In this document: positions 1-64,000 of the stretch, one piece after another
Position numbering within the stretch: position 1 is the stretch's first letter
Layout of the letters: each line of letters starts with the position of its first letter
Source of the DNA: Candidatus Methanoperedenaceae archaeon
GTDB lineage: Archaea > Halobacteriota > Methanosarcinia > Methanosarcinales > Methanoperedenaceae
Direction of reading: 5' to 3'
Assembly (NCBI GenBank): GCA_963753595.1
Contig: CAVWCX010000024.1
Location: forward strand, 32,001 to 96,000
DNA: 64,000 bases
Position numbers and translations under genes: made by a program
Notes under the pieces: generated by a model
Told to the model about the DNA's origin: nothing
What the model saw: only the letters and a program-made list of their open reading frames with translations
The model's database searches: none

Positions 1-1055
1 TCCACAACAGAATCCTTTACCGGATTATCAGGATAGCCGGCAGGAACTGCATACTTGCATACCGTTGCTTGTTTTTTGAATTTTACATTGATCTTATCAA
101 GTGTTCCATTGACGATATTTGAACATACCTCAAGGAAATCAGTTTCAAGAAGAGGCAGAACATTCATTGCTTCCGGGTCTCCGAAGCGCGCATTGAATTC
201 TATGACCGATATACCATAAGCCGTTGCCATGAACTGGCCATACAGGATGCCCTGGTAAGGAACACCGGTTTCTTTTTTTATCGCCCTTACGGTTTCGCTC
301 ATTATCTTTTTAGCTTCACTGTAATCGGATACTTTCATAAAAGGTAAAATATCTTTTGAATCATTGTATGAACCCATCCCGCCTGTATTGGGTCCTTTAT
401 CTCCATCAAATGCCCGCTTATGATCCTGTACAGATGGCGCGAATGCAAGGGTTTTACCATCCACAAATGCCTGGACAGTGAACTCTTCACCGATCAGGCG
501 CTCTTCGATAACGACGTCGTCATTTTTCAGGACTTCCAGGGCATAGGCCTTTGCACCTTCAATATCAAAATGATCTCCCATGACCCTGACACCTTTTCCG
601 CCTGTGAGACCGGCTGGTTTTATTACAACATCACCAAGCTCGTCGATGAATTTATCTGTTCCGCTTTCCCCTTTCCTGAACACTTTAAAACCAGGGCATC
701 CTGTAATTCCGTGTTTCTTCATAAAATCGCGGGTCCATGCCTTATCAAATTCGATCTGCGCTGCAAGCCGGCGCGGTCCGACGACCGGGATCCCGGCATT
801 CCATAACCGATCCGAAATACCAGCCGCAAGAGGAGCTTCAGGACCGATTATTGCAAGTTCGATATTGTTCCTTACAGCAAAATCTACAACGCCCGGGTCT
901 GTTTCTTTTATAAGCAGGAAATCTTTACATAAACGTGCGATACCAGGATTTTTCTTGTTCATGGCTGCATAAAGCTGCGGATTCCCGGAACTTCGTGCGA
1001 TGGATTCTGCGATGGCGTGTTCCCTTCCTCCGCCTCCGATTAATAGGACTTTCAT
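1..1055 (-). CDS. purD: Phosphoribosylamine--glycine ligase (3' end runs off window)
   Basis: Reverse complement from ATG at 1055 reads [14 protein letters not shown]...; downstream GPNTGGMGS motif. Confidence 0.93.
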
Positions 1056-1164
1056 AGATACACCAGAATGTGTATAAAAATAAAAATGTTCTGGTTAATT
1101 TTGTTAATCCCGATTAAATGGTTCATTGATATACATAAAAAAGAGAAAAAATTGAAGATCAGGT

Positions 1165-1731
1165 CTATAAAAGGCCCAATCCGTCAAGCTCAATTACTAT
1201 CTTCTCAACTGCTGCTTCGGCATCTTCTGGTTTCTTTCCGCCCGTTACCACAAGTTTCCCTGATCCGAATAAAAGCATGACAACTTTCGGGACTGAAAGC
1301 CTGTAAACAAGACCCGGGAACTGTTCAGGTTCATATTCGATATTCTCAAGTCCAAGGCCAATGGCTATGGCATTAAGGTTCAGCACTCTTCCGAGATCGG
1401 CTGAGGCCACGATATTCTGTATCACTATTTCTGGTTTTGCCGGTATATCAACACCCATTGTCTTTAATTTATCAAACACTTTGTTAAGACCCACACCCAC
1501 ATCAGCTATACTTTTTGCTCCTGTGCAGACGATCTTTCCGCTTCCGAATATCAATGCTGCGGTTTTCGGGTTTGCAGTCCTGTAAACGACACCGGGGAAT
1601 CTCTCCTTATTATAATCCGCTCCTTCAAGGACCCTTATGACTTCATTAAGGTCAAGTTTTGCCCCAATAGCTGTCGATGCAACCACATTTTCGATTTTTA
1701 TAGTCTTTTTTGGTTCCGTAGTATTTACCAT
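1165..1731 (-). CDS. tbp: TATA-box binding protein
   Basis: Two TBP repeats (IENVVAS...FPGVVYR; IQNIVAS...YEPEQFPGLVYR); likely start MVNTT at 1731 after GGTGA RBS. Confidence 0.97.
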   Translation of the reverse strand: MVNTTEPKKTIKIENVVASTAIGAKLDLNEVIRVLEGADYNKERFPGVVYRTANPKTAALIFGSGKIVCTGAKSIADVGVGLNKVFDKLKTMGVDIPAKPEIVIQNIVASADLGRVLNLNAIAIGLGLENIEYEPEQFPGLVYRLSVPKVVMLLFGSGKLVVTGGKKPEDAEAAVEKIVIELDGLGLL

Positions 1732-1879
1732 ATTCTCACCTTTATATAGGGTATTTAAAGCTTTATATATGTTGGGGTACAATTCGCCTGATTATATTAG
1801 ATGATTATAATAGATGCTCATATAATATTAAAATCTAAGATATCTTTAACTACAATGAACTTATTAAAGGCAAATAGTG

Positions 1880-1925
1880 GCGGGAGAAAATCCCGCAGGG
1901 ATGTGGCCTTACAAGGCTGAACCGT
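1880..1925 (+). promoter_or_regulatory. Structured leader upstream of rpl15e (candidate eL15 r-leader)
   Basis: Hairpins GCGGGA-gaaaa-TCCCGC and GCCT-taca-AGGC, the second flanked by GATG...TGA. Confidence 0.5.
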
Positions 1926-1945
1926 AAAACTAAACTGGAGAAAAC

Positions 1946-2533
1946 ATGAAATCAATGTACGCGTTCATCAGGGACGCTTGGAAAAAACCCGACGAATCAG
2001 GTGTCGGTGAACTCTTATGGGAAAGAATGCAGGTATGGAGACGCGAACCGGCAGTAACAAGGCTGGACCATCCGACAAGACTTGACAGGGCAAGAGCCCT
2101 TGGTTTTAAAGCAAAACAGGGTATTGCAGTAGCACGCGTGAGAATAAGACGCGGAGGAAGGCGAAAATCAAGATGGCAGCGCGGAAGACGAACCAAACAC
2201 ATGGGCGTCAATAAGATCACACCTGGAAAGAGCATCCAGAGTATTGGTGAAGAGCGTGTAGCACGCAGATTCCCAAATATGCAGGTTTTGAACAGCTATT
2301 GGGTAGGTCAGGACGGCAAACACAAATGGTATGAGGTAATAGTCGTTGACCCGAACCATCCTTCGATAAAGGTTGATAAAAACCTTAAATGGATGTGCAG
2401 TAATAAACAGAAAGGCCGCGTATTCAGAGGAAAGACAAGCGCAGGCAGAAAGGGCAGGGGCCAGAGACGAAAGGGCATAGGAACTGAGAAAACAAGACCC
2501 AGCCTGAGATCCCACCACAATACTGGCAAATGA
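1946..2533 (+). CDS. rpl15e: 50S ribosomal protein L15e
   Basis: [17 protein letters not shown] and [19 protein letters not shown] motifs. Confidence 0.97.
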
Positions 2534-2949
2534 GTATACATTATATCACTTTTCGGGCAAGCGTTCACGCTACCGAAAGTGATGACAGGGTAAAAACAGC
2601 CCTGTCGCTTTTTCTTTTTGATAATAAGATAACGCAAACACAGACCGAAGGTCATTTTGGCAATCCAATTACCTTACTTCAGGGACAGGTCAGGGGTAAA
2701 GACTACAAACGTTTTATAGATCTTTTAAAATCAAGTTTGCCGGAATATGAGCTTGAAAAGCTAAGGAATGAACGATGCGAGAGGATCGATGATGAATGCT
2801 GTTTGCATATCAGGTTCGATAAGCAGGCTGCTTTTGAAGGACAGGTCAGGCTTGCAACGACTGCCGATACGATAATAGCAAAAATAAAGATTAGAGCATA
2901 TCCGGCTAATTACGAAAATGCAATTGAGGCTGCAGAAGCTCTTTTTTGA
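2530..2949 (+). CDS. Archaeal RNA-binding protein (COG1325/DUF54 type)
   Basis: VHATES..V, GHFGNPI and RFDKQAA motifs; overlaps rpl15e stop. Confidence 0.85.
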
Positions 2950-3186
2950 TATTGGTCTATTCAGTCATTTGGAATTTCCCAAATATCGCACAGCAGAACT
3001 TGAAAATGTGAATTGGTCATGTATCCCATATATACAAAATGATGGTGCTAATTTGGTCTAATTTTATTCACCAAAATGAATTGAACCCCCCTTAACATCC
3101 CCATATTCCTAAAATTACCATTATGGAACAAAACCTTTATCATTTATCGATACATTTACGGGGTACCCCCATCATTGAATCAATGT

Positions 3187-3259
3187 GCCTGGGTGGGGTA
3201 GCTGGTTATCCTATGGGACTGTGGATCCTACGACCCGGGTTCGAATCCCGGCCCGGGCC
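3187..3259 (+). tRNA. tRNA-His (GUG)
   Basis: Acceptor GCCTGGG/CCCGGGC, anticodon arm TGGGA-CT GTG GA-TCCTA, T arm CCGGG-TTCGAAT-CCCGG; CCA not encoded. Confidence 0.95.
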
Positions 3260-3285
3260 TATTGTTTTTATTTGGAGCTCTGCAT

Positions 3286-4254
3286 ATGGCCAAATATAAT
3301 ATTTCAAGAATTATTAAGCCAAAAAAACAATATATTTTTATTTTACTGGCAGTAATAATTTTACTTTTTATTTTGGGTTCAGGCATATTTAAAACACAGG
3401 AAATACTTGAAAAACCAAAGCCCTCAGTTTCAATTGGTTGTGACAGGGTTTTATGGAAAGATACGGAAGAATTACTCGAAGCAACGGTCAAGAACATAGA
3501 TAATCCCTCATTTGAATGGAAATCAGACGGCACAAATATCGGTAATGGCCAGAAACTTTTACAAAAATTTGAGATAGGAGAGCACTCAGTATTGCTCAAT
3601 ATGACTTTCAATGACCAGACGCTTTCTGCAAAAAAATCCATTTTTGTCATTGATTCGGTAGATGGTATTACTATTCGCGAATATGCAGCTTCAAAAAACC
3701 AGTGGGGATTCCAGACCATGTTCAAAGGAAAAAATACAGGAGTTAAAGGGGTGATGATCTATATCGATTCATCTTCTCCATCAGAAGTAAATGCTTGCGG
3801 GGCACTCTCAACAAAAGCGCTTTTTTCAGGAAACCACACATGGACGGCAGAATACCGTGGTGCCCGGATAGCATACGGAACTTTCAATATCAAGGAAACA
3901 AGCGAACTGAAGATCGCCAGAATTGATATCGCGCCAAGCTATTCTGCTGGTAGTGAAGTTAAGGCAAAAATAATTCTTATGAATACAGGGTCTGTTGCGA
4001 TCACAGATTTTGAAACAAAGACTATTGCAATAAATAATGATTATGCCTGGATGGGAGATAAAGCAAAACGAGAATTTTCCGATCAATATAATGCAGATAT
4101 CCAGCCAGGTGCGTCATATGAGATCCCGATACAGATGACTATTCCAGAAAAAGTAAGTGGAATAAGACCATCTGGAAAATATAGTATTACAGTTAATTTA
4201 TTATTACATGGAAAAACAATTGATACAAAAATAGTATCAACGCAAGTCACATAA
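3286..4254 (+). CDS. Membrane-anchored extracellular protein with Ig/PKD-like beta domains
   Basis: N-terminal TM segment, beta-rich body; start MAKYN preferred over the TTG abutting the tRNA. Confidence 0.65.
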   Translation: MAKYNISRIIKPKKQYIFILLAVIILLFILGSGIFKTQEILEKPKPSVSIGCDRVLWKDTEELLEATVKNIDNPSFEWKSDGTNIGNGQKLLQKFEIGEHSVLLNMTFNDQTLSAKKSIFVIDSVDGITIREYAASKNQWGFQTMFKGKNTGVKGVMIYIDSSSPSEVNACGALSTKALFSGNHTWTAEYRGARIAYGTFNIKETSELKIARIDIAPSYSAGSEVKAKIILMNTGSVAITDFETKTIAINNDYAWMGDKAKREFSDQYNADIQPGASYEIPIQMTIPEKVSGIRPSGKYSITVNLLLHGKTIDTKIVSTQVT

Positions 4255-4304
4255 GTTAAAATTAGGTTTCATTAATTCCTTTACAAAATTTTGTATATTG
4301 CTTC

Positions 4305-4475
4305 CCGTAACGGTATTTATCCACCAAAATCCCGTTACGCAATACATACAATAATTTCCCGTTACGCAATTGTGTATGTTGATTTCCGTAACGGTATTTA
4401 TGGACTGAAATTCCGTTACGGGATTTGACCAGAAAAATCCCGTTACGCAATTCGTCTAAAAAATTCCCGTTACGG
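4305..4475. repeat. 7 copies of CCGTWACG core at exact 27-bp period
   Basis: Cores start at 4305, 4332, 4359, 4386, 4413, 4440, 4467. Confidence 0.9.
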
Positions 4476-4648
4476 GAAGTAAGTATAATATTTTTATTTA
4501 AACCTCTTATTTTAATTTATAGGACACGTTCTATAATCTGGCAAAGGTTAATCTATCCCTGGCAATAATTATCATTAGGATATTTTTTTGTTTTTAAAAA
4601 TATTTGCGTTTTTTGGGCAAAAAACACCCAAAAAAAGGCAAAAGCAGT

Positions 4649-4684
4649 AAAAACTGTATATAATATTTGTTATATACAGTTTTT
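4649..4684. other. dif-like tyrosine recombinase site
   Basis: AAAAACTGTATATAA-TATTTG-TTATATACAGTTTTT: perfect inverted arms, 6-bp spacer, ATAA-N6-TTAT geometry; 500 bp upstream of a Xer-like gene. Confidence 0.7.
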
Positions 4685-4694
4685 TTGGCTAAAA

Positions 4695-5105
4695 ATGAAT
4701 CGAAATCTCTATTTGATGTTAGTAATATTTTATGCCGACGTGACCAATAAAAAATACATCAGAAAGAACTATATAACCTGCAGCAGATGCGGAAGAAAAA
4801 AAATCCATCATGCACATGGATTATGCAGTGGATGCTATATGTCGGTTCATCGAATAGAACAGATAAAAAAACATAACGCTGAAGCGTATCATAATATTCC
4901 CTACGATTTATACCTAAAAATAACAGAAAAATGCTACATATGCGGTTTTGATTCTATAGTTGAACTTCATCATATTGATGAAAACCATGAAAATATATCC
5001 TTGAATAACCTTGTCGGTTTATGTCCTAATCACCATGCTATGATCCATCATAGAGATTTCAATACAGAAATAAAAAAATTGATAACTTGTATTCAAATCC
5101 AATAA
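4695..5105 (+). CDS. Zn-finger plus HNH endonuclease
   Basis: CSRC...HAHGLCSGC, then CYIC...ELHHIDENHEN...NLVGLCPNHH. Confidence 0.8.
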   Translation: MNRNLYLMLVIFYADVTNKKYIRKNYITCSRCGRKKIHHAHGLCSGCYMSVHRIEQIKKHNAEAYHNIPYDLYLKITEKCYICGFDSIVELHHIDENHENISLNNLVGLCPNHHAMIHHRDFNTEIKKLITCIQIQ

Positions 5106-5178
5106 ATCCAAAGCTCATTTATAAAATATTATAGGGATAATTATAATAATATCAAACTCCATTAATGAAAACTGATTT

Positions 5179-6009
5179 ATGATAGTAGATGAGCGTCTTA
5201 AAAAGCTTAACACTGAGGCAAAGTTGAGAGGCTTCTCACCTCAGACAACAAAAATGTATTTGTTTTATAATCAGAAATTACTTGAATATACAAGAAAGGA
5301 ACCAGCAGATATCACAGAAGATGACATAAAAGATTATCTGGGATCCAAACTTTCTGACGATTCACTTTCAAATGCTACGATAGCGCTAATAAAAGCTGCC
5401 TTTAAATTTTTTTATACAGAAATTCTTGGAAAAAATATCTCTCAAATAAAAACTCCAAAGAGGTCACAAAAACTTCCAATAGTCCTTAGCCGGACTGAGA
5501 TAAAAAACCTCATTGAAAAAACAGAAAATATCAAGCACAGGCTTATAATTGAACTCCTCTATTCCACCGGTTTGAGACTTTCAGAATGTATCAACCTGAA
5601 ATATTCTGACCTTGATCTAAATGATGGTATAGGCTGGGTTCGTTTGGGAAAAGGTTCAAAAGACAGAATTTTTATTATTTCTGAGGTATTCAAGAAAGAT
5701 CTCCTCGACTACAAAGAGAAAAATGGTTCAGATGGAAAAGGATACATATTTTTAGTAAATGGTAAAAAAATGACATATAGAGGCATTCAGCACGCCATAA
5801 AAGTATCCGCTTTGCGCGCCGGCATCGAGAAATCCGTGCATGTGCACACGCTGCGGCATTCTTTTGCAACACACCTTCTTGAGAACGGTGTCGATATAAG
5901 GAAAATACAAAAGCTGCTTGGGCATTCGAATTTACAGACTACGCAGATATACACACAGGTATCTTCTGAGGAGATAAAGAAGATCAAAAGCCCGCTGGAT
6001 ATGCTTTGA
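5179..6009 (+). CDS. XerA/XerD-like tyrosine recombinase
   Basis: TGLRLSE, GKGSKDR, HTLRHSFATHLLE, LLGH, TTQIY; 276 aa. Confidence 0.93.
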   Translation: MIVDERLKKLNTEAKLRGFSPQTTKMYLFYNQKLLEYTRKEPADITEDDIKDYLGSKLSDDSLSNATIALIKAAFKFFYTEILGKNISQIKTPKRSQKLPIVLSRTEIKNLIEKTENIKHRLIIELLYSTGLRLSECINLKYSDLDLNDGIGWVRLGKGSKDRIFIISEVFKKDLLDYKEKNGSDGKGYIFLVNGKKMTYRGIQHAIKVSALRAGIEKSVHVHTLRHSFATHLLENGVDIRKIQKLLGHSNLQTTQIYTQVSSEEIKKIKSPLDML

Positions 6010-6047
6010 TGTTATAAATAAAATATATAATAATATTTATATTATTA

Positions 6048-6329
6048 CTATTTTATCTCGCTTTGATGTTGGTCATATATCAGTCTTTCTTTTTCTTTCT
6101 TTAGTTCCATTTCCCTGCGAGCAATTGCTTTCATAGCTTCAGTAGGTTTATAGTTCAAATTGATCCTGTGTTTCTGCTCCCGGGTATATACAACATAACC
6201 ATACAACAGGAATGCAACTGTTGCGATCGGTATCAGAAATACCCATCCGACAACAAAACCCATAAAAGCTAACCCTATCAATGAGACAAACCCAAGTCTT
6301 AACTTTCTATTCTTAAAGATTTCCTTCAT
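6048..6329 (-). CDS. Small membrane protein (2 TM plus charged tail)
   Basis: 93-aa ORF, GGGAG RBS upstream, hydrophobic N-half. Confidence 0.6.
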   Translation of the reverse strand: MKEIFKNRKLRLGFVSLIGLAFMGFVVGWVFLIPIATVAFLLYGYVVYTREQKHRINLNYKPTEAMKAIARREMELKKEKERLIYDQHQSEIK

Positions 6330-6427
6330 ATCGAAACTCCCTTTTCATTACATTTCATATTTCTACTCCATAGTGATAATTGTTTCGTAGGAGAACGAAC
6401 TAACTATTGAATATAATTTGTATTTAA

Positions 6428-6470
6428 TTGCGTAACGGAATTTTTTTGAATGATTAGCGTAACGGAATTT
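6428..6470. repeat. Two GCGTAACGGAATTT copies, 27-bp period, inverted relative to the 4305 array
   Basis: Cores at 6431 and 6458. Confidence 0.8.
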
Positions 6471-6523
6471 ATAGAATATCTTTGAAAGATTAGTCAGTAA
6501 TATTTCCCATTTTAATATGATGA

Positions 6524-6765
6524 GTAAGTGGGCAGAAAGGGGGATTATGGTGGTATAGAAAAAATTTCTCTGCCCACTACAATTCGTATATATACGAACA
6601 AAACTATATATAGTTTACGTTTCTTGTAAAATCACATATTATCCTCTAAAACCTGGTATAGGAGGTAGTGGGCTTTTGGGATTTATGGTGGTGTGGTATC
6701 GAAAAAAAATATTTTTCTGCCCACTACAATTCGTATATATGCGAACCAAAGTATTTATAGTTTAC
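6524..6765. repeat. Two ~95-100 bp tandem units, each a stem-loop plus palindrome plus TATA-like box
   Basis: 6524-6618 and 6665-6765 share ATGGTGGT...TCTGCCCACTACAATTCGTATATATRCGAAC.AAA.TAT.TATAGTTTAC. Confidence 0.8.
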
Positions 6766-6865
6766 TGTCATAATCATTATAAGTATTAATATGCATGAAT
6801 ATCTGACCTGGAACACCTGTTGCTTGTATCGTTGCTCGTTATAATTTCACGATTCTTATAACAAA

Positions 6866-6930
6866 ATCCGTAACGGCATTTCTAACAAAAAATTGCGTAA
6901 CGGCATCTTTATATATTCCCGTAACGCAAT
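6866..6930. repeat. Three further CGTAACG cores
   Basis: Cores at 6869, 6896, 6920 (27 and 24 bp spacing). Confidence 0.8.
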
Positions 6931-6939
6931 TAGAATATC

Positions 6940-7185
6940 ATGACTGAACGTAAATATACCCGCTGGAAAAAATGCCTTATATGTGATGATTTTGTAAAAC
7001 TCATGTTCCCGGAGGACGCAAAGGATATGCTCATGATCTACGAACCCGTAGAAGGAATGAGCGATGAATCCGGGAACTGGAAAAAAAAACAAATGGGATA
7101 TATACACCGGTCATGTCTTCTAAAAGCAGCATCACTGAAGCCAAACAATGAAGAAAGAAACAGCAGTAGTTCAGAGGTCGTATAG
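6940..7185 (+). CDS. Small putative Zn-binding protein
   Basis: CLIC...HRSC; stop overlaps the ubiD start. Confidence 0.5.
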   Translation: MTERKYTRWKKCLICDDFVKLMFPEDAKDMLMIYEPVEGMSDESGNWKKKQMGYIHRSCLLKAASLKPNNEERNSSSSEVV

Positions 7186-8627
7186 TGGCATATAAGGATT
7201 TAAGGGAATTTATTGAAGTTCTCGAAAAACGAGGACTTCTGAAGCGGATAAAAACAGAAGTAAGTGCAGAGCTTGAGATCACTGAAATTCTTGACAGGTG
7301 TATGAAAAATAACGGCCCTGCACTTCTTTTTGAAAATGTATTAGGCTATAAGATGCCTGTATTTGCAAATGCGTTCGGTACAATGGAACGAATGTGCCTT
7401 GCACTTGACGTAAATGATCTTGATGAAATCGGTGCAAGGATAAAAAAGCTCATGGAATTTGAAGCCCCATCCGGATTATGGGAGGGAATAAAAAAGCTGC
7501 CTGAGGTAGTTGAACTTACATCATTTGCCCCCAAATATGTAAGATCAGGCCCGTGCAAAGAAGTAATTCTTAAAGATAAATTTTCACTTGATGATTTCCC
7601 TGTATTGAAATGCTGGCCCGGGGACGGGGGGCGCTTTATAACGCTTCCTCTTGTATTCACAAAAAACCCAAAAACCCGGAAGCAGAACGTAGGAATGTAC
7701 AGGATGCAGGTATATGATGCAAAAACAACAGGCATGCACTGGCATATCCATAAACACGGGGCGAGGGATTACGCTGATTCAGCAGGTAACGGAAAAATCG
7801 AGGTTGCCGTCGCTATCGGGGCAGATCCTTCTGTTGTATATTCAGCAACTGCGCCGCTTCCCGATAATATCGATGAGATAATGTTTGCCGGGTTCCTCCG
7901 TAAAAAGAACGTGGAGCTTGTTAAATGTGAAACTGTTGACCTTTATGTCCCCGCACATGCCGAAATTATCCTTGAAGGATATGTGGATGAAAAAGAGCGC
8001 CGCACAGAAGGACCTTTCGGCGACCACACAGGATATTATTCACTCGCAGATGAGTTCCCGGTATTCCATATAACATGCATTACACACCGAAAGAATCCCA
8101 TTTATCATGCCACCATCGTGGGAATACCGCCAATGGAAGACGCATATCTTGGAAAAGCAACAGAAAGGATCTTCCTTCCGCTCATGAAAGCCCAGCTTCC
8201 TGAAATTGTCGATGTCAACCTGCCTGTTGAAGCTGTTTTCCATAACCTGTGCATTGTATCCATAAAAAAGCGGTATCCAGGACATGCAAAGAAAGTCATG
8301 TTCGCACTCTGGGGAATGGGACAGATGATGTTCGCTAAGACCATAATCGTGCTTGATGATGATGTGAATATCCAGGACATGAGGGAAGTTCTCTGGGCAA
8401 CAACGACGCGAATGGATCCTGCCAGGGATGTTACGATCATTGATAATGCGCCGACAGATACGCTTGATCATGCTTCGAAAATGGCCAACCTCGGTTCCAA
8501 AATGGGAATTGATGCCACACGAAAAGGACAGGATGAAGGATTCAACCGGGAATGGCCTGATGCTTTGAAAATGGATGCAAGAGTAAAAGCGCGGGTGGAT
8601 ACGATATGGAAGGAGCTCGGATTATAA
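7185..8627 (+). CDS. ubiD: UbiD-family (menaquinone biosynthesis) decarboxylase
   Basis: DLREFI, NVGMYRMQV, EGPFGDHTGYY, SKMGIDAT. Confidence 0.92.
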   Translation: MAYKDLREFIEVLEKRGLLKRIKTEVSAELEITEILDRCMKNNGPALLFENVLGYKMPVFANAFGTMERMCLALDVNDLDEIGARIKKLMEFEAPSGLWEGIKKLPEVVELTSFAPKYVRSGPCKEVILKDKFSLDDFPVLKCWPGDGGRFITLPLVFTKNPKTRKQNVGMYRMQVYDAKTTGMHWHIHKHGARDYADSAGNGKIEVAVAIGADPSVVYSATAPLPDNIDEIMFAGFLRKKNVELVKCETVDLYVPAHAEIILEGYVDEKERRTEGPFGDHTGYYSLADEFPVFHITCITHRKNPIYHATIVGIPPMEDAYLGKATERIFLPLMKAQLPEIVDVNLPVEAVFHNLCIVSIKKRYPGHAKKVMFALWGMGQMMFAKTIIVLDDDVNIQDMREVLWATTTRMDPARDVTIIDNAPTDTLDHASKMANLGSKMGIDATRKGQDEGFNREWPDALKMDARVKARVDTIWKELGL

Positions 8628-8673
8628 TCAAACGTTGAATGCAAACAGAGGCAGAGCTGCGTGGTTACAAGGA

Positions 8674-9438
8674 TCAATCTTTACCCAGGTCTTCCCCTCC
8701 ATAATATATCTGCTGCACTGTATTGTATATGTCTTCCATGCCCGAGCCATAAGTCGATGAGACCGGAATAATATTCTGGCTTGCCCCAAATGATTTGAGC
8801 GCCGAAAGGAATTCAATACTTAGCTGGCTTTGCATCGTAGGTACCTCGTTGTGGATATCATCTTCAAGATCCATGATATTCCTGCTCCAGTTGATTATCC
8901 TGTCACGTTCTTCATCTTTTAGAAGGTCGGATTTCGGAAGGATATTTAAGAAAGGAACGTTGAACCGCATCTGGACTGATGCCGCCTGGAGCATTAATGA
9001 AATAAATCCCGATGGGGTTTTTGAGATTATGGGGTCATAGAGAAAACCAATGATCGACTGGTCGGCGCCAAGAGTATCAATGAGGAATTTCCCGGACTGG
9101 CGAAGCACAAACAGTTCCATCTGCCCGGGCGTGTCAAAAATAACATAATCGGATTCAAAGCTTTCAATTATATCTTTCATTTCATCGATATTTAAAGCAA
9201 GGAGGTCAGCTGCTATGATCTGTGCCCCGTTTGGCCCGACTCCATATTCCTTCATTACATCGTCCAATTTTACCCAGTCACGGATATCCACATCAGGGAC
9301 ATAAGGAGCATTTTCGATGCCAGGGTCAAGATTTACCGTAATTGCATCATATCTCTGGTTCTCCATCCATCCAAAAAAAGCATTTGTAAGTGAAGATTTA
9401 CCACTTCCCGCCGAGCCGATAAAATAAAGATTGATCAT
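8674..9438 (-). CDS. GPN-loop GTPase
   Basis: GSAGSGKS, NLDPG, GPNG, DTPGQME. Confidence 0.92.
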   Translation of the reverse strand: MINLYFIGSAGSGKSSLTNAFFGWMENQRYDAITVNLDPGIENAPYVPDVDIRDWVKLDDVMKEYGVGPNGAQIIAADLLALNIDEMKDIIESFESDYVIFDTPGQMELFVLRQSGKFLIDTLGADQSIIGFLYDPIISKTPSGFISLMLQAASVQMRFNVPFLNILPKSDLLKDEERDRIINWSRNIMDLEDDIHNEVPTMQSQLSIEFLSALKSFGASQNIIPVSSTYGSGMEDIYNTVQQIYYGGEDLGKD

Positions 9439-9477
9439 AGTAATTATAGCTTATATCGGTCAAGAGAGAAAAGATTA

Positions 9478-10359
9478 TTGATGTTAAAAAAATTGAAATT
9501 ATATGCTGATTTCGTGGTCCTGAAACATACGCTTTTTGCTATCCCTTTTGCCTATCTTGGCGCAATCCTGGCAAGTAAAGGCATTCCGGAACTTCGGATT
9601 TTGTTCTGGGTCGGCCTTGCGTTCCTGGGAGCGCGAAGCGCTGCGATGGCGTTGAATAACCTTATTGACAAAGATATTGATGCAAAAAATCCCAGGACAG
9701 CAAATCGCGAATTGCCTGCTGGCAAAATATCATTATCCGAAGTCTGGGGAATAATACTCATATCTTATTTTTTCCTTTTTTACTCTGCGTACAAACTGAA
9801 TCCATTATGCCTTTTCCTTGCACCCATCATTCCGATTACGTCAATAATATATCCATATCTTAAAAGGTATCTTCCCATATCGCATTTTGTCCTTGGTCTG
9901 AATCTTGGTTATGCGCCTGTGGGAGGATGGCTTGCCGTAACGGGAGACTTTAATCTTCCATTTGGAGTGCCAGAGCTTACGATGCTGCTTCTTCTTTTTG
10001 CCGTAACATTCTGGGTTGCCGGTTTTGATATAATATATTCACTTCAGGATATTGATTATGACATAAAGAATAAGTTGTATTCTGTGCCAGCCATTTTCGG
10101 TGTAAAGAAAGCCCTCTTTGCTTCTTTTTTGTCACATATTCTGATGCTTATACTTCTGGTTGGCCTGATGTCAGTGCTGAAACTTGGGATTATTTTCAAG
10201 GTGGGCCTGATCGTTATTGCTGCTCTTATATTGTATGAACATTCGCTTGTTAAGGCTGACAATTTCAAAAATGTTCCGATGGCGTTCTTTAATGTGAATG
10301 CTGCTGTGAGTTTGAGCATGCTGGGGTTTACAATGATGGATATTGTTTTAAGGTTATGA
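9478..10359 (+). CDS. ubiA: UbiA-family prenyltransferase (MqnP-like)
   Basis: HTLFAIPF, NNLIDKDIDAKNPRT, GFDIIYSLQD. Confidence 0.9.
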   Translation: MMLKKLKLYADFVVLKHTLFAIPFAYLGAILASKGIPELRILFWVGLAFLGARSAAMALNNLIDKDIDAKNPRTANRELPAGKISLSEVWGIILISYFFLFYSAYKLNPLCLFLAPIIPITSIIYPYLKRYLPISHFVLGLNLGYAPVGGWLAVTGDFNLPFGVPELTMLLLLFAVTFWVAGFDIIYSLQDIDYDIKNKLYSVPAIFGVKKALFASFLSHILMLILLVGLMSVLKLGIIFKVGLIVIAALILYEHSLVKADNFKNVPMAFFNVNAAVSLSMLGFTMMDIVLRL

Positions 10360-10377
10360 AATCAATAGTAATCCCAA

Positions 10378-10559
10378 AACCGTAAAGAGCGCAAAAGGTA
10401 TAATAATTGTTCTTTGCGCTCTGGTATGAAAAAACAACGAACTAATACCAACTGAAACGAACTCAAGCTACCAGAGTTCGTTCGTGTTCGTTTATGTTCG
10501 TTGTTTTTTTTCATTTTTATTTATGAATCGGGAGGATTCATGGCCGACTTTGCGGTGTT
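10378..10559. repeat. Nested 9-nt-period palindromes (CGCAAAG type enclosing CGAAC type)
   Basis: atgaaaaaacaacgaac...gttcgttgttttttttcat (10426-10514) lies between ctttgcgctctg and ctttgcggtgtt. Confidence 0.65.
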
Positions 10560-10657
10560 AAAATATCCAAATTTGGATATTACGTAAAACATGCTAAAGT
10601 TACGGATTAATTTATTTCTGCGAACATTATTTGTAATCCACCGCCAATTACCCGCCC

Positions 10658-10957
10658 ATGCGCAAAAAACAGAAAGACTGGTCAAAGGACATGGCATACC
10701 AGCGCATGATCCTGCTTTTTGAGCTTGCTCACATTGAATTTGAGAAAAATCCCGATCACAGCAACCGTTATATCCAGCTTGCTCGAAAAATAGGAATGAG
10801 ATACAGGGTCAGGATGCCCCCTGAATTCAAGAGGCAAATCTGCAAGCATTGCCATACTTATTTAGTGCAGGGTGTGACAGCGCGAACAAGGCTCCAGGGC
10901 ACTCACATATCCACTACATGCACCTCATGCGGAAAGCAGATGAGATTGCCTTACTAA
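10658..10957 (+). CDS. rnp4: RNase P protein component 4 (Rpp21)
   Basis: RYIQLARKIGM, CKHC...CTSC zinc ribbon. Confidence 0.9.
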   Translation: MRKKQKDWSKDMAYQRMILLFELAHIEFEKNPDHSNRYIQLARKIGMRYRVRMPPEFKRQICKHCHTYLVQGVTARTRLQGTHISTTCTSCGKQMRLPY

Positions 10958-10961
10958 AAAA

Positions 10962-11573
10962 TTGGAACAGGGAAATATGGAAAACATCTTTAATTCAGGA
11001 ACTTTTTCATTAATTATCCTGCCAATCCTGATTTTTTTGGCTCGTATTGTGGATGTTACATTCGGGACTATCCGGATAATATTTGTTTCAAGGGGTATGA
11101 AGTGGCTTGCCCCGATTTTTGGTTTTTTTGAAATAATGATATGGCTCTTTGCGATCGGCCAGGTTTTTAACAATTTGACAAATATTACTTATTATGTAGC
11201 ATATGCAGGTGGTTTTGCCTGCGGGAACTTCGTTGGTATCTATATAGAAGAGAAAATAGCAATAGGTACAATGGTGGTTCAAATAATCACAAGAAAAGAT
11301 GGAACACAGTTAATAGAATTTTTAAAAACTGAGGGATTTGGTGTCACGAGCATTGATGCGGAAGGAGGCACAGGAAAGGTAAAAGTGATTTATACTATCA
11401 TTAAGCGGCGAGACCTTCAACAGGTTGTGGAAATCATTAAAAGATTTAATCCAAAGGCATTTTACTCAATAGAAGAAGTCAGGTCGGCAGGCGAAGGGAT
11501 ATTTCCAGCCGGGAAACAAGGATCTATGTATAATTTTCCATATTTTCTCAGGCTTACAAGACCTGGAAAATGA
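10962..11573 (+). CDS. UPF0316/DUF2179-family membrane protein
   Basis: ARIVDVTFGTIR, GFFE, YAGGFACGN, PKAF; start may be 10977. Confidence 0.8.
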   Translation: MEQGNMENIFNSGTFSLIILPILIFLARIVDVTFGTIRIIFVSRGMKWLAPIFGFFEIMIWLFAIGQVFNNLTNITYYVAYAGGFACGNFVGIYIEEKIAIGTMVVQIITRKDGTQLIEFLKTEGFGVTSIDAEGGTGKVKVIYTIIKRRDLQQVVEIIKRFNPKAFYSIEEVRSAGEGIFPAGKQGSMYNFPYFLRLTRPGK

Positions 11574-11658
11574 TTCCAGTGCCAAAACCTGAATGTTCAG
11601 TTAGCCGAAAATCAGTAGTTGGGAAGTTTATAATTATTGGGACGCTAAAATAGGTTTA

Positions 11659-13719
11659 ATGAGTAAAGAGGTTGGGAAAAGAAGAACGAACCGGCTAATC
11701 TATGAAAAAAGCCCGTACCTTCTGCAGCATGCATATAATCCCGTAAATTGGTATCCGTGGGGTGAAGAAGCTTTTGAAAAAGCAAAGAATGAAAATAAGC
11801 CTGTTTTTCTCTCGATTGGATATTCCACATGCCACTGGTGTCATGTGATGGAAAAGGAATCCTTTGAAGATAATGATGTTGCAGCATTGATGAATGACAC
11901 CTTTGTGAGTATCAAAGTTGACAGGGAAGAAAGACCCGATATTGACAGCATCTATATGGCAGTATGCCAGGCAATGACCGGAAGCGGGGGCTGGCCGCTT
12001 AATTTATTACTGACACCCGACATGAGACCATTTCACGCTTTGACCTATATCCCGAAGAAAAGCAGGTTCGGCCGCGTTGGGATGCTGGACATGATCCCGC
12101 AGGTCAAAGAACTCTGGAACTCAAGGAGAGATGAAGTTGAAAAAGCCGCACTCCAGTTTGTAAATGCTCTCAAGACCGTGTCGGGATCAGATGCGGAAGA
12201 AAGACTGACCGAAGAAATACTCCATATTGCATACGAACAGCTTCTGGGAATGTTCGATGAAGAACACGGCGGCTTTAGTCATGCGCCTAAATTCCCGGCG
12301 CATCACAACCTCATGTTCCTTCTTCGCTACTGGAAACGCACTGGAGATAAGATGGCTCTTATGATGGTCGAGAAGACACTTTATGCCATGCGAATGGGTG
12401 GGATTTATGACCAGGTAGGCTTTGGTTTTCACCGCTATTCTGTTGATCAAAAGTGGCTTGTTCCGCATTTTGAAAAAATGCTTTATGACCAGGCTTTGCT
12501 GGCAATGGCCTATATCGAAGCTTACCAGGCGACTGGAAAAGAAGATTTCGAAAAAACATGCCGCGAAATTTTTACTTACGTATTGAGGGATATGGCATCC
12601 TTGGATGGGGGTTTTTATTCAGGTGAAGACGCCGACAGCGAAGGAGAAGAAGGAAAATTTTATCTCTGGACTGAAAATGAGATGCGTCAGGTTCTTACGG
12701 ATAAAGAATATAAATTAGTTGAGAAGCTATTCAATATCAAGATAAACGGCAATTTCCCGGAAGGAAATGGACGAAATATCTTTTATTTATCAAAACCTTT
12801 TAATGAAGTTCCTGATTTTCCAAACATAGAACAGATCATTGAGTCCTCACGAAGTAAATTATTTGCAGCCCGTGAGAACCGCATACATCCAGGCAAGGAT
12901 GACAAGATACTGACAGACTGGAATGGATTGATGATAGCAGCTCTGGCTAAGGCTTCCCAGGCCTTTCATGAACCCGGATATGCAAAAACTGCTAAAAAAG
13001 CCGCAGATTTTATTCTTTCCAGAATGCGCAACGCAAAAGGTGGACTTTATCACCGTTACAGGGACGGTGAAACCGCAATTAATGGCTTTTTAGATGATTA
13101 TACGTTTTTGGTCTGGGGATTGCTTGAACTTTATGAAGCAACCTTTGAGATCCCTTACCTGAAGGCAGCACTTGAATTCAATGAATATTTGCTTATCCAT
13201 TTCCGGGATAATGAAGCCGGTGGATTTTATATTACATCTGATGATAGCGAGAATATCCTCATCAGGAAAAAAGATATTTATGACGGCGCCGTCCCGTCAG
13301 GCAACTCGGTAGCGATGCTGAATCTTATACGACTTTCCAGGATCACGGCGGATCCCGAACTTGAACGCCAAGCAGAAGCTATCGGGCAGGCATTTTCACG
13401 GATAGTTGGACAGGCGCCAGCTGGTTATACCATGCTGATGTCGGCGCTTGATTTTACTCTTGGGCCAACGAGTGAGGTTGTGATCGCAGGGAATTTGCAG
13501 GCAGATGATACGATGGATATGCTAAAGGCACTCAGGAAAGAATTTATTCCGAATAAGGTTGTAATTTTCCGGCCGGATGGAGACAGTGAGATCACGCGAA
13601 TTTCTGATTTTACAAAAAGCCTTTCAAACAAGGAAGGTAAAGCCACTGCGTATGTATGCCGGAATTTCAGCTGCCAATTGCCTGTAACTGATCCGGGGGA
13701 GATGCTGGGATTGCTGTGA
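11659..13719 (+). CDS. YyaL/SPATA20-like thioredoxin-domain protein (DUF255)
   Basis: [40 protein letters not shown]. Confidence 0.92.
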
Positions 13720-13737
13720 ATTTATGCCTGGCTTTCT

Positions 13738-14337
13738 TTATGTTGGAAATATTCTACTAAAGCTTTTTTTGCCAAATTTTCTAAGATAAAGTTCCATCGC
13801 TTCAGAAACAGTAGTTTTTGTATCTAAATCTAATTTAAAGATAACTTTATCTTTATCAGATATTGAAGGTATATTTTCCATTATTTTTGTCTTTACTGCC
13901 TCCAAACTACTATATTTTGTCTCAGCATTGCCAATAAATTCTTTTACTGCATTAAACTCTTCAAGTTTGATTTCTGTCAATAGCCACGGTTCAAACACCT
14001 GGAGGATTGTTTCTGTGCCGATTGGAAAAGATTCAGAACCAACAGTTGCAGAAAAAAGACGTATATGTAAAAAGGCTTTGGTGGATATTCCAACAAGTAT
14101 AGCTTGTACCCAGATATTAGATGTACCGACGCCTTCTAATTTGATAATTCCAGACTCTAACAACCAAAACATGATCGCAAAAGCTATCGCACTATATATT
14201 ATTGAATAAAAATATAGTTTCCAAGATTTTTTAAATAAAAAATAGCATGTCCTGGGATATTCTGAAGTGACTAGTTCTATTAAAGTTATAAAAAATGCCA
14301 ATATACCAGCAAAAAGTGCTACAAGTAAATTTGGCAT
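13738..14337 (-). CDS. Hypothetical membrane protein (3 TM)
   Basis: 199-aa ORF, AT-rich, hydrophobic N-half. Confidence 0.65.
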   Translation of the reverse strand: MPNLLVALFAGILAFFITLIELVTSEYPRTCYFLFKKSWKLYFYSIIYSAIAFAIMFWLLESGIIKLEGVGTSNIWVQAILVGISTKAFLHIRLFSATVGSESFPIGTETILQVFEPWLLTEIKLEEFNAVKEFIGNAETKYSSLEAVKTKIMENIPSISDKDKVIFKLDLDTKTTVSEAMELYLRKFGKKSFSRIFPT

Positions 14338-14346
14338 AAATATAAC

Positions 14347-14544
14347 CTAAATTTCTAAAATAGAAACAAAGGCATTGTGAATCTTAACGATTTTGTGGTC
14401 TTCGAGATTTTTTAGAGAACCCTGGATTTCATGGGTTCTTCTGCCAACTTCTCTTGCAAGATAATCTACTGGTATCTCCTTATTATACCTTTTCAAAACG
14501 TCTACTATTGCCGTATTTATACCTATATCTTGAATCTCAGCCAT
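14347..14544 (-). CDS. Small winged-helix-like protein
   Basis: LAREVG...LKNLE..KIV pattern; 9 bp upstream of the next gene. Confidence 0.5.
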   Translation of the reverse strand: MAEIQDIGINTAIVDVLKRYNKEIPVDYLAREVGRRTHEIQGSLKNLEDHKIVKIHNAFVSILEI

Positions 14545-14679
14545 TTTTCATTCCACCTTTTACATATACAATATGCACATACTACATAATGTGTGTTTAT
14601 ATTTGAATACTTTGGCTTATGAATATATATAAACCTTGCCGTGTCTTATCATGAGCTGCATAATTTCTATATTCTACAC

Positions 14680-15885
14680 TTACCTGCCTTTTTTTCCAGA
14701 TACCGACCTTGCAGGAACTTTGCAGCTGATCTTATCCAGATAAGATTCTATCCGACCCAGGGCCTCCACAAGCTGCTCGCGCGATGTTGCATATGAACAC
14801 CGCAGATGCCCCTCACCGCAATCCCCGAATACATTTCCGGGAACTACCGCAACTTTCTCTTCTTTCAGGAGCCCGCCTGCGAACTCCTCAGATGTCATGC
14901 CTGTGCTTTTGATGCTGGGGAATGCATAGAACGCGCCTTTTGGCTCGAAACAATCAAGACCGAGTTTATTCAACCCATCCACGATAAGGCGGCGCCTGCG
15001 GTCATATTCCTGGATCATCTTTTCCATTTCGCCGTTACCGTTCTTCAGGGCCTCAATAGCGCCCATTTGCGCGGTTATCGGCGCGCAAAGCATCGCATAC
15101 TGGTGGATCTTTGTCATGGCGCTGATCATTTCTTCGCAGCCTGTCGCAAACCCGAGGCGCAAACCTGTCATGGCATGGGATTTTGAAAACCCGTTCAAAA
15201 TTATCGTTCTGTCTTTCATTCCCGGGATTGATGAGAAACACGTATGTGAGCCGCCGTATGTTAATTTGCAATAAACTTCATCCGAGATCACGGCAAGGTC
15301 GTGTTCATTTACCACTTGCGCGATCTCTTCAAGGTCTTTTTTCCTCAGGACCGCACCTGTAGGATTATTCGGATAGCTCAGAACAAGCGCTTTTGTTTTC
15401 TTTGTTATGCTCTTTTCTAACTGCTCTGCTGTCACCCTGAATTCATTTTCCCTGTTCGTCGTGACAGGAATGGGTATCCCACCCGCGAGAGAAACGCTTG
15501 GTTTATATGAAACATAACTCGGTTCCGGGACGATCACTTCATCCCCCGGATCTATTATTGCCCTGAAAGCAAGGTCTGCGGCCTCGCTGACGCCTGTTGT
15601 GACCAGTACCTGGTTTTTCGGGTTATAATCAACCTTATAATCTTTTTTATAACTTTTTGAGATCAATTCCCTTAATTCAAGAAGGCCAAGATTGGAGGTA
15701 TATGTTGTAAATCCTTTCTCAAGAGAATATATGCATGCCTCCCTGATATGCCAGGGTGTGACGAAATCAGGCTCCCCGACACCCAGGGATATTACCCCTT
15801 CCATCTCAAGCACAAGGTCAAAGAATTTTCTTATACCTGATGGAGGGATATTCCTTACAGCTTCCGCAACGAATTTATCAGACAT
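14680..15885 (-). CDS. PLP-dependent class I/II aminotransferase
   Basis: SLGVGEPDF, YPNNPTG, SDEVY, GFSKSHAMTGLRLG; start MSDKF. Confidence 0.92.
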   Translation of the reverse strand: MSDKFVAEAVRNIPPSGIRKFFDLVLEMEGVISLGVGEPDFVTPWHIREACIYSLEKGFTTYTSNLGLLELRELISKSYKKDYKVDYNPKNQVLVTTGVSEAADLAFRAIIDPGDEVIVPEPSYVSYKPSVSLAGGIPIPVTTNRENEFRVTAEQLEKSITKKTKALVLSYPNNPTGAVLRKKDLEEIAQVVNEHDLAVISDEVYCKLTYGGSHTCFSSIPGMKDRTIILNGFSKSHAMTGLRLGFATGCEEMISAMTKIHQYAMLCAPITAQMGAIEALKNGNGEMEKMIQEYDRRRRLIVDGLNKLGLDCFEPKGAFYAFPSIKSTGMTSEEFAGGLLKEEKVAVVPGNVFGDCGEGHLRCSYATSREQLVEALGRIESYLDKISCKVPARSVSGKKGR

Positions 15886-15892
15886 AAGATCA

Positions 15893-16372
15893 CTACGGCG
15901 ACACCGGCAGTCTCTCAGAACGCTCTCTCTCGAACAGGATATCCCCATCCTGCTTGTATGTTCTCAGCACAAAATGCGTAACAGTTCCCTGCACCTGTTC
16001 AAGGGTAGCTATTTTTTCAGCAACGAAAAATGCAACTTCTTTCATGGACTTCCCGCGCACGGTGAGTGAAAGATCATGTCCTCCTGAGATAAGGCGGACC
16101 GATACAACTTCCGGGAATTTGGCTATCCGCTCTGCGATAGCATCATAGCCCGTCCTTGAACGTAAAAGAACTTTTAGCTCGATTATAGCATAAACATATT
16201 CTTCCCCTGCTTTTTCCCAGTCAATTACCGTCTTGTATTTTCGGATAATTCCCTTTTTTTCCATTTCCTTTATCTTTGAGGCAACTTGAGCTTCCGTAAG
16301 CCCTGTCATTGTTGCTATTTCTTTTGGCTGTATTTTAGGGTCGTTTTCAAGGATATCAAGTATTTCTTTCAT
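15893..16372 (-). CDS. Lrp/AsnC transcriptional regulator
   Basis: N-terminal HTH, GIIRKY, RAM-like C-terminus; start MKEIL. Confidence 0.88.
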   Translation of the reverse strand: MKEILDILENDPKIQPKEIATMTGLTEAQVASKIKEMEKKGIIRKYKTVIDWEKAGEEYVYAIIELKVLLRSRTGYDAIAERIAKFPEVVSVRLISGGHDLSLTVRGKSMKEVAFFVAEKIATLEQVQGTVTHFVLRTYKQDGDILFERERSERLPVSP

Positions 16373-16553
16373 TGTCTTGCCTCGCGGGTTTTTATTGTTC
16401 TGGGAGGTAATAGGTTTTGCCATTGGAAAAATCGACGGTTTTTTATAATTTAATTATAATAGATATAATAGGTTGTGAAAGCGTGCTGAAAGTATTTTTT
16501 TGATTAAATAAAGCAAAAGCTCTGGACGTCACCCCAAAGCCTACAACAGATTC

Positions 16554-16886
16554 TTATTTTGGTTCAGCGGTAACTGAATAATAAATGTTATCTCCAAATT
16601 CTGTATCAAAAGTAAAACTTACTTTTTTTATCATTCCTTTTTCAATGTATATCACTTGTTGTTGGTTCAAAGGTTGTTTGTCTGGAGCTTTTACTTCAAC
16701 TTTTACTAGAACATCACCAGACTCGCCTTGATTCTCTATGTCAGCGGTTACAATTGTAACACTATTTAAGCCTTGCAATTTTCCGTCAGCATTTTTTGAA
16801 AGAACAACGGGCTTTGACGACGAAACACACCCTGATAATAGAACCAGTATTATTATTAAAATACTTACCATAATTTTCTTATTCAT
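16554..16886 (-). CDS. Small lipoprotein
   Basis: Signal peptide with LSGC lipobox. Confidence 0.7.
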   Translation of the reverse strand: MNKKIMVSILIIILVLLSGCVSSSKPVVLSKNADGKLQGLNSVTIVTADIENQGESGDVLVKVEVKAPDKQPLNQQQVIYIEKGMIKKVSFTFDTEFGDNIYYSVTAEPK

Positions 16887-17146
16887 ATCTATAACCTCAT
16901 CTAATTTAAGTGTGGTAGAACTGTTTTGAGAGGCAGTTACTCACTCCGACAACTTTATTCCAAGTGTTATTTTTATTTAAAGTTAACGCCATGCATCACC
17001 TTCAAATTCTATGGCGCCAAGTTACTCTTGTAACATTATAAATATATTATGATAAGAAAATGCGTTTATAGTTTCCTATACGTTGAAAAAGTCCCATAGA
17101 TAATTTCCAAAGCTTTTTATTGGTATACCATGTCTTTTGAGGGAAT

Positions 17147-17776
17147 ATGCGAGCCGTCATTCCATTCAGGAAAAGTAATGCAAAGTCAAGATTAAGCTCA
17201 TTGCTATCTGAAAAAGAGCGCGAGGAGCTTGCGATGGCAATGTTGAATGACGTGGCGGAAAATCTGGTAAGATCAGGATGTTTTGACGTGATCGATATTT
17301 TATCAACATCAATGATCGAAGTCGAAGACGTCAATATCGTGCTGACAGAGATGGGATTAAATGAAGCCCTGAATGAATACCTGGGAAAGATGGCTTCACA
17401 TAAAATAAATGAGCCAGTCCTTATAATTATGGCGGATATCCCCCTTGTTTCAACAAAGAACATAATAGATATTGTTTCAACCAATGCAGATATTGTGATC
17501 GCGCCCGGAAGGATGGGAGGCACGAATGCAATATTTATCCGCGACCCTGCAAGTTTCCATGTGGATTATTATGGCGCAAGTTTCCTTAAACATCTTAAGA
17601 TCGCTTCAGGCCTTCATACAGAGGTCTTTGACTCTTTTAATCTCAGTACAGACATAGATGAAGTTCCTGACCTTATAGAAGTCCTGCTTCACGGGAAAGG
17701 GCAATCACAGGAATACCTGGAGAAGATCGGCGTGGATATCTCAGCGAACGGTGGGCGTGTGGGAGTTAGAAGGTAG
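17147..17776 (+). CDS. cofC: 2-phospho-L-lactate guanylyltransferase (F420 synthesis)
   Basis: AKSRLS, MADIP, GGTNA, SFLKH, DIDEVPDL. Confidence 0.92.
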   Translation: MRAVIPFRKSNAKSRLSSLLSEKEREELAMAMLNDVAENLVRSGCFDVIDILSTSMIEVEDVNIVLTEMGLNEALNEYLGKMASHKINEPVLIIMADIPLVSTKNIIDIVSTNADIVIAPGRMGGTNAIFIRDPASFHVDYYGASFLKHLKIASGLHTEVFDSFNLSTDIDEVPDLIEVLLHGKGQSQEYLEKIGVDISANGGRVGVRR

Positions 17777-17780
17777 AATA

Positions 17781-18239
17781 TTACAATTTTTCAAGCATCT
17801 CATTGTATTTCCTGAAATCTTCGCGTATTGCATCTATCTGGCTTTCTGCATCTTTAGTCCATCCAGAACGATCATTATTCGAGGGAGTTAAATTTATGAA
17901 CTCTTTACATAAATCTTTTATCGATTTACCTATATTGTTTTTTCGGAAATCTCTTTCATTTTTTGAGATTAAACTATAGCCTTCCCTGCAAGCGTTTATT
18001 AAATCTTTTTCTAATTCGATGGATGGAATAGACCTGCATTTAAACAATTCCCAGCTTGAACAAAAATCATCGATATGCGATCTTAAGGTCTCAATGTTTT
18101 CTTTTCTGATCTCTCTTTTGGATTTCCAATTATGGTAAGGCTCAGAGAACAGATCACGGACTGCCTCAGAAAATGCACTTGTTGCAATCCCCACAAAAAA
18201 AATGGCTGCGCCCAATACTAAGCTGACTACATCTATCAT
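17781..18239 (-). CDS. Hypothetical protein with N-terminal TM
   Basis: 152-aa ORF. Confidence 0.55.
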   Translation of the reverse strand: MIDVVSLVLGAAIFFVGIATSAFSEAVRDLFSEPYHNWKSKREIRKENIETLRSHIDDFCSSWELFKCRSIPSIELEKDLINACREGYSLISKNERDFRKNNIGKSIKDLCKEFINLTPSNNDRSGWTKDAESQIDAIREDFRKYNEMLEKL

Positions 18240-18407
18240 TTATGGGGAGATGCATTCTTTCATTAGTTCGTCATCATTGACGATCTTGAAGCCTTTGAGT
18301 TTAAGTTCGATCTGTCTGCTTATAGGTATGCCTGTCTTATCCCTGATATCTTCCATACGCTTGGCTACTTCTTCATCAACCTGAACGCATATCTGCCGCT
18401 TTGCCAT
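18240..18407 (-). CDS. Small ribbon-helix-helix-like protein (not in ORF track)
   Basis: MAKRQICVQVDEEVAKRMEDIRDKTGIPISRQIE..., 55 aa, GAGG RBS upstream. Confidence 0.55.
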   Translation of the reverse strand: MAKRQICVQVDEEVAKRMEDIRDKTGIPISRQIELKLKGFKIVNDDELMKECISP

Positions 18408-18439
18408 AGTTATTTTACCTCTAATTAGTTACCATTGAA

Positions 18440-18556
18440 CTAATTGTATTTAATGGTTTTCAATGTAGAAATAACAAACTCAAATTTATCTATCTTTTTT
18501 TCCAGCTTCTTAAGCTGCCTGAAAGCTTTATCTGAAAAAATAATTTCATAGGTCAT
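18440..18556 (-). pseudogene. Truncated RelE-like toxin
   Basis: MTYEIIFSDKAFRQLKKLEKK then stop at 38 aa; follows an antitoxin-like gene. Confidence 0.55.
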
Positions 18557-18564
18557 AATCCAAG

Positions 18565-18771
18565 CTATTTCTTTACCTCAGCTAAAGTATGGAATTTACC
18601 AGCTTCAATCTCAGCACGGGCATGAGCTATTTCTTTTTTTGTTTGTTTATTGAGTTCCTGGGAATCTTCTACCAGGTCCCAAATCACTTCCTCATAGGTC
18701 TCTTTTTCAAAGAACTTCCTTTTTACAAGCTCTTTGTGTATATCTTCACTTATCTGAATTGAAGTTGCCAT
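18565..18771 (-). CDS. RelB-like archaeal antitoxin
   Basis: MATSIQIS...ETYEEVI..LVE...IEAGKFHTLAEVKK. Confidence 0.7.
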   Translation of the reverse strand: MATSIQISEDIHKELVKRKFFEKETYEEVIWDLVEDSQELNKQTKKEIAHARAEIEAGKFHTLAEVKK

Positions 18772-18832
18772 TGATAATCACTATAACCTATTATAATATA
18801 TTATGGCAATAAACATTTCTCAGCATAACGGT

Positions 18833-19066
18833 TCATTCATTTTTTCTTTGATATGCTTTACCAGGGCTTTCAGCCACCGCCAGGCCTGAGGTCTGGGATG
18901 GTTTAACATAAACCGTTGATGCAAGGGGCTTTTCATCCTCGATTAATTGCTGAAGGGCAAATTCGATAGCATGAGTCCTATTTGCAAATCGCCGTTTTTC
19001 AATCTGGGTATCGACCCATTTTAATAAATCCTCATCAAGAGCAATACTCGTTTTGATTTTAGCCAT
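18833..19066 (-). CDS. Ribbon-helix-helix protein
   Basis: KTSIALDEDLLKWVD...FANRTHAIEFAL. Confidence 0.75.
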   Translation of the reverse strand: MAKIKTSIALDEDLLKWVDTQIEKRRFANRTHAIEFALQQLIEDEKPLASTVYVKPSQTSGLAVAESPGKAYQRKNE

Positions 19067-19165
19067 ACTATATTTATCCATAATACCGCAAAGTATTTAG
19101 TGATTCATTACCCTGTTATACCTAATTATACCCTGTTAGGGTATGATTTGAGGGAAGTGATTGAT

Positions 19166-19360
19166 ATGGCATTACTTGAATCCAGAAATGAGAGGGTAAA
19201 ACTACTCAAAAAAGGGATCACAGGCAAGCAAATAGAGACACTGTATGTTATTCTCAATTCCCTTGATGTCGTGACTGTAGACTGGCAGGATAAAGAAATT
19301 ATTAGCAAAGACCGGAGTAAGAAGGGGCAAACTCATAGAGATGGATCGGAAACATCTTAA
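19166..19360 (+). CDS. Small conserved hypothetical protein (paralog of 48672..48890)
   Basis: RVKLLKKGITGKQIETLY motif. Confidence 0.6.
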   Translation: MALLESRNERVKLLKKGITGKQIETLYVILNSLDVVTVDWQDKEIISKDRSKKGQTHRDGSETS

Positions 19361-19447
19361 GCTTGGGTCACACCTTGTATATCGAATAAACCTGTAATTT
19401 AAAAACGGCGCAAAGTATATCTCATAGAATTAAGAAGTTAGGACGTT

Positions 19448-20344
19448 ATGCAACTTGAAAATCTCAGACACGGCACGGAACTTTTAAAACGCGGTTTTGC
19501 AAAAATGCAAAAAGGCGGCGTTATTATGGATGTCACAACTCCCGAAGAAGCGATTATTGCAGAAAAAGCCGGGGCTGTTGCTGTTATGGCGCTGCACCAG
19601 GTTCCTGCTGACATAAGAAAATCCGGGGGAGTTGCCAGGATGGCTGACCCGCAGGTTATTTCGGCAATTATTGATGCTGTGACCATACCTGTTATGGCAA
19701 AGGCAAGAATAGGGCATTTTGTTGAGGCAGAAATTATTGAAGCGCTCGGAGTTGACATGATAGATGAGTCTGAGGTACTGACACCTGCTGATGAGTTGTA
19801 CCATATCGACAAAACAAAATTCACAATACCTTTTGTATGCGGAGCCCGTGACCTCGGTGAGGCGCTTAGAAGGATCAACGAAGGCGCAGCTATGATAAGA
19901 ACAAAAGGTGAAGCTGGAACTGGCGATGTGAAAGAAGCGGTCCGGCATATGCGTGCCATCATGGGCGCCGTGCGGGAGTTAAAAGGCAAAGGCTCAGAGG
20001 AATTGATAGCAGTTGCCCGAAAAATTGAAGCGCCGATCGAGCTTGTAATAGAGACTGCCAGGCTCCAGAGACTTCCTGTCGTAAACTTCGCTGCTGGCGG
20101 AATAGCCACACCTGCAGATGCGGCTTTAATGATGCGTCTTGGGGCAGATGGTGTTTTTGTGGGTTCAGGGATCTTTAAGGCGGAAAATCCTGAAAAAATG
20201 GCTTCTGCAATTGTCGAAGCTGTAAATAATTATGATAACGCTTCCGAGCTTGCCAGGATATCAAAAGGACTTGGCGGTGTAATGAAAGGTATTGACATAA
20301 GGGGTCTATCTGATAAGGAAGTTCTACAGACAAGAGGATGGTAA
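19448..20344 (+). CDS. pdxS: PLP synthase lyase subunit
   Basis: [38 protein letters not shown]. Confidence 0.96.
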
Positions 20345-20576
20345 AGTCTTCCAAAATGTATAGATATTAAAAGACTTTGGTATCCATCCCATCTAAGGAC
20401 ATCTGAATCCTGTCAATATTCATATTCATAATATATTTAATACTAATTATAATATTGCCATGAAAATAGGTATGATTAAAACCACAATTATTTAATAACT
20501 AAAGTAGTTATATTAATTATATATACTGGCATCGGATCAAAAATGGGGGAAATAAAGCCGAAATCCAGAGTGAAAT

Positions 20577-22982
20577 GTGATTATGTTAGAAGATACAAGG
20601 CTGGTAAGATCAATAGAAAACCTCCTGGTGCACGATCATCTCTGTTTGATCTATGAAAATCAAAAAGAGCAGTTCGATGCCGTTATCCCGTTTATAAAGA
20701 TCGGATTGGGCAGGGGTGAAAAATGCATTTATATCGCTGATGATAACACTGCCGGGCAGGTCCTTAACGCCATGCGCGCCGACGGGATCGATGTTGAATC
20801 GGCATTGAATAAAGGCGCACTTGTTATTGCCACCAAAAAGGAGACATATCTAAAACAGGGTTATTTCGATCCTGATGAAATGATCCGGTTCCTGAAAGTT
20901 GCCACGGATTCTGCAAAAAAAGATGGATTCCCTGCTTTAAGAGTTACAGGCGAGATGACATGGGTACTTGGTAAAGATCCGGGAAGCATGCGGTTAATGG
21001 AATATGAATCAAAACTCAACCTCTTTTTCCCTGTAAATGATTGCCTTGCTATATGCCAGTATAATAAAAACCGCTTCGATCCTGATATAATAAAAAGAGT
21101 AATTAATACTCATCCATTAATCATTGCGGGGGGATTTGTCTGCAGGAATTTCTATTACATCCCTCCTGAGGAATTCCTGAATAAGGAAAAGGGATCACTT
21201 GAAGTGGAGCGCCTCCTGTCCAATCTTATTGACCGCGAAAAAGCAGAAGAGAAAATCAAGGAGGCACAAAAGGTGCTTGATCGCCAATATGCAGAAAAAT
21301 CAGAAATCTTCAATGCCATAGGGAATTTGACATTGCTCCTTGATCCGAAACACAATATATTAGCAGCAAATCGTGCCGCAGTAACCGGATTAGGAAAAAC
21401 CGAAGAAGAACTCAGGGGTAAGAAATGCTATGAATTTTTACACGGAACCAGCCAGCCCCCAGAATCCTGCCCAATGGAAAAAATGCTGCGATCCAATAGT
21501 ATGGAGACATCTGAAATGGTGGTGGAAACCCTGAATGGGACATATCTTGTATCATGCACACCGCTATTTGATGAAAAAGGTAATCTGGAGAAGGTCATCC
21601 ACATAACCACAGACATCACAGAGCGCAAGCGGGCAGAAGAGGCATTAGAGGAAAGCCAGTCAAGATTCAAAAGCATCTACCAGCAGTCGCCTTTAGCAAT
21701 AGAACTGTATGATTCAAAGGGTTTACTGATCGATGCAAATCCCAAATGCCTGGAAATGTTTGGTGTGAGTGATATCCATAAAATCATTGGATTCAGGCTT
21801 TTTGATGATCCAAATATCTCAGATGAGCTTAAAATGAAAATTGGCCATGGGGAAGTAGTAACGTTTGAAAGCGAATTTGATTTTGATGCTGTAAAAAAAA
21901 TGGGGCTGTATGAGACCTCCAGATCCGGCCGGATTTATATTGATTGTACAGTATCCCCCTGGAAAATTGCAGACACTGCCCGGGGGTTTCTGGTGCATGT
22001 CGTGGATATCACACAGCGCAAGCTGATGGAAAAAGCGTTGCAGAAGAGTGAGAAAAAATACCGCACTATTGTTGAGACTACCAATGAAGGCATCTGGATG
22101 CTGGACGCATCATCGAAAACGAGCTATGTAAATTCGCGGATGGCTCAAATGCTCGGCTATGAGCCGGAGGAAATGCTCGGTAAGTATTTATTAGATTTTA
22201 TGGATGCTGATGCGCGCATTGATGCGCAAAAGTATCTGCAAAGACGTAAAGAGGGAATTAAAGAAGATCATGATTTCAGGTTTTCCAGGAAAGATGGAAC
22301 AGACCTGTGGACTATTATCTCCACAAGTCCGGTATTTGACGATAAAGGACACTATGTTGGAGCATTGGGGATGATGGTTACTGATATCTCGCAGAGAAAG
22401 CAGACAGAAGAGAAGTTGAAACAGAGTGAAGAGAAATTCAGGCAGCTTACTGAAAAGTCTATTGTCGGCATCTACATCATCCAGGATGGAAAAATGACCT
22501 ATGTCAATCCAAGCTGTGCAAAAGTATTCGGGTATTCATCTGAAGAAATCAATGGAAAGCTCAGTCCTGAAGATCTAATACACCCTGACGATATCAAGGT
22601 TGTTATGAGAAAAATGAAGGAAAGGCTGGAAGGTAAAATCGAAATAACTAATGATGTATATAAGGCCCTAAGAAAAGACGGTTCCCTGATCTATATTGAA
22701 GTCTATGGCATGGTGATCGATTATCAGGGCAGTCCTGCTGTGATGGGAACTTTGATAGATATCACCCAGCGCAAAAAGATAGACGAGGAACTAAAGAAAC
22801 ACCGCGAGCATCTCGAAGAACTGGTCAAAGAGCGCACCCTGGAGTTGAATCAGAAGAATGAAGAACTTGAAAAGTTTAACAAGCTCTTTGTGGGGCGGGA
22901 ACTTCGGATGATGGAACTTAAAAAGAGGATCGAAGAACTTGAAAAAAAGATAGGTTCACCTGAAAACACAAAGGTGACTTGA
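20577..22982 (+). CDS. MEDS plus 4 PAS sensor with GREL tail, no kinase domain
   Basis: HDHLCLIY...LRVTGEM...ICQY (MEDS); four PAS/PAC units ending DIT/DIS; conserved tail. Confidence 0.85.
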   Translation: MIMLEDTRLVRSIENLLVHDHLCLIYENQKEQFDAVIPFIKIGLGRGEKCIYIADDNTAGQVLNAMRADGIDVESALNKGALVIATKKETYLKQGYFDPDEMIRFLKVATDSAKKDGFPALRVTGEMTWVLGKDPGSMRLMEYESKLNLFFPVNDCLAICQYNKNRFDPDIIKRVINTHPLIIAGGFVCRNFYYIPPEEFLNKEKGSLEVERLLSNLIDREKAEEKIKEAQKVLDRQYAEKSEIFNAIGNLTLLLDPKHNILAANRAAVTGLGKTEEELRGKKCYEFLHGTSQPPESCPMEKMLRSNSMETSEMVVETLNGTYLVSCTPLFDEKGNLEKVIHITTDITERKRAEEALEESQSRFKSIYQQSPLAIELYDSKGLLIDANPKCLEMFGVSDIHKIIGFRLFDDPNISDELKMKIGHGEVVTFESEFDFDAVKKMGLYETSRSGRIYIDCTVSPWKIADTARGFLVHVVDITQRKLMEKALQKSEKKYRTIVETTNEGIWMLDASSKTSYVNSRMAQMLGYEPEEMLGKYLLDFMDADARIDAQKYLQRRKEGIKEDHDFRFSRKDGTDLWTIISTSPVFDDKGHYVGALGMMVTDISQRKQTEEKLKQSEEKFRQLTEKSIVGIYIIQDGKMTYVNPSCAKVFGYSSEEINGKLSPEDLIHPDDIKVVMRKMKERLEGKIEITNDVYKALRKDGSLIYIEVYGMVIDYQGSPAVMGTLIDITQRKKIDEELKKHREHLEELVKERTLELNQKNEELEKFNKLFVGRELRMMELKKRIEELEKKIGSPENTKVT

Positions 22983-23012
22983 AATAATGAAATATGGGGT
23001 TAGTGAATAGGA

Positions 23013-23489
23013 ATGAGAAATGAAATAAAACAAAACCAGCTTGTTGTTTTTTCGATAGATGAGCATCGATATGCTCTCCCCCTCTTTACCGTAGAAAGGA
23101 TCGTCCGCGCGGTTGAGGTAACTCCCCTGCCAAAAGCGCCGGAAATGGTCACTGGAATTGTCAATGTGCAGGGACAGATAATTCCGGTCTTGAGTCTTCG
23201 CCAGCGCTTTGGCTTACCCGTCCGGGAAATTGGACTGAATGACCAGTTAATTGTTACACGCACAAAAAAACGCTATATCGCATTTATAATAGACGCTGCC
23301 ATCGATGTGGTCGAATTCCCGGAAAATGAGGTTATCCAGGCTGAGGAAATTCTCCCGGACATGGAATATGTCCTTGGATTAATAAAACAGGATGACGGCT
23401 TGATCCATATCCTGGACATCGATTCAATTCTTTCCTCAGGAGAGGGCGGATCGCTGGATATCGCAATGGATACAGGAGGTAAAACCTGA
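23013..23489 (+). CDS. cheW: CheW
   Basis: TPLPKAP...GIVNVQGQIIPV. Confidence 0.88.
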   Translation: MRNEIKQNQLVVFSIDEHRYALPLFTVERIVRAVEVTPLPKAPEMVTGIVNVQGQIIPVLSLRQRFGLPVREIGLNDQLIVTRTKKRYIAFIIDAAIDVVEFPENEVIQAEEILPDMEYVLGLIKQDDGLIHILDIDSILSSGEGGSLDIAMDTGGKT

Positions 23490-24985
23490 TGTCCGGGATT
23501 TCAGAAAGCCTTCTCGCACAACTTGCTGGTTTTGTCGGCGCTCGCACAGGTTTACATTTTGAAAAGGAACGCATGAATGATCTCGAAAATAGAATTAAAT
23601 CTGCCGCAGCCGATTATGGCTTCAAGGACGTTGAAGAATGCATCAAATGGCTCGTTACTTCACCTTTGACAAAGCAGGAAATTGAGATACTTGCAAGCCA
23701 TCTTACAGTTGGAGAAACATATTTCTTCCGGGAAATAAGATCTTTTGAAATTCTTGAAAGAGATATATTTCCCACGCTGATCCGCTCCCGTATTGGAAAT
23801 GAAAAGCAAATGAGGATATGGAGCGCAGGTTGTGCCACAGGCGAAGAACCGTATTCTATTGCAATGTTGCTCAAAAAAATGATCCCGGATCAAAAGGATT
23901 GGAGCATTACCATTTTAGCTACAGATATTAATCCTCATTTCCTGCAAAAAGCCCGGGATGGCTTTTACAGGGAATGGTCGTTCCGTGATAGTCCTGGATG
24001 GATCAGGAAGTATTTTGAAAAAACAAAAGAGGGATACGGGATCCTTCCGGAAATAAAGGATATGGTGACATTTTCTTATCATAACCTCGCAGAAGACTCA
24101 TATCCGACACTGCTGAACAATACGAATGCTATGGACATTATCCTTTGCCGGAATGTATTGATGTATTTCTCGCATGAGCGTACAAAGCAGGTTGTCCGGG
24201 CTTTTTACCAATGCCTTGTGGACAATGGCTGGCTTGTAGTAAGCCCTGTCGAAGCTTCCGATGTCCTGTTTTCACAATATGCAACCGTAAATTTCAAAGA
24301 TGCGATCTTCTACAGGAAAGATATCAGTAAGTCCCGGGAGAAAGAAGAATTTATTCCAGATGAGATTCGCTATCCTGTGCATGAGGAAACCTGGATTGCC
24401 CCGGTTGCGCTTGTTCCTGAACAGCCCCTTGCAGCCCCTGGAAAAAAAACAGGGCCTGTCACAAAGGAGCGAAAAATAACAGGACAGGAAACAGCCTATA
24501 ATAAGGCCATATTGCTTTACGGGCAGGGAAAATATAAGCAGGTAATTGAACTGCTTGAGGGCCTGCCAGCACCCGATACAAAAACCATGGTTCTTTTAGC
24601 AAAAGCCTTTGCAAACTCCGGGAAATCAGCCAGGGCGCTTGAGTGGTGTGAAAAAGCTCTCGTAATTGACAAACTTAATTCAAGCTCCAATTATCTCCAT
24701 GCCATGATATTGCAGGAGCGCGGGCAGGTTGAAGAAGTGGTTAAATCGCTAAAACGCGCGCTTTATCTTGACCAGGATTTCATCCTTGTACATTTTGCCC
24801 TGGGGAATCTTGGCAGGCAGCTTGGAAAAACCAGGGAATCGAACAGGCATTTTGAGAATGCGCTTCTTCTTTTAAAGAGGTGGAAGTACGATGAAGTCCT
24901 GCCCGAATCAGAAGGTATCACTGCCGGCCGTCTCTCTGAGATCATAACGACAATTAAAGGAAAGGAGATTTTACATGAACGGTAG
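23489..24985 (+). CDS. cheR: CheR methyltransferase with C-terminal TPR (WspC-like)
   Basis: VGETYFFRE, WSAGCATGEEPYS, CRNVLMYF; TPR with RALYLD. Confidence 0.92.
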   Translation: MSGISESLLAQLAGFVGARTGLHFEKERMNDLENRIKSAAADYGFKDVEECIKWLVTSPLTKQEIEILASHLTVGETYFFREIRSFEILERDIFPTLIRSRIGNEKQMRIWSAGCATGEEPYSIAMLLKKMIPDQKDWSITILATDINPHFLQKARDGFYREWSFRDSPGWIRKYFEKTKEGYGILPEIKDMVTFSYHNLAEDSYPTLLNNTNAMDIILCRNVLMYFSHERTKQVVRAFYQCLVDNGWLVVSPVEASDVLFSQYATVNFKDAIFYRKDISKSREKEEFIPDEIRYPVHEETWIAPVALVPEQPLAAPGKKTGPVTKERKITGQETAYNKAILLYGQGKYKQVIELLEGLPAPDTKTMVLLAKAFANSGKSARALEWCEKALVIDKLNSSSNYLHAMILQERGQVEEVVKSLKRALYLDQDFILVHFALGNLGRQLGKTRESNRHFENALLLLKRWKYDEVLPESEGITAGRLSEIITTIKGKEILHER

Positions 24986-25505
24986 CATATCTCCCGAAGA
25001 TAAGAAAAAAATCCTCAGGGCAAGAGCAAGATCCCTCGCGCAACAACCCGAAAAGATGCAGGAGGATGAACATATCGAAATTGTGGAATTCCTGCTTGCA
25101 AATGAAAAATACGGCATACAGTCAATCCATGTTCGTGAGATTTATCCACTGAAGGAACTCACGCCAGTACCTTGCACGCCCCGGTTTGTTGCCGGAATTA
25201 TTAATGTCCGCGGAAAAATCCTTTCAGTCATTGATATCAAGAAATTTTTCGGGCTTCCGGAAAAGGGGAATGGAGAGCCCAACAAAGTGATCATAATTCA
25301 TGGTGAGATGATGGAATTTAGCATTCTTGCAGATGCCATTCTTGGTACAAGCCAGATACCGGTCCGGGAAATCCAGCCATCTCTTCCAACATTTGCCGGC
25401 ATACGCGCACAGTACCTGCTGGGAGTGACAAAAGAGCAGCTTGTGGTTCTTGATGCGCAGAAGATACTATTTGACAAAAAGATCGTCGTTCATGAGGAGA
25501 TTTAA
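24975..25505 (+). CDS. cheW: CheW (WspD-like)
   Basis: ILRARARSLA N-terminus; TPVPCTP...GIINVRG. Confidence 0.88.
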   Translation: MNGSISPEDKKKILRARARSLAQQPEKMQEDEHIEIVEFLLANEKYGIQSIHVREIYPLKELTPVPCTPRFVAGIINVRGKILSVIDIKKFFGLPEKGNGEPNKVIIIHGEMMEFSILADAILGTSQIPVREIQPSLPTFAGIRAQYLLGVTKEQLVVLDAQKILFDKKIVVHEEI

Positions 25506-25556
25506 ATATCTTATATATAAATATAAATTTGATAAATATGAGTCGGGGTTAAAACT

Positions 25557-27023
25557 ATGAATATAAGTAAGAAAATAATCGGTGGATACATCGTTGTATT
25601 GGTACTGATGATAATAGCTGTTTCAACAGGATATTATTCAATCAATGTAGTTGATAAAAATTACAACAAATTACTTGATGTCGATGAAAAGCAAATTCAA
25701 AATAGTGGCAGACTCAAGTTATTTGTGGAAGAACAAAAAGCCGATTATCGGGGCTTATTAGTTTACAGGGATGATCCAAAAACATATCTGGATTCATTGT
25801 ATGAAAGCCGTGAACTGTTCGATGATGCTCTCACCGAGGCGCAAAAATCCGAATTATCAGAAAATGATCTGGAAAGTCTTGAGATACTGAAGAACATTGC
25901 TAATCTCCAGGATAAGTTTAAACAGGAACAGGAAACAATAATCTCGCTGATCAATGCAGGGAAACGTGAAGAAGCTATTAATATCAGTAATGAGATCCGG
26001 CCTGTAAGGGCTGAATTAATAGCTGAAATTGACAAATATGTTTCCTCAAATGAGAGAAAAGAGGCAGAATCCCTTGCAAGAATCATTTCCACAAATTCAC
26101 GGCTTTCGCTCCTGATGATCGTCAGTTCGATCATAGCACTTATTGCAGGATTGGCCATTGGATTCTATATTACGCGTTCTATTAACAATCAATTGCGTGA
26201 AGCTATTACGCAAATATTCACCGCATCATCAGAAATACTGGCAACTACGACACAGCTGGCATGCAACGCTTCTGAAACTGCCACATCTGTAAATGAAACG
26301 ACAGTGACTACAGAGGAAGTAAAACAAACAACTTTACTTTCCGGTGAAAAATCCAGGTATGTATCAGAGATCGCCCAGAAAGCAGCGCAGGTTGCGCAAA
26401 AGGGAAATAATGCGATAGCACAGAATGTGGAAGCAATAGGTAAGATCAAAGGACAGACTGAGCTGGTTGCGCAAAGCATTGTAAAACTAAGTGAGCAAAG
26501 CCAGTCAATAGGGGATATTAATACAACAGTTAACGATCTGGCTGAACAGTCAAATCTCCTGGCTGTCAATGCAGCAATTGAGGCGGCAAAAGCCGGTGAA
26601 CAGGGAAAGGGGTTTGCAGTTGTAGCTGGGGAGATCAAGATACTGGCCGGGCAATCAAAGCATGCGACTGCGCAGGTGCGGTCTATACTTGCCGATATTC
26701 AGAAAGCTACGAATGCGGCTGTGATGGCTATTGAGCAGGCAAGCAAAGCAGTGGAAGCCGGGGTGAACCAGGCAACAACAGCAGGTGAATCTATACAGGA
26801 TTTAACCGAGACGATCATGGAGGCATCGCAGGCTGCCACCCAGGCTGCGGCGTCAAGCCAGCAGCAGCTTGTTGGAATAGACCAGATTTCTAAAGCCATG
26901 GAAAACATAAAACAGGCAACCCAGCAAAATGCAGTTGGCACCAGGCAGGCAGAAAAAGCAGCCCAGAACCTCAACGAACTTGGAAGGACACTGAAAAATG
27001 TAGTGGAGGATAGTAAAGCTTGA
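25557..27023 (+). CDS. Methyl-accepting chemotaxis protein
   Basis: 2 TM, helical sensor domain, AEQSNLLAVNAAIEAAKAGEQGKGFAVVA hairpin. Confidence 0.95.
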   Translation: MNISKKIIGGYIVVLVLMIIAVSTGYYSINVVDKNYNKLLDVDEKQIQNSGRLKLFVEEQKADYRGLLVYRDDPKTYLDSLYESRELFDDALTEAQKSELSENDLESLEILKNIANLQDKFKQEQETIISLINAGKREEAINISNEIRPVRAELIAEIDKYVSSNERKEAESLARIISTNSRLSLLMIVSSIIALIAGLAIGFYITRSINNQLREAITQIFTASSEILATTTQLACNASETATSVNETTVTTEEVKQTTLLSGEKSRYVSEIAQKAAQVAQKGNNAIAQNVEAIGKIKGQTELVAQSIVKLSEQSQSIGDINTTVNDLAEQSNLLAVNAAIEAAKAGEQGKGFAVVAGEIKILAGQSKHATAQVRSILADIQKATNAAVMAIEQASKAVEAGVNQATTAGESIQDLTETIMEASQAATQAAASSQQQLVGIDQISKAMENIKQATQQNAVGTRQAEKAAQNLNELGRTLKNVVEDSKA

Positions 27024-27035
27024 AGGGATCAAAGC

Positions 27036-29198
27036 ATGGATAAAAAGGAAGAAGAGTTTCTCAAGAAACTTCTCTCAACATTTAAAATCGAGGCAAAAGA
27101 GCACCTGGATGCAATAACTTCAGTCCTGATCGAGCTTGAAAAAGCTACTTCCGGAAAGGAGATGGAACTTATTGAAACGGTCTTCAGGGAAGCACACAGC
27201 CTCAAAGGTGCAGCCCGTTCCGTAAATTTAAAAGATATTGAGTCACTTTGCCAGTCAATGGAAAATATATTTGCATCGTTGAAACGCAAAGAGATTGCCC
27301 CCTCCCCACAAATATTCGACGTGCTTCATATTGCTGCTGATTATATCAGCAGACTGATAGCCAGGGAAGAAGAAATAAATATTCCAGAAAAAACTAAGAT
27401 CAAGGAAATTATCCATGACCTCGAAAGCATATTAAAAGGCGTTCCAATTCAACAACGCGAAAAGTCACTGGTTGAAGAGGAACCTGAAAAAACAGACGAA
27501 TCCCAATCCTCGCCATCGGTAGAAACTGTCAGGATCTCTACGGCAAAATTAGACTCGCTCTTATTCCAGGCAGAAGAGATGCTTTCTGTAAAACTTTCAG
27601 CAGGCCAGCAAGCAGTTATGTTGCGAGAGAGTGCAGCCTCTTTTGCAGTATGGAAAAAAGAATTTGAACATATAAAGCCCGATTTTGCGATGCATGATTT
27701 CATAAGATCACTTGAAACCAGGTTAACACTGCTTGCCAGGACCGCTGAATATGACAACAGGCACTTTGGGGGAATGGTGGACAATCTGCTTGGTGATATG
27801 AAAAGTGTGCTGATGCTGCCATTCTCATCACTTTCAGGGGGTTTCCCAAAGCTTGTCCGTGACCTTTCGCATGACAGGGGTAAAGAAGTGGAACTGATAA
27901 TTGAAGGAGAAGATATCGAAATCGACAGGCGGATCCTGGAAGAAATGAAAGACCCGCTCATTCACTTATTAAGAAATTGCATCGACCATGGCATTGAAAA
28001 GCCTGATGAACGCAGGCTTATGAAGAAAATGCCATGTGGAACCATCAGGCTTGCCTTAAATTCAAGAGATGGCAGCAAGATCGAGATCAAGATATCAGAT
28101 GATGGGGCTGGGATCGACGCTTCACTGATAAAGTCTGCTGCCATAAAGCGCGGTATCATAACCCATGAAAAAGCCGGAAAACTCAATGATGAGGAGGCTC
28201 TCTCACTTATTTTCAAGTCAGGGATTTCCACAAGCCCGATCATTACTGAAGTTTCAGGAAGGGGGCTTGGCCTTGCAATAGTTTACGAGAAAGTGGAAAA
28301 ACTGAACGGGATCGTTTCTTTCCAGACACGGGTAGGTATCGGGACAACATTCAGGATCATTGTTCCTCTTACCCTTGCTACATTCAGGGGATTATTAGTC
28401 CAGGTGAACGAACAGCTTTTTGTTCTTCCGGTGACAAATGTTGAAAGAGCGTTAAGGGTCAGGAATGACCAGATAAAAACCATGGAGAACCGCGAAACCA
28501 TTACTCTTAACGGTGAGGTCATTTCACTTGCCAGGCTTGGGAATGTCCTGGAACTTCCCGGAAAAAATAAGAGCGATCCTGATAAGAACACACAGATAGC
28601 GATCCTTGGGTCTTCCGGGAAACACATTGCGTTCACTGTGGATGAAATCCTTAACGAACAGGAAGTGCTGGTGAAAAGCCTGGGCCGGCAGCTGTCTCGT
28701 GTACGAAATATTTCCGGTGCAACTGTGCTTGGAAGCGGCAAGGTTGCGCCAATCCTGAATGTTCATGATCTACTAAAGTCAGCAGTGAAGGGATCTGATG
28801 CCGCCACACCTGTTGTGACAGAAGCAAAGACTAAAAGAAATTCTGTGCTGGTAGCGGAAGATTCGATAACATCAAGGACTTTACTTAAGAATATTCTGGA
28901 AACTGCCGGTTATGATGTCAAAACAGCGGTTGATGGTGTGGATGCTTTTACTCTATTAAAAAACCAGGAGTTTGATTTAGTGGTATCTGATGTGGATATG
29001 CCAGGGATGAACGGGTTTGAGCTCACGGCGAAGATCCGCGCCGATAAAAAGATATCAGAGCTGCCGGTTGTACTTGTTACCGCGCTTGAATCCCGTGAAC
29101 ATAAAGAGCGAGGGATAGCGGTAGGGGCAAATGCATACATCGTGAAAAGCAGTTTTGACCAGAGCAATTTGCTTGAAGTTATCCAGAGGTTGATATGA
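27036..29198 (+). CDS. cheA: CheA-receiver hybrid (WspE-like)
   Basis: REAHSLKG (Hpt), HLLRNCIDHG, DDGAG, SGRGLGL, CheW domain, C-terminal REC. Confidence 0.95.
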   Translation: MDKKEEEFLKKLLSTFKIEAKEHLDAITSVLIELEKATSGKEMELIETVFREAHSLKGAARSVNLKDIESLCQSMENIFASLKRKEIAPSPQIFDVLHIAADYISRLIAREEEINIPEKTKIKEIIHDLESILKGVPIQQREKSLVEEEPEKTDESQSSPSVETVRISTAKLDSLLFQAEEMLSVKLSAGQQAVMLRESAASFAVWKKEFEHIKPDFAMHDFIRSLETRLTLLARTAEYDNRHFGGMVDNLLGDMKSVLMLPFSSLSGGFPKLVRDLSHDRGKEVELIIEGEDIEIDRRILEEMKDPLIHLLRNCIDHGIEKPDERRLMKKMPCGTIRLALNSRDGSKIEIKISDDGAGIDASLIKSAAIKRGIITHEKAGKLNDEEALSLIFKSGISTSPIITEVSGRGLGLAIVYEKVEKLNGIVSFQTRVGIGTTFRIIVPLTLATFRGLLVQVNEQLFVLPVTNVERALRVRNDQIKTMENRETITLNGEVISLARLGNVLELPGKNKSDPDKNTQIAILGSSGKHIAFTVDEILNEQEVLVKSLGRQLSRVRNISGATVLGSGKVAPILNVHDLLKSAVKGSDAATPVVTEAKTKRNSVLVAEDSITSRTLLKNILETAGYDVKTAVDGVDAFTLLKNQEFDLVVSDVDMPGMNGFELTAKIRADKKISELPVVLVTALESREHKERGIAVGANAYIVKSSFDQSNLLEVIQRLI

Positions 29199-30259
29199 AC
29201 GAAAAGATAAATGTCCTTGTTGTTGAAGATTCCCCGGTCGCGAGGGAATTATTAGTCCATATTCTAAGTTCTGATCCTGGAATACAGGTTATTGGTACTG
29301 CAAATAATGGGGAGGAGGCTATCAAAGCAACAAAACGCCTTTCTCCGGATGTTATCACCATGGATATTTACATGCCAAAAATGGATGGGTATGAGGCGAC
29401 CAGGAGGATAATGGAAATCCAGCCTACTCCCATAGTCATTGTGACAGCCAGCCCAAGCATAAAAGAAGTATCTATGGCAATGCGCATAATTGAAGCAGGC
29501 GCGGTTGCGGCTGAACAAAAACCAGGAGGCTCTGGTCATACAGACTATGATGCTGATGCCTCAAGATTGATCCGGACAGTTAAACTGATGTCCAGGGTAA
29601 AAGTGATAAAACGCTGGGCCAGAAGGGAAATGTTTAAACATGAAGAAGAAAGACCCGGACCATTGCCAGAACCCAGGCTCGTAGCTATAGGAGCTTCTAC
29701 GGGTGGCCCTCCTGTTCTCCGGACGATTTTATCCAGTCTCCCAAAAAATTTTCCCGTTCCGGTGTTGATAGTCCAGCACATAGCACCTAATTTTATTGAA
29801 GGTTTTGTGGAATGGCTGGGCCAGACGTCCTCCATACCTGTTCATGTAGCTACCCAGTATGCGCAAATTATTCCAGGGCATGCTTATCTTGCGCCTGATG
29901 GATTCCAGATGAAACTTGATAACTACAATAGAATATCCCTTACCGGGGATGAAACAATGAATGGTCTTCGACCTTCGGTTTCATACCTGTTTAATTCTGT
30001 TGCGAAGGTTTATGGGAGGAATGCCATAGGTATATTGCTCACAGGAATGGGAAAAGATGGGGCAAATGAGTTAAAATTATTGAAAGAAATGGGCGCGATA
30101 ACGATAGTCCAGGATATGGAAAGCTGTGTTGTTAATGGTATGCCAGGTGAAGCAATAAACCTTGATGCAGCCATATTTGTTCTTCCGCCGGAAAAAATTG
30201 CCTCTGTAGTAACAGGCCTGGTAAATAAGACGCTGGATAACCGGGGAGTTAATGTATGA
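29195..30259 (+). CDS. cheB: CheB methylesterase
   Basis: REC plus GASTGG, VQH, RPSV, TGMGKDGA. Confidence 0.95.
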   Translation: MNEKINVLVVEDSPVARELLVHILSSDPGIQVIGTANNGEEAIKATKRLSPDVITMDIYMPKMDGYEATRRIMEIQPTPIVIVTASPSIKEVSMAMRIIEAGAVAAEQKPGGSGHTDYDADASRLIRTVKLMSRVKVIKRWARREMFKHEEERPGPLPEPRLVAIGASTGGPPVLRTILSSLPKNFPVPVLIVQHIAPNFIEGFVEWLGQTSSIPVHVATQYAQIIPGHAYLAPDGFQMKLDNYNRISLTGDETMNGLRPSVSYLFNSVAKVYGRNAIGILLTGMGKDGANELKLLKEMGAITIVQDMESCVVNGMPGEAINLDAAIFVLPPEKIASVVTGLVNKTLDNRGVNV

Positions 30260-31107
30260 ATTCAAATAACGGCGAAGAAATACTGATCGCGGAAGATAGC
30301 CCCACACAGGCGCAGATGTTAAAATTCCTGCTTGAGAAACATGATTACCGCGTTCTGGCCGCAAACAATGGAAAGGAAGCCCTGGCAATGATAAAGACAC
30401 GTAAGCCCGCTCTTGTCATAAGCGATATCGTAATGCCTGAAATGAATGGTTATGAACTTTGCCGGCATATAAAAAAGACTGATAACCTGAAAGATATTCC
30501 TGTTATCCTCCTGACAGCGCTTAGCGATCCTGATGATGTTCTCAAAGGCCTGGAATGCGGGGCAAATAACTTCGTAACAAAGCCGTATGAAGAAAAACAC
30601 CTTGTATCGAGAGTGCAATCCATTCTTTCGAACAGGATGCAACAAAAGAATGAAACCATACAACCTGGTATCAAAATATTATTTGGCGGTAAGGAGTATA
30701 ATATTACTGCACAACCCAGGCAGATCCTTACTCTTCTTCTTTCCACATATGAAGCAGCAGTCCAGAAAAACCTGGAACTTGCGAAGGCACAGGATGAATT
30801 AAGGAATTTAACCCTGGATCTTGAGAAAAAGGTGGAAGAGCGTACGATCCAGCTCAAATCAGCCAATGACCAGCTTTCGCAGGATATCATCGAGCGAAAG
30901 CGAATTGAGGAAGAGCTGCAAAAACACCGCGATCATCTGGAGGAACTGGTCAAAGAACGCACCGGGGAGCTGAATCAGAAAAATGAAGAACTTGAAAAGT
31001 TTAACAGGCTCTTCGTGGGACGGGAACTCAGGATGATCGAACTTAAAAAGAGGATCGAAGAACTTGAAAAAAACACCGCATCACCTGAAAACACAAAGGC
31101 AGGTTGA
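30256..31107 (+). CDS. Response regulator: REC plus coiled coil plus GREL tail
   Basis: AEDS, SDIVMP, TKP; no output enzyme domain. Confidence 0.88.
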   Translation: MNSNNGEEILIAEDSPTQAQMLKFLLEKHDYRVLAANNGKEALAMIKTRKPALVISDIVMPEMNGYELCRHIKKTDNLKDIPVILLTALSDPDDVLKGLECGANNFVTKPYEEKHLVSRVQSILSNRMQQKNETIQPGIKILFGGKEYNITAQPRQILTLLLSTYEAAVQKNLELAKAQDELRNLTLDLEKKVEERTIQLKSANDQLSQDIIERKRIEEELQKHRDHLEELVKERTGELNQKNEELEKFNRLFVGRELRMIELKKRIEELEKNTASPENTKAG

Positions 31108-31111
31108 AATT

Positions 31112-32998
31112 ATGAGAAATATCTTAAAACAAAACCTTTTTCAAAATCCTGTTTTGAAGGATATGGCCTGGATAGCAAGTATCGCTGTTATATATTTCAT
31201 TGTTGGAAACCTGAGCCTGGAATTATTATTTAAACCGGAAGGCATTGCTGCGGTCTGGCCGAATTCCGGTATTTTCCTTTCAGCCATCCTCTTAACACGG
31301 CGAAAACTTTTGCCCTATCTTATCGGGACGCTTTTTATAACCGATCTTATTATTGAAATGCTTGCCGGTTCACCGTTTAATGTGAGCTTTGTGTATGCAT
31401 TTGCCCTTACTTTTGACGCATCTTTAAGTGCCTGGCTTCTCACCAGGTTTACCGGAGGGCAGGTTACTTTTGACAGGGTAAAACATGTATTCGGATTTAT
31501 CGCCCTTTCAGTCATATTCAGTAATGCCCTGGCAGCAACTATTGCTTCGCTTGCCCCATATTTGCTCCTTGGCAAGTCCTTCTGGAATTCATGGATGTTG
31601 TGGTGGTCGTCGGACGCAGTCGGAAATTTATTAATTACCCCTTTTGTCCTGAGCCTGGCATCAATGGACATGGCCCGGTTATGGAAATCGGATATTAAAC
31701 GGACGGCTGAGGCGGTGATTTTTTTTGTATCTATCATAACTATAAATTTTTTTGCTTTGCAGAGGTTTGGGGGTAATATTGATTTATTCTCTGTCATTAA
31801 TTATTTGACTTTTCCATTCCTGATATGGGCAGCGATACGTTTTGGGATACGGGGAGTAACTTTTGCTTCAGTCGTCCTTACAGCTAATATCTTATATTTT
31901 ATCCTTCGAAGCCAAATCTTGCCTCTCAGCGGATCCATGTTAAACTCGGTAATTATGGTTCAATTGTACATAGCCATAATTTCAGCCTCATCCCTCATTC
32001 TGGCTTCAGTTTACACTGAACGCAGGCAGGCAGAACAGGAACTGCAAATTGCGCTCATAAAGTACAAAACGCTGTTTAACGCCTTCCCATTGGGGATTAC
32101 CGTGGCTGACCAGGCGGGTAATATCCTGGAAAACAACCAGATGGCTGAAAAACTGCTTGGCCTGTCACAGGAAGAACAACACCAGCGTAAGATTGATGGA
32201 AAAGAGTGGACTATCGTGAGACCGGATGGAACACCCTTAGAGGTCCAGGAATACGCCAGCGTCCGGGCACTCCGGGAAAATCGCATTGTGGAAAATATGG
32301 AGATGGGCATCGTAAAAGCCCGCAACGAGATCACTTGGATAAATGTCACCGCTGCCCCTTTGCCGCTGGATGGGCACAATGTGGTGATTACCTATAACGA
32401 CATTACCCGGCGCAAGCAGGCTGAAGCCGATCTGCATTTACTGAACGAGACTTTAAAGGCAGCACAGAACATGGCAAAAGTTGGATACTGGACATTTGAT
32501 ATTAAGACCAGAATGCCAATATGGTCTGAACAAATGTTCGTGGTTTTTGGATTGGACCCAAGAAATGGCGTGCCGCACTATGACGAGCACAGGAAGATCT
32601 GGCATCCCGATGACTGGGAACTGTTCAATAATTCAGTGCAAGAATGCGAAAAAGGCAAATCCTACAATATCGTAGTTCGCGTCATCTTCCCCGATAAATC
32701 TACACATTATATCAATACCCAGGGATTCCCCCGTTATAATGAGAAAGGCGAGATATACGAATTATTCGGAACTTCACAGGACATCACAGAGCACAAGATT
32801 GCGGAAGAAGAACTGCTAAAACACCGCGAACATCTCGAGGAACTTGTCAAAGAGCGCACCGCGCAAGTGAATCAGAAGAATGAAGAGCTTGAAAAGTTCA
32901 ACAAGTTCTTTGTAGGGCGTGAACTCAAGATGATAGAACTTAAAAAGAAGATAGCAGAGCTTGAGAAAAAGATCGCGTCACCTGTAAAGGAGGAATAA
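31112..32998 (+). CDS. MASE1 plus 2 PAS sensor with GREL tail
   Basis: VWPNSG, WWSSDAVG, PFLIWAAIRFG (MASE1); HPDD PAS; start MRNIL. Confidence 0.85.
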   Translation: MRNILKQNLFQNPVLKDMAWIASIAVIYFIVGNLSLELLFKPEGIAAVWPNSGIFLSAILLTRRKLLPYLIGTLFITDLIIEMLAGSPFNVSFVYAFALTFDASLSAWLLTRFTGGQVTFDRVKHVFGFIALSVIFSNALAATIASLAPYLLLGKSFWNSWMLWWSSDAVGNLLITPFVLSLASMDMARLWKSDIKRTAEAVIFFVSIITINFFALQRFGGNIDLFSVINYLTFPFLIWAAIRFGIRGVTFASVVLTANILYFILRSQILPLSGSMLNSVIMVQLYIAIISASSLILASVYTERRQAEQELQIALIKYKTLFNAFPLGITVADQAGNILENNQMAEKLLGLSQEEQHQRKIDGKEWTIVRPDGTPLEVQEYASVRALRENRIVENMEMGIVKARNEITWINVTAAPLPLDGHNVVITYNDITRRKQAEADLHLLNETLKAAQNMAKVGYWTFDIKTRMPIWSEQMFVVFGLDPRNGVPHYDEHRKIWHPDDWELFNNSVQECEKGKSYNIVVRVIFPDKSTHYINTQGFPRYNEKGEIYELFGTSQDITEHKIAEEELLKHREHLEELVKERTAQVNQKNEELEKFNKFFVGRELKMIELKKKIAELEKKIASPVKEE

Positions 32999-32999
32999 C

Positions 33000-34871
33000 A
33001 TGGATAATTTGACTGAATCAAAGAAGGTTATGGTAAAGCATCCACTTCGTATGGCTTTGACTGCCCCCTTCGTGATGATCATTATTGCGACTGTCGGGCT
33101 CACAGGTTATATCGCTTTTATAAATGGACAGGCAGCCGTAAACAATATAGTGGAACAACTTTTCTCCGAAATAGAGATTCGCGTGGAACAACACATGGAC
33201 AGTTACCTGGGCACCGCCTTTATGATCAACCAGTTAAACCTGAATTCAGTATTATCAGGACGGTCAAACAGCAGTGAACTGGAAGATTTGGCTCAAAATT
33301 ACTGGGAAAGGGGGCTATTGTTCCCGGGTTTCGGAACAATGGGTTTTGGAAATGACAAAGGTGAAATCGCCGGGTCTAACGATGTGAACAAAATAATGGT
33401 GATAGCCAATCAATCGCCAACAGGTATAGTCCTTCACCGCTATGCTGTTGGAGATGATGGGAAACGAACTGATAAAATAGTGAGCGAGACGCGAAATTAT
33501 GATGCCCGCACCAGGAGCTGGTATCAAACCGGTGTTAAGGCAAAACAGCCGGCATGGACTGAAATCAACGCTGCTCTGGCAGGACCATGGCTTGCCCTTT
33601 CGGCTGTGACGCCATATTATGGAAAGGATAATGGTCTTATTGGTGTATTTTATACCGATGTTCCACTTTTGCAAATAAACCAGTATCTACAAAATATAAC
33701 CATTAGCCCTCATGGACAGATGTTCATCATGGAGAACAATGGCTTAATTGTAGCATCGTCCACTCCCGAGCAGCCTTACCTCATCACAGGTGACCAGATA
33801 GAAAGGCTTAATGCATCTTCCAGTTCCCAGCCGCTGATCGCTTCTGCTGCGCGGTATCTCACGGGGCAGTTCGATGTGGGCAAAATACCCAACCATTACA
33901 AATCCTCTTTTGACTTCCAGGGAGAGAGACATTTTGTGCATGTCAATTCCTACAATGACGCGCGGGGGTTGGATTGGAAGATCGTAATGGTTGTTCCTGA
34001 GTCGGACTTTATGGCACAAATCACTCAAAACAATCGCAACACCCTTGTGTTCATCATTATATCAGCGCTTTTTTCAGTAATCGTATCGGCTCTCCTGGCT
34101 CGCCGTATCACTCGTCCGATAACAAATCTATCCCGATCCGCAAAAGCACTGGCCAATGGTGATTATGATCAAAAGCTGGAGATAAAAAGTGAGGATGAAT
34201 TAGGGGAATTGACTGGTGCCTTCAATGTCATGGCTGTAAAACTCAAGGAAAATACGGTCTCGCTGCAAGAAAGCGAAGAGCGCTTCCGTGCACTGGTTGA
34301 GCAGGCACCCGAAGCAATACTTGTTCTTGATTGTGATAATTTCATGTTCGTGGATGCCAATAAGAAAGCTGAGGAGCTGTTCGGATGCAGGCGCGAAGAA
34401 CTCCTCAAATCCGGGCCACAACAGTTCTATACCTCAAACCAGTTTGATGAGAAGCCAGTTTCCCAGACGATGCAGGAAAAAACACAACGGGCGCTTGCAG
34501 GAGAAACGGTGAGTTATGAGCGGCTAGTCAAAAGCACCGATGGCAAAGAACATTTATGCCAGGTGTGGCTGACGAGATTACCTTCTGCAGATCGAAAATT
34601 TGTCCGTATCAGTTATATTGATATTACCGAAAGCAAGCGGGCGGAAGAAGAAGTGCGAAAATACCGCGAACATCTCGAGGAACTGGTCAAAGAGCGCACT
34701 GCACAAGTGCATCAGAAGAATGAAGAGCTTGAAAAGTTTAACAAGTTCTTTGTGGGGCGTGAACTCAAGATGATAGAACTTAAAAAGAAGATAGCAGAGC
34801 TTGAGAAAGAGATAGGGGACCTGAAGAAATCTGTGGAAAATGATGTAAAGGAAGTGGGACACAATGATTGA
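33000..34871 (+). CDS. dCache-HAMP-PAS sensor with GREL tail
   Basis: 2 TM, YDARTRSWY (Cache), RPI...DELGELTGAFN (HAMP), PAS. Confidence 0.85.
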   Translation: MDNLTESKKVMVKHPLRMALTAPFVMIIIATVGLTGYIAFINGQAAVNNIVEQLFSEIEIRVEQHMDSYLGTAFMINQLNLNSVLSGRSNSSELEDLAQNYWERGLLFPGFGTMGFGNDKGEIAGSNDVNKIMVIANQSPTGIVLHRYAVGDDGKRTDKIVSETRNYDARTRSWYQTGVKAKQPAWTEINAALAGPWLALSAVTPYYGKDNGLIGVFYTDVPLLQINQYLQNITISPHGQMFIMENNGLIVASSTPEQPYLITGDQIERLNASSSSQPLIASAARYLTGQFDVGKIPNHYKSSFDFQGERHFVHVNSYNDARGLDWKIVMVVPESDFMAQITQNNRNTLVFIIISALFSVIVSALLARRITRPITNLSRSAKALANGDYDQKLEIKSEDELGELTGAFNVMAVKLKENTVSLQESEERFRALVEQAPEAILVLDCDNFMFVDANKKAEELFGCRREELLKSGPQQFYTSNQFDEKPVSQTMQEKTQRALAGETVSYERLVKSTDGKEHLCQVWLTRLPSADRKFVRISYIDITESKRAEEEVRKYREHLEELVKERTAQVHQKNEELEKFNKFFVGRELKMIELKKKIAELEKEIGDLKKSVENDVKEVGHND

Positions 34872-37728
34872 TCTGGAAAACGCAAGGAACGAACTTGTAA
34901 ATGCACTTGAACGGGTCAATGTGCACGATCATCTTTGTTTGATCTACGAATCACTTGAGGAACAGTTGGCAGCAGTCATACCTTTTTTCAAAAAAGGTTT
35001 AAAGGGCAATGAACAATGTGTATATATCGTTGATGACAACACTGCGCAGGCTGTTTTAGATGCAATGCGCGCCGAAGGCATTGAGGTTGGTTCTGCGATC
35101 GGATCCGGCGCATTGAAAGTTATTACAAAACGTGATTCATATCTAAAAGAGGGATATTTCGATCCCGATTCAATGATCCAATTTCTCAAAGAGGCTGTAG
35201 ATTCTGCAAAAAAAGCAGGTTTTCGTGCGCTTCGGGTTACAGGCGAAATGACTCAGGCGCTTGGTAACGATCCTGGCGATGAACGATTGATCGAATATGA
35301 GGCGAAACTGAATTATTTTGTTCATGAAAATGATGTCCTGATAATATGCCAGTACAACCGCAAACGTTTTTCTCCTGAGGTCATCATCAATGTGATCCGC
35401 ACTCATCCGTATGTAATTTATGGTTCTTTAGTGTGTGAAAACTTTTATTATGTCCCCCCTGATGAGTTCCTCGGGCCTAAAAACAGGCAAATTTCCATGG
35501 AAGTTGAGAGGCTGCTGAAAAATATCCAGGATTATGAACGTGCTGAGAAAAAGTTGCGGGAGGTTTCTTCATACACTCGAAGCCTCATCGAAGCAAGCCT
35601 TGATCCGCTCGTTACTATCAGCCTTGATGGCAAGATCACAGATGTGAATAAAGCCACTGAATTAGTGACAGGTGTATCCCGGGAGGAACTTATCGGCAAG
35701 GATTTCTCGGATTATTTCACAACGCCTGAAAAAGCAAGAAAAGGTTATCAGGAAGTATTCGAAAAAGGATTAGTCAGGGATTATCCGCTTGCTATTCGGC
35801 ATATCTCAGGAGGCTTAACTGATGTCCTGTACAATGCATCGGTGTATAGAGATGCTGCAGGTAATATTGCCGGTGTATTTGCAGCAGCAAGAGATATCAC
35901 CGAGCGAAAGAATGCACAAGAAGCACGCTTGCGGCTTGCCTCCATCGTAGAGTTTTCTGAAGATGGTATAATTGGCAAGACAATAGACGGTCTAATCGTG
36001 AGCTGGAATCCTGGTGCGGAGAAATTATACGGTTATAGTGAAAAAGAGGTTATCGGCAAACCGATCTCAATTCTCATTCCACCAGGTCATTTTGATGAAA
36101 TGCCGGCAATTCTTGAAAGAATAAAGTGCACAGAAACAATAGAACATTATGAAGCCGTCAGGATCAGGAAAGATGGAAAAAAGATCGATGTATCTTTAAC
36201 CATATCCCCGATCAAGGATGAAGAAGGCAGGATAGTAGGCGCCTCGACTATTGCCCGTGACATTACAGAAAAAAAGAAAATAGAGAAAAAGTTAAGAAAT
36301 GCATCATTATATGTCCGCAATCTGATCGAAGCGAGTCTTGATCCGCTTGTCACTATCAGCCCTGATGGCAAGATCACGGACGTGAATAAAGGAACAGAAT
36401 TAGTGACAGGTATATCTCGCGAGAAACTTATTGGTAAGGATTTCTCAGATTATTTCACGGAAAAGGACAAAGCAAGAAAAGGTTATCAGGAAGTATTCGA
36501 AAAAGGATTTGTCAGGGATTATCCGCTTGCTATCAGGCATAAATCCGGGAAAATCACAGACGTTCTCTATAATGCTTCCGTTTATAAGAACGAGGCTGGG
36601 GAGGTGGAGGGAGTTTTTGCAGCTGCAAGGGATATCACACAGAGAAAGCTGGCAGAAGAGCAGCTTCGAATAACTTCTCTCTATGCGCGGAATCTTATCG
36701 AAGCAAGTCTTGATCCTCTTGTGACAATCAGTCTTCAGGGTAAGATCATGGATGTTAATAATGCCACTGAACTTGTAACTGGTGTTCCTCGTGAAGAACT
36801 GATAGATAGCGATTTCACAAATTATTTCACTGAACCGGAAAAAGCAGGAAAAGGTTATCAGGAAGTGTTTGAAAAAGGATTTGTCAGGGATTATCCGCTT
36901 GCTATCAGGCATAAATCCGGGAAAATCACAGACGTTCTCTATAATGCTGCCGTGTATAAGAACGAGGCTGGAGAAGTGCAGGGAGTTTTTGCGGCTGCAA
37001 GAGACATAACAGAGCGCAAGAATGCTGAAAATGAACTGCGAAGGATTCGTGACGAATTAGAAATAAGGGTCAGGGAGAGAACTTCAGAACTCATGAAATC
37101 TCTCGCTGAAAAGGAGCTTCTGATAAAAGAAGTTCACCATCGCGTAAAAAACAACCTCCAGATCGTATCCAGTATGTTTGAGCTCCAATCAACATATATG
37201 AAGGATAAAAAGGCCATAATGGCATTCATGGAAGGCCGGAACCGGGTAGCTACAATGGCGCTTATACATGAAAAACTCTATAACTCAGGAGATCTTTCAA
37301 GGATCAGATTTGCCGAGTACATTGAAGAGCTGACATCAAATATTTTCTTTTCATATGGGGTCAATACAGAAAAAATAAAACTGAATATAAATGTCGGGGA
37401 TGTTTTTTTTGATATTAATACAGCGATACCCTGCGGGCTGATAATCAATGAACTTGTTTCTAATTCAATTAAACATGCTTTTACAGACAGGAATAATGGT
37501 GAAATAAACATTGAACTTCATCCTGAAAATAATGACAAATATCTTTTGAAGATCAATGATAATGGCAGGGGATTTCCTCCAGATCTGGATTTTCAAAAAT
37601 CAGATACTCTTGGACTGAAACTCGTAATCACCCTGACAAATCAACTTAACGGGACAATAGAGCTTGACAGGACCGCAGGCACAAAATTTACAATTATGTT
37701 TTCAGAATTAAAATATAAAGAGAGATGA
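34864..37728 (+). CDS. MEDS plus 4 PAS plus HisKA_2-type histidine kinase
   Basis: KEVHHRVKNNLQ, NELVSNSIKHAF, DNGRG, LGLKL; three near-identical EASLDPLVTIS PAS units. Confidence 0.92.
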   Translation: MIDLENARNELVNALERVNVHDHLCLIYESLEEQLAAVIPFFKKGLKGNEQCVYIVDDNTAQAVLDAMRAEGIEVGSAIGSGALKVITKRDSYLKEGYFDPDSMIQFLKEAVDSAKKAGFRALRVTGEMTQALGNDPGDERLIEYEAKLNYFVHENDVLIICQYNRKRFSPEVIINVIRTHPYVIYGSLVCENFYYVPPDEFLGPKNRQISMEVERLLKNIQDYERAEKKLREVSSYTRSLIEASLDPLVTISLDGKITDVNKATELVTGVSREELIGKDFSDYFTTPEKARKGYQEVFEKGLVRDYPLAIRHISGGLTDVLYNASVYRDAAGNIAGVFAAARDITERKNAQEARLRLASIVEFSEDGIIGKTIDGLIVSWNPGAEKLYGYSEKEVIGKPISILIPPGHFDEMPAILERIKCTETIEHYEAVRIRKDGKKIDVSLTISPIKDEEGRIVGASTIARDITEKKKIEKKLRNASLYVRNLIEASLDPLVTISPDGKITDVNKGTELVTGISREKLIGKDFSDYFTEKDKARKGYQEVFEKGFVRDYPLAIRHKSGKITDVLYNASVYKNEAGEVEGVFAAARDITQRKLAEEQLRITSLYARNLIEASLDPLVTISLQGKIMDVNNATELVTGVPREELIDSDFTNYFTEPEKAGKGYQEVFEKGFVRDYPLAIRHKSGKITDVLYNAAVYKNEAGEVQGVFAAARDITERKNAENELRRIRDELEIRVRERTSELMKSLAEKELLIKEVHHRVKNNLQIVSSMFELQSTYMKDKKAIMAFMEGRNRVATMALIHEKLYNSGDLSRIRFAEYIEELTSNIFFSYGVNTEKIKLNINVGDVFFDINTAIPCGLIINELVSNSIKHAFTDRNNGEINIELHPENNDKYLLKINDNGRGFPPDLDFQKSDTLGLKLVITLTNQLNGTIELDRTAGTKFTIMFSELKYKER

Positions 37729-37732
37729 TAAG

Positions 37733-38506
37733 ATGGTAAATGAAAAGATCCTGATCGTTGAAGACGAAGGCATTGTTGCCATGCATATACAGAACAGCCT
37801 GAAAAACCTGGGCTATAACGTTGTTGGTATAGCTTCTTCAGGTGAAGAAGCCATTGAAATGGCAAAAAAAAATCGCCCGGATATGGTGCTTATGGACATC
37901 GTATTAAAAGGGATGATAGACGGCATAGAAGCTGCAGACAACATCCGTAACAATTTTAATATCCCGACGGTCTTTCTTACAGCCTATGGTGATGAAAGCA
38001 CATTGAACAGGGCTAAAATAACCGAACCTTTTGGGTATTTGCTTAAACCATTTAAAGAACGGGACTTGCATATTGCCATTGAAATCGCTATATACAAGCA
38101 TAGAATTGAGTCCAGGTTAAAAGCAATAGACCGGTTCCTTTCCACTATACTGAAAAGCATAGGCGACGCAATTATTACCACTGATAAAAAGGGATTAATT
38201 ACGTTTTCTAATTCTGCTGCCGGAGGAATGACAGGATGGGATATGGAAGAAGCAGTAAATAAAAATATTACTGATATATTTAATATTGTCAATGAACGAA
38301 CACATGTTCCATTTGAAAATCTTGCGGACAGGATAATTCGTGATGGAGTTGATCTTGACCTTCCGCCAGATACAATACTAATTTCAAGGGATGGGAAAGA
38401 ACTACCTATTGAGGGAAGAGGAGCCCCCATGATGGATGAAAAAGGCGAAATTGAAGGTATGATATTTAGTTTCAGGGATATCACCGGTCGAGGGAAGATA
38501 AAATAG
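37733..38506 (+). CDS. REC-PAS response regulator
   Basis: VEDE, MDIVL, FLTAY, KPF, then PAS. Confidence 0.88.
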   Translation: MVNEKILIVEDEGIVAMHIQNSLKNLGYNVVGIASSGEEAIEMAKKNRPDMVLMDIVLKGMIDGIEAADNIRNNFNIPTVFLTAYGDESTLNRAKITEPFGYLLKPFKERDLHIAIEIAIYKHRIESRLKAIDRFLSTILKSIGDAIITTDKKGLITFSNSAAGGMTGWDMEEAVNKNITDIFNIVNERTHVPFENLADRIIRDGVDLDLPPDTILISRDGKELPIEGRGAPMMDEKGEIEGMIFSFRDITGRGKIK

Positions 38507-39169
38507 GAGCTAAATAAACACCGCTGATTTCTTGAAGAGATTTTTTTTCATCCTGACACTAATATTTATAGTCAAAAACCTAATTTATTTTACATATATC
38601 GTTATCATCTTGCGTCCTTTGAAGTGAATGATTTTTGTTCCCTTAAAGTTAGTTTTAATTGTTTGGTTTTTAACTATAATTCAACGGTCTCGCTTTTTAT
38701 GCTCCTCAATTTGTATTCTTGTCATTATAATTATCATTTTTTGTACCAAATATGTATATCAATAATTATGATTATACTAATCATTGACAAAAAGCGTCCG
38801 AGAAAAATGAGAATAAAATCCAGAGAAGATCATGACACAAAACCACACCGAAATGATAAATGAAAAGACTGAAAAAATAAATGAGGAGCAGGAACATAAT
38901 AAGGATAGAACAGGAAGATTTTTGCCCATCTTTTTCTGGACAGATTGAACACAATAAACGAAGGAAATTTATATGAATGAAAATGAAAAACAAAAAACTG
39001 ACAAACAAGATACGGATTCGAGGATCGCCCCGAAATCACTTGATACAGGTTCAAATGGACAGTTCCAGCAATACATGACTTTTTTTGGAATATACCATAT
39101 TCCGAAATAATTTTAAACTCCACTGCGGTCAATCAGATAGATATAATAACTATCTGAAAAATAGATGAG

Positions 39170-41818
39170 ATGACTGACATGGAGTTCAAAGAACACAGTT
39201 CAGCAAAAAATTTCATTGTATCCTCTATTTTCTGGCTCATACTGTTTACTACATTTGGTTTTATTGTTGCAATAAAATTTTTCGCCCCCGAATTCCTCGG
39301 GCAGATTTCAGTTCTCACCTTCGGCCGCATGCGCCCCATGCATGTGAACGGTGTGACGTTCGGATTCCTCTCAACCGGGCTTATAGGAATCGCTTATTAT
39401 ATCATCCCGAAGCTGTCAGGAACGAAATTGTACAGTGAAAAACTGGGGAATCTTACTGTTTTCCTGTGGAATATTGCCGTCACCTGTGGGACTGTACTCC
39501 TGGCGCTTGGATACACGCAGGCAAGGGAATATGCAGAATATATCTGGATAATCGATGTAGCAATAATCATCACGCTCTTATTGATCGGATATAATATTTT
39601 CAAGACTATCCAGAAAAGGACAGAAAGAAAATTGTACGCATCCACCTGGTATGTCATGGGAACATTCCTTTCGTTCCCCATCGTTTACTTCATCGGTAAT
39701 GTAATGTGGCATCCTGATACAGGTTCCCTGCAGGGAGCCGTGGATGGTGTTTTTAACTGGTTCTATGGGCATAATGTCCTGGGATTATGGTTTACAACAC
39801 TTGGAATTGCAGGATGGTACTATTTTATTCCAGTCATAACAAAACGTCCTCTTTACAGCCACCTGCTTTCAATGATCGGCTTTTTTTCAATAGTATTTGT
39901 CTATACAGGTGTTGGAGGACATCATCTTCTCCAGGCGCCCATTCCTGAATGGCTAAAGACCATAGCTATCGTGAATAGCGGCCTGATGATGGTGCCAGTA
40001 CTTGCTTTTATCACGAATATTCTTCTTACCATGCGCGGGAGATGGGATTGTTTTATCGAAAGTATTCCACTGCGTTTTATGCTTATTGGTGTGTTTTTGT
40101 ATTTTCTTGCCTCTTTGCAGGGTACTTTCCAGGCATTTCGCGAAACTAACATGTACCTGCACTTTAGCCAGTGGACTGTAGGACATGCCCATATTGCTCT
40201 CCTTGGGGGTTTTGGGTTCCTGGTTTTTGGCGCTGTATATTTCCTTATCCCCAGGGTCACAGGTAAGGAGATCTATTCAAACAGGCTCATGAGCTATCAT
40301 TTCTGGTTCACCTTTCTTGGTTTCATATCATTTTTCTCTATAATGACCATTATGGGCCTTATCCAGAACTCAGGCTGGTTCCAAAACATCTCTGTTGCAA
40401 CCGTATTGCTACAATTGAAGCCTTATTTCATAGCAAGAGCGCTTGCAGGCGGAGCAATAGTTGCAGGCCAGTATATATTTTTCTATAATATAATTATGAC
40501 TCTCAGGTCACCGGCCAGAGCAATTCCAGAGCCGTCCTTGGCAACGCCCAGGCCGGAAAGAAAATCACAAAAGGTTCAAAAATACAGGGAAAGCGCACCA
40601 CTTTTTGCGATCGGGGCGCTTGGGCTGTTCCTGACCATGTTTTTCATAGTTGTCATTCTTCCGTATCTTCTTATGAATTATCCCCCCTCAGAAATCTCTC
40701 ATCCTTATTCCGGCGACCAGGCACGAGGGCGTGAAATCTACAAAAGCAATGGCTGCCTGTATTGCCATTCCCAGTTCGTCCGCCAGCAGGACTCGGGCAT
40801 GGGAAGGACATCCCTGCCCGGGGATTATTTCTACGACCGCCCTCATCTTCTTGGAACAGAAAGAACCGGGCCTGACCTTGCCCAGATTGGCGGGCAAAGA
40901 CCCCCTTTATGGGATGTCATGCATCACAGGAACCCGCGCTCGGTAAGCCCCGGTTCCATAATGCCTAATTTCTCCTACCTCTCGGATCAGGACTTGCAGG
41001 ATCTTAAAGCCTATATAGACGGGCTCGGGAACCTTAACCTTGAAACACAGGATTTCCAGCCCCTTGTTCCTCAACTATATTCAGGGCGCCAGAACATCTA
41101 TAACGAAACGATCGCAAACGCTAATTCCAGCAACGAATCCATGACTGAATATGCCGGACTGGTAGCGGAAGGGAAAATCCTTTTTTCGCAGCGCTGCCTG
41201 CCATGCCATGGAGCATCCGGCAACGGGCAAGGCCCTTATGCGCGCCATGTTAACCAGCATCCTGCCAATCTTAATGACAGGATATCAAATTTCCCCGGGG
41301 TTGATTATAATTTCTGGCGTGTAATGGAAGGTGTCCCGGGAACAGCAATGCCGCCCTGGAAAATCTCGCTGACCGAAGACGCAATATGGAAGATAATCTC
41401 TTATGAAAAAACTTTCGTTGACGGGGTCGTAAGAGTCATTCCAGGAGATTATTCAGATAGTGAAGCAGAAGATTTCGGGAATCGGGGGATCAGATCACCT
41501 GTTGTCCAGAACGATACGAATTATACCGAAGGGATGAAACTGTTCAATCTCTACTGCGCGCAGTGCCACGGCATTGATGGGCAGGGTGATGGCCCGGCTT
41601 CTGTGTATATTAATCCCGAACCTGCAAACTTTACAGAGACAAATAATGATTTCAAGACGCAGGGACAGTGGTTCTGGAAAATAAGTGAAGGTGTGGAGAC
41701 TACAAACATGCCGCCCTGGAAATATGTACTGACCGAAGAAGACAGATGGAAAGTTATATATTATATACAGAAGAATTTTTCCGAACCAGGCATTTTTGAA
41801 GAGAAATGGAGGTCCTAA
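39170..41818 (+). CDS. Fused cbb3-type (C-family) heme-copper oxidase: CcoN-CcoO-dihaem cytochrome c
   Basis: GRMRPMHVN, WFYGHN, YTGVGGHH, WTVGHAH; GCLYCHSQ..GTERTGPDL..SIMP; CLPCH..AMPPW; CAQCH..NMPPW. Confidence 0.88.
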   Translation: MTDMEFKEHSSAKNFIVSSIFWLILFTTFGFIVAIKFFAPEFLGQISVLTFGRMRPMHVNGVTFGFLSTGLIGIAYYIIPKLSGTKLYSEKLGNLTVFLWNIAVTCGTVLLALGYTQAREYAEYIWIIDVAIIITLLLIGYNIFKTIQKRTERKLYASTWYVMGTFLSFPIVYFIGNVMWHPDTGSLQGAVDGVFNWFYGHNVLGLWFTTLGIAGWYYFIPVITKRPLYSHLLSMIGFFSIVFVYTGVGGHHLLQAPIPEWLKTIAIVNSGLMMVPVLAFITNILLTMRGRWDCFIESIPLRFMLIGVFLYFLASLQGTFQAFRETNMYLHFSQWTVGHAHIALLGGFGFLVFGAVYFLIPRVTGKEIYSNRLMSYHFWFTFLGFISFFSIMTIMGLIQNSGWFQNISVATVLLQLKPYFIARALAGGAIVAGQYIFFYNIIMTLRSPARAIPEPSLATPRPERKSQKVQKYRESAPLFAIGALGLFLTMFFIVVILPYLLMNYPPSEISHPYSGDQARGREIYKSNGCLYCHSQFVRQQDSGMGRTSLPGDYFYDRPHLLGTERTGPDLAQIGGQRPPLWDVMHHRNPRSVSPGSIMPNFSYLSDQDLQDLKAYIDGLGNLNLETQDFQPLVPQLYSGRQNIYNETIANANSSNESMTEYAGLVAEGKILFSQRCLPCHGASGNGQGPYARHVNQHPANLNDRISNFPGVDYNFWRVMEGVPGTAMPPWKISLTEDAIWKIISYEKTFVDGVVRVIPGDYSDSEAEDFGNRGIRSPVVQNDTNYTEGMKLFNLYCAQCHGIDGQGDGPASVYINPEPANFTETNNDFKTQGQWFWKISEGVETTNMPPWKYVLTEEDRWKVIYYIQKNFSEPGIFEEKWRS

Positions 41819-41820
41819 AA

Positions 41821-42018
41821 ATGCTTCCCGACCATGCTATGACAGACGCTGTGATGTCCATTGACCCTGCCGACTATACGATAATCCTGATTGCCAGTAT
41901 CATAATTCTCCTGGTATTTCCGGCTCTTCTTTATTGGGGCTGGAAAAAAGGCCAGTTCAAGGATATTGAAGATGCAAAATACAGGATGATAGAAATGGAG
42001 ACCGAAAATGCCCATTGA
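41821..42018 (+). CDS. ccoS: cbb3 oxidase maturation protein CcoS
   Basis: TM followed by WGWKKGQFKDIE..KYRM. Confidence 0.75.
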   Translation: MLPDHAMTDAVMSIDPADYTIILIASIIILLVFPALLYWGWKKGQFKDIEDAKYRMIEMETENAH

Positions 42019-42262
42019 AATATCGCAGGGGCAGTTGCCTTCACTTCTCCTGTTATCCGTGCTTCTTGCAGCATTTATGATCGCGTTATATTTGAGTTTA
42101 AAGAGCGGGGATAAATATTCGGTAGAAGATGCACAAAGGGATGCAGTAAGTTTTGCAGATGTGGTCGAGGAAGCGGATGGCCCTATGACAACATTCCTTA
42201 TTGCCGCATTTATAGTATTAATTATCTGGGCTGTTGCCTACCTGGTCCTATACCTTAAATAA
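42008..42262 (+). CDS. Small 2-TM protein of the oxidase operon
   Basis: Overlaps ccoS; FADVVEEADGP between the TM segments. Confidence 0.6.
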   Translation: MPIEISQGQLPSLLLLSVLLAAFMIALYLSLKSGDKYSVEDAQRDAVSFADVVEEADGPMTTFLIAAFIVLIIWAVAYLVLYLK

Positions 42263-42294
42263 TAAAAAAAAACGAAAAAATCCAGAATCGAATT

Positions 42295-42723
42295 CTATTT
42301 CTTCTTGCGGTTCTCAATCTCTTTCTTGATCCATGGGCCTACATCAAGTCCATGAACAAGGCCTTTCAGGTCATCCTTCAGGTTGCTTGGCTTTATTTTG
42401 ATCAGCCAGCCTTCTCCATAAGGGTCTCCTTTTAAGAGATCAAGATCATCCTCGATATTTTCATTGACTTCTGTTATAATACCTGTTACAGGCATCAACA
42501 GGCCTCCTACCCATTTTGCTGATTCAAGCGACCCGAAGGCCTCTCCTGCCTCGAATTCGTCATCTTCAAGGGGAAGGTCAATAAATTCAATATTTCCTGC
42601 TGCTTTTGCTCCATAGGCATCAAGACCAACTGTAACAGTACCATTGTCTTCGATCCTTGCCCATGTGTGATCTTTAGTATAATACAATTCTTCCGGAAGT
42701 TTATGTCCCTCTATTTCGACCAT
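42295..42723 (-). CDS. gcvH: GcvH-like lipoyl carrier
   Basis: YTKDHTWAR, ESAKW, DPYGEGWL. Confidence 0.85.
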   Translation of the reverse strand: MVEIEGHKLPEELYYTKDHTWARIEDNGTVTVGLDAYGAKAAGNIEFIDLPLEDDEFEAGEAFGSLESAKWVGGLLMPVTGIITEVNENIEDDLDLLKGDPYGEGWLIKIKPSNLKDDLKGLVHGLDVGPWIKKEIENRKKK

Positions 42724-42766
42724 TATTTTTCCTCTTTATTTGGTTATTACATTGTTATATATAAAG

Positions 42767-43189
42767 TTAATTATCCGCATATCGTTCGCGTTCTTTAGCG
42801 ATCAATCCGGTATAGTATCCTGCTGCTTCTTCAACTTTCATTACCTTGTTTTCATCAAATTTCCCTTTTACTTTCACGATCCACTCATTGTAAGGGTCAC
42901 TGTTGATAACATTCGGGTCATCCCAGAGTTTTTCATTTACTGAAATGACTTTTATATCAAATGGAACTGATATCTGGGACACTGCCTTTATGGTTTCATA
43001 TGCCACAAGCATGTCCCCCTGTTTAATTGATTCTCCTGTTTCAGGAAGATCAATGTGTACTATCCCTTTGGATAATGATTGGCCAAGTTCGGTTATTCCT
43101 ATGAGGATCTCTCCATTTTCAGGCTTTAGCCATACATGATTTTTCATGTAATACCGATCCTCAGGGAAATCAAACTCATAGGCCTTCAT
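42767..43189 (-). CDS. Second GcvH-like protein
   Basis: HVWLK..GITELGQ, ETIKAVS, NSDPY; start MKAYEF. Confidence 0.8.
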   Translation of the reverse strand: MKAYEFDFPEDRYYMKNHVWLKPENGEILIGITELGQSLSKGIVHIDLPETGESIKQGDMLVAYETIKAVSQISVPFDIKVISVNEKLWDDPNVINSDPYNEWIVKVKGKFDENKVMKVEEAAGYYTGLIAKERERYADN

Positions 43190-43426
43190 ATTGCCTACAA
43201 TCGAAAGATAGGTATAAAATACTTTTGCATGGATTTTTAGCCCTGGTGAGCATTGAAGAGTATTGTCCCAGAGTTGGTTCGTGTTCGTCTGGTTCGTGGT
43301 TAATTTATTTCCTATGGGCGTGCTTGTCATAACAAACGCAAACTTAACTATTAATAGACAAGTTTAAGTATTTAGTAGTTTAATATATGGATATGGTGAA
43401 CAATAAGTGGAGATAAAATATGAAAC

Positions 43427-44973
43427 CATTGGTCATCGGTTAAGCCCACCAGTCATCCCTGAACCGATGTCTACTGACATGGGGATCAAGTGCCTGACTT
43501 GAATAGACATTCATAACAGTCAGAATAGTTCTTTCAATCCCATAATACCGAAGTATCAGAGTAAGCTGTTTATCAGCATTTTCGGCAAAAATCGTACTCC
43601 ATCGCAATTGTGTAAAACGAGAACCAATATCTTTTGGATTATACTTCCGAACTAACGAATATATTCTCCTGCTTACTAAAAGGGTAAGAATCGATATCCA
43701 GATAAAGGCTTCGATAATTTGTGTGTTCTTTGTATTCACAACATCAAGAGCGTATCTGCTTTTCAGTTCTTTAAAGATCAGTTCAATATCCCATCTTGCT
43801 CCATAGAGTTTCGCAACATCCTCAGCCTCCAAAACATCTTTTGCAATATTAGTAAGATAGACATGATACTTTTCTTCATCTTCATTAAAAACCGCTACCA
43901 ATCGGAACTGTTCAGTATCCATTCTTGTCTTACTTTTCCCATTATAATTCGGTTTCTTGAATGAGACCTCAACTTCAACATCGAGTACTTGTCTTTTTAA
44001 CTTGGGGAGAATTTCACTGATATATTTCCCTTTCACATCAATACTATTCCCCCGACACGTATTATGCACATCAACAATAAGAGGATCCGCACTTCCTTTC
44101 AATCTGGACACGAAGTAACCGCCATTCTCCTTGATTTTAGCAAAGAGTAGATGTTTGTAGAAACCAAGATCGATAAGAAGAATTCTATCTTTTATCCATG
44201 GACCTATTCGCAGAGTCTTCAATTCATTTGTACTTTCAGGATGAATAGTGATGCTTTTTGGGCTGTTTGCCACGGCACTTACCAACAAACTCACTTTAAC
44301 GCCAGCTGCTACCGTTCTGGAACGTGCTGCCGGGAATTTTTTAGCAAGAGACTTATGCAATCTGATAATTGTGCTGTCCTGTATCATTACATCCTGGAAT
44401 TTAGCTATTTTTTCATTGAGAACTTTGGTTTGTTCCTTAGCAAGCTGTTCAATTCCATGAGTTACACATAGCCTCAGGAATGCAACAAGTTCAGGTGTGA
44501 ATCTTTCATACCAGCTGCTGTCGCTCAGTTTTTTATTGGAAAACTTTTCATAATTCCGTTTGACAAAGGCTAGATTTCTTGCAAGGCGAACACCATAACT
44601 ATTGACAAGAACCCAAAACATTTCTACGGCTGTCACTTTTCTCTCTCTTTCTATGAGGCCGGTTTCTTTTGCTGCTTGTTTCAGCCATTCTGGAGGGAAT
44701 AGTGTGTAGAGGTCTTTTTCAATTATATCGGGGTCATAAGATGGGATTTTTGTGTTTGGTTCTTTGGGCTTTTTCATGCTACTGATCCTCTTTCTAATTT
44801 TAATACAGTAAAATTAGAATTTTTAAGTAATATATGCATGCTAAGACGATAAATGCTTCGCTATATAACGATTATTTCAACTGGAAACCCAAAGCTATTG
44901 ACTAAAAACGAGTAATTCTGCAATCTTTTTTGAGATAATTCATTGAGCAGAATTCCTTAACCGATGACCAATG
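43427..44973 (-). mobile_element. IS4 family (ISH8-like) insertion sequence, copy 1
   Basis: 18-bp TIR CATTGGTCATCGGTTAAG; 10-bp TSD AATATGAAAC. Confidence 0.93.
43440..44777 (-). CDS. IS4-family DDE transposase
   Basis: QDST, IDLGF, YGARWDIELIFKELK (YREK motif). Confidence 0.93.
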   Translation of the reverse strand: MKKPKEPNTKIPSYDPDIIEKDLYTLFPPEWLKQAAKETGLIERERKVTAVEMFWVLVNSYGVRLARNLAFVKRNYEKFSNKKLSDSSWYERFTPELVAFLRLCVTHGIEQLAKEQTKVLNEKIAKFQDVMIQDSTIIRLHKSLAKKFPAARSRTVAAGVKVSLLVSAVANSPKSITIHPESTNELKTLRIGPWIKDRILLIDLGFYKHLLFAKIKENGGYFVSRLKGSADPLIVDVHNTCRGNSIDVKGKYISEILPKLKRQVLDVEVEVSFKKPNYNGKSKTRMDTEQFRLVAVFNEDEEKYHVYLTNIAKDVLEAEDVAKLYGARWDIELIFKELKSRYALDVVNTKNTQIIEAFIWISILTLLVSRRIYSLVRKYNPKDIGSRFTQLRWSTIFAENADKQLTLILRYYGIERTILTVMNVYSSQALDPHVSRHRFRDDWWA

Positions 44974-45451
44974 AATATGAAACAGGATATGATCTATAAA
45001 TTAAGGATCCTGATTCTTGAAACATATGTCAGGATCACGATGATCGGGTATGAATCAAAACATGAGAAAAATTTAAATGCGGGATCGGTATCCAGGCAGT
45101 TTCTAAAGGGGAATAAAACATGAACCCGGCCATCCCTGAAGTTGATGCGGATTCTGTCAAAAGGATGATCGATTGCTCAAGGCAGTCTAAAACAAGTACT
45201 GTTTTCGATATCAGTTTTTCAGATGTTAAAAATAATGGGACTATCGTGGACCTGCTTGAATATTTGACCTTGCTGAAAAGGAATAATGAGAATAACAGGT
45301 AGATCACAAAGATGAATCGAAAAGATGATGATAAGGAAGAAACCGCTGTTGAATGTAGTGACGTTGATGAAGAAATGGCTGAAAAGAAAAAGTCAAATGC
45401 TTCGAATGATAATGACTTTGCGTTCTTGTTGAATATATTTGATTTCATGAC

Positions 45452-46571
45452 ATGGCCTTAAAAATGAAAAACGCTACTGATACTGAGTTTCCTCTTTATC
45501 CGGAATCCAAAATAAACATACAAAATATTGTAATAAACAGTTTTAAATTTTTGATATTTGAATGGAAACTTTTTGCTATTGTCCTGGCTTTTTATATTTT
45601 TAAAAGTTTCATATTTGACCAGAATTCTTCCATAAATAATGATCTTACTCTTACCCGGCAATATTTTGGATTTGTTTTGATGCAACTGCCTCGAATCATT
45701 TTCGATTTATTGTTCTGGATTGCCATTATTCCACTGATCATACTTTCCGGAAAGGAATACCTGACAGGACAGCAAAAATTAAGGTTCGAGGAACATTCCA
45801 TATGCATATCATTCATATATAAAATCAATATTGGTTTCTTCCAATTCTGGAAAGAGATGATGGGTAGATATTTTGTACCCTTAATTTGACAGAAGCATAA
45901 ATTTTATAATGATGAAATGTATCAACCATAGCTGTTTCTCAAATAAATTATAGATTATATAACTTTATAAATACGTGTGGTGTTATACATTCTGCTAACA
46001 ATAATCAGTTGAAGCGATGTGATTTTCATAAATATGAACCTTCTGAATTTTCTGAATCTGTCAGACTAAGGTTGTACCGCTTTTTCAATATAAATCCATA
46101 TTTTCTGTGCTGGGTTTTCTAATGATATGCTTTTCCACTCTTTCGATGTTTAATATTACATTAATGCCTGAACCTGATCTCAAAATAATTGCAGGCTTTA
46201 TCAGCGCTTTTGAGATGATCCTTGGATTCATTTTATTCCTGGCGCCTGTTATAATTGTGCTGGAAAACAAGACATTTGCAGATGGAGCAAAAAAATCCAT
46301 CCATATCGTCAGGAACAAGTTGAAGGAATGTATCATTTTCAATATAATATTAGTTCTTATAAATCCATTTAATATACTTTTTTTGGCTATGATAATAAGC
46401 CATTATGCTGCAATTCCCTGGTTTAATTACCTTCAATTAACCCAAATTCCTGGATTTGAATTCTTTCAATTAATCCTGGCCAGCGGATGGTTCATATTTT
46501 GTAATGCCGCTATCATAGGATTTTATTTGAGCCTTTTAGAGGAGAGAAAATTAATACAACAAACCAAATAA
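45452..46571 (+). pseudogene. Polytopic membrane protein interrupted by a MITE
   Basis: Removing 45879-46071 plus one TTGTAC restores the frame GRYFVP|LFQYKSIFSVLGFLM. Confidence 0.75.
45879..46071. mobile_element. 193-bp MITE
   Basis: Imperfect TIR CCTTAATTTGACAGA / TCTGTCAGACTAAGG; 6-bp TSD TTGTAC. Confidence 0.8.
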
Positions 46572-46756
46572 ATACACAATAATGGTGGTAAAAATATGAC
46601 AAGAAAAAAATTGATCATAGACCTTACGATCAGGCGAAATATGAGAAAATAATCACCACTAAACTTGTGTTAGATGTTTATCAATAATATTCCCCATAAA
46701 ATTTGAGCAGTATTTATATACGGACAAAAGAGAAATTTAAGATAGGGACGATTAGA

Positions 46757-47932
46757 ATGAACTCAAGAAAATCAGGATTTTCCACACGCGCCATCCATTC
46801 AGGAGAAAAACATGAAGATACGGGCTCAGTCACAACCCCGATATACCAGACGGCGCCTTTTAAATTCAAGAGCGCAGCAGATGCATCCGACCTGATGGGG
46901 GGGCGTAAAAAAGGATATGTATATTCACGCGGCCTGAATCCAACGACTGAAGTGCTTGAGGAGAAAATGGCAGACCTTGAGGGCGGGGAGGCTGCCCTTG
47001 CACAAACAACAGGGATGGCAGCGATTTCCGCAGCTGTTTTTACATCTGTCAAGGGTGGCGACCATGTGATTGCCGATGAAGTGATATACGGAAGCACATA
47101 CGACCTGTTCGTTGAACTTAAAGATTATGGCGTTGATGTTACTTTTATCGATACATCAGATCCGCATAATGTGGAAGAGGCATTTCGACCGAATACAAAA
47201 CTTGTTTTTTTTGAATCTCCGGCAAATCCTACGATGAAACTTACGGATATCAAAGCCGTAAGCGATATTGCTCATGAAAAAGGCGCATCTGTGATGGTTG
47301 ATAATACATTCCTGACGCCTTATCTCCAGAAGCCGCTTACACTTGGCGCTGATGTGGTCGTGCATAGCGCCACAAAATACCTGAATGGCCACGGGGATAC
47401 TCTTGGCGGGATAATCGCAGGTTCTTCGGATTTCATAAAATCAGCAAGGCACAAGGCAAAGAACTTTGGCGGCTCCATCACCCCGTTCTCGTCATGGCTG
47501 ATCATCCGGGGCATAAAGACACTGCCCATCCGTATGGACAGGCATAACCAGAATGCAATTGCAGTGGCAAAATTCCTGCAGGGACATGATCTGGTTAAAA
47601 GCGTAATTTATCCGGGACTTCCGGAGCATCCGCAGTATGAACTCGGAAGAAAACAGGCAAGTGGCGCCGGCGGCATGATCGCATTCCTGCTGGAAGAGGC
47701 AAAAGATGTGCCTCTTTTTCTTGATTCCCTCAAGCTTTGCACGCTGGCGGTAAGCCTTGGTGAGACCGCAACGCTTATCCAGCATCCTGCAACGATGACC
47801 CATGCAGTTGTTCCGCGGCAGGACAGGCTAAGATACGGGATTTCGGATGAACTTATTCGTCTTTCAGTTGGCCTTGAAGATGTAAGTGATATTATCAATG
47901 ACCTGGAACAGGCGCTTCATGGTATTCATTAA
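46757..47932 (+). CDS. Cys/Met metabolism PLP enzyme (methionine gamma-lyase/cystathionine gamma-synthase family)
   Basis: YSRGLNPT, ESPANP, VDNTF, HSATKYLNGHGD, IRLSVGLE. Confidence 0.9.
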   Translation: MNSRKSGFSTRAIHSGEKHEDTGSVTTPIYQTAPFKFKSAADASDLMGGRKKGYVYSRGLNPTTEVLEEKMADLEGGEAALAQTTGMAAISAAVFTSVKGGDHVIADEVIYGSTYDLFVELKDYGVDVTFIDTSDPHNVEEAFRPNTKLVFFESPANPTMKLTDIKAVSDIAHEKGASVMVDNTFLTPYLQKPLTLGADVVVHSATKYLNGHGDTLGGIIAGSSDFIKSARHKAKNFGGSITPFSSWLIIRGIKTLPIRMDRHNQNAIAVAKFLQGHDLVKSVIYPGLPEHPQYELGRKQASGAGGMIAFLLEEAKDVPLFLDSLKLCTLAVSLGETATLIQHPATMTHAVVPRQDRLRYGISDELIRLSVGLEDVSDIINDLEQALHGIH

Positions 47933-48279
47933 GAAGCCCTGAGAATTAAATTAATTTTGATCATTGCCACGATAATCGCAATCATAAAAACGATCAGTAG
48001 CAGCATTAATCTCTTGAATATGGTTTCCTGCAGTTTTTTTCTCCCTTTTAGTGTTATCCATGAATCTGCCGGGACTTCATGTGACTTTGCGCCATCCGGA
48101 TATACAAAACAAGTACGGTTGATATCCACTAATCCCTTAAATTGCAGGTCTTCTAAAAAAACTATGTCTCCGGGATTATGCCCCAATTGCGCAAGTAAAA
48201 CTTCATAAGACAGGCAATTGGGAAATATATTATTGAGACAACTGAGTATCTGCTTCTGCCTTTTGTTAATTGTCACCAT
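47929..48279 (-). CDS. Hypothetical protein with C-terminal TM
   Basis: 116 aa; LQFKGLV...ITLKG is wHTH-like. Confidence 0.5.
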   Translation of the reverse strand: MVTINKRQKQILSCLNNIFPNCLSYEVLLAQLGHNPGDIVFLEDLQFKGLVDINRTCFVYPDGAKSHEVPADSWITLKGRKKLQETIFKRLMLLLIVFMIAIIVAMIKINLILRAS

Positions 48280-48467
48280 TTCTATCCAAAACGAGATAAA
48301 CCTTTATCGTGTAAATACTTTCCGCTTACACGACCTGCCGGATTTGTTTTTGTCATCCTGTCAAGGCGCAGTCCAAACATCCGGAAGTCCGGAAATATCC
48401 TGCAAAGCACCTTTACAGAGGGTCTTGCCTTGATTTTAAGAGTTATGGGGTTTCTGTATTATGAATA

Positions 48468-48670
48468 CATTTGTCATCGGTTAAGAGAGAAATCATCAAA
48501 TAGAACACGGATGACGCAGATGATACGGATGCGCACGGATCCGTGAAAATCCGCGCGATCCGTGTCATCCGTGTTCTATTCAAACTAAACCTGAAAAGCA
48601 TGGAAAATTAACAACTCTTTGAACAATTGTATAGTACAAGCATGTTGAATTCCTTAACCGATGACCGATG
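48468..48670. mobile_element. 203-bp MITE with ISH8-like ends
   Basis: Ends CATTTGTCATCGGTTAAG / CTTAACCGATGACCGATG; 10-bp TSD ATTATGAATA; internal palindrome 48499-48580. Confidence 0.9.
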
Positions 48671-48671
48671 A

Positions 48672-48890
48672 TTATGAATATGATTCTACTGCACTTTCCT
48701 GACTTATGGTAGTGCAATTGCTTCTTCCCTGAATATTCATATCTACCTGCTTGCTAAACACAGGATTTCCCACTATCTTGAAATTGTTGTATATGATATA
48801 AAGTTCTTCTATTTGTTTGCCGGTGATACCTGACTTTAATAGTAATATTCTATCTTGTGCAGTTTCTAACATTGACTCATCTCCCATCAA
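48672..48890 (-). CDS. Small conserved hypothetical protein (paralog of 19166..19360)
   Basis: RILLLKSGITGKQIEELY. Confidence 0.6.
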   Translation of the reverse strand: MMGDESMLETAQDRILLLKSGITGKQIEELYIIYNNFKIVGNPVFSKQVDMNIQGRSNCTTISQESAVESYS

Positions 48891-49038
48891 TGAAACCGTT
48901 TTCCCTGTTTTTCCCTATGATATATTATAAACTATGGAGTTAATAAACATTTCTGGATTTACGGTCTATTTTATAAACACGATTAAACTGCGAATTCCTG
49001 ACTTATGGTAGTGCAATTGCTTGTTCTCTCTGCTGTCG

Positions 49039-49335
49039 CTAACCCCAGATAGGAAATATCGGAATTACAATTCCCAATCCTATACGCCGTTGAAAGTGAA
49101 TTCCGAAAGAGATTACGATAAATCCCATTCTACCTATTGCTATTCCTGGAGTAAAAGTAAATCCGAATGTTCTGAATATCCCAAATGTCCATCCAAGCAT
49201 AATTGCTAAATCGATGCCTAATGGAGAAATAAGTCCACTACCGCCCTTTTGTTTATCTTTTCCCCCTCCAAGAGTGCCTACTATCAAACCTATGGCAGGA
49301 GCATTAAAGAATATTGATTCCCCATGTTTGGTCAT
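49039..49335 (-). CDS. Gly/Ile/Phe-rich hypothetical protein
   Basis: 98-aa ORF with recurring FG/IG units. Confidence 0.4.
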   Translation of the reverse strand: MTKHGESIFFNAPAIGLIVGTLGGGKDKQKGGSGLISPLGIDLAIMLGWTFGIFRTFGFTFTPGIAIGRMGFIVISFGIHFQRRIGLGIVIPIFPIWG

Positions 49336-50124
49336 ATTTATATCATTTTTTTAGCGCTACTTCAATGTACTCCTAATTTCTCTTCAGGTTAAGCTCCAGG
49401 AATCCAAGGGTCTTATTCCAGGCGTCGATAGCCTGCTCCTTTCGAAATGCCGCAGAGTTTGTCGGGTTTGAAAAAGCATGGCCTGCCCCTTCATAAATAG
49501 AGATATTCACACTTGTTCCCTGTTCTTTCAGAATTCGTTCGAACTCACGGATATCTTTTACCGGAAGGCTCGTATCCTCAACTCCATATAACCCCAGGAC
49601 TGGCTGTTTCATCTTCATGAGAATAGCCTTATCTGTCGAAACCTGACCGTAATATATTACCGTAGCCTGCAGGTCATCATTGACGCCCAGCTGGAATGAC
49701 TGGCCGCCGCCGTAGCACCAGCCCAGTGAAGCGATTTTACTTTTGTTCACGTTCGTCATATTACGCAGATACTTTACTGCTGCCTGCATCTTCGGGATCG
49801 TTTCATTATTCGGATTATTTCTAAGATTAGCCTGGGCACCCTCTATAGTCGTTGCGACATTTCCTTTGAATAGATCAATCGCAAAAACCACATACCCTTC
49901 ACGCGCCGTTATATCAGCCATGCTTTTTACCTGATCGTTCAGTCCCCACCATTCATGGATCATGACAATACCCGGATATTTGCCTGCATTAACTGGCTGG
50001 ACGAGGAACCCTGAAAGCCTGACACCATCAATATTGACATCAATATTACTCGTTGAAACGTTTGCTCCGGCCTTTCCTTTGAAAACATCCGAAAGACCCA
50101 GATAACTCATATTAGGTTCTCCTC

Positions 50125-51665
50125 CATTGGTCATCGGTTAAGCCCACCAGTCATCCCTGAACCGATGTCTACTGACATGGGGATCAAGTGCCTGACTTGA
50201 ATAGACATTCATAACAGTCAGAATAGTTCTTTCAATCCCATAATACCGAAGTATCAGAGTAAGCTGTTTATCAGCATTTTCGGCAAAAATCGTACTCCAT
50301 CGCAATTGTGTAAAACGAGAACCAATATCTTTTGGATTATACTTCCGAACTAACGAATATATTCTCCTGCTTACTAAAAGGGTAAGAATCGATATCCAGA
50401 TAAAGGCTTCGATAATTTGTGTGTTCTTTGTATTCACAACATCAAGAGCGTATCTGCTTTTCAGTTCTTTAAAGATCAGTTCAATATCCCATCTTGCTCC
50501 ATAGAGTTTCGCAACATCCTCAGCCTCCAAAACATCTTTTGCAATATTAGTAAGATAGACATGATACTTTTCTTCATCTTCATTAAAAACCGCTACCAAT
50601 CGGAACTGTTCCATTCTTGTCTTACTTTTCCCATTATAATTCGGTTTCTTGAATGAGACCTCAACTTCAACATCGAGTACTTGTCTTTTTAACTTGGGGA
50701 GAATTTCACTGATATATTTCCCTTTCACATCAATACTATTCCCCCGACACGTATTATGCACATCAACAATAAGAGGATCCGCACTTCCTTTCAATCTGGA
50801 CACGAAGTAACCGCCATTCTCCTTGATTTTAGCAAAGAGTAGATGTTTGTAGAAACCAAGATCGATAAGAAGAATTCTATCTTTTATCCATGGACCTATT
50901 CGCAGAGTCTTCAATTCATTTGTACTTTCAGGATGAATAGTGATGCTTTTTGGGCTGTTTGCCACGGCACTTACCAACAAACTCACTTTAACGCCAGCTG
51001 CTACCGTTCTGGAACGTGCTGCCGGGAATTTTTTAGCAAGAGACTTATGCAATCTGATAATTGTGCTGTCCTGTATCATTACATCCTGGAATTTAGCTAT
51101 TTTTTCATTGAGAACTTTGGTTTGTTCCTTAGCAAGCTGTTCAATTCCATGAGTTACACATAGCCTCAGGAATACAACAAGTTCAGGTGTGAATCTTTCA
51201 TACCAGCTGCTGTCGCTCAGTTTTTTATTGGAAAACTTTTCATAATTCCGTTTGACAAAGGCTAGATTTCTTGCAAGGCGAACACCATAACTATTGACAA
51301 GAACCCAAAACATTTCTACGGCTGTCACTTTTCTCTCTCTTTCTATGAGGCCGGTTTCTTTTGCTGCTTGTTTCAGCCATTCTGGAGGGAATAGTGTGTA
51401 GAGGTCTTTTTCAATTATATCGGGGTCATAAGATGGGATTTTTGTGTTTGGTTCTTTGGGCTTTTTCATGCTACTGATCCTCTTTCTAATTTTAATACAG
51501 TAAAATTAGAATTTTTAAGTAATATATGCATGCTAAGACGATAAATGCTTCGCTATATAACGATTATTTCAACTGGAAACCCAAAGCTATTGACTAAAAA
51601 CGAGTAATTCTGCAATCTTTTTTGAGATAATTCATTGAGCAGAATTCCTTAACCGATGACCAATG
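50125..51665 (-). mobile_element. IS4 family (ISH8-like) insertion sequence, copy 2
   Basis: Same TIR as copy 1; 10-bp TSD GGTTCTCCTC. Confidence 0.93.
50138..51469 (-). CDS. IS4-family DDE transposase
   Basis: Matches copy 1 except A>V and a 2-aa deletion (RMDTEQ vs RMEQ). Confidence 0.93.
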   Translation of the reverse strand: MKKPKEPNTKIPSYDPDIIEKDLYTLFPPEWLKQAAKETGLIERERKVTAVEMFWVLVNSYGVRLARNLAFVKRNYEKFSNKKLSDSSWYERFTPELVVFLRLCVTHGIEQLAKEQTKVLNEKIAKFQDVMIQDSTIIRLHKSLAKKFPAARSRTVAAGVKVSLLVSAVANSPKSITIHPESTNELKTLRIGPWIKDRILLIDLGFYKHLLFAKIKENGGYFVSRLKGSADPLIVDVHNTCRGNSIDVKGKYISEILPKLKRQVLDVEVEVSFKKPNYNGKSKTRMEQFRLVAVFNEDEEKYHVYLTNIAKDVLEAEDVAKLYGARWDIELIFKELKSRYALDVVNTKNTQIIEAFIWISILTLLVSRRIYSLVRKYNPKDIGSRFTQLRWSTIFAENADKQLTLILRYYGIERTILTVMNVYSSQALDPHVSRHRFRDDWWA

Positions 51666-52185
51666 GGTTCTCCTCCCTGTTCATGACCTGTTGGAGTGGA
51701 TACAGGTTTCTGTGAAGGAGTTGAAACCGGTGTCGGTTCTGTTGTTGTTTCTTTCCCGGCACAGCCAGCAAAAAACACAATAGATGCGATAATTAATACG
51801 AAAATCAAATTTCTAATAGTTTTATTCATAATATTCCCACTTTATTACAAATTAATGTTCTTGCCATTTATAAATTCCTGTAATTCATGTCTTTTTGAAT
51901 TGCGAGTGTGCCTGGGCTGAGGTTTGTTCCTCAGTCTATTCACATTTTCAATTTTATAATTCCAGCAACACCATTCACAGGCACTGATGTATAGGATTAT
52001 ACATGTATGGTCATAATTGTACATAAAAAATAATATATTATTCCACTGGAAATAATGGGGTAGTATTAATAATGGTTGCCTGGAATGATATGATTTTCAG
52101 GGTCATTTTACCGGGAAAGTTTCTGCAGGATGAGATGAAAGGTTTAAGTTCATAGATGCAACATACGATATTTATTGGGGCCAAA

Positions 52186-52431
52186 ATGAAAATAGAAAAA
52201 TTGAGTTTTGCAGAAATGAAGAACAGGATAAAAGAACATTTACAACTGGCGCTAAATATTGAAGATTTTTCGATTAACTTCGCCAAACAAGAGGGGGATG
52301 TCTGGAAGGTTAATGTAGAGTTCAAAGAGAAGACTGGTGCTATAGATATGCCTACAACAGCGTTATTTATTTTAGATGCAATGACAGGGGAAGTAAAAGA
52401 ATTTAAAAAGGGTTATATCTCGACTTTTTGA
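52186..52431 (+). CDS. Small PepSY-like hypothetical protein
   Basis: WKVNV...LDAMTGEV. Confidence 0.55.
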   Translation: MKIEKLSFAEMKNRIKEHLQLALNIEDFSINFAKQEGDVWKVNVEFKEKTGAIDMPTTALFILDAMTGEVKEFKKGYISTF

Positions 52432-52530
52432 CGAATGAATCCTGCATATCTTTGGTTTTTCCCAAAACTTTACCTACCGCTTTTTAAAATATAGTTAAGA
52501 ACCTAATTTTCAATACTAATTTCTTGAATA

Positions 52531-52598
52531 CTTTGCGTTCTTGGCGTGCTTTGCGGTGTTTGATTTTATTCACCGCAGAGGACGCAAAGATCGCAAAG
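52531..52598. repeat. 9-nt-period palindrome (CGCAAAG type)
   Basis: ctttgcgttcttggcgtgctttgcggtg...caccgcagaggacgcaaagatcgcaaag. Confidence 0.75.
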
Positions 52599-52706
52599 AT
52601 AAGTTCAAAACGTTTAGTTTTTAACTATAAATCCAATAATCGTGATATTTCATTGTTAAGTAAAACTTATATCCCAAAAGATAATGTAGAAAATAGGGAA
52701 AAAACG

Positions 52707-53120
52707 ATGATTAAGACAATTGACCATATTGGGATTCTAACAAATGACTTACAGCGATCAGTTGAATTCTATACTGATGTGCTTGGTTTTTCTATTTCCG
52801 CCAAGATCGAAATGGATGATGCAGGTTTTTCTGCAATTTTTGTCGAAAAAAACGGCAGCAGGATAGAACTTATGGGATATAGGGGCGCAATTCCGGAGCG
52901 TTCAGGGGGTATTGAAATTAAATTGGGTGGAGGTTTGATCCCCATAAACGACCACATTACTTTTTCCGTTGATGACATCGAAGCGACAGTAACCGGGCTT
53001 AAAGAGAAGGGAGTCAAATTTAGCCTGGAGCCGGTACAAATAGAAGGAGGAATGAAAATCACTTCCTTCAAAGACCCGGACGGTGTGCTGATCGAACTGG
53101 TGGAACATCCTGAACAATAA
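52707..53120 (+). CDS. VOC/glyoxalase family protein
   Basis: IDHIGI..SVEFYTDVLGF, DHITFSVDDI, KDPDGVLIEL. Confidence 0.9.
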   Translation: MIKTIDHIGILTNDLQRSVEFYTDVLGFSISAKIEMDDAGFSAIFVEKNGSRIELMGYRGAIPERSGGIEIKLGGGLIPINDHITFSVDDIEATVTGLKEKGVKFSLEPVQIEGGMKITSFKDPDGVLIELVEHPEQ

Positions 53121-53172
53121 AACAAATGCATAGAAGATATAAAAGTATAGAAATCCAAACAATAAATGGCCC

Positions 53173-53556
53173 ATGGTTAAAAAAACATATTACGAAATAT
53201 TAGAAGTCGATAAGAAAGCATCCCTGAAAGATATAAAGTCCGCTTACCGCAGACTGGCTATTCTATATCATCCCGATAAAAACAAGTTACCGGAAGCCGA
53301 AGAAATGTTTAAAGGGATCGCAGAGGCTTATTCAGTATTATCAGACCCGGGAAAACGGAAACAATATGACCTGGACAATGAACCAGGAAATGTGCTAAGA
53401 AATAAACAAGAAAAGATGTGGGAAATAATAAGAGAGCAAAGACAAAGAGAAGCCAGAGCAAACCAGATGATATGGGAATTCAATCAGTACATGGAAAAAG
53501 AGCGTATCAAAGATAAACAAAGGGAACAAGAAGCTATGAATATTATGTATGCGTGA
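53173..53556 (+). CDS. Short J-domain protein
   Basis: YYEILEV, YHPDKN, AYSVLSD...YD plus coiled tail. Confidence 0.88.
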
Positions 53557-53796
53557 ATATAAAAAGCTCTTTCGGCGGAAATGGAACTCAATGTTATTAT
53601 TATTTTTTAAGCGTATCATCTTTCAAGGAACGGGCGCGCCTGACGGCGGAAAAATGGGGCTAAAGCCCGATCAGGGAATGACCCTGCGCCGCCTGCGGGC
53701 GGATGGATGATCCGGGATTGTTTTAAATAAAAGTTTGGGATTATATTGTTTTTTATAGGTAAACTTTTTATCTATGTAAATTGTGTATATGATTAT

Positions 53797-54582
53797 ATGG
53801 AAAATAATTTAAAACTTTCCACAAATTACATCATAAAATCGTTATTTGAGCAGGAATATTACTATTTCACAGTGCGTGAGCTTGCGGGTTTATTAAAAGT
53901 CCCTGTTGAAAAAGCATATACTATTGTTGCAAGGCTAAAGGACAGAGGGTTTATTAAACCCGTAGAGAGGGGTAAGTATCTCTTGCTTGGTTTTGAACCA
54001 GAACACGTTCTTTCCAATCCGCTTTTTATAGCATCAAGGGTTGTTTATCCTTCATATGTGAGCTTCTGGAGCGCCCTGAATTTCTACGGCTTTACAGAAC
54101 AGGTTCCGATCATGGTTTTTCTTGCATCTGCCAGGAAAAAGAAAGAGTTAGAGTTCAACAATTCCAGGTTCAAATATGTGCTGATGAATCCGGAGAAGTT
54201 TTTCGGATACAGGAAAGAGAGAATAGGAGAACTTGATTTCCTGATCGCAGAAGAAGAAAAGGCAGTCATTGATAGTCTTTACCTCCCTGAGAATGCAGGC
54301 GGAATGGCTGAGGTGATAAAAGCGGTTTATAATGCAAAAGATAAAGTTGATCCTGAGAAACTATTTGCGTATGCATCAGCTATGAAGAACAGGAGCCTGT
54401 GCTCAAGATTAGGGTACCTGCTTGAGAGATTCGGCGCTGATGCAGGGATGTTATTGGAATGTTCGTCGAATGAGTACGTCAAGCTTGATCCGGCAAGAAA
54501 GAAGAGCAAGGTCTGGGATAAAAAGTGGCATGTTAATGTGAATATGAACGAAGAAGAGCTCCTTGGATGGAGGGAGACTTAG
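53797..54582 (+). CDS. AbiEi-like type IV antitoxin / transcriptional regulator
   Basis: wHTH ERGKY, SYVSFWSAL..YGFTEQ, EKAVIDSL, RLGYLLE; start MENNL. Confidence 0.85.
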   Translation: MENNLKLSTNYIIKSLFEQEYYYFTVRELAGLLKVPVEKAYTIVARLKDRGFIKPVERGKYLLLGFEPEHVLSNPLFIASRVVYPSYVSFWSALNFYGFTEQVPIMVFLASARKKKELEFNNSRFKYVLMNPEKFFGYRKERIGELDFLIAEEEKAVIDSLYLPENAGGMAEVIKAVYNAKDKVDPEKLFAYASAMKNRSLCSRLGYLLERFGADAGMLLECSSNEYVKLDPARKKSKVWDKKWHVNVNMNEEELLGWRET

Positions 54583-55879
54583 GGATTGCCGAAAAATAAC
54601 TTATCTAAATTAATTCCCTTCCTCTTTTGGGGAAAGAGAATAATTCCATTTTGGGTGTAAAGAATGGTATTCTATCTTCAATCTTGCCATATCTTCATCA
54701 GAGAATTTAACTCCTTTATTATATTCCTTTTCATCTAATAGCGATGCCACAGTAAGACCTTTGTTTGTCTTTGTGCCACTGATCAGTTCAATAATTGTTT
54801 CAAAACTAACGAGCGGTTTCCCCTTCCAATTCATTGTAATGAATGAGAACATGCGATGTTCTATCTTGTTCCATTTGCTTGTCCCAGGAGGGTAATGGCA
54901 TACGGTAATAGGTATTTTTATTTGGTTCACCAATTCTTGTAAATGAAATTTCCAGCCTTTATTGCGACTTCCATTGCTCCCCCCACCATCTGCACATATC
55001 ATCAGACCTTTTGCATCTGGATAATTATTTCTTCCAAACATAAGCCACCATTGCCTTATGCTTTCAACGGCAAATTCGGACGTATCATAACTCATTCCCA
55101 CATTTACCATTCCTTCATTTCTCTTAAGATCATAAATCCCATATGGTGTCGCCCTTCCAATCCCAAGTGAAGGAAAATCATACACATTTACTTCTTTTGC
55201 CTTGCCTTTTTTCTCCCATGTTCTTCCAGGATTTTTGAATTCTCCTACATTTTCTTTCTTTTTTGCATCAACTGATATTACGGGATACTCCTGATTTATA
55301 AATTCTTTAGCTTTTTCGTTTATATACCTGAACTGGGCATCTCTTTCGGGAACTGAAGAACCTTCGATGTTTTTCTTATTGGCCTGAAGCGAGTAATCGT
55401 TTTCCTTCAATAAACGTCCTACTGTATCTGGATCGATTTTATGTTTTAGCTTTTTCAATTCATCAGCGATCTTGTAGGTTGATTTGTTTGTCCATTTCAG
55501 CAGGCTCATTGGGTCGCCTGAGGTGTTTTCATCCATTATTTTTTCAAGATCTCCAATTATTTCGGGATCTTTTATTTCTACCTTTTTTCTTCCTCCTCCA
55601 AGTGCTCGAAGTCTTTCTGGAGGTTTAAGTTTCTCTGACGTTTTGAGTTCCTCTATCCCTTTATGGATAGTCGAATGGGACATGCCTGTTAATTCTTCAA
55701 CTTTTGAGACTCCACCCCACCCAATTTCAAGTGCTATGGCTCCTGCAAAACGTCTTGCTTGAACTTCATCCGCTCCTGATAGGGCTTTTAGCCACCATGT
55801 GTACTCCTTGTTAGTATCCATGCCACTATATATGATGGCTTAGATTATATAATTTACTAATTTATTTTTAGGTATTGCC
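54582..55879 (-). mobile_element. ISAzo13-like insertion sequence
   Basis: Imperfect TIR GGGATTGCCGAAAAATAA / TTATTTTTAGGTATTGCC; TTA(G) duplicated. Confidence 0.8.
54610..55821 (-). CDS. ISAzo13-family transposase
   Basis: GDPMSLLKWT, SVDAKKKE, ADGGGSNG, PPGTSKWNKIEHR. Confidence 0.9.
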   Translation of the reverse strand: MDTNKEYTWWLKALSGADEVQARRFAGAIALEIGWGGVSKVEELTGMSHSTIHKGIEELKTSEKLKPPERLRALGGGRKKVEIKDPEIIGDLEKIMDENTSGDPMSLLKWTNKSTYKIADELKKLKHKIDPDTVGRLLKENDYSLQANKKNIEGSSVPERDAQFRYINEKAKEFINQEYPVISVDAKKKENVGEFKNPGRTWEKKGKAKEVNVYDFPSLGIGRATPYGIYDLKRNEGMVNVGMSYDTSEFAVESIRQWWLMFGRNNYPDAKGLMICADGGGSNGSRNKGWKFHLQELVNQIKIPITVCHYPPGTSKWNKIEHRMFSFITMNWKGKPLVSFETIIELISGTKTNKGLTVASLLDEKEYNKGVKFSDEDMARLKIEYHSLHPKWNYSLSPKEEGN

Positions 55880-55884
55880 TTAGC

Positions 55885-56676
55885 ATGCTGACGAGGAAGC
55901 AAATTGAAAAGATCGCCCTGAAGAACAGGGTGTCGCTATTTACCCAGGAGAGGGACTATGTACAGGCAGTATACCTTAGCCTTCTGTATTCGAAGACAAT
56001 CGGTTTAATATTCAAGGGGGGCACCTGCCTTCGAATTGCTTACAGTTCACCGAGATATTCTGAGGATCTGGATTTTAACTCAAATCTTGATGAAGATGAG
56101 GCATATAAAATGCTGGAAACAGCAGTAAAGGAGCTTGAGTATTTCGGCATCAGGGCACAGATCAGGAACAAGAGGATGTCCAGGTCAGGATTTGGCTTTG
56201 CCCTGAGTTATATGGGGCCCCTATACGAAGGAAGGGATATTACCAAAGGTATGGTAAGAATTGATGTCAGTTTGAGAGGGGAGAACGTATCTGAAGAAAG
56301 AGTAATGGTGCGTACAGAATACGATGATGTAAAGGCATTTGTTATCAGTGCGGCAAGCTTTGACCATATATTTGCGCAAATGGTGAGGGCGCTGCTGGTG
56401 AGAGGAATGGCAAGAGATCTTTATGACCTGTGGTTCCTGCTGGAAAGAGGGGTAAAACCCGACATTGAGTTAATAAACAGCAAGCTTGCTCTTTATGATA
56501 AGAGTTATTCCAGCAAGGAAATGAATGAGCGCATAGCGCAGCTTGAGAAAGGCTGGAGCAAAGACCTTTTACCGCTGCTTGGTGTGGTGGTTCCCTATGA
56601 GGTTGCGACGAAGAGGGTGGTTGATGGGTTGATGTCTATAAGTAAATCTTATCATGGTGGTCGTAATCTTCAATGA
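55885..56676 (+). CDS. AbiEii-like nucleotidyltransferase toxin
   Basis: ERDY, FKGGTCL, RYSEDLDF, RDLYDL. Confidence 0.88.
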   Translation: MLTRKQIEKIALKNRVSLFTQERDYVQAVYLSLLYSKTIGLIFKGGTCLRIAYSSPRYSEDLDFNSNLDEDEAYKMLETAVKELEYFGIRAQIRNKRMSRSGFGFALSYMGPLYEGRDITKGMVRIDVSLRGENVSEERVMVRTEYDDVKAFVISAASFDHIFAQMVRALLVRGMARDLYDLWFLLERGVKPDIELINSKLALYDKSYSSKEMNERIAQLEKGWSKDLLPLLGVVVPYEVATKRVVDGLMSISKSYHGGRNLQ

Positions 56677-56899
56677 TTACAACTTTATTCTGTTCATCAA
56701 TTGAATAAGTTAAAACAAAGCTCTTATCAATTTGAACTCTTCGTAAATGCTGCATTGGTGCTCTCAATGGTTTGAAATGTGATGGCTTTTCACAAATCTG
56801 TTTTATCTTTTTTTCGATTATCTGCATCTGCTTTGGATTTTTCTTTGCAAGCTTGGAAAATATCTCATCAACGCTTTTTCTTACTTCAAGAGAATACAT
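56636..56899 (-). CDS. RelE/YafQ-superfamily toxin
   Basis: FKPLR..MQHLRRV..SFVLTY..DHHDKIY. Confidence 0.8.
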   Translation of the reverse strand: MYSLEVRKSVDEIFSKLAKKNPKQMQIIEKKIKQICEKPSHFKPLRAPMQHLRRVQIDKSFVLTYSIDEQNKVVIIEDYDHHDKIYL

Positions 56900-56900
56900 G

Positions 56901-57134
56901 CTATTTTAAACCATAATGGCTTCCAAAATTCGTGATTTTTACAGTTTTCTCTTTTTGCCGTGTTTTCATTTTTTCTATAAATTCAGGCCGAAGTTCAGGT
57001 TCAAGAAGTAATTTTCCATATTCATTTACCACTATATTGATCGCCTCTGATTTTGTCCTGAGTCCGTGTTTTGCCTTGACTATATTTAAAACCCTATTGG
57101 CTTCATCATTTATGTTTACTATTGCTTGTACCAT
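56901..57134 (-). CDS. Cognate antitoxin (DUF2683-like)
   Basis: NRVLNIVKAKHGL..KSEAI, EPELRPEF; 1 bp upstream of the toxin. Confidence 0.75.
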   Translation of the reverse strand: MVQAIVNINDEANRVLNIVKAKHGLRTKSEAINIVVNEYGKLLLEPELRPEFIEKMKTRQKEKTVKITNFGSHYGLK

Positions 57135-57204
57135 ATTAATGCAATAGTAATAGAATGTTAATATCGTATATACTTTTCAGTTAAATCCAAACTTATTTTC
57201 CAAA

Positions 57205-57290
57205 CTATTCTGCCAGCATCCTCCCCACAACCGCTTCCATCAACCTCTCGCTGTCCGCCTGCGAGCACATGAGTCCGGCTTCAAGTTCAT
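57205..57290 (-). pseudogene. Orphan hsdS 3' tail, copy A
   Basis: Encodes ELEAGLMCSQADSERLMEAVVGRMLAE*. Confidence 0.8.
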
Positions 57291-57299
57291 GATTTTTTT

Positions 57300-57560
57300 T
57301 AAGGCGCCGATGTTTCCGCAATAATGAGGAGATATCGGCTTTATTTAACCGCAGATTAACGCAGATGCACGCAGATAAAAATCGACATTTCGGCGCAAAT
57401 ATATGTCCAAAAAGCGCTCATGCTTTGCGTTCTTTGCGGTGAAAACATAAGCAGAGTCAATCTGCATCAAATAGAACGCGGATGACACGGATTGCGCGGA
57501 TTTCCACGGATACGAAATCTGTGCGTATCCGCGTCATCCGCACAATCCGCGTTCCCATAG
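57300..57560. repeat. Cluster of hairpins and 9-nt-period arms
   Basis: gccgatgtttcc/ggagatatcggc; aaccgcagattaacgcagatgcacgcagat; ctttgcgttctttgcggtg; CGGAT-type palindrome 57470-57560. Confidence 0.75.
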
Positions 57561-57561
57561 T

Positions 57562-57693
57562 TTATTCCCCCGCCAGCATCCTCCCCACAACCGCCTCCAT
57601 CAGCTTCTCGCTGTCCGCCTGCGAGCGCATGAGTCCGGCTTCAAGCTTATCGCAGAGTGACATGAGCTGTTCGACCCTGGCGACGATGCGGCG
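57562..57693 (-). pseudogene. Orphan hsdS 3' tail, copy B
   Basis: RRIVARVEQLMSLCDKLEAGLMRSQADSEKLMEAVVGRMLA matches the HsdS C-terminus. Confidence 0.85.
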
Positions 57694-57740
57694 ATGGTTT
57701 TCAACATTCAATCCGTGAAATATAAATCCCATAGATATTT

Positions 57741-60314
57741 TCATGAGATCTTCATCTTTCTGATATTCTTAATGCTTTTAATGACTTTATTCGAGTCCAT
57801 TGGTGTTTGAACTTGTGGAGATTTATGCACAAGATCAAAATCCGCTAAAATAATTCCTTCAAATCCTTTTTCAAGGTCGCACAACTTGGATGAATTATCA
57901 CCATCTCTCTTGCATCCGCTTTCTACTAAACGCCCGTAATAATCTCTGTGAAGCTGTCCGAATATTGATGTTCCTCCAAATAGTGCTGTGTTTGAAATTA
58001 TGATGTATGAAGGAATATTTGTAACATGGGCGTTAGCATATTCATGGAATCTCTCAATCCCTTTTGTTTCAGTATAAGATGGGCAGAAAATAATGTCTGT
58101 CTGATCACAAAATCTGGCATAATTTAGAAAATCTATGCATAAAAGTACCGAGAATGTTCCAAGATGAGTTTCATATCTGAACAGTTTATCACCGGATTTC
58201 ATTCCCCTGCCTGTTATCTCAGGGTCCTCAGGACGGGAGGGAGATTTCTTTAATTGGGGTGGCACTTCCAGGTTCATTATTACAGGACATTCATTAAAGT
58301 CGTTCTTATAATAACTCCCTCCAATAATTATCATATCAGGGTATCGATCCCTGATATCCTGCACCCATCCTTCACACATACAAAGCTCAGGCAAGCATGC
58401 AATATTAGTGCCGCAGCTTTTTGCTGTGTCAAGAGCTGAAATGATTTTCTGTTTGCACTCATCCTTTTTCTCAAGAGAAGGCGGGAAGGAATTTGTCAAT
58501 TGAAAACCGAACTGGATAGCAGCGATCCTGACAATATCTTGCTTTTGCTTATTCTCTTTATTGGCAGGCACAGTAATTATTGGCGGAATCTTAAAATTTT
58601 TATAAATTTCATTTAATTTGTTAAGTGTTGTTTCAAACATCCCCTGACTATCAAGATACTTTGCTTTTTTAAGGTCTTCAAGTATCTGAGCTCTTTTTTC
58701 TTCTGGAACATATTCACAGAATTTATTGAGAATTCCATTCATCTGCTCCAGGCTTTTGTCCTTTTTCAATTCATTTGATGAGGACAATTCATTGGCTTGT
58801 TTTACAGTCTCAAAACCCATTTCTTCAAGAGAAGTACCCCTTGTCTTCTTGCACAGCGCCTTTGCCTTATCTTGTATCTCTTCTGTTATCCCCTTATTCT
58901 TCTCGTCGATAATCGGCAGCCCCTTCCTGATCAATCTCGATGCACCCGGGGCTTTATTTTCAGTCGTTTTAAGCAGTTCACAGGCGCGGTCGCAGTACCG
59001 CCTGTATGCGTTGAGGTCGGATTTCGAAGCGTCGAAATCCCGCAAATTTTGCCCTTCCTTCAGCGCATTTCCAAGGTTCTCCACGGCTTCAAGCAGTTTC
59101 TCTTTGCTCTCCGAGCCTTCTACAGCGTTTTTTGCCTCTGCGAGATATTTATTCACTTCAGCCTCAGCTTCCTCTTTCTTGAAAGTCAAAGTGTAAAAAG
59201 AGCGGTAAAAAGGGAGGCAGAACTTTGCAGGGTTAAAAAAAGACGTCTCCTGTGAAGCTTTTTCAAAATATTGTATGGCTTCTTCCATATCCTTCTTGAA
59301 AACGTCTTCTTTTTCAGCGCCTTCAGCCCTGAATATAGAGACTTTGCCCAAAGAAAAATATGCCAATGCTCTGACATGGCCTTCTTTATCCCTTGTGAGC
59401 CAAATCAGGTCATCACATGCCTCTTGTTTGTGTTCATCAGGGATGTGGGGATATGCAGCACCGATGGCTTCAGTAACGTGCCATCGCACAAAAATGTCTT
59501 TGTCCTGCGTGAGCCGATGTAGGTCATCCCATGCCCGATTTTTATCAGGCATATTCGGGAAAACTGCACCAAGAGCCACAGCTACGCTCACCCGCGCCCC
59601 ACTATCTTCGTCCATAGCAAGGTGGTGCATGTCATCCCATGCCTGATTTTTATCTAACATCTGCAAAAATGCCGGGCCAATTGCATATACCACACTATCT
59701 ATCACATCGCTATCATCGTCCTTAGTGAGTCGTCGCAAATCGTCCCATGCCTGATTCTTATCAGGCAAATCCGAAAACACTGCCACCAGTGTATATCCAG
59801 CCTCCTCTCGCACACCGCTATCTTCGTCCTGAGTGAGATTATGCAGGTCGTTCCATGCCTGCTTTCTTTCAGGCACAAGTGAAAACGCTACACCAAGCGC
59901 TTCTGCTGCACTCTCTCGCGTTCCACTATTTTCATCCTGCGTGAGCTGGTGAAGGTCATCCCACGCCTGATTTTTATCAGGCACGTGTGAAAATGCTGCT
60001 CCAAGAGCACTTGCTGCACCTCCCCGCACAAAATTATCTTTGTCCTGAGTTAGCCGGTGCAAATCGCCCCACACCTGATTTTTATCAGATACGTATGAAA
60101 AAGCCACTCCAAGAGCACTTGCTGCACTTACCCGCACACAGCTCTTTTCATCCATAGTGAGCCGATGTAAGTCATCCCACCCCTGATTTTTGTCTGGAAA
60201 AGTTGTAAAATCATGGTAGAGTTGGTTCGCTGCCTCTTGCCGCTCCTCAACATCCTCGCTCCACGCCATCCTGTGAATTTCAGCTTGATCTTCCACGGAA
60301 CCTCTTGTTCTCAA
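57741..60314 (-). CDS. HEAT-repeat / helical linker / nitrilase (CN-hydrolase) fusion
   Basis: About 8 39-aa repeats (AWDDLHRLTQD...VR..AA.ALG); C-terminal RIAAIQ, LPE, QLK, LLCIDF; start may be GTG 60296. Confidence 0.82.
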   Translation of the reverse strand: MRTRGSVEDQAEIHRMAWSEDVEERQEAANQLYHDFTTFPDKNQGWDDLHRLTMDEKSCVRVSAASALGVAFSYVSDKNQVWGDLHRLTQDKDNFVRGGAASALGAAFSHVPDKNQAWDDLHQLTQDENSGTRESAAEALGVAFSLVPERKQAWNDLHNLTQDEDSGVREEAGYTLVAVFSDLPDKNQAWDDLRRLTKDDDSDVIDSVVYAIGPAFLQMLDKNQAWDDMHHLAMDEDSGARVSVAVALGAVFPNMPDKNRAWDDLHRLTQDKDIFVRWHVTEAIGAAYPHIPDEHKQEACDDLIWLTRDKEGHVRALAYFSLGKVSIFRAEGAEKEDVFKKDMEEAIQYFEKASQETSFFNPAKFCLPFYRSFYTLTFKKEEAEAEVNKYLAEAKNAVEGSESKEKLLEAVENLGNALKEGQNLRDFDASKSDLNAYRRYCDRACELLKTTENKAPGASRLIRKGLPIIDEKNKGITEEIQDKAKALCKKTRGTSLEEMGFETVKQANELSSSNELKKDKSLEQMNGILNKFCEYVPEEKRAQILEDLKKAKYLDSQGMFETTLNKLNEIYKNFKIPPIITVPANKENKQKQDIVRIAAIQFGFQLTNSFPPSLEKKDECKQKIISALDTAKSCGTNIACLPELCMCEGWVQDIRDRYPDMIIIGGSYYKNDFNECPVIMNLEVPPQLKKSPSRPEDPEITGRGMKSGDKLFRYETHLGTFSVLLCIDFLNYARFCDQTDIIFCPSYTETKGIERFHEYANAHVTNIPSYIIISNTALFGGTSIFGQLHRDYYGRLVESGCKRDGDNSSKLCDLEKGFEGIILADFDLVHKSPQVQTPMDSNKVIKSIKNIRKMKIS

Positions 60315-60342
60315 ACAGTATGAGATTTTAAAACAGTTTCGA

Positions 60343-62079
60343 TTATTCAGCGTCGGGAATTATTTTCTCCTCAACTCTATCTCCATCAGCCAGCATCCTC
60401 CCCACAACCGCCTCCATCAATTTCTCGCTATCTGCCTGTGAGCGCAAGAGTCCGGTTTCGAGCTTATCGCAGAAGGACATGAGCTGGTTTATTCTAGCAA
60501 CGATCCGGCGCTGTTCGGCGAGGGGAGGGAGAGGCAAAATAAGATTCTCAATGTACTTAAGAACCAAGTTTTTATTTCCAACCCCCATAGTATTCTTTTT
60601 GGATTGTGCTTTGACGAAAGGGGAATTTAATACCAATTCCAGATAATAAGGTGAACAAAATTGCTTAGAGAACTTTAAGAGCGATAAACTAACGAAAATG
60701 CTGAAATCTACTTCTACGTCAATTACTTTTGCGATTCCAGTAGTACCAACTTTTGTGAATAATACGTCATTGAACTCTGGTTTACATCGTTTTATAAGCT
60801 CTTCGTGTTCCTCTTTTGATATGTACCTTGTATTGGTCAAATCGATTTTTCCACTTGATATATCTTTTACAGATAGAAAAGGAACGCCGGTTGAAGTGTA
60901 AGTTGGTGTATGATGAGTCCCGTCTGTAATTTGGTTACAAATGGCATCAAGTCTTATCCATTCCCAACCTTTTGGAGCAATATAAGGTACATCCTCTGAT
61001 TCTATCGTTTGTAATGGTTTTATCTTCTTAATTTTCTTTTCTTTAATTAAGCGCTCTTTTTCAGCCAAAATCTTTTTGAGTAGAACTCCTGCCGGTTCAT
61101 CCTTTTCATCCTGCACTACAAGCTTTCCCATTACAGCAAGCTGCAATATCGCCTTCCGAAACTCACCGACATTCTCTGGCACATCATACAGCAAATCAAA
61201 ATTATCGCTAATGCACCGCCAACCCTCTGTAAACTCATCCAAGGCGCGGGCAGCGAACAACCGGTCAAGAGCGGCGCTGTTCAGGTATGTATGGCTTTCG
61301 TGCTTCTTCTGCTGGCACGCCTCAAGTTCATCGCAGAGGGACATGAGCTGATCGACTTTGGTGACGATGCGGTGCTGTTCATTAGAAGGCGGAAGCGGCA
61401 CTAAACCCAAATAGAGCTTTCCATCATTGATGGCTGGATATGCCACCCCTGTCATTTCTGATTCAACAAAAGCAATGAAAGGTTTACTCCGAAGATAATA
61501 ATACAGATATTTATTTAAAACCCCAGATAATGGATGTAATACTGCAAAAGCAGTGCTTACTATTGGTTCTGGTTCGATTTCTTTATCAACGACTGCAATA
61601 TTTAAAAGATAAGGACGAACAGTTGCATAAATTACTGTCCCTTTAGAAACAATCTTCCTTGCTCGCGAAGGAGCTTCATTTGGCTTTAGAATCTGTACAT
61701 CATCGGATATTATTCCATGCTCTTTATCAATAGCGGATACATCAATATAAGTAAACTCCACATCAGGTTTTTTTTGCCCCCAATCATGGCATAAATCACC
61801 AAGGCGAACCCATTCCCATACTTTAGGCAGGTTGTATGGGATTTTAGTTTCATCGACTGTTGGCAATGCCCTTGCATTATTAATTTTTTTCTCTTTAACC
61901 AGACGCTCTTTTTCTGCTTTAATATTTTTAATCAGAGTCGATGCCGACTCATCCTTCTCATCCTGCTCCACCAGCTTCCCCCTCACAGCCAGTTGTAATA
62001 TCATCTCACGCAGCTTCTTTACCCCGTTCGGCGCCTCTGCCAGCACATCAAAATTATCGAAAAAAGTCTCAAACTTCAT
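60343..62079 (-). CDS. hsdS: Type I RM specificity subunit
   Basis: ILQLAV.GKLV.QD x2, WEW.RL x2, PLPP..EQ.RIV x2, two TRDs. Confidence 0.95.
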   Translation of the reverse strand: MKFETFFDNFDVLAEAPNGVKKLREMILQLAVRGKLVEQDEKDESASTLIKNIKAEKERLVKEKKINNARALPTVDETKIPYNLPKVWEWVRLGDLCHDWGQKKPDVEFTYIDVSAIDKEHGIISDDVQILKPNEAPSRARKIVSKGTVIYATVRPYLLNIAVVDKEIEPEPIVSTAFAVLHPLSGVLNKYLYYYLRSKPFIAFVESEMTGVAYPAINDGKLYLGLVPLPPSNEQHRIVTKVDQLMSLCDELEACQQKKHESHTYLNSAALDRLFAARALDEFTEGWRCISDNFDLLYDVPENVGEFRKAILQLAVMGKLVVQDEKDEPAGVLLKKILAEKERLIKEKKIKKIKPLQTIESEDVPYIAPKGWEWIRLDAICNQITDGTHHTPTYTSTGVPFLSVKDISSGKIDLTNTRYISKEEHEELIKRCKPEFNDVLFTKVGTTGIAKVIDVEVDFSIFVSLSLLKFSKQFCSPYYLELVLNSPFVKAQSKKNTMGVGNKNLVLKYIENLILPLPPLAEQRRIVARINQLMSFCDKLETGLLRSQADSEKLMEAVVGRMLADGDRVEEKIIPDAE

Positions 62080-63527
62080 GTTTTCTTCACTTCAAGCGCA
62101 GCCTTAAGCTCATTTTTAAGCGCGTTGCGCATCTCTGCAATTCCCGCAAGCAGCGTGCGATACTCAGCCAGCAGCTCTTCAGGGTCGCGATGTGCGTTGT
62201 TCACCACGCTTGGATTCTTGATATCCAGATTGTACCCACCGGCTTTTATCTCATCAATCGAAACCTTCCATGCTCGTTCATTCTTCTCGCGCTTGTGCCA
62301 CCATGCCTTCTCAGGCTCAAACTCTTCGATGCGGATGGGCTTTGTCTTGTTGTAGGATTTTACCCCGTTCGGATAGGGATGCTCGTAAAACCATATCTCC
62401 TTTGTCTTAGCGCCTTTTGTGAAAAAGAGCAGGTTTGTCTTGATGCCCGTATATGGGCTGAAAACACCATTGGGCAGGCGCACTATTGTATGAAGGTTGC
62501 ACTCCTCAAGCAGCTTTTCCTTTATGCGCGTCTTCACACCCTCGCCAAACAGCGTGCCGTCAGGAAGAACGATGGCGCCGCGTCCTGCGTCTTTCAGGAG
62601 ATGCGTAATAAGGATAAGGAATAGGTCTGCGGTCTCCCGTGTGCGGTATGTTGCGGGGAAATTGGATTCAATGCCGTCCTCCTCCATGCCTCCGAATGGT
62701 GGATTTGTTACTATGACGTCCACCTTATCCGCAGAGCCATAATCGCGAAGCGGTCTTGCAAGGGTATTATCATGCCGTATCTGGGAAGGCACCTCGATGC
62801 CATGGAGCAGCATATTGGTAACGCACAGAAGGTGAGGAAGCGGCTTCTTCTCTACACCAGAAATGGAGCGCTGGAGCTTTTCTTCATCCTCTACGCTTTT
62901 TACATATTTCGTGCGGATATTGTTGATAGCGCAGGCGATAAAACCGCCTGTGCCGCATGCGGGATCTAGGAATTTTTCGCCGAGTTTGGGATCGACTATA
63001 TCCACCATGAACTGGGTGACTGCGCGCGGGGTATAGTATTCACCCGCATTGCCCGCGCTCTGGAGATCTCGCAATATTTGCTCATATATGTCCCCGAACA
63101 GGTGTCGGTCTTCTGCTTTGTTAAAATCTATCTCATTGATCTTGTTGACGACCTGTCTGATGAGCGTGCCGTTTTTCATGTAGTTGTAGGAATCCGTGAA
63201 TACTTCTCGCAGAACAAAGCCTCGCCTGTCATTCTCTGAATTCAGGGATAGGTCTTTTAGCGTTTTAAAAAGGTCATTATTCACAAAATCCAGCAGTTCC
63301 TCGCCAGTGATTCCTTCAGGATTAGAAGCCCAATTGCGCCAACGTAACCGCTCAGGTATAGAAGTGTGATAGTCATCCTTCAGCAATTCATATTCCTTCT
63401 CCCTGTCATCGAATATCTTCAGGAATATCATCCATCCAAGCTGGCTGATGCGCTGGGCGTCGCCATCCACGCCAGCGTCTTTTCTCATTATATCTTGAAT
63501 AGTCTTGATTGTCGTACTGATAGCCAT
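62076..63527 (-). CDS. hsdM: Type I RM methyltransferase
   Basis: MRKDAGVDGDAQR, GEYYTPR, DPACGTGGF, NPPF; start MAIST or 63539. Confidence 0.96.
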   Translation of the reverse strand: MAISTTIKTIQDIMRKDAGVDGDAQRISQLGWMIFLKIFDDREKEYELLKDDYHTSIPERLRWRNWASNPEGITGEELLDFVNNDLFKTLKDLSLNSENDRRGFVLREVFTDSYNYMKNGTLIRQVVNKINEIDFNKAEDRHLFGDIYEQILRDLQSAGNAGEYYTPRAVTQFMVDIVDPKLGEKFLDPACGTGGFIACAINNIRTKYVKSVEDEEKLQRSISGVEKKPLPHLLCVTNMLLHGIEVPSQIRHDNTLARPLRDYGSADKVDVIVTNPPFGGMEEDGIESNFPATYRTRETADLFLILITHLLKDAGRGAIVLPDGTLFGEGVKTRIKEKLLEECNLHTIVRLPNGVFSPYTGIKTNLLFFTKGAKTKEIWFYEHPYPNGVKSYNKTKPIRIEEFEPEKAWWHKREKNERAWKVSIDEIKAGGYNLDIKNPSVVNNAHRDPEELLAEYRTLLAGIAEMRNALKNELKAALEVKKT

Positions 63528-63589
63528 TATTTTTCCCATCGTTTATTTTTCAATTTGAATAACCGTATGAAAACAGAATCCGAAGCAAT

Positions 63590-63946
63590 AAATCTGCGTT
63601 CATCTGCGTTTATCTGCGGTTTGTATTTGATCTAAACAATATTAACATCGAACTGATACGAACTGGAACGAACTCACAGAAGAGTTCGTTTTGAGTTCGT
63701 CGGAGTGAGTTGTTATCGTTTTTCCATCCTATGTTTTGAGAGTCAGTTTGAATCGAACACGGATGACACGGATGACACGGATTGCGCGGATTTCCACGGA
63801 TACGAAATCCGTGCGTATCCGCGTCATCCGCGCGATCCGTGTTCTATGTCATGATTTTTTCCAACCGTTGATTTTTAGACAGGATAACAGGATTCACAGG
63901 ATACATGATAAAATATTATCCTGTCGATCCTGTAAATCCGGTCTGA
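63590..63946. repeat. Stack of four different 9-nt-period repeat/palindrome types
   Basis: GCAGAT arm 63592-63621; CGAAC hairpin ~63647-63715; CGGAT hairpin 63752-63847; CAGGAT hairpin ~63877-63945. Confidence 0.8.
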
Positions 63947-63959
63947 TTTTCACAAATAC

Positions 63960-64000
63960 TCAAGCCTCTGCCATATATATTTGCGTTTCCAGTCCACGAA
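63960..64000 (-). CDS. Possible 3' end of hsdR
   Basis: Reads ...RGLETQIYMAEA*; lies upstream of hsdM; only ~13 codons visible. Confidence 0.35.
   Translation of the reverse strand, partial: RGLETQIYMAEA

Follow-up and report, generated by a model that had tools for sequence, protein, structure and literature searches.

The accessory sequences of the Xer recombination sites cer and psi are about 180 to 200 bp long, lie on one side of the Xer core, and are bound by PepA together with ArgR or ArcA. This accessory DNA makes recombination resolution-only, and a short transcript, Rcd, is produced from cer. In sopC of plasmid F and in parS/parC arrays, tandem units of constant length carry inverted repeats that are bound by dimers, with variable sequence in between. 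Archaeal regulators, such as NrpR, MDR1, and Lrp-type proteins, use one to three palindromic sites located on or just downstream of the TATA box, and an archaeal repressor classically sits on BRE/TATA and in the stretch from TATA to the start. The RTP-Ter system of Bacillus subtilis consists of a small dimeric protein and asymmetric, polar sites, which are found near its own gene, where they are involved in autoregulation, and in the terminus/dif region.

In archaea, chromosome dimers are resolved by XerA at dif and FtsK is absent, with the direction and timing of the reaction left unexplained in the sections of PMC8371274 drawn on here. The dif site is composed of 11-bp inverted repeats and a 6-bp spacer, as described in parts of PMC2958812 and PMC8371274, and its most conserved feature is given in the cited part of PMC11840125 as TAA-N6-8-TTA. 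The same part of that study places a dif-like site upstream of the xerA operon in Haloferax and Halobacterium and describes T. kodakarensis boundary DNA that acts by way of a protein bound to it, needs neither XerA nor dif, and forms an SMC domain boundary (PMC11840125). Tandem repeats also occur in the biological system to which the locus of the present study belongs, since Borgs carry recently formed, rapidly evolving tandem direct repeats, which the cited part of PMC9879509 describes as virtually absent from host genomes.

The window analyzed here is a stretch of 64,000 nucleotides (64 kb) from a Candidatus Methanoperedenaceae archaeon. It is archaeal chromosome, with TBP, eL15 and its Rfam leader, tRNA-His (3187-3259), the RNase P subunit Rpr2, UbiD, and UbiA, and it contains chemotaxis, sensor-kinase, transposase, and restriction-modification genes elsewhere. 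The first-pass annotation of this window had described an array of seven units with an exact 27-bp period, and this description holds, as the CGTWACG cores start at positions 4306, 4333, 4360, 4387, 4414, 4441, and 4468 and all six gaps are 27 bp. The predicted operators around these cores are centered at positions 4309, 4336, 4363, 4390, 4417, 4444, and 4471. In total, CGTWACG occurs 13 times in the window, compared with 1.79 expected, and none of 100 dinucleotide shuffles contained 13 or more copies; the longer CCGTWACG gives 19 strand-matches, compared with 1.04 expected. Twelve of the 13 cores fall within 2.6 kb (4306-6926). Five of them lie beyond the seven-unit array, at 6431 and 6458 (27 bp apart) and at 6869, 6896, and 6920 (27 and 24 bp apart), and the 13th, at 9936 within the UbiA ORF, may be a chance occurrence. 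As regards a possible restriction or methylation target, the DNA outside the clusters has one core in ~61 kb, which is neither avoidance nor enrichment. Since the units have nothing but the palindrome in common, Tandem Repeats Finder picked up the array in pieces, at 4408-4477 (period 27) and 4287-4452 (period 81). The features of the locus are listed in Table 1.

Table 1. Features of the array-xerA locus, in positions of the window
Feature	Position	Strand	Description
330-aa ORF	3262-4254		No family; borders the upstream array
Upstream array	4300..4481	.	Seven predicted 19-bp palindromic operators, 27-bp step
Promoter-like element	4490..4523	+	ATTTTTATTTAAACCTCTTATTTTAATTTATAGG; 34 bp, 15 nt after the last operator core
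dif-like site	4653..4680	.	ACTGTATATAA-TATTTG-TTATATACAGT; 11-bp arms, 6-bp spacer; extended palindrome 4649-4684
Zn-ribbon/HNH-like ORF	4695..5105	+	136 aa; variable insert between dif-like site and xerA
xerA	5179..6009	+	Archaeal chromosome-dimer tyrosine recombinase (NF040815 recomb_XerA_Arch)
93-aa membrane ORF	6048..6329	-	Variable insert; present in L017 as well
Operator pair B	6425..6470	.	Centers 6434 and 6461, 27 bp apart; upstream of the minus-strand 93-aa ORF
Element R	6500..6771	+	Conserved, non-coding, two copies (6500-6625 and 6647-6771); GTGGGCAG..CTGCCCAC hairpin, TTCGTATATATACGAA, TATTTATAGTTTACG
Operator triple C	6863..6932	.	Centers 6872, 6899, and 6923, 27 and 24 bp apart
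Zn81	6940..7185	+	Orphan 81-aa zinc protein; invariant C12, C15, H56, and C59
UbiD gene	7185-8627		Start overlapped by the Zn81 stop

A scan of 185,579 genomes, with three cores at a 27-bp step as the query, retrieved 112 stretches, compared with ~1 expected by our own arithmetic under equal base frequencies. Forty of these are archaeal loci on 30 contigs, which come from Candidatus Methanoperedens, Methanoperedenaceae, 'uncultured archaeon LFW', and Methanobacteriota MAGs. The remaining 72 belong to bacteria and two haloarchaea, and many of them have 9-bp sub-periods or are GC-rich. The flank score (of 12) was 8.63, with a minimum of 7.33, in the archaeal loci versus 3.27, with a maximum of 6.67, in the other 72. 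In these 72, whole units are alike and the palindromic flanks are absent, as in plain tandem repeats; they were rejected as operator arrays and left out of all later counts.

The logo of 252 archaeal sites shows that the conserved unit is the 19-bp palindrome AAATYCCGTWACGGRATTT, followed by ~8 variable bases. The first-pass annotation had recognized the CGTWACG core but not this full extent, and it had put the variable part at roughly 11 bases per unit, which is too many. It described the core as an odd palindrome, CGT-W-ACG; at the central W, 49% of the 252 sites have A and 51% have T, and the flanks mirror each other. The balance of A and T indicates that the sites have no polarity. Gaps of <30 bp between sites (n = 173) are 27 bp in 146 cases, 26 bp in 14, 24 bp in 7, 28 bp in 4, and 25 and 22 bp in 1 case each. 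As the scan itself demanded 27-bp steps, the gaps were recounted in 26 clusters unable to trigger it. The 40 gaps in these clusters are of 27 bp (23), 26 bp (7), 24 bp (7), 28 bp (2), and 22 bp (1), so that 32 of the 40 are 26 to 28 bp long.

Among close relatives, the cores are retained and the linkers have diverged, which, together with the retained step, indicates that the core and the spacing are both under selection. Exactly one 27-bp unit is absent from L024, and one locus among close relatives that is a unit short also has a decayed core; judged from such comparisons, the arrays grow and shrink by whole units. A comparison of the array among relatives had been suggested at the outset, and it revealed turnover of linkers, retention of palindrome and step, and no conserved reading frame. 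The symmetric core, the variable linkers, and the spacing that is constant across species are those of a phased operator array. At 27 bp per unit, neighboring dimers would be rotated by ~0.57 helical turn (by arithmetic, assuming 10.5 bp per turn) and would therefore alternate between helix faces. The array-xerA locus is syntenic in ~25 species, with UbiD adjoining. The genes upstream of the array vary between species, and the block from the array to xerA is retained. The sister clusters, the dif-like site, and the link to xerA as such all lay outside the first-pass annotation.

The identity of xerA is clear. The protein scores 261.7 bits against NF040815, for which the cut-off is 220, and is an archaeal XerA equivalog; its closest solved structures, 4a8e and 5hxy, are both XerA. 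The Xer label given to this gene earlier is borne out by this model and by the Pfam domains. The 276 aa of the protein are filled by PF13495 (residues 8-87) and PF00589 (residues 103-264), and it therefore has no arm-binding domain of the kind found in lambda-like integrases. With no room for such a domain, the suggestion that the repeats are arm sites fits less well. XerA was likewise rejected as the operator binder, since it has no spare domain and its expected target is the dif-like palindrome. The HNH label of the neighboring ORF was not upheld: no significant Pfam or NCBIfam family was found, and PF13391 (HNH_2) matched with E = 1.4 and 9.3 bits versus a cut-off of 21. An H-N-H-like string is visible in this ORF by eye only. 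Homologs of the ORF are present on only 6 of the 30 archaeal contigs.

The dif-like palindrome is present as one copy in all 28 loci whose view covers the position (27 loci and the window). Its arms are perfect in 24 of the 28. Five types of perfect arms occur across the loci, with both arms changed together, and the inner TATAA/TTATA never varies. All spacers are 6 bp long, and they have 14 different sequences, including four reverse-complement pairs, which occur between relatives with common flanks. The palindrome in the window has the 11-bp arms, the 6-bp spacer, and the TAA-N6-TTA inner positions of a dif site, and 13 of 22 arm positions are identical with those of T. kodakarensis dif as quoted in the cited part of PMC11840125. 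It is located directly upstream of xerA or, in 6 loci, of the HNH-like ORF and xerA. Loci lacking this ORF have a TATA-like box, TTTTTATATA, after the palindrome and ~30 bp before xerA. From these sequence features we infer that the palindrome is probably the dif of the chromosome; it may also, or instead, be an RNA hairpin or a terminator. No clear GC-skew switch was seen at the locus within the window, and the skew neither supports nor excludes a terminus position there. In L052, the array, the promoter-like element, and the palindrome are intact and the next gene is not xerA, which indicates that the array is tied to the dif-like site rather than to xerA or its expression.

The operators occur in three clusters. 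The upstream cluster contains 2 to 9 sites within 700 bp of the palindrome in 28 of 28 loci, and its nearest operator lies 156 to 196 bp from the palindrome center in most loci. The promoter-like element between them occurs once per locus, in constant orientation, in 24 of the 28 palindrome-bearing loci and is nearly invariant; the distance from the last upstream core to the element is 8 to 15 nt, mostly 15. It resembles an AAAACC-TTTAT..ATTTAT stretch before tRNA-His in the window and is a candidate strong promoter that would fire towards the palindrome. The second cluster follows xerA, with at least 2 sites within 700 bp of the xerA stop in 20 of 23 loci. The first of these sites is 8 to 56 bp beyond the stop in 17 of those 20 loci, and no such sites were found in the other 3 of the 23 over 405 to 620 bp of view. 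In the window and in L017, the 93-aa membrane ORF is inserted between the xerA stop and the operators that follow it, and operator pair B of the window corresponds to the array after the xerA stop in relatives. Element R recurs in 16 further loci, where it separates the post-xerA array from the Zn81 operators. RNAalifold recovered only its invariant hairpin, and covariation was not found.

The third cluster encloses a promoter. In operator triple C, sites 2 and 3 stand on either side of the TATA box TTTATATA (6908-6915), and 13 nt separate the end of site 3 from the ATG. Triples with a spacing of 26/27 and then 22/24 bp were found in 8 places (the window and 7 other loci). In all 8, site 2 directly adjoins TTTATATA or a close variant, with site 3 placed between TATA and ATG; the third site ends 13 to 20 nt before the ATG where this belongs to Zn81. 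Seven of the 8 triples precede Zn81 or run off the view, and that of L059 has no Zn81.

The locus shares features with each of the systems described above and differs from all of them. The operators flank the dif-like core at a distance, at about -156 to -196 in most loci, and may play the part of the accessory sequences of cer and psi. However, cer and psi belong to bacterial plasmids and have heterogeneous sites adjoining the core, whereas the sites here are chromosomal, archaeal, uniform, and phased; on one side, 150 bp or more separates them from the core, and a second array follows beyond xerA. The period of sopC is 43 bp, compared with 27 bp here, and no gene for a partition ATPase or ParB-like protein lies nearby; unlike sopC, the locus is chromosomal, with three clusters, one of them over a promoter. 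The placement of triple C is like that of archaeal repressor operators at BRE/TATA or the start site, whereas seven to nine operators at a strict 27-bp step upstream of a promoter are unusual among known archaeal operators. In contrast to RTP-Ter, the operators here are symmetric, and a clear GC-skew switch is not seen at the locus.

Two further systems are close in setting. The sequence surrounding dif in T. kodakarensis, with TrmBL2, is likewise non-coding DNA around an archaeal dif, as described in the cited part of PMC11840125. TrmBL2 is portrayed there as an abundant binder of AT-rich DNA that makes a stiff filament (PMC11840125), whereas the present sites are 19-bp palindromes at a 27-bp step, in short arrays (50 to 240 bp). 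The motif was found only in Methanoperedens-type archaea in the genome scan. In contrast to the Borg repeats described in the cited part of PMC9879509, the array is chromosomal and conserved on 30 archaeal contigs, and the palindrome alone is kept. Taken together, the array resembles phased operator and centromere arrays in the way it would work and Xer accessory DNA in its placement, without clearly belonging to any of these classes. A description of the motif, the arrays, or a Methanoperedens dif site was not found in the literature searched. The matches listed for the motif concern unrelated subjects and include no known operator. Methanoperedens XerA was found in the literature only as a Foldseek annotation, and no relevant match was found for 27-bp repeats. 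A jumbo-element preprint contains no Xer or dif content.

On balance, we consider the array to be a cooperative double-stranded DNA landing pad for a symmetric dimeric protein; the pad would be part of the dif/xerA module and would, at a minimum, repress transcription. A symmetric, probably dimeric, sequence-specific protein of the Methanoperedens lineage would bind the operators, with one 19-bp operator and ~8 bp of free linker in each 27-bp unit, and the dimers would line up side by side and coat 50 to 240 bp. The three operator clusters would belong to the chromosome dimer-resolution module. The first is an upstream array abutting a promoter-like element that would fire towards the dif-like site and xerA, the second an array starting a few bases past the xerA stop codon, and the third a set of three operators enclosing the BRE/TATA-to-start region of Zn81. 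This anatomy, together with its conservation and synteny, is what the comparison establishes. The bound protein would repress the Zn81 promoter by blocking access to TATA and the start site and would control, positively or negatively, the promoter beside the seven-unit array and thereby transcription into dif/xerA. The protein-binding array proposed by the first-pass annotation fits all of the comparative evidence, including conservation, symmetry, and placement at TATA; its narrower labels (iteron, centromere, and arm site) fit less well. Against the landing-pad reading, seven to nine operators exceed the needs of simple promoter control, the upstream array and the promoter-like element do not overlap, and the array of L052 stands before a gene other than xerA.

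The protein that binds the operators may be Zn81, which is the only other conserved small gene product of the block. Its 56 homologs are all at least 65% identical, with residues 1-60 almost invariant, and the few that are named come from Methanoperedens or unclassified archaea. A profile search against 1.84 billion representatives retrieved 5 proteins at E <=0.001 and no wider family. The homodimer model of Zn81 scored 0.45 versus 0.01 for the best control, and three runs had at least 85% of contacts in common, with a partner pLDDT of at least 64. Twenty of 30 solved homodimers attained that mark, compared with 1 of 23 monomers, and these counts are rough since our own alignment was used. The modeling thus supports the pairing of Zn81 as a homodimer. 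The AlphaFold2 model of the protein is weak (pLDDT 60.3), Foldseek gave 0 matches in the PDB at E <=0.001, and the ESM Atlas gave only unnamed viral clusters below the recognition mark; no recognizable DNA-binding fold was found by these three approaches, and no match was found in Pfam or NCBIfam. Zn81 is absent from the view in L021+L022 and in L028, and it is absent in L059 despite the operator triple. The HNH-like ORF and the 93-aa ORF were rejected as binders, being too patchy across the loci. The lineage range of Zn81 and its position behind operators of its own make it the best guess. That it binds the operators and acts on its own promoter is the weakest step of the proposal, and the binder could be encoded anywhere else in the genome.

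The arrays may instead be an architectural element of dif, a reading that is possible but that we regard as rather unlikely. The coated arrays would then serve as a synaptic or topological filter that confines XerA to dimer resolution, after the manner of the cer and psi accessory sequences, as a site where SMC stalls or is unloaded, as at the sequence surrounding dif in T. kodakarensis with TrmBL2, or as a polar or non-polar replication fork barrier of the RTP-Ter kind. In nearly all loci, arrays lie on both sides of the dif-like site and xerA, the array of L052 stays with the palindrome where xerA is missing, and up to 9 strictly phased sites would suit a filament. In several euryarchaea a domain boundary coincides with dif, and it is the DNA around dif and a roadblock protein, rather than XerA or dif, that establish it, as reported in the cited part of PMC11840125, and the control of resolution in archaea, which have no FtsK, is left unexplained in that of PMC8371274. 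However, the nearest operator is 150 to 190 bp or more away from the palindrome, the intervening DNA contains the promoter-like element and a variable leader, the arrangement of operators at the Zn81 promoter resembles plain repression, and the palindrome is itself only a presumed dif of the chromosome. A specific version, to which we give a low but appreciable chance, is that the arrays are the missing control element of archaeal dimer resolution, with a lineage-specific protein, possibly Zn81, polymerizing on the operators to either side of dif/xerA into a nucleoprotein clamp. Such a clamp would give XerA resolution-only selectivity or cell-cycle timing without FtsK; alternatively, it would stop SMC or replication forks at dif. 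The promoter beside the array would fire a short transcript across dif, in a manner loosely like that of Rcd.

An action of the array as RNA is very improbable. It would involve palindrome hairpins, processed short RNAs, or a structured RNA, for example through leftward transcription starting at the conserved AT-rich element, and the first-pass annotation had suggested a processed RNA array serving the HNH nuclease. Both strands of 4300-4480 do fold far better than shuffles (z = -7.3 and -7.0), and the array has a conserved AT-rich element directly at one end, which to some extent recalls a leader. However, repeated palindromes fold automatically into stable predicted structures, and the folding was therefore given no weight. 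A linker of 8 nt is too small to accommodate a guide, identical sites enclose a TATA box, and the W occurs in either order. No Rfam match was found at E <=1 over 4200-7000, and the HNH-like gene, its presumed partner, occurs on just 6 of 30 contigs, whereas the arrays are present on all; the proposed link to this gene is thus not sustained. CRISPR arrays have repeats of ~23 to 50 bp, unique spacers of comparable length, a leader, and usually cas genes. A CRISPR array was rejected, as the unit is 27 bp in all, with ~8 bp between palindromes, and no cas genes were seen in the 64-kb window.

It is still less probable that the repeats are the iterons or the centromere of an integrated plasmid or virus that entered beside tRNA-His and carries the HNH-like and integrase genes. 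The tRNA gene lies 1 kb upstream of the array, a tyrosine recombinase and the HNH-like gene adjoin, the GC content falls to 0.35-0.37 over 2-8 kb, and fixed-period repeats with a palindromic core resemble sopC-type centromeres. However, the recombinase is a XerA equivalog rather than the integrase of an element, the locus is syntenic in ~25 species with UbiD adjoining, and the genes upstream of the array differ by species while the block from the array to xerA is kept. Genes for rep, parA, parB, and segA are absent from the neighborhood. Plasmid iterons or a replication origin were rejected, as the sites are symmetric and no Rep/Orc1 domain was found among the ORFs of the window, and so was a partition centromere, as the conserved block has xerA, Zn81, and UbiD as neighbors and no par or seg genes. 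The iteron and centromere labels of the first-pass annotation fit less well, with no rep or parA/segA genes nearby.

The least probable reading is a repeat-coding peptide or a functionless recent tandem duplication: the minus-strand ORF at 4262..4450 (62 aa) does exist, one frame is open across the array of the window, and the 81-bp super-period suggests growth by duplication, but among the 9 arrays of 5 or more units, 5 are closed by stop codons in every one of the six frames and the other 4 differ in which frame is open, which argues against the proposed 9-aa-repeat peptide, the linkers diverge while the palindrome is invariant over 252 sites, and the non-archaeal matches show what plain repeats look like, with whole units alike and no palindromic flanks.

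The locus is a sharply defined, sequence-specific, conserved candidate for a dif-flanking function in another euryarchaeal lineage. There is a low but appreciable chance that no cis-element controlling Xer/dif or SMC at a dif site in archaea was defined before this one. The motif is simple enough to mutate, and the list of candidate binders is short. If the arrays are only a local repressor system, they would still constitute an unusually regular operator array and the first functional lead for the orphan Zn81 family. In addition, the likely dif site of Methanoperedens may be used to assess genome completeness and replichore structure in this environmentally important methane oxidizer.

The palindrome that resembles dif sites, a putative site of XerA, is followed directly by the tyrosine recombinase gene xerA, or by a Zn-ribbon/HNH-like ORF plus xerA, in the window and among the 27 related loci that carry a counterpart (see the table). 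Sequence comparison among Methanoperedens loci reveals that its two arms co-vary. The 6-bp spacer occurs as reverse-complement pairs between relatives with common flanks, namely TATTTG/CAAATA, CAGATA/TATCTG, GGTAGA/TCTACC, and GATAGA/TCTATC.

Between the array of seven palindromic operators and the dif-like palindrome lies a 34-bp AT-rich element, which is present in one copy per locus with a constant orientation towards the palindrome and is similar to the stretch preceding the tRNA-His gene (window 3128-3147). The 100 to 200 bp that separate this element from the palindrome are partially conserved and contain no conserved ORF.

A second conserved non-coding element, of about 100 bp, is found after xerA. 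It consists of a hairpin, GTGGGCAG...CTGCCCAC, enclosing GGGGATTATGGTGGTGGTAT and A/T runs, followed by TTCGTATATATACGAA and TATTTATAGTTTACG. One to three copies are present in 16 other loci, located between the operator array that follows the xerA stop (the post-xerA array) and the triple operators around the TATA box of the 81-aa zinc-protein gene (the Zn81 operators). The element had no match in Rfam, and no covariation was seen in it.

Features of the window by position
Feature	Window position	Remarks
AT-rich element, 34 bp	4490-4523	Immediately after the array; nearly invariant
dif-like palindrome	4653-4680 (extended, 4649-4684)	11-bp perfect arms, 6-bp spacer; counterparts in 27 related loci
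Zn-ribbon/HNH-like ORF	4695-5105	Between dif-like palindrome and xerA
Conserved non-coding element, ~100 bp	6500-6625, 6647-6771	Two copies
GPN-loop GTPase gene	8674-9438	Minus strand; PF03029; adjoins UbiD gene
Direct-then-inverted motif families	10436-10502, 48505-48540, 57345-57376, 57476-57550, 63592-63618, 63649-63700, 63757-63850, 63879-63939	
Transposase genes	43440-44777, 50138-51469, 54610-55821	Two similar DDE_Tnp_1, one ISAzo13-type
AbiEii toxin-like gene	55885-56676	
108-bp tandem repeat	59804-60191	~3.6 copies, 74-76% matches; within 857-aa HEAT-repeat ORF (57741-60314)
Type I restriction-modification M and S pair	60343-63539	

Elsewhere in the window, the synteny of the GPN-loop GTPase gene is kept in two related loci (L006+L007 and L049+L050), and no connection with the arrays was seen. 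Further short-motif families (ACGAAC/GTTCGT, CACGGAT/ATCCGYG, ACAGGAT/ATCCTGT, and ATCTGCG/CGCAGAT) comprise three to five direct copies with a 9- to 10-bp step and then an equal number of inverted copies; they are intergenic, and some reappear at far-apart positions. The 108-bp tandem repeat is probably a coding repeat.

L052 (positions 1-1800), from a Methanoperedens metagenome-assembled genome, retains the array, the 34-bp element, and the palindrome intact, but the genes beside them are ORFs of 211 and 254 aa instead of xerA, as a result of either rearrangement or the joining of sequences during assembly. In L012+L013 and L014+L015, the interval from the post-xerA array to the Zn81 operators contains an insertion of about 1.8 to 2 kb of additional genes, a winged-helix-looking ORF of about 145 aa and an ORF of 277 to 380 aa; different small ORFs occupy this interval in L034. 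The Zn-ribbon/HNH-like ORF was found in only six archaeal contigs, those other than the window being L008, L012/13, L040, L059, and L068, and a short remnant matching residues 14 to 40 is retained in L028. The ORF has the appearance of a mobile element inserted at this position, upstream of xerA.

Follow-up and report, generated by a model that had tools for sequence, protein, structure and literature searches.

Phased arrays of a 19-bp palindrome flank the dif-xerA locus of Methanoperedenaceae and are candidate docking sites for a dimeric DNA-binding protein

In the archaeal family Methanoperedenaceae, the dif-like site and the gene of the XerA recombinase are flanked on both sides by phased arrays of a short palindrome. 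Here, we describe these arrays in a 64-kb stretch of contig C24 (the window) and in the relatives of its source organism. The arrays are conserved and lineage-specific, with the 27-bp phasing kept in Methanoperedenaceae while the spacers between sites diverge; they stay linked to dif when the flanking genes differ, and within the genome the motif is essentially confined to the dif-xerA locus. No description of such phased arrays flanking dif was found in the literature, and the arrangement of phased palindrome arrays on both sides of an archaeal dif is apparently undescribed. We propose, with chances that we judge to be evenly balanced, that the arrays are cis-acting docking sites for one candidate sequence-specific dimeric DNA-binding protein of the dif-xerA dimer-resolution module, which would form a complex around dif. 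The features of the locus, in window coordinates, are the following.

3187..3259, plus strand: tRNA-His (GTG), found by ARAGORN (Rfam tRNA, 56.1 bits), context only
4301..4480, no strand assigned: upstream (dif-side) array, 7 palindromic sites
4486..4523, no strand assigned: conserved AT-rich block that immediately follows the last site of the upstream array, core AAACCTCTTATTTTAATTTAT
4649..4684, no strand assigned: dif-like XerA core site, a perfect 15-6-15 inverted repeat with the 11-6-11 core at 4653-4680
4695..5105, plus strand: small ORF, zinc-ribbon and HNH-like (weak matches), inserted between dif and xerA
5179..6009, plus strand: xerA, chromosomal tyrosine recombinase (Pfam Phage_integrase and SAM_4)
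6048..6329, minus strand: 93-aa membrane ORF, variably inserted after the xerA stop and ahead of the downstream array
6424..6470, no strand assigned: downstream array 1, 2 sites (cores 6431 and 6458, step 27 bp)
6515..6770, no strand assigned: two copies of a dispersed ~100-bp repeat, each with the palindrome TTCGTATATATRCGAA, not part of the arrays
6862..6932, no strand assigned: downstream array 2, 3 sites (cores 6869, 6896 and 6920)
6940..7185, plus strand: 81-aa CCHC protein (Cys81), family-restricted, overlapping the UbiD start
7185..8627, plus strand: UbiD-family menaquinone-biosynthesis decarboxylase, flanking gene

The window holds 13 CGTWACG cores, compared with a mean of 1.79 and a maximum of 5 in 100 dinucleotide shuffles, none of which reached 13. 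Twelve of the 13 fall in 4306-6926, in agreement with a preliminary description of this DNA that had reported 12 cores within 2.6 kb, mostly 27 bp apart. The core forms the centre of every array site, a ~19-bp palindrome reading AAATTCCGTWACGGAATTT, so that only its central A/T and the choice of C or G at -4/+4 give a site an "orientation". In the upstream array, the cores (4306, 4333, 4360, 4387, 4414, 4441 and 4468) follow one another at exactly 27 bp at every step, and 81-bp triple units recur inside the array; upstream arrays are found at the matching position 5' of dif in relatives. Downstream array 1 is the counterpart of an array of 3-4 sites that starts 10-16 bp past the xerA stop in most relatives. 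Downstream array 2, immediately ahead of the 81-aa ORF, has one step of 27 bp (6869/6896) and one of 24 bp (6896/6920), and its sites bracket a TATA-like TTTATATA at 6908-6915. Several relatives share both the final 24-bp step and the placement of the last site ~17 bp ahead of the Cys81 start codon. The sites are less uniform than had been described: the left sites were said to be mostly one sequence, and only 3/7 read CCGTTACGCAAT; the right clusters were said to share another, and only 2/5 read ATTGCGTAACGG exactly, with the site at 6920 in the "left" orientation.

The whole 2.89-Mb assembly contains 75 CGTWACG cores, 14 of them in the locus region, and the cores of the array set occupy ~12 kb of C24. 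The only further 27-bp pair in the assembly (C24:27340/27367) precedes the start of a dCTP-deaminase-like gene (dcd) by 75-100 bp and lies 4.6 kb to the left of the window. The top 12 genomic matches of a symmetrised weight matrix are all at the locus, a result that is partly circular because the matrix was trained on these sites. Among the lower-scoring single sites, 8 of the 9 checked fall inside ORFs, and the one that is intergenic (C37:10509) precedes a second integrase and lacks an exact equivalent upstream of the 51%-identical integrase in the relative G037; on these grounds, a genome-wide regulon was rejected.

Pairs of cores 27 bp apart are present in 45/48 Methanoperedenaceae genomes versus 0/102 other Methanosarcinales, with the reversed pattern, used as a control, occurring at most once per genome. 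Among 30 loci selected blind to the arrays, by Xer homology alone, cores lie within 1.5 kb in 29 and on both sides in 25; L273 and L277 have them on one side only, and L294 has none. The 110.7 kb of these Xer-selected loci hold 248 cores, a ~100-fold enrichment over the ~0.02 per kb found elsewhere in the genome. Relatives carry 4-15 cores per locus, within ~2 kb of xerA. Spacings of up to 120 bp between neighbours number 141 in 25 non-redundant loci and are dominated by 27 bp (106), followed by 26 bp (17) and 24 bp (5), while the spacers between sites are only ~40% alike. No comparable arrays were seen at Xer-homologue loci outside the family (two in f6 and one in f8), and all 8 motif-array matches in viral contigs were unrelated tandem repeats. 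When metagenome contigs with arrays were sorted by an AT-flank and spacer filter, 83/115 proved to be unrelated tandem repeats and 32/115 were Methanoperedens-like; 18 of these 32 show xer or a neighbouring gene, and the other 14, most of them shorter than 1.7 kb, have no match to any window protein.

The arrays on the two sides of the module are mirrored in polarity. At the site centre, T outnumbers A upstream (73 to 33) and A outnumbers T downstream (69 to 28) in the 25 non-redundant loci; counted by locus in the Xer-selected sample (n = 30), T exceeds A upstream in 18 vs 4 and A exceeds T downstream in 24 vs 1, and these counts are not independent because the genomes are kin. The inverted orientation of the arrays claimed earlier is reproducible in relatives as a mirrored bias, but the asymmetry itself is weak (~70:30) and need not reflect selection: duplication of units, such as the 81-bp triple units of the upstream array, together with an old inverted duplication could have produced it.

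The earlier assignments of the Xer gene, the dif site and the tRNA-His held up, and the Rfam search of the window returned nothing beyond the tRNA. The xerA product scores 261.7 bits against NCBIfam NF040815 recomb_XerA_Arch (cut-off 220), in addition to its Pfam matches. A match at E<=1e-80 was obtained in 47/53 family genomes, with one close copy each (the second match in G037 is the 51%-identical paralogue), and identity falls with taxonomic distance, being 74-92% within the genus, 75% for g13 and 69% for g14. The family dif pattern, NNNN-Y-R-TATAA-N6-TTATA-Y-R-NNNN with arms mostly ACTG...CAGT, is found upstream of xer in 29/30 Xer-selected loci. With its 11-6-11 repeat, arms that vary in compensatory fashion among relatives and a variable 6-bp spacer, the site is credible as dif, the putative XerA site. 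In the available text of PMC2958812 and PMC8371274, archaeal dif consists of 11-bp arms and a 6-bp spacer, and the locus resembles archaeal XerA/dif of Pyrococcus, Thermococcus, Thermoplasma and Sulfolobus in having a single XerA-type recombinase above the equivalog cut-off and an 11-6-11 dyad with TATAA/TTATA inner arms. Judged by these sequence features, the cassette is a chromosomal dif-xerA module and not a mobile element. Unlike in the Thermococcales, where dif is not adjacent to xerA according to the accessible part of PMC2958812, dif here lies 60-90 bp upstream of xerA or upstream of the inserted HNH-like gene. The flanking of dif by phased arrays of a second, unrelated palindrome likewise sets this locus apart from archaeal XerA/dif as described.

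Worked out by hand, the last upstream site is 175-196 bp away from the centre of dif in 14/24 loci, although this distance is not fixed and ranges over 157-494 bp in the 24. Many species share the same flanks, with dcd on one side and the small Cys protein followed by UbiD on the other. The neighbours differ in genus g14, with a GPI gene on one side of the module and a class-I tRNA synthetase gene on the other, and dif-xer is still flanked by 2+2 sites. In G002, one contig carries 9 sites together with the conserved AT-rich block and dif, and xerA is on another, which has no cores and no dif within 1.5 kb of xerA. The AT-rich block at 4486..4523, conserved across the genus in the alignment and single-copy in the genome (the only two further matches have 3 mismatches each), is possibly a promoter. 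Neither C24 (187 kb) nor a relative's contig of 329 kb has a clear extremum or switch of cumulative GC skew at the locus, and xer and cdc6 lie on different contigs in the 6 genomes checked.

Several parts of the locus vary among relatives. The small ORF between dif and xerA, whose true start may be ~15 codons in because its homologues are 120-131 aa long, has a homologue in 8/30 Xer-selected loci and 14 homologue clusters, none of them named. It had been called an HNH protein, for which support is weak: its best match to a solved structure is the HNH region of IscB (E=3e-4), followed by a group II intron maturase (E=0.03), but Pfam gives no match at E<0.01, HNH_2 being below threshold (E=1.4). 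Contigs from 4 metagenome DNA runs include relatives that cease to resemble the window at dif (4664) and match it again from within xerA (5814), the two parts being separated by 692 nucleotides of other sequence. The 93-aa membrane ORF is present in only some relatives, and one metagenome contig joins 6010 to 6376 without it. The dispersed ~100-bp repeat has five copies in the genome and occurs in many places in relatives.

The sites of a locus are grouped in 2-4 clusters, all in intergenic, promoter-bearing DNA; one cluster ends ~185 bp from dif, another begins right after the xerA stop, and in many species further clusters lie at the promoters of genes that point away on either side. The centre-to-centre distance of 27 bp corresponds to ~2.6 helical turns, so that neighbouring dimers would face nearly opposite sides of the DNA. 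Under the docking-site proposal, a putative dimeric protein would dock on the phased palindromes on both sides of dif and build a higher-order complex there, which may control the access or directionality of XerA recombination, a local chromosome boundary, or both; repression of adjacent promoters would be a side effect of the complex. The complex may thus control recombination or chromosome organisation, or may act on transcription only. As to the binder, none of the conserved neighbours matches a DNA-binding family. Cys81 has a family-restricted spread that matches that of the arrays, and the sites bracket its promoter in the genus, yet it is a doubtful candidate: in g14 it lies without sites on another contig, and it overlaps the start of UbiD. 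The structure model of Cys81 is of poor quality (mean pLDDT 62). The GCGTA half-site of the array motif resembles the dif arm ACTGCGTA, but XerA gains no support as the array binder, because the dif arms vary among species and the array motif does not.

A more specific version of the proposal, which we consider unlikely though worth stating, is that the mirror-polar phased arrays recruit a dedicated protein that encloses dif and acts as a direction-dependent barrier or a synapsis scaffold for replication forks, Smc-ScpAB or XerA, and that would thereby fix the site at which sister chromosomes are finished and unlinked and limit XerA to dimer resolution. A precedent exists in Thermococcus kodakarensis, where, in the portions of PMC11840125 available, an Smc-dependent domain boundary is set, through a bound protein, by intergenic DNA that flanks dif and by neither dif nor XerA; boundary and dif are co-located in several euryarchaea, and in haloarchaea dif lies upstream of the xerA operon. 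[quoted passage not shown] The proposed role here would be similar, with the DNA surrounding dif, and not dif or XerA, recruiting a putative chromosome-organising protein; unlike for TrmBL2 as portrayed in that text, the signal here is a sharply defined 19-bp palindrome in 27-bp register.

The preliminary description had also suggested an organiser at a chromosome-resolution locus, by analogy with KOPS or matS converging on dif. Arrays that travel with dif and are confined to the locus fit such a putative organiser, but the analogy is loose. The bacterial matS/MatP, KOPS/FtsK, Tus-Ter and RTP-Ter systems use short motifs associated with dif or the terminus and scattered across tens to hundreds of kilobases; a dimer binds the palindromic matS, and Ter sites occur in mirrored orientation on either side of the terminus. 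The arrays described here, in contrast, lie within ~2 kb of xerA and are tightly phased, all cores of the set falling within ~12 kb of C24 rather than over a large chromosomal domain, and no homologous binding protein is indicated. Plasmid Xer sites such as cer and psi have accessory sequences bound by ArgR, PepA and ArcA, and by analogy ~200 bp of protein-binding DNA beside an Xer core could impose resolution selectivity without FtsK. However, accessory DNA abuts the core on one side only in cer and psi, whereas here the nearest site is usually ~185 bp from dif, arrays are present on the two sides of dif (at ~900 bp on that of xerA), and the sites are repeats of a single motif. Centromere-type arrays such as parC/ParR and sopC share with these arrays several phased copies of one short dyad, which suggests cooperative coating by dimers; they differ in that no partition ATPase or adaptor gene is adjacent here and in that the arrays are tied to dif, not to an origin or a plasmid.

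The strongest rival to the docking-site proposal, less probable in our estimate but a serious contender, is that these are ordinary operator arrays through which a local transcription factor switches xerA and the outward flanking genes (dcd, Cys81-ubiD) off or on, perhaps by looping from one cluster to another, with no direct role at dif. All clusters are intergenic, and the last site of downstream array 2, placed between the TATA-like box and the Cys81 start codon in this genome and in relatives, looks like a plain repressor operator; site pairs also lie upstream of dcd and, in g14, of the outward-facing GPI and tRNA-synthetase genes, and the conserved AT-rich block could be a promoter reading towards dif-xerA. 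The other clusters are 75-500 bp from gene starts or follow the xerA stop. Against operators stands the behaviour of the flanks, which swap between dcd/UbiD and GPI/tRNA synthetase while the sites remain with dif-xer: dcd has no sites when located elsewhere (L052), and neither does Cys81-UbiD in g14. Seven to nine phased sites are moreover many for one promoter, no conserved regulator gene adjoins the locus, and no other regulon members are seen in the genome. Rather improbable, and below operators in our ranking, is a set of polar barrier arrays in which mirrored asymmetric sites block replication forks, Smc-ScpAB or RNA polymerase according to direction, creating a termination or resolution zone like Tus-Ter or RTP-Ter or a CTCF-like boundary. 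The mirrored polarity recurs across genomes, the arrays bracket dif, and a protein roadblock at dif-flanking DNA has a precedent in T. kodakarensis (PMC11840125, in the part available), but a polarity of this size may be historical, no barrier protein is known, and the skew profiles of C24 and the relative's contig have no clear extremum at dif.

Two further explanations have little in their favour. That the arrays are the multi-site terminal inverted repeats of a small tyrosine-recombinase cassette, mobile or invertible, like those at the ends of Tn7 or Mu, was one of the preliminary suggestions and now appears very improbable. Such a cassette would account for arrays roughly inverted on the two sides of a recombinase gene, for the different neighbours of the module in g14 and for rearrangement breakpoints at or between arrays, including the dcd with 2 sites 9 kb away in this genome and the dcd on the other side of xer in L008/L052 and L079. 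The recombinase, however, is a XerA orthologue with one close copy per genome and identity that tracks taxonomy, the same flanks recur across many species, such arrays are absent from the viral contigs, and neither an extra copy nor the empty-site alleles that had been suggested as a check were seen in relatives. Inversions and circles had been suggested as well; the joints listed in contigs of 4 metagenome DNA runs include none that changes strand, none indicating inversion or excision, and none that goes back outside the dispersed repeat, a weak negative because contigs drop rare forms. Next to negligible is the chance that the locus is a replication origin in which the arrays serve as iterons or ORB-like initiator sites beside an AT-rich unwinding block. 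The phased repeats do adjoin the conserved AT-rich block, and the TTCC...GGAA dyad of the array sites superficially resembles ORB cores, but canonical ORB-type repeats (CTCCAGTGGAAA...GGGGT) are found on contig C37 immediately upstream of cdc6, inverted about an AT-rich stretch, no orc1/cdc6 is near the arrays in the 6 genomes checked, C24 has no Cdc6_C match, and there is no skew switch at the locus. A canonical Orc1/Cdc6 origin at the arrays was rejected, given the position of the ORB repeats beside cdc6 on C37.

According to the available text of PMC8371274, archaea are without FtsK, and how XerA is kept to chromosome-dimer resolution is therefore an open question. In the accessible part of a 2025 study (PMC11840125), the DNA around dif, and not dif itself, organises the chromosome in another euryarchaeon. 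The locus described here offers a sharply defined, conserved and countable cis-element beside dif, with a 19-bp motif that can be used as bait for the binding protein and mutated in reconstituted XerA/dif reactions. If the arrays are operators only, the result would be modest, an unusually elaborate local regulator. If the direction-dependent barrier or scaffold is real, Methanoperedenaceae would have evolved a sequence-specific answer to the problem that bacteria solve with FtsK, MatP or Tus. The arrays would make the question of XerA control experimentally approachable in an environmentally important lineage of methane oxidisers.

The heptamer CGTWACG (the core) occurs 13 times in the window, compared with a mean of 1.79 and a maximum of 5 in dinucleotide shuffles, none of 100 of which reached 13. 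Twelve of the 13 cores fall within 4306-6926, so the clustering around dif and xer noted in the preliminary description is borne out. The locus is composed as follows.

4306-4468: upstream array, seven cores, all steps exactly 27 bp
4649-4684: dif-like site, a perfect 15-6-15 inverted repeat upstream of xerA
4695-5105: zinc ribbon and HNH-like ORF (sub-threshold matches only), between dif and xerA
5179-6009: xerA
6431 and 6458: downstream array 1, two cores
6869, 6896 and 6920: downstream array 2, three cores, steps of 27 then 24 bp
6940-7185, plus strand: gene of an 81-aa CCHC protein, ahead of ubiD

Alignment of 14 sites defined the single site as a palindrome of ~19 bp, AAATTCCGTWACGGAATTT. 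The whole 2.89-Mb assembly contains 75 cores. Outside these clusters just one further pair is spaced at 27 bp, at C24:27340/27367; it is 4.6 kb to the left of the window, and a dCTP-deaminase/dUTPase-like gene (dcd) starts 75-100 bp downstream of it. The 12 best genome-wide hits of a symmetrised weight matrix are all at the dif-xerA locus, a partly circular result given that the matrix was built from these sites, and 8 of 9 weaker single hits are inside ORFs. The motif is therefore rare in the genome and essentially confined to this locus, not common genome-wide.

The product of ORF 5179-6009 is a tyrosine recombinase (Pfam) that passes the NCBI archaeal XerA equivalog model (261.7 bits, cut-off 220). 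Because selecting loci by the arrays themselves was to be avoided, 30 related loci were fetched by Xer homology alone, and a corresponding 11-6-11 dif site was found in 29 of them. The dif arms vary with both sides changing jointly (ACTGTATATAA/TTATATACAGT, ACTGCGTATAA/TTATACGCAGT, AGTACGTATAA/TTATACGTACT, TTGTCGTATAA/TTATACGACAA) and the 6-bp spacer is variable among relatives, which together look like a putative homodimer-bound recombination core; the layout agrees with that described for archaeal dif (PMC2958812, PMC8371274). ORF 4695-5105, with 14 homologue clusters, all unnamed, is present in 8 of the 30 loci, those with the most similar XerA, exactly between dif and xerA, and is read as a later insertion. 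In metagenome contigs, likeness to the window stops at 4664, the boundary between the dif left arm and spacer, and one such contig goes on with a right arm belonging to a different arm type, forming a dif with unlike arms.

The genes around the cassette are housekeeping genes (ribosomal L15e, TBP, purD, ClpB, UbiD, UbiA). In a class-wide sample, XerA scored above the curated cut-off in only 3 of 81 genomes, namely this one, a congener and a genome from a different family, the last of which has no arrays; 29 of 36 sampled genomes from the largest family of the order lack a XerA match at E<=1e-40. The distribution of Xer/dif in this class thus appears patchy, with Methanoperedenaceae standing out by having it.

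Of 48 genomes from the family, 45 have the 27-bp pair pattern vs 0 of 102 from the other five families of the order, with at most one match per genome for a reversed-pattern control, and contigs sharing the locus carry the title Candidatus Methanoperedens. A three-core pattern searched over all species-representative genomes returned 112 stretches, 32 of them with homologues of window genes; most of the rest are high in G+C or have bacterial titles and were taken collectively, not individually, as unrelated tandem repeats. Viral contigs yielded unrelated tandem repeats only and no Methanoperedens-type arrays. Metagenome contigs yielded 32 such arrays by our AT-flank and spacer filter, 18 of which show xer or a neighbour gene; the other 14, most on contigs <1.7 kb, have no match to any window protein. 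Among the 30 Xer-selected loci, cores occur within 1.5 kb in 29 and on both sides in 25, so xer homologues without arrays do not prevail, and the density is 248 cores per 110.7 kb vs ~0.02 per kb in the remainder of this genome.

Spacing was analyzed in 25 non-redundant loci (203 sites, 141 neighbour spacings): a step of exactly 27 bp accounts for 106 of them, one of 26 bp for 17 and one of 24 bp for 5, and the spacers themselves are just ~40% alike. The usual layout in relatives comprises four clusters.

Cluster 1: 1-3 sites near the start of the divergent dcd gene
Cluster 2: 3-4 sites, ending ~185 bp from the dif centre
Cluster 3: past dif and xerA, 3-4 sites starting 10-16 bp after the xerA stop
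Cluster 4: 3 sites bracketing a TATA-like box, just ahead of the 81-aa CCHC gene that overlaps ubiD

The distance from cluster 2 to the dif centre, worked out by hand, is 175-196 bp in 14 of 24 loci and 157-494 bp in the other ten. An AT-rich block directly after the upstream array is conserved across the genus and unique in this genome. Three features set this genome apart from the common layout: dcd and two sites are ~9 kb apart from the rest, the upstream array is enlarged to seven sites with an 81-bp triple-unit repeat, and a 93-aa membrane ORF and two dispersed-repeat copies are inserted downstream. The 93-aa ORF (6048-6329, minus strand), which follows xerA, is found in only some relatives and so may represent a small gene that is mobile or has been duplicated; DNA-level look-alikes occur in the same genome on C30 (80% identity) and C28 (73% over 132 bases). 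The dispersed repeat (~100 bp; two copies 147 bp apart within 6515-6770) carries in each copy an 8-bp inverted repeat (GTGGGCAG...CTGCCCAC) and a palindrome, TTCGTATATATRCGAA, and is found in five copies in this genome (two on C24, two on C2, one on C20) and at many places in congeners. The palindrome fits TTCGTA-N4-TACGAA, the box reported for the methanogen regulator MsvR.

Several loci in relatives show what the arrays are linked to. In g14, another genus of the family, the neighbours of dif-xerA are a GPI gene on one side and a class-I tRNA synthetase gene on the other. Each side retains two sites, with the usual distance of ~185 bp to dif; ubiD and the 81-aa gene are on a different contig, without sites. 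At locus L052, dcd is elsewhere, again without sites. In genome G002, one contig holds dif together with nine sites and the conserved block; xerA is on a separate contig, where neither a core nor dif occurs within 1.5 kb of it. It is therefore dif that the arrays follow, not any flanking gene, and in one case (G002) dif rather than xerA.

The arrays had also been described as lying in inverted orientation. Because the site is a palindrome, this can be no more than a bias, and a mirrored bias does exist: across the 25 non-redundant loci, upstream sites have a central T in 73 and A in 33, with C at -4 (called invariant) in 99 of 106 and C replacing G at +4 in 32, and downstream sites are the mirror image (central A in 69, T in 28). 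Per locus, among the 30 Xer-selected loci of related genomes, upstream centres are more often T than A in 18 vs 4, and downstream centres more often A than T in 24 vs 1. Since arrays expand through duplication of units and the loci come from related genomes, inheritance rather than selection may account for the bias.

Two candidate binders were considered. The 81-aa CCHC protein (invariant C12, C15, H56, C59), restricted to Methanoperedenaceae, has the same spread as the arrays (45 of 48 family genomes vs 0 of 102) but is unlinked to the sites in g14. All 56 of its homologue clusters are unnamed or hypothetical, its structure model is poor (pLDDT 62), and its gene overlaps the start of that of a menaquinone UbiD-type decarboxylase, g14 included; the protein may act with that enzyme as a small, hitherto unrecognised partner. 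XerA is unlikely to bind the arrays because the dif arms differ between species and the array motif is constant. One good isolated site, AAACTGCGTAACGCGAAT, occurs at C37:10509, with a second tyrosine integrase (350 aa) encoded 135 bp downstream of it. A one-mismatch look-alike, TTCCATAACGGAA, is found at about 27,010 on contig C6 of genome G037, ~260 bp ahead of a Xer paralogue with 51% identity; these resemblances may be due to chance.

A replication origin at the arrays is rejected, since the best-scoring orc1/cdc6 gene of the assembly is on another contig (C37), with canonical ORB-type repeats inverted around an AT-rich stretch directly upstream, and xer and cdc6 are on separate contigs in five other genomes checked as well. 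The probable chromosomal origin, at about 6.3-6.65 kb of C37 (L155 522-849), consists of ~230 bp of AT-rich sequence flanked by ORB-type repeats (CTCCAGTGGAAA...GGGGT), of which two are direct and a third is inverted; the second integrase lies 2.4 kb downstream of the adjoining cdc6. For the position of the locus relative to the replication terminus, GC skew was computed, and local effects dominate it on both the 187-kb contig and a relative's 329-kb contig. The proposal that the arrays are multi-site ends of a small recombinase element is not supported: each genome has a single close copy of xerA, with identity declining with taxonomic distance, the same flanking genes recur in many species and, as a weak argument, none of the joints listed for four contig sets changes strand or, outside the dispersed repeat, goes back.

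Plain operators for local transcription control are the sober alternative, given that all clusters are intergenic and one brackets a TATA-like box; against this, the target genes change and the sites remain, there is no linked gene for a regulator, and the motif marks nothing else in the genome. Thermococcus kodakarensis has an Smc-dependent domain boundary for which intergenic DNA around dif, and neither dif itself nor XerA, is both necessary and sufficient, through the protein TrmBL2; co-location of boundary and dif is reported for Thermoplasma and haloarchaea, the latter also having dif upstream of a xerA operon (PMC11840125). FtsK is absent from archaea, which leaves the control of XerA as an open question (PMC8371274). 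Full-text search and look-ups in the main texts of Methanoperedens papers found no description of these arrays.

As a cis-element, the arrays are real, strongly conserved and specific to their lineage, and they bracket the chromosomal dif-xerA of Methanoperedenaceae. Judged by sequence, they are phased rows of one palindromic putative docking site and most likely form a docking platform for a putative dimeric DNA-binding protein acting at dif. The interesting possibilities for such dif-bracketing arrays are recombination control or chromosome organisation, next to the more sober one of local transcription control.

Follow-up and report, generated by a model that had tools for sequence, protein, structure and literature searches.

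The window, the stretch of 64,000 nucleotides that was analysed, comes from a Candidatus Methanoperedens-like archaeon and contains a 12-gene signalling operon on the + strand (20577–38506), in which four of the 12 genes code for proteins with a shared C-terminal tail, referred to here as the GREL tail. According to the Pfam assignments, the first gene (20577..22982; 801 residues; P0001) codes for a MEDS domain, four PAS domains and the tail, and the first copy of the tail core, consisting of the S-helix with its ERT motif and the GRELRM segment, is at 22797..22946. The next genes code for CheW (23013..23489), a CheR methyltransferase with TPR repeats at its C terminus (23489..24985), a second CheW (24975..25505), a methyl-accepting chemoreceptor (4HB_MCP_1 and MCPsignal; 25557..27023), a hybrid CheA (Hpt, HATPase_c, CheW-like and REC; 27036..29198) and CheB (REC and methylesterase; 29195..30259), and the gene junctions in this Che part are tight or overlapping. 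The following protein (30256..31107; 283 residues) has a REC domain, a long helix and the second tail core (30922..31071). The third core (32819..32968) is at the C terminus of a protein with MASE1 and two PAS domains (31112..32998; the start is ATG 31112 or TTG 31064), and the fourth (34659..34808) is at the C terminus of a dCache_1–HAMP–PAS protein (33000..34871). The stop of the latter gene overlaps by 8 nt with the start of the gene of a kinase (34864..37728; P0005), which has a MEDS domain, four PAS domains, HisKA_2 and HATPase_c, and the final gene codes for a response regulator with REC and PAS domains (37733..38506). A haem-copper oxidase-like gene adjoins the operon.

The operon has no complete non-Che histidine kinase other than that at 34864, which is the candidate receiver of the tail signals. 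Orthologues of this region are arranged alike in another locus (L001), where a REC-PAS gene again follows the kinase. In a BLASTP comparison, P0001 and P0005 are collinear and 35% identical over 776 residues, from MEDS across the four PAS domains, and the match stops at ERT.EL, after which the two diverge; P0001 is a kinase-less paralogue of the kinase. The operon also holds the part list of a Wsp system, namely an MCP, two CheW, CheR, a hybrid CheA-REC, CheB and a REC protein with a helical stalk, and the REC-tail protein (30256..31107) occupies the place of the Wsp-type output response regulator when compared with the gene set as given in the available text of PMC8552884. Pfam and the AF2 model of the REC-tail protein find no GGDEF or kinase output in it, only REC, helix and tail.

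All four + strand open reading frames of the original prediction, with the domains named there and the same C-terminal helix of about 50 residues, are recovered by Pfam and by alignment. The C terminus common to the four proteins is KHR.HLEELVKERT..(L/V)(N/H)QKNEELEKFN(K/R)(L/F)FVGREL(R/K)M.ELKK.I.ELEK, with 38 of 50 columns invariant, ERT among them. Two subtypes are present, ..LFVGRELRM.ELKKRIEELEK..SPENTK in the MEDS and REC copies and ..FFVGRELKMIELKKKIAELEK in the MASE1 and Cache copies. When the whole 64 kb is scanned in six frames with GRE[LMIV][RK]M, matches are found at exactly these four places. The near identity of the tail DNA, which had likewise been predicted, is confirmed by repeats whose 150-nt cores are 83–95% identical among the four copies; the DNA immediately upstream of the cores does not align. 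The pairwise dS values of the cores are 0.21–0.89 and the dN/dS values are 0.08–0.17, and the motif is under purifying selection. At E ≤ 0.1, Pfam gives no match to HATPase_c, HisKA, HisKA_2 or HisKA_3 for the four tail proteins or the isolated tail, and no match to GGDEF, EAL or HD for the four proteins. No characterised domain, as searched for in Pfam, NCBIfam and the PDB sequences, covers the tail, and the tail motif strings are absent from the searchable literature. Clearly, the likeness of the four tails is far beyond chance, and the tail is a real, selected and shared module, not noise.

The AF2 model of the REC-tail protein has a REC domain (residues 8–132) and a single helix (154–274), with pLDDT values of about 86–97 over residues 171–270 and no helix break at the Gly of the GRE segment. 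The heptads of the tails are regular: positions a are 94–100% hydrophobic and positions d are L L R K F R L L. Outside this a/d core, hydrophobic residues are found at g-3, b-1, f+3 and b+6. In the logo of 233 distinct tails, in which the RE residues are imposed by the pattern that selected the tails, each of the positions -6 to +9 has more than 2.4 bits, such that all faces of the helix are conserved over 16 residues around GRE. The surface positions N-5, G0, E+2, R+4, E+7 and K+9 are near-invariant from archaea to Bacteroidota. The GRELRM segment is conserved more than the linker and does not resemble an H-box. The ERT motif is also well kept in these 233 tails (Arg in 207, Thr in 202), and its earlier assignment to the signalling helix agrees with the description of the S-helix in the available text of PMC1592074.

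The linker and the N.ELE.F motif of the tail are in the same heptad register as in HisKA kinases. Counted from the Arg of ERT, the Gly/Asp lies 20 residues away in 36 of 42 tails and the phospho-His in eight of 16 kinases; in the other kinases the His is 34, 48 or 55 residues away (20+14, +28 and +35). The comparison of the tail with HisKA by hhalign gives a probability of 98.4% over the first 29 columns, and no profile–profile similarity is detected beyond the F, i.e. in the H-box. The predicted link with the HisKA H-box is thus retained for the linker and for N.ELE.F in register, and it is not retained for the one-residue offset with Arg in place of His, as without offset it is a Gly, or in some members Asp or Asn, that is at the phospho-His position (Gly 209, Asp 17 and Asn 4 in the 233 distinct tails). 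Assignment of the tail to the HisKA domain family (PF00512) was considered and rejected: there is no H-box His, no second helix, no Pfam match and no downstream HATPase_c, and the tail is not a HisKA domain because the sequence similarity stops at N.ELE.F. With DHp helix 1 of HisKA (PF00512) the tail shares the linker, N.ELE.F and the 20-residue spacing from ERT to the key position; unlike the HisKA DHp it has no His, Pro-kinked helix end, helix 2 or ATPase domain. The tail thus takes the position of DHp helix 1 but is not detectably homologous to the H-box.

A profile search with the four window tails finds 849 clusters at E ≤ 1e-10 and 8,764 clusters at E ≤ 1e-3, the latter number being an upper bound because P0225, which was rejected as a family member, scored E = 1.5e-14 through S-helix repeats alone. 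The tail is C-terminal in 148 of the best 150 profile matches (all but P0237 and P0225), in 119 matches of a separate search (P0062 included), in all 42 tail loci and in all 24 long variant proteins. The proteins end 12–62 residues past the motif (12–38 in the 42 loci) in all members examined except P0237, the sole one with a non-terminal tail, which continues for about 130 residues. The core consensus is NEEL.(K/R)FN..(F/A)V(G/D)RE(L/F)(R/K)(M/I).EL(K/R), usually after an ERT signalling helix, in a module of about 35–50 residues; in the ..PPRY sub-variant the core is often found without any ERT. The family is spread over archaea and bacteria, in at least ten phylum-level groups. The input domains before the tail are PAS, REC, GAF, HAMP, Cache, MASE1, MEDS and CheB-CheR, with PAS in 68, REC in 14, HAMP in nine, GAF in eight and PocR in six of 121 representatives. 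When two kinase cores are searched with phmmer against 241 matches, a kinase core is found in none of the 240 members, the single match being the non-member P0225, and none of the 240 members has the H-box pattern. The predicted lack of catalytic output is valid for the window and not for the whole family, as the same tail forms the C-terminal end of CheB-CheR-PAS fusion proteins. On the MEDS-PAS, REC, CheB-CheR-PAS and Cache-HAMP-PAS scaffolds, the tail occupies the place of the DHp-CA kinase core. As a self-contained helical module, the GREL tail forms a very large family without a name and stands where the kinase core would be. The tails of one genome are near-identical and occur in pairs of subtypes, which are kept in orthologues.

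The neighbourhood was studied in 42 tail loci, all from metagenome-assembled genomes, many of them of related Bacteroidales; the neighbour counts are raw, and signalling genes cluster anyway. An H-box kinase is encoded within 5 kb in 28 of these loci and is not found within this distance in 14. Among 83 operonic neighbours, 24 have HATPase_c and 15 more have REC, and operons with tail genes often also code for a single REC protein (L001, L004, L011, L013, L020, L021, L022, L029 and L044). Stop–start overlaps between a tail gene and a kinase gene are seen in the window, L001 and L007. The kinases adjacent to tail genes are of several types; the NKELE.F.YSVSHDL subtype is present in eight of 15 directly adjacent kinases versus four of 26 kinases farther away (Fisher p = 0.015 in a post hoc test). 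At least two tail genes are present in 15 of the 42 loci.

The preferred explanation, with a probability of about 0.4, is that the tail proteins may be accessory sensors without a kinase core, and that their tail would engage a histidine kinase encoded nearby. Input from PAS, Cache-HAMP, MASE1 or MEDS domains, or from a REC domain phosphorylated by CheA, would change the dimeric coiled coil in twist or register, after which the tail segment that is conserved all round would bind or release partner helices. The likeliest partner would be the linker/DHp helices of the histidine kinase encoded next door, on whose dimer the tail may dock, or it may pair with a kinase subunit, acting as a decoy of helix 1 that lacks the His. 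In the window, the signals of a Wsp-like Che pathway (via the REC-tail protein) and of the three other tail sensors (MEDS, MASE1 and Cache) would converge on the MEDS-PAS-HisKA_2 kinase at 34864, whose phosphorylation target would be the REC-PAS response regulator at 37733. This accessory role is supported by the replacement of the kinase core, the input-only architectures, the register, the one-helix model, the conservation, the selection, the family size and position, the kinase neighbours and the analogy with Wsp clusters. The docking in trans predicted originally would take place on the MEDS domains or on the kinase at 34864, and the gene order supports work of the tails with kinases. Against it, the window kinase is of the HisKA_2 type, not of the HisKA subtype enriched beside tails elsewhere, and several types of adjacent kinases fit poorly with one highly conserved docking surface. 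In-register heterodimers with the adjacent SHDL-type kinases are also not obvious, because their linker differs (S.Q.AL..LLEDVN) and the ERT helix is missing in them; the 14 loci in which no H-box kinase is found within 5 kb also count against the accessory role. More tentatively, the GREL tail could be an undescribed two-component output module, in which the His-less stand-in for DHp helix 1 would make any input domain a plug-in sensor by pairing with or docking on histidine kinases in trans; the arrays would then provide many-to-one integration, and the 150-bp 3' repeats would allow sensor swapping by recombination.

The tandem arrangement of tail genes (15 of the 42 loci, with runs of three tail genes in L015, L018, L034 and the window) can also be understood if the tails of different sensors associate, either in mixed dimers or in four-helix bundles made from a dimer of dimers. 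Each array would then produce one composite complex, with the REC-tail protein as its phosphorylation-controlled member and without kinase contact via the tail. The near-identical tails within each genome with their conserved subtype pairs, the hydrophobic residues at g-3, b-1, f+3 and b+6, as expected of a helix that packs against at least two others, and the REC-tail proteins (14 of the 121 representatives) agree with such an assembly, which is nevertheless rather unlikely: in many loci a lone tail gene stands beside a kinase gene (L004, L007, L024 and L036), and a closed complex of sensors would still have no output. We consider it distinctly improbable that the tail is a structural cap only, i.e. 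a coiled-coil end holding the sensor dimer while output occurs via PAS, REC or other domains by protein contacts or ligand buffering. The clean heptads, the one long modelled helix and the absence of enzymatic or DNA-binding features would suit such a cap, and effector-less sensors with a C-terminal helix are known, as described for short LOV proteins in the available text of PMC13322254. However, a plain dimerisation coil need not keep N-5, G0, E+2, R+4, E+7 and K+9 near-invariant, and neither the two buried Arg residues nor the fixed end point is needed by a mere coil.

The frequent single REC neighbours could point to docking of a (phosphorylated) single-domain response regulator on the His-less helix, which would report its state. 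Such neighbours would be just as expected because of the kinases nearby, and the tail is one helix, whereas a receiver that docks on a DHp contacts both of its helices. This very unlikely possibility is modelled on the pseudokinase DivL, in which, according to the available text of PMC4211667, a kinase output domain is repurposed to sense the phosphorylation state of a response regulator. Decay, in which the tail proteins would be truncated, pseudogene-like kinases and the tail a leftover DHp, has a practically negligible probability. The kinase linker and N.ELE.F kept in register, and the paralogy of P0001 with a full kinase, are what would be expected of such remnants, but the same end point occurs in up to thousands of clusters and in at least ten phylum-level groups, the dN/dS values indicate purifying selection, and GRELRM is more conserved than the linker and unlike an H-box. 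There is also no kinase remnant behind the stop codons of the tails, because the next genes begin within about 30 nt or overlap. Decay, also raised in the original prediction as simple truncation, is already contradicted by these data.

Anaerobe genomes code for very many PAS, GAF, HAMP and REC proteins without recognisable output. A short C-terminal helix that is sharply conserved in up to thousands of them, on scaffolds that in other proteins carry a kinase, in the register of the phospho-accepting helix and with kinase neighbours, provides a concrete handle on them. If the tail binds kinases, other tails or receivers, this would be a new wiring of several inputs, a chemotaxis-like pathway included, into one phosphorelay, and many entries that now read "PAS domain S-box protein" or "response regulator" could be annotated. 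For Methanoperedens, the outline of a 12-gene sensory operon is obtained.

In concept only, the tail is like phospho-dead mimics and anti-kinases, in which the shape of a phosphorelay element is kept, the phospho-acceptor is lost and the action is by binding. Plant AHP6, Sda/KipI and Id-type HLH proteins are further examples of such mimics, and none of these, nor DivL or PsmA, shares sequence with the tail. The C-terminal helices of short LOV proteins have, to our knowledge, no family-wide conserved motif. Short LOV and effector-less PAS proteins resemble the tail proteins in design, not as a sequence family, by having a sensor domain and a C-terminal coiled-coil helix without an effector (available text of PMC13322254); unlike in these, the GREL tail is common to many unrelated input domains, REC and CheB-CheR included. 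Unlike the tail proteins, DivL (PMC4211667) and PsmA (PMC12963549) both keep full DHp and CA domains, as far as described in the available text.

In most tails, the first half (HLEELVKERT.EL) is a typical S-helix, which is a heptad helix of about 40 residues with a conserved ERT, and the Arg of ERT occupies core position d; three heptads on, the GRE segment follows the same logic, with a second Arg at d. A terminal S-helix is unusual, because the S-helix is "almost always between two signaling domains" (Anantharaman, Balaji and Aravind 2006, PMC1592074), whereas nothing follows the tail, and the GRELRM segment is not part of that description in its available text. In methyl-accepting helices, the substrates of CheR and CheB, small residues flank the Glu/Gln pairs of the consensus. 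As judged by eye only, this is not so for the EE pairs of the tail; CheR and CheB are associated with the tails. The last REC protein of a Wsp cluster has GGDEF (WspR) or a kinase (WspH) as its output, according to the available text of PMC8552884. Unlike in this Wsp system, the output in the window is the tail, the MCP comes fourth, and three more tail sensors and a separate kinase are present.

The GREL tail is a real and large C-terminal module of kinase-less sensors that apparently has no name so far. In the window, twelve plus-strand genes lie between 20577 and 38506 with overlaps or gaps of 0-52 nt. According to Pfam they encode, in this order, MEDS-4PAS-tail (20577-22982), CheW, CheR-TPR, CheW, MCP, CheA-REC, CheB, REC-tail (30256-31107), MASE1-2PAS-tail (31112-32998), dCache-HAMP-PAS-tail (33000-34871), MEDS-4PAS-HisKA_2-HATPase (34864-37728) and REC-PAS. 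The closest relatives of the studied proteins are found in Candidatus Methanoperedens or Methanoperedenaceae. The claim that four different sensors have one common tail is borne out, as the same ~50 final residues are present in all four proteins, and in a six-frame scan of the whole window the pattern GRE[LMIV][RK]M is limited to these four tails. The 150-nt tail cores are 83-95% identical at the DNA level, and the DNA upstream of the cores does not align.

As DNA, the tail cores are direct repeats of ~150 nt, 83-95% identical (22797-22946, 30922-31071, 32819-32968 and 34659-34808), and the last three lie at the 3' ends of consecutive genes, with a spacing of ~1.9 kb. Recombination between such repeats would remove or exchange entire sensor genes in frame, and could be a route for sensor shuffling in the array. 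The REC-tail protein has at residues ~195-244 (30838-30987) a 50-residue piece (..EERTIQ..DIIERKRIEEELQKHRDHLEELVKERTGELNQKN) that resembles a PAS domain's terminal part joined to an S-helix (signalling helix). Since exactly this piece is missing from the orthologues P0018 and P0019 (233 aa), and since it is PAS-like in a protein without a PAS domain, its sequence suggests an origin by recombination or gene conversion with a PAS-tail gene.

The window is archaeal DNA, with genes for TBP, ribosomal protein L15e and CofC. The sensory operon is immediately followed, at 39170-41818 (+), by a gene for an 882-aa protein in which COX1, FixO and two cytochrome c domains are fused; this enzyme resembles a cbb3 oxidase or NO reductase, in an anaerobic methanotroph-like archaeon. 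A pair of DDE_Tnp_1 transposase genes, 43440-44777 (-) and 50138-51469 (-) (445 and 443 aa, 78.4 bits each), flanks a stretch of ~5 kb, and another transposase (54610-55821), an integrase (5179-6009), an AbiEii toxin gene (55885-56676) and a type I restriction-modification S/M pair (60343-63539) are present as well.

In line with its proposal as an undescribed module, the tail is covered by no model in Pfam-A (2025) or NCBIfam (2026). No PDB sequence matches it under E = 0.075, and the top match is to a TPR protein whose FVGR motif is unrelated. When the isolated tail is compared with Pfam and NCBIfam, only sub-threshold coiled-coil or linker matches are obtained, such as TorS (22 bits) and a NosR-family REC-HD-GYP linker (E = 3.7e-4), both far below the cut-offs. 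The ESM Atlas search returned unnamed clusters only, the Foldseek search with the REC-tail model returned REC domains only, and the search of plasmid records gave no match. The relatives are annotated generically, as 'PAS domain S-box protein', 'response regulator' or 'hypothetical protein'. Full-text searches with tail motif strings, in a collection that covers a minority of subscription journals, turned up no relevant paper, so that absence is not proven; a literature search on CheB-CheR fusions matched unrelated text only.

A family profile built from the four window tails was searched against 1.84 billion cluster representatives, and it matches 8,764 proteins at E <= 1e-3 and 849 at E <= 1e-10. 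The former number is an upper bound, because P0225, a non-member with five S-helix repeats and no tail, scored on these repeats. The tail is at the very C-terminus in 148 of the best 150 matches, the two exceptions being P0225 and P0237, which has ~130 hydrophobic residues beyond the tail. It is also C-terminal in the 119 relatives listed (P0062 included); in 42/42 genomic tail loci the protein ends 12-38 residues past the motif. In the sub-variant ..ELKKEVNELC.Q.G.PPRY the tail is C-terminal in 24/24 proteins longer than 698 aa. The occurrence of the motif inside longer kinases is not supported, as all 24 of these long matches are C-terminal and kinase-less. Going by record titles, the archaeal hosts are Methanoperedenaceae and Methanosarcinaceae, and the bacterial hosts are Bacteroidota, Chlorobiota, Cloacimonadota, Desulfobulbaceae and other Deltaproteobacteria, Nitrospirae, Spirochaetes, Lentisphaerae, Verrucomicrobia, Delongbacteria and Neomarinimicrobiota, all of them represented by metagenome-assembled genomes. 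Six proteins of 57-84 aa with a Met start (P0159, P0174, P0192, P0182, P0129 and P0141) are barely more than S-helix and tail, and at locus L063 (7391-7546) a 51-codon tail ORF is out of frame with the preceding PAS ORF; such sequences may represent tails that stand alone, or else fragments or frameshifts.

The domains that precede the tail are of the input type only (121 representatives; the 25 commonest of 50 Pfam families), with counts of 68 for PAS, 14 for REC, 9 for HAMP, 8 for GAF, 6 for PocR, 3 each for SBP_bac_3, Tll0287-like and dCache, and 2 each for MEDS and TPR. A phmmer search of 241 matches with HisKA_2 and HisKA cores hit only the non-member P0225. The one enzymatic exception is N-terminal: 12/24 long variant proteins carry CheR, 10 of those CheB as well, and these are CheB-CheR-PAS..-tail fusions (P0367-P0385). 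The original prediction of sensors with no catalytic output thus holds for the four kinase-less proteins of the window, but not for those relatives that carry N-terminal CheR/CheB. CheR genes also adjoin tail genes at three loci (L017, L030, L044), and the tail is a candidate methyl acceptor or tether for CheB/CheR enzymes. MEDS, which had been proposed as a common partner, is unlikely to be a universal one, because only 2/121 representatives carry it. The only hint of a MEDS-tail link outside Methanoperedens comes from a Bacteroidetes MAG (L026, 997-1611), in which the gene immediately downstream of a tail gene encodes a stand-alone MEDS protein of 204 aa.

The scan of genomic loci was seeded with the S-helix half of the tail, and it therefore gave, in addition to the 42 tail loci, 35 controls in which the KHR.HLEELVKERT helix leads into something other than a tail. 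In 16 controls a HisKA H-box lies within 75 residues of the helix. Counted from the Arg of ERT, the His lies at a distance of 20 in 8/16 of these kinases and of 34, 48 or 55 (20 + 7n) in the others, and the Gly/Asp of the tails lies at 20 in 36/42, at 13 in three and at 34 in one. The two groups, ..ERT.EL...NKELEAFSYSVSHDLRAPL vs ..ERT.EL..KNEELEKFNKLFVGRELRMIEL, also have N.ELE.F in common, just ahead of the Gly/Asp or His position. Given the equal spacing and the common N.ELE.F, it is Gly, not Arg, that falls on the phospho-His position. The earlier interpretation, in which the tail was aligned with the HisKA H-box at a one-residue offset with Arg replacing the phospho-His, is therefore retained as regards a real tail in a position equivalent to the H-box, whereas the Arg and the offset are dropped. 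Sequence homology to the H-box is rejected as well: the profile-profile comparison aligns 29 columns of the common part at a probability of 98.4%, but past this part there is no similarity (8 columns at a probability of 6% in hhalign without the S-helix).

In the AF2 model of the REC-tail protein, the REC domain (8-132) is followed by a hairpin of low confidence, and residues 154-274 form one helix that is unbroken at the Gly (monomer, 7-sequence alignment); on this model a helix-turn-helix at the Gly is rejected for now. Among 233 distinct tails, hydrophobic residues account for 94-100% at the a positions (V, L, L, F, M, I), and the d positions are, in order, L, L, R(ERT), K, F, R(GRE), L and L. 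With Arg at d in both ERT and GRE, the GRE repeats the buried-Arg logic three heptads on. All positions from -6 to +9 around the Gly exceed 2.4 bits in these tails; the RE pair is imposed by the tail-selection pattern, and it is also invariant in pattern-free alignments. Conserved hydrophobic residues occur off the core (g-3 L, b-1 V, f+3 L, b+6 I), together with conserved polar surface residues (N-5, E+7, K+9). A helix that is conserved on every face is no plain two-stranded coil, and it would presumably be packed by further helices.

ORFs were called greedily in the 42 tail loci, which are non-independent. An H-box kinase is encoded within 5 kb in 28/42 loci, and HisKA_2 kinases occur at further loci. 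Operonic neighbours (same strand, gap <250 nt, up to two genes per side) were drawn from the 40 loci with the host gene in the ORF set; by our own count, made with no background control, the 83 neighbours include 24 with HATPase_c, 15 more with REC, ~20 that are sensor-only, three CheR and one CheB. The tail stop codon overlaps the kinase start codon in the window, L001 and L007. The kinase subtype NKELE.F.YSVSHDL is seen in 8/15 directly adjacent kinases vs 4/26 farther kinases of the same loci (Fisher p = 0.015, post hoc, for non-independent loci with no background control), and 7/8 of these adjacent kinases are directly downstream of the tail gene on the same strand.

An unnamed linker, S.Q.AL.(F/Y/L)L(L/I/V)ED(V/M)N..R.EL, is found right before NKELE.FSYSVSHDL in tail-adjacent kinases (L004, L007, L015, L022, L033, L034, L035, L041), and in L039 and L048 a similar segment, 35 residues or five heptads long, is inserted between ERT and the H-box. 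The hybrid kinases of L009, L017, L023 and L031 (1131-1135 aa) and of L022 and L030 have a Gln/Glu-rich coil before the H-box (ELQ.Q.EEL...SEEL.EQN.ELE.Q); two of them are beside CheR (L017, L030), and kinases with this coil may be methylated in chemoreceptor fashion. The CheR/CheB-adjacent hybrid kinase of L044 (1216 aa) has a different linker.

The existence of the module is established, and so are its position and register, the selection on it and the company it keeps. As to mechanism, the dimeric coil would take its twist or register from the input domain, and the conserved tail segment would bind the helices of a partner, most likely a histidine kinase encoded nearby. For the window this would mean that REC-tail, in the position of WspR/WspH, is phosphorylated by CheA-REC, that further inputs come from the MASE1, Cache and MEDS sensors, and that all of these act on the MEDS-PAS-HisKA_2 kinase, with REC-PAS as its substrate. 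We give this action on the neighbouring kinase, including the window scheme, a probability of about 0.4. The complex predicted for two copies of the core of the 34864 kinase (residues 700-954) and two Cache-HAMP-PAS tails scores 0.00 against a mark of 0.32, in a prediction without controls, and weighs neither way.

It is conceivable, if somewhat doubtful, that the tails assemble with one another; two or more tail genes lie within 5 kb in 15/42 loci. A purely structural role, in which the tail merely caps the coil, is unlikely for a helix with conserved residues beyond its core, and the docking of receivers on the tail is more improbable still. That the tail genes are decayed kinases is barely credible: the dN/dS of the tail cores in the window is 0.08-0.17. 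Nor is the tail a HisKA domain, since it lacks the His, a second helix and an ATPase domain and matches no HisKA model.

The tail and the DHp-CA core of histidine kinases are alternatives on identical scaffolds. This follows from three comparisons. The MEDS-4PAS-tail protein (P0001) and the MEDS-4PAS-HisKA_2-HATPase kinase (P0005) are collinear paralogues over MEDS, the four PAS domains and the stretch up to ERT.EL, beyond which P0001 has the tail and P0005 has the HisKA_2 core. The CheB-CheR-PAS fusions form the second case. The third is provided by the REC-kinases of the WspH type, as outlined in PMC8552884, when these are compared with REC-tail: where the WspH-like proteins have the kinase, the protein of the window has the tail.
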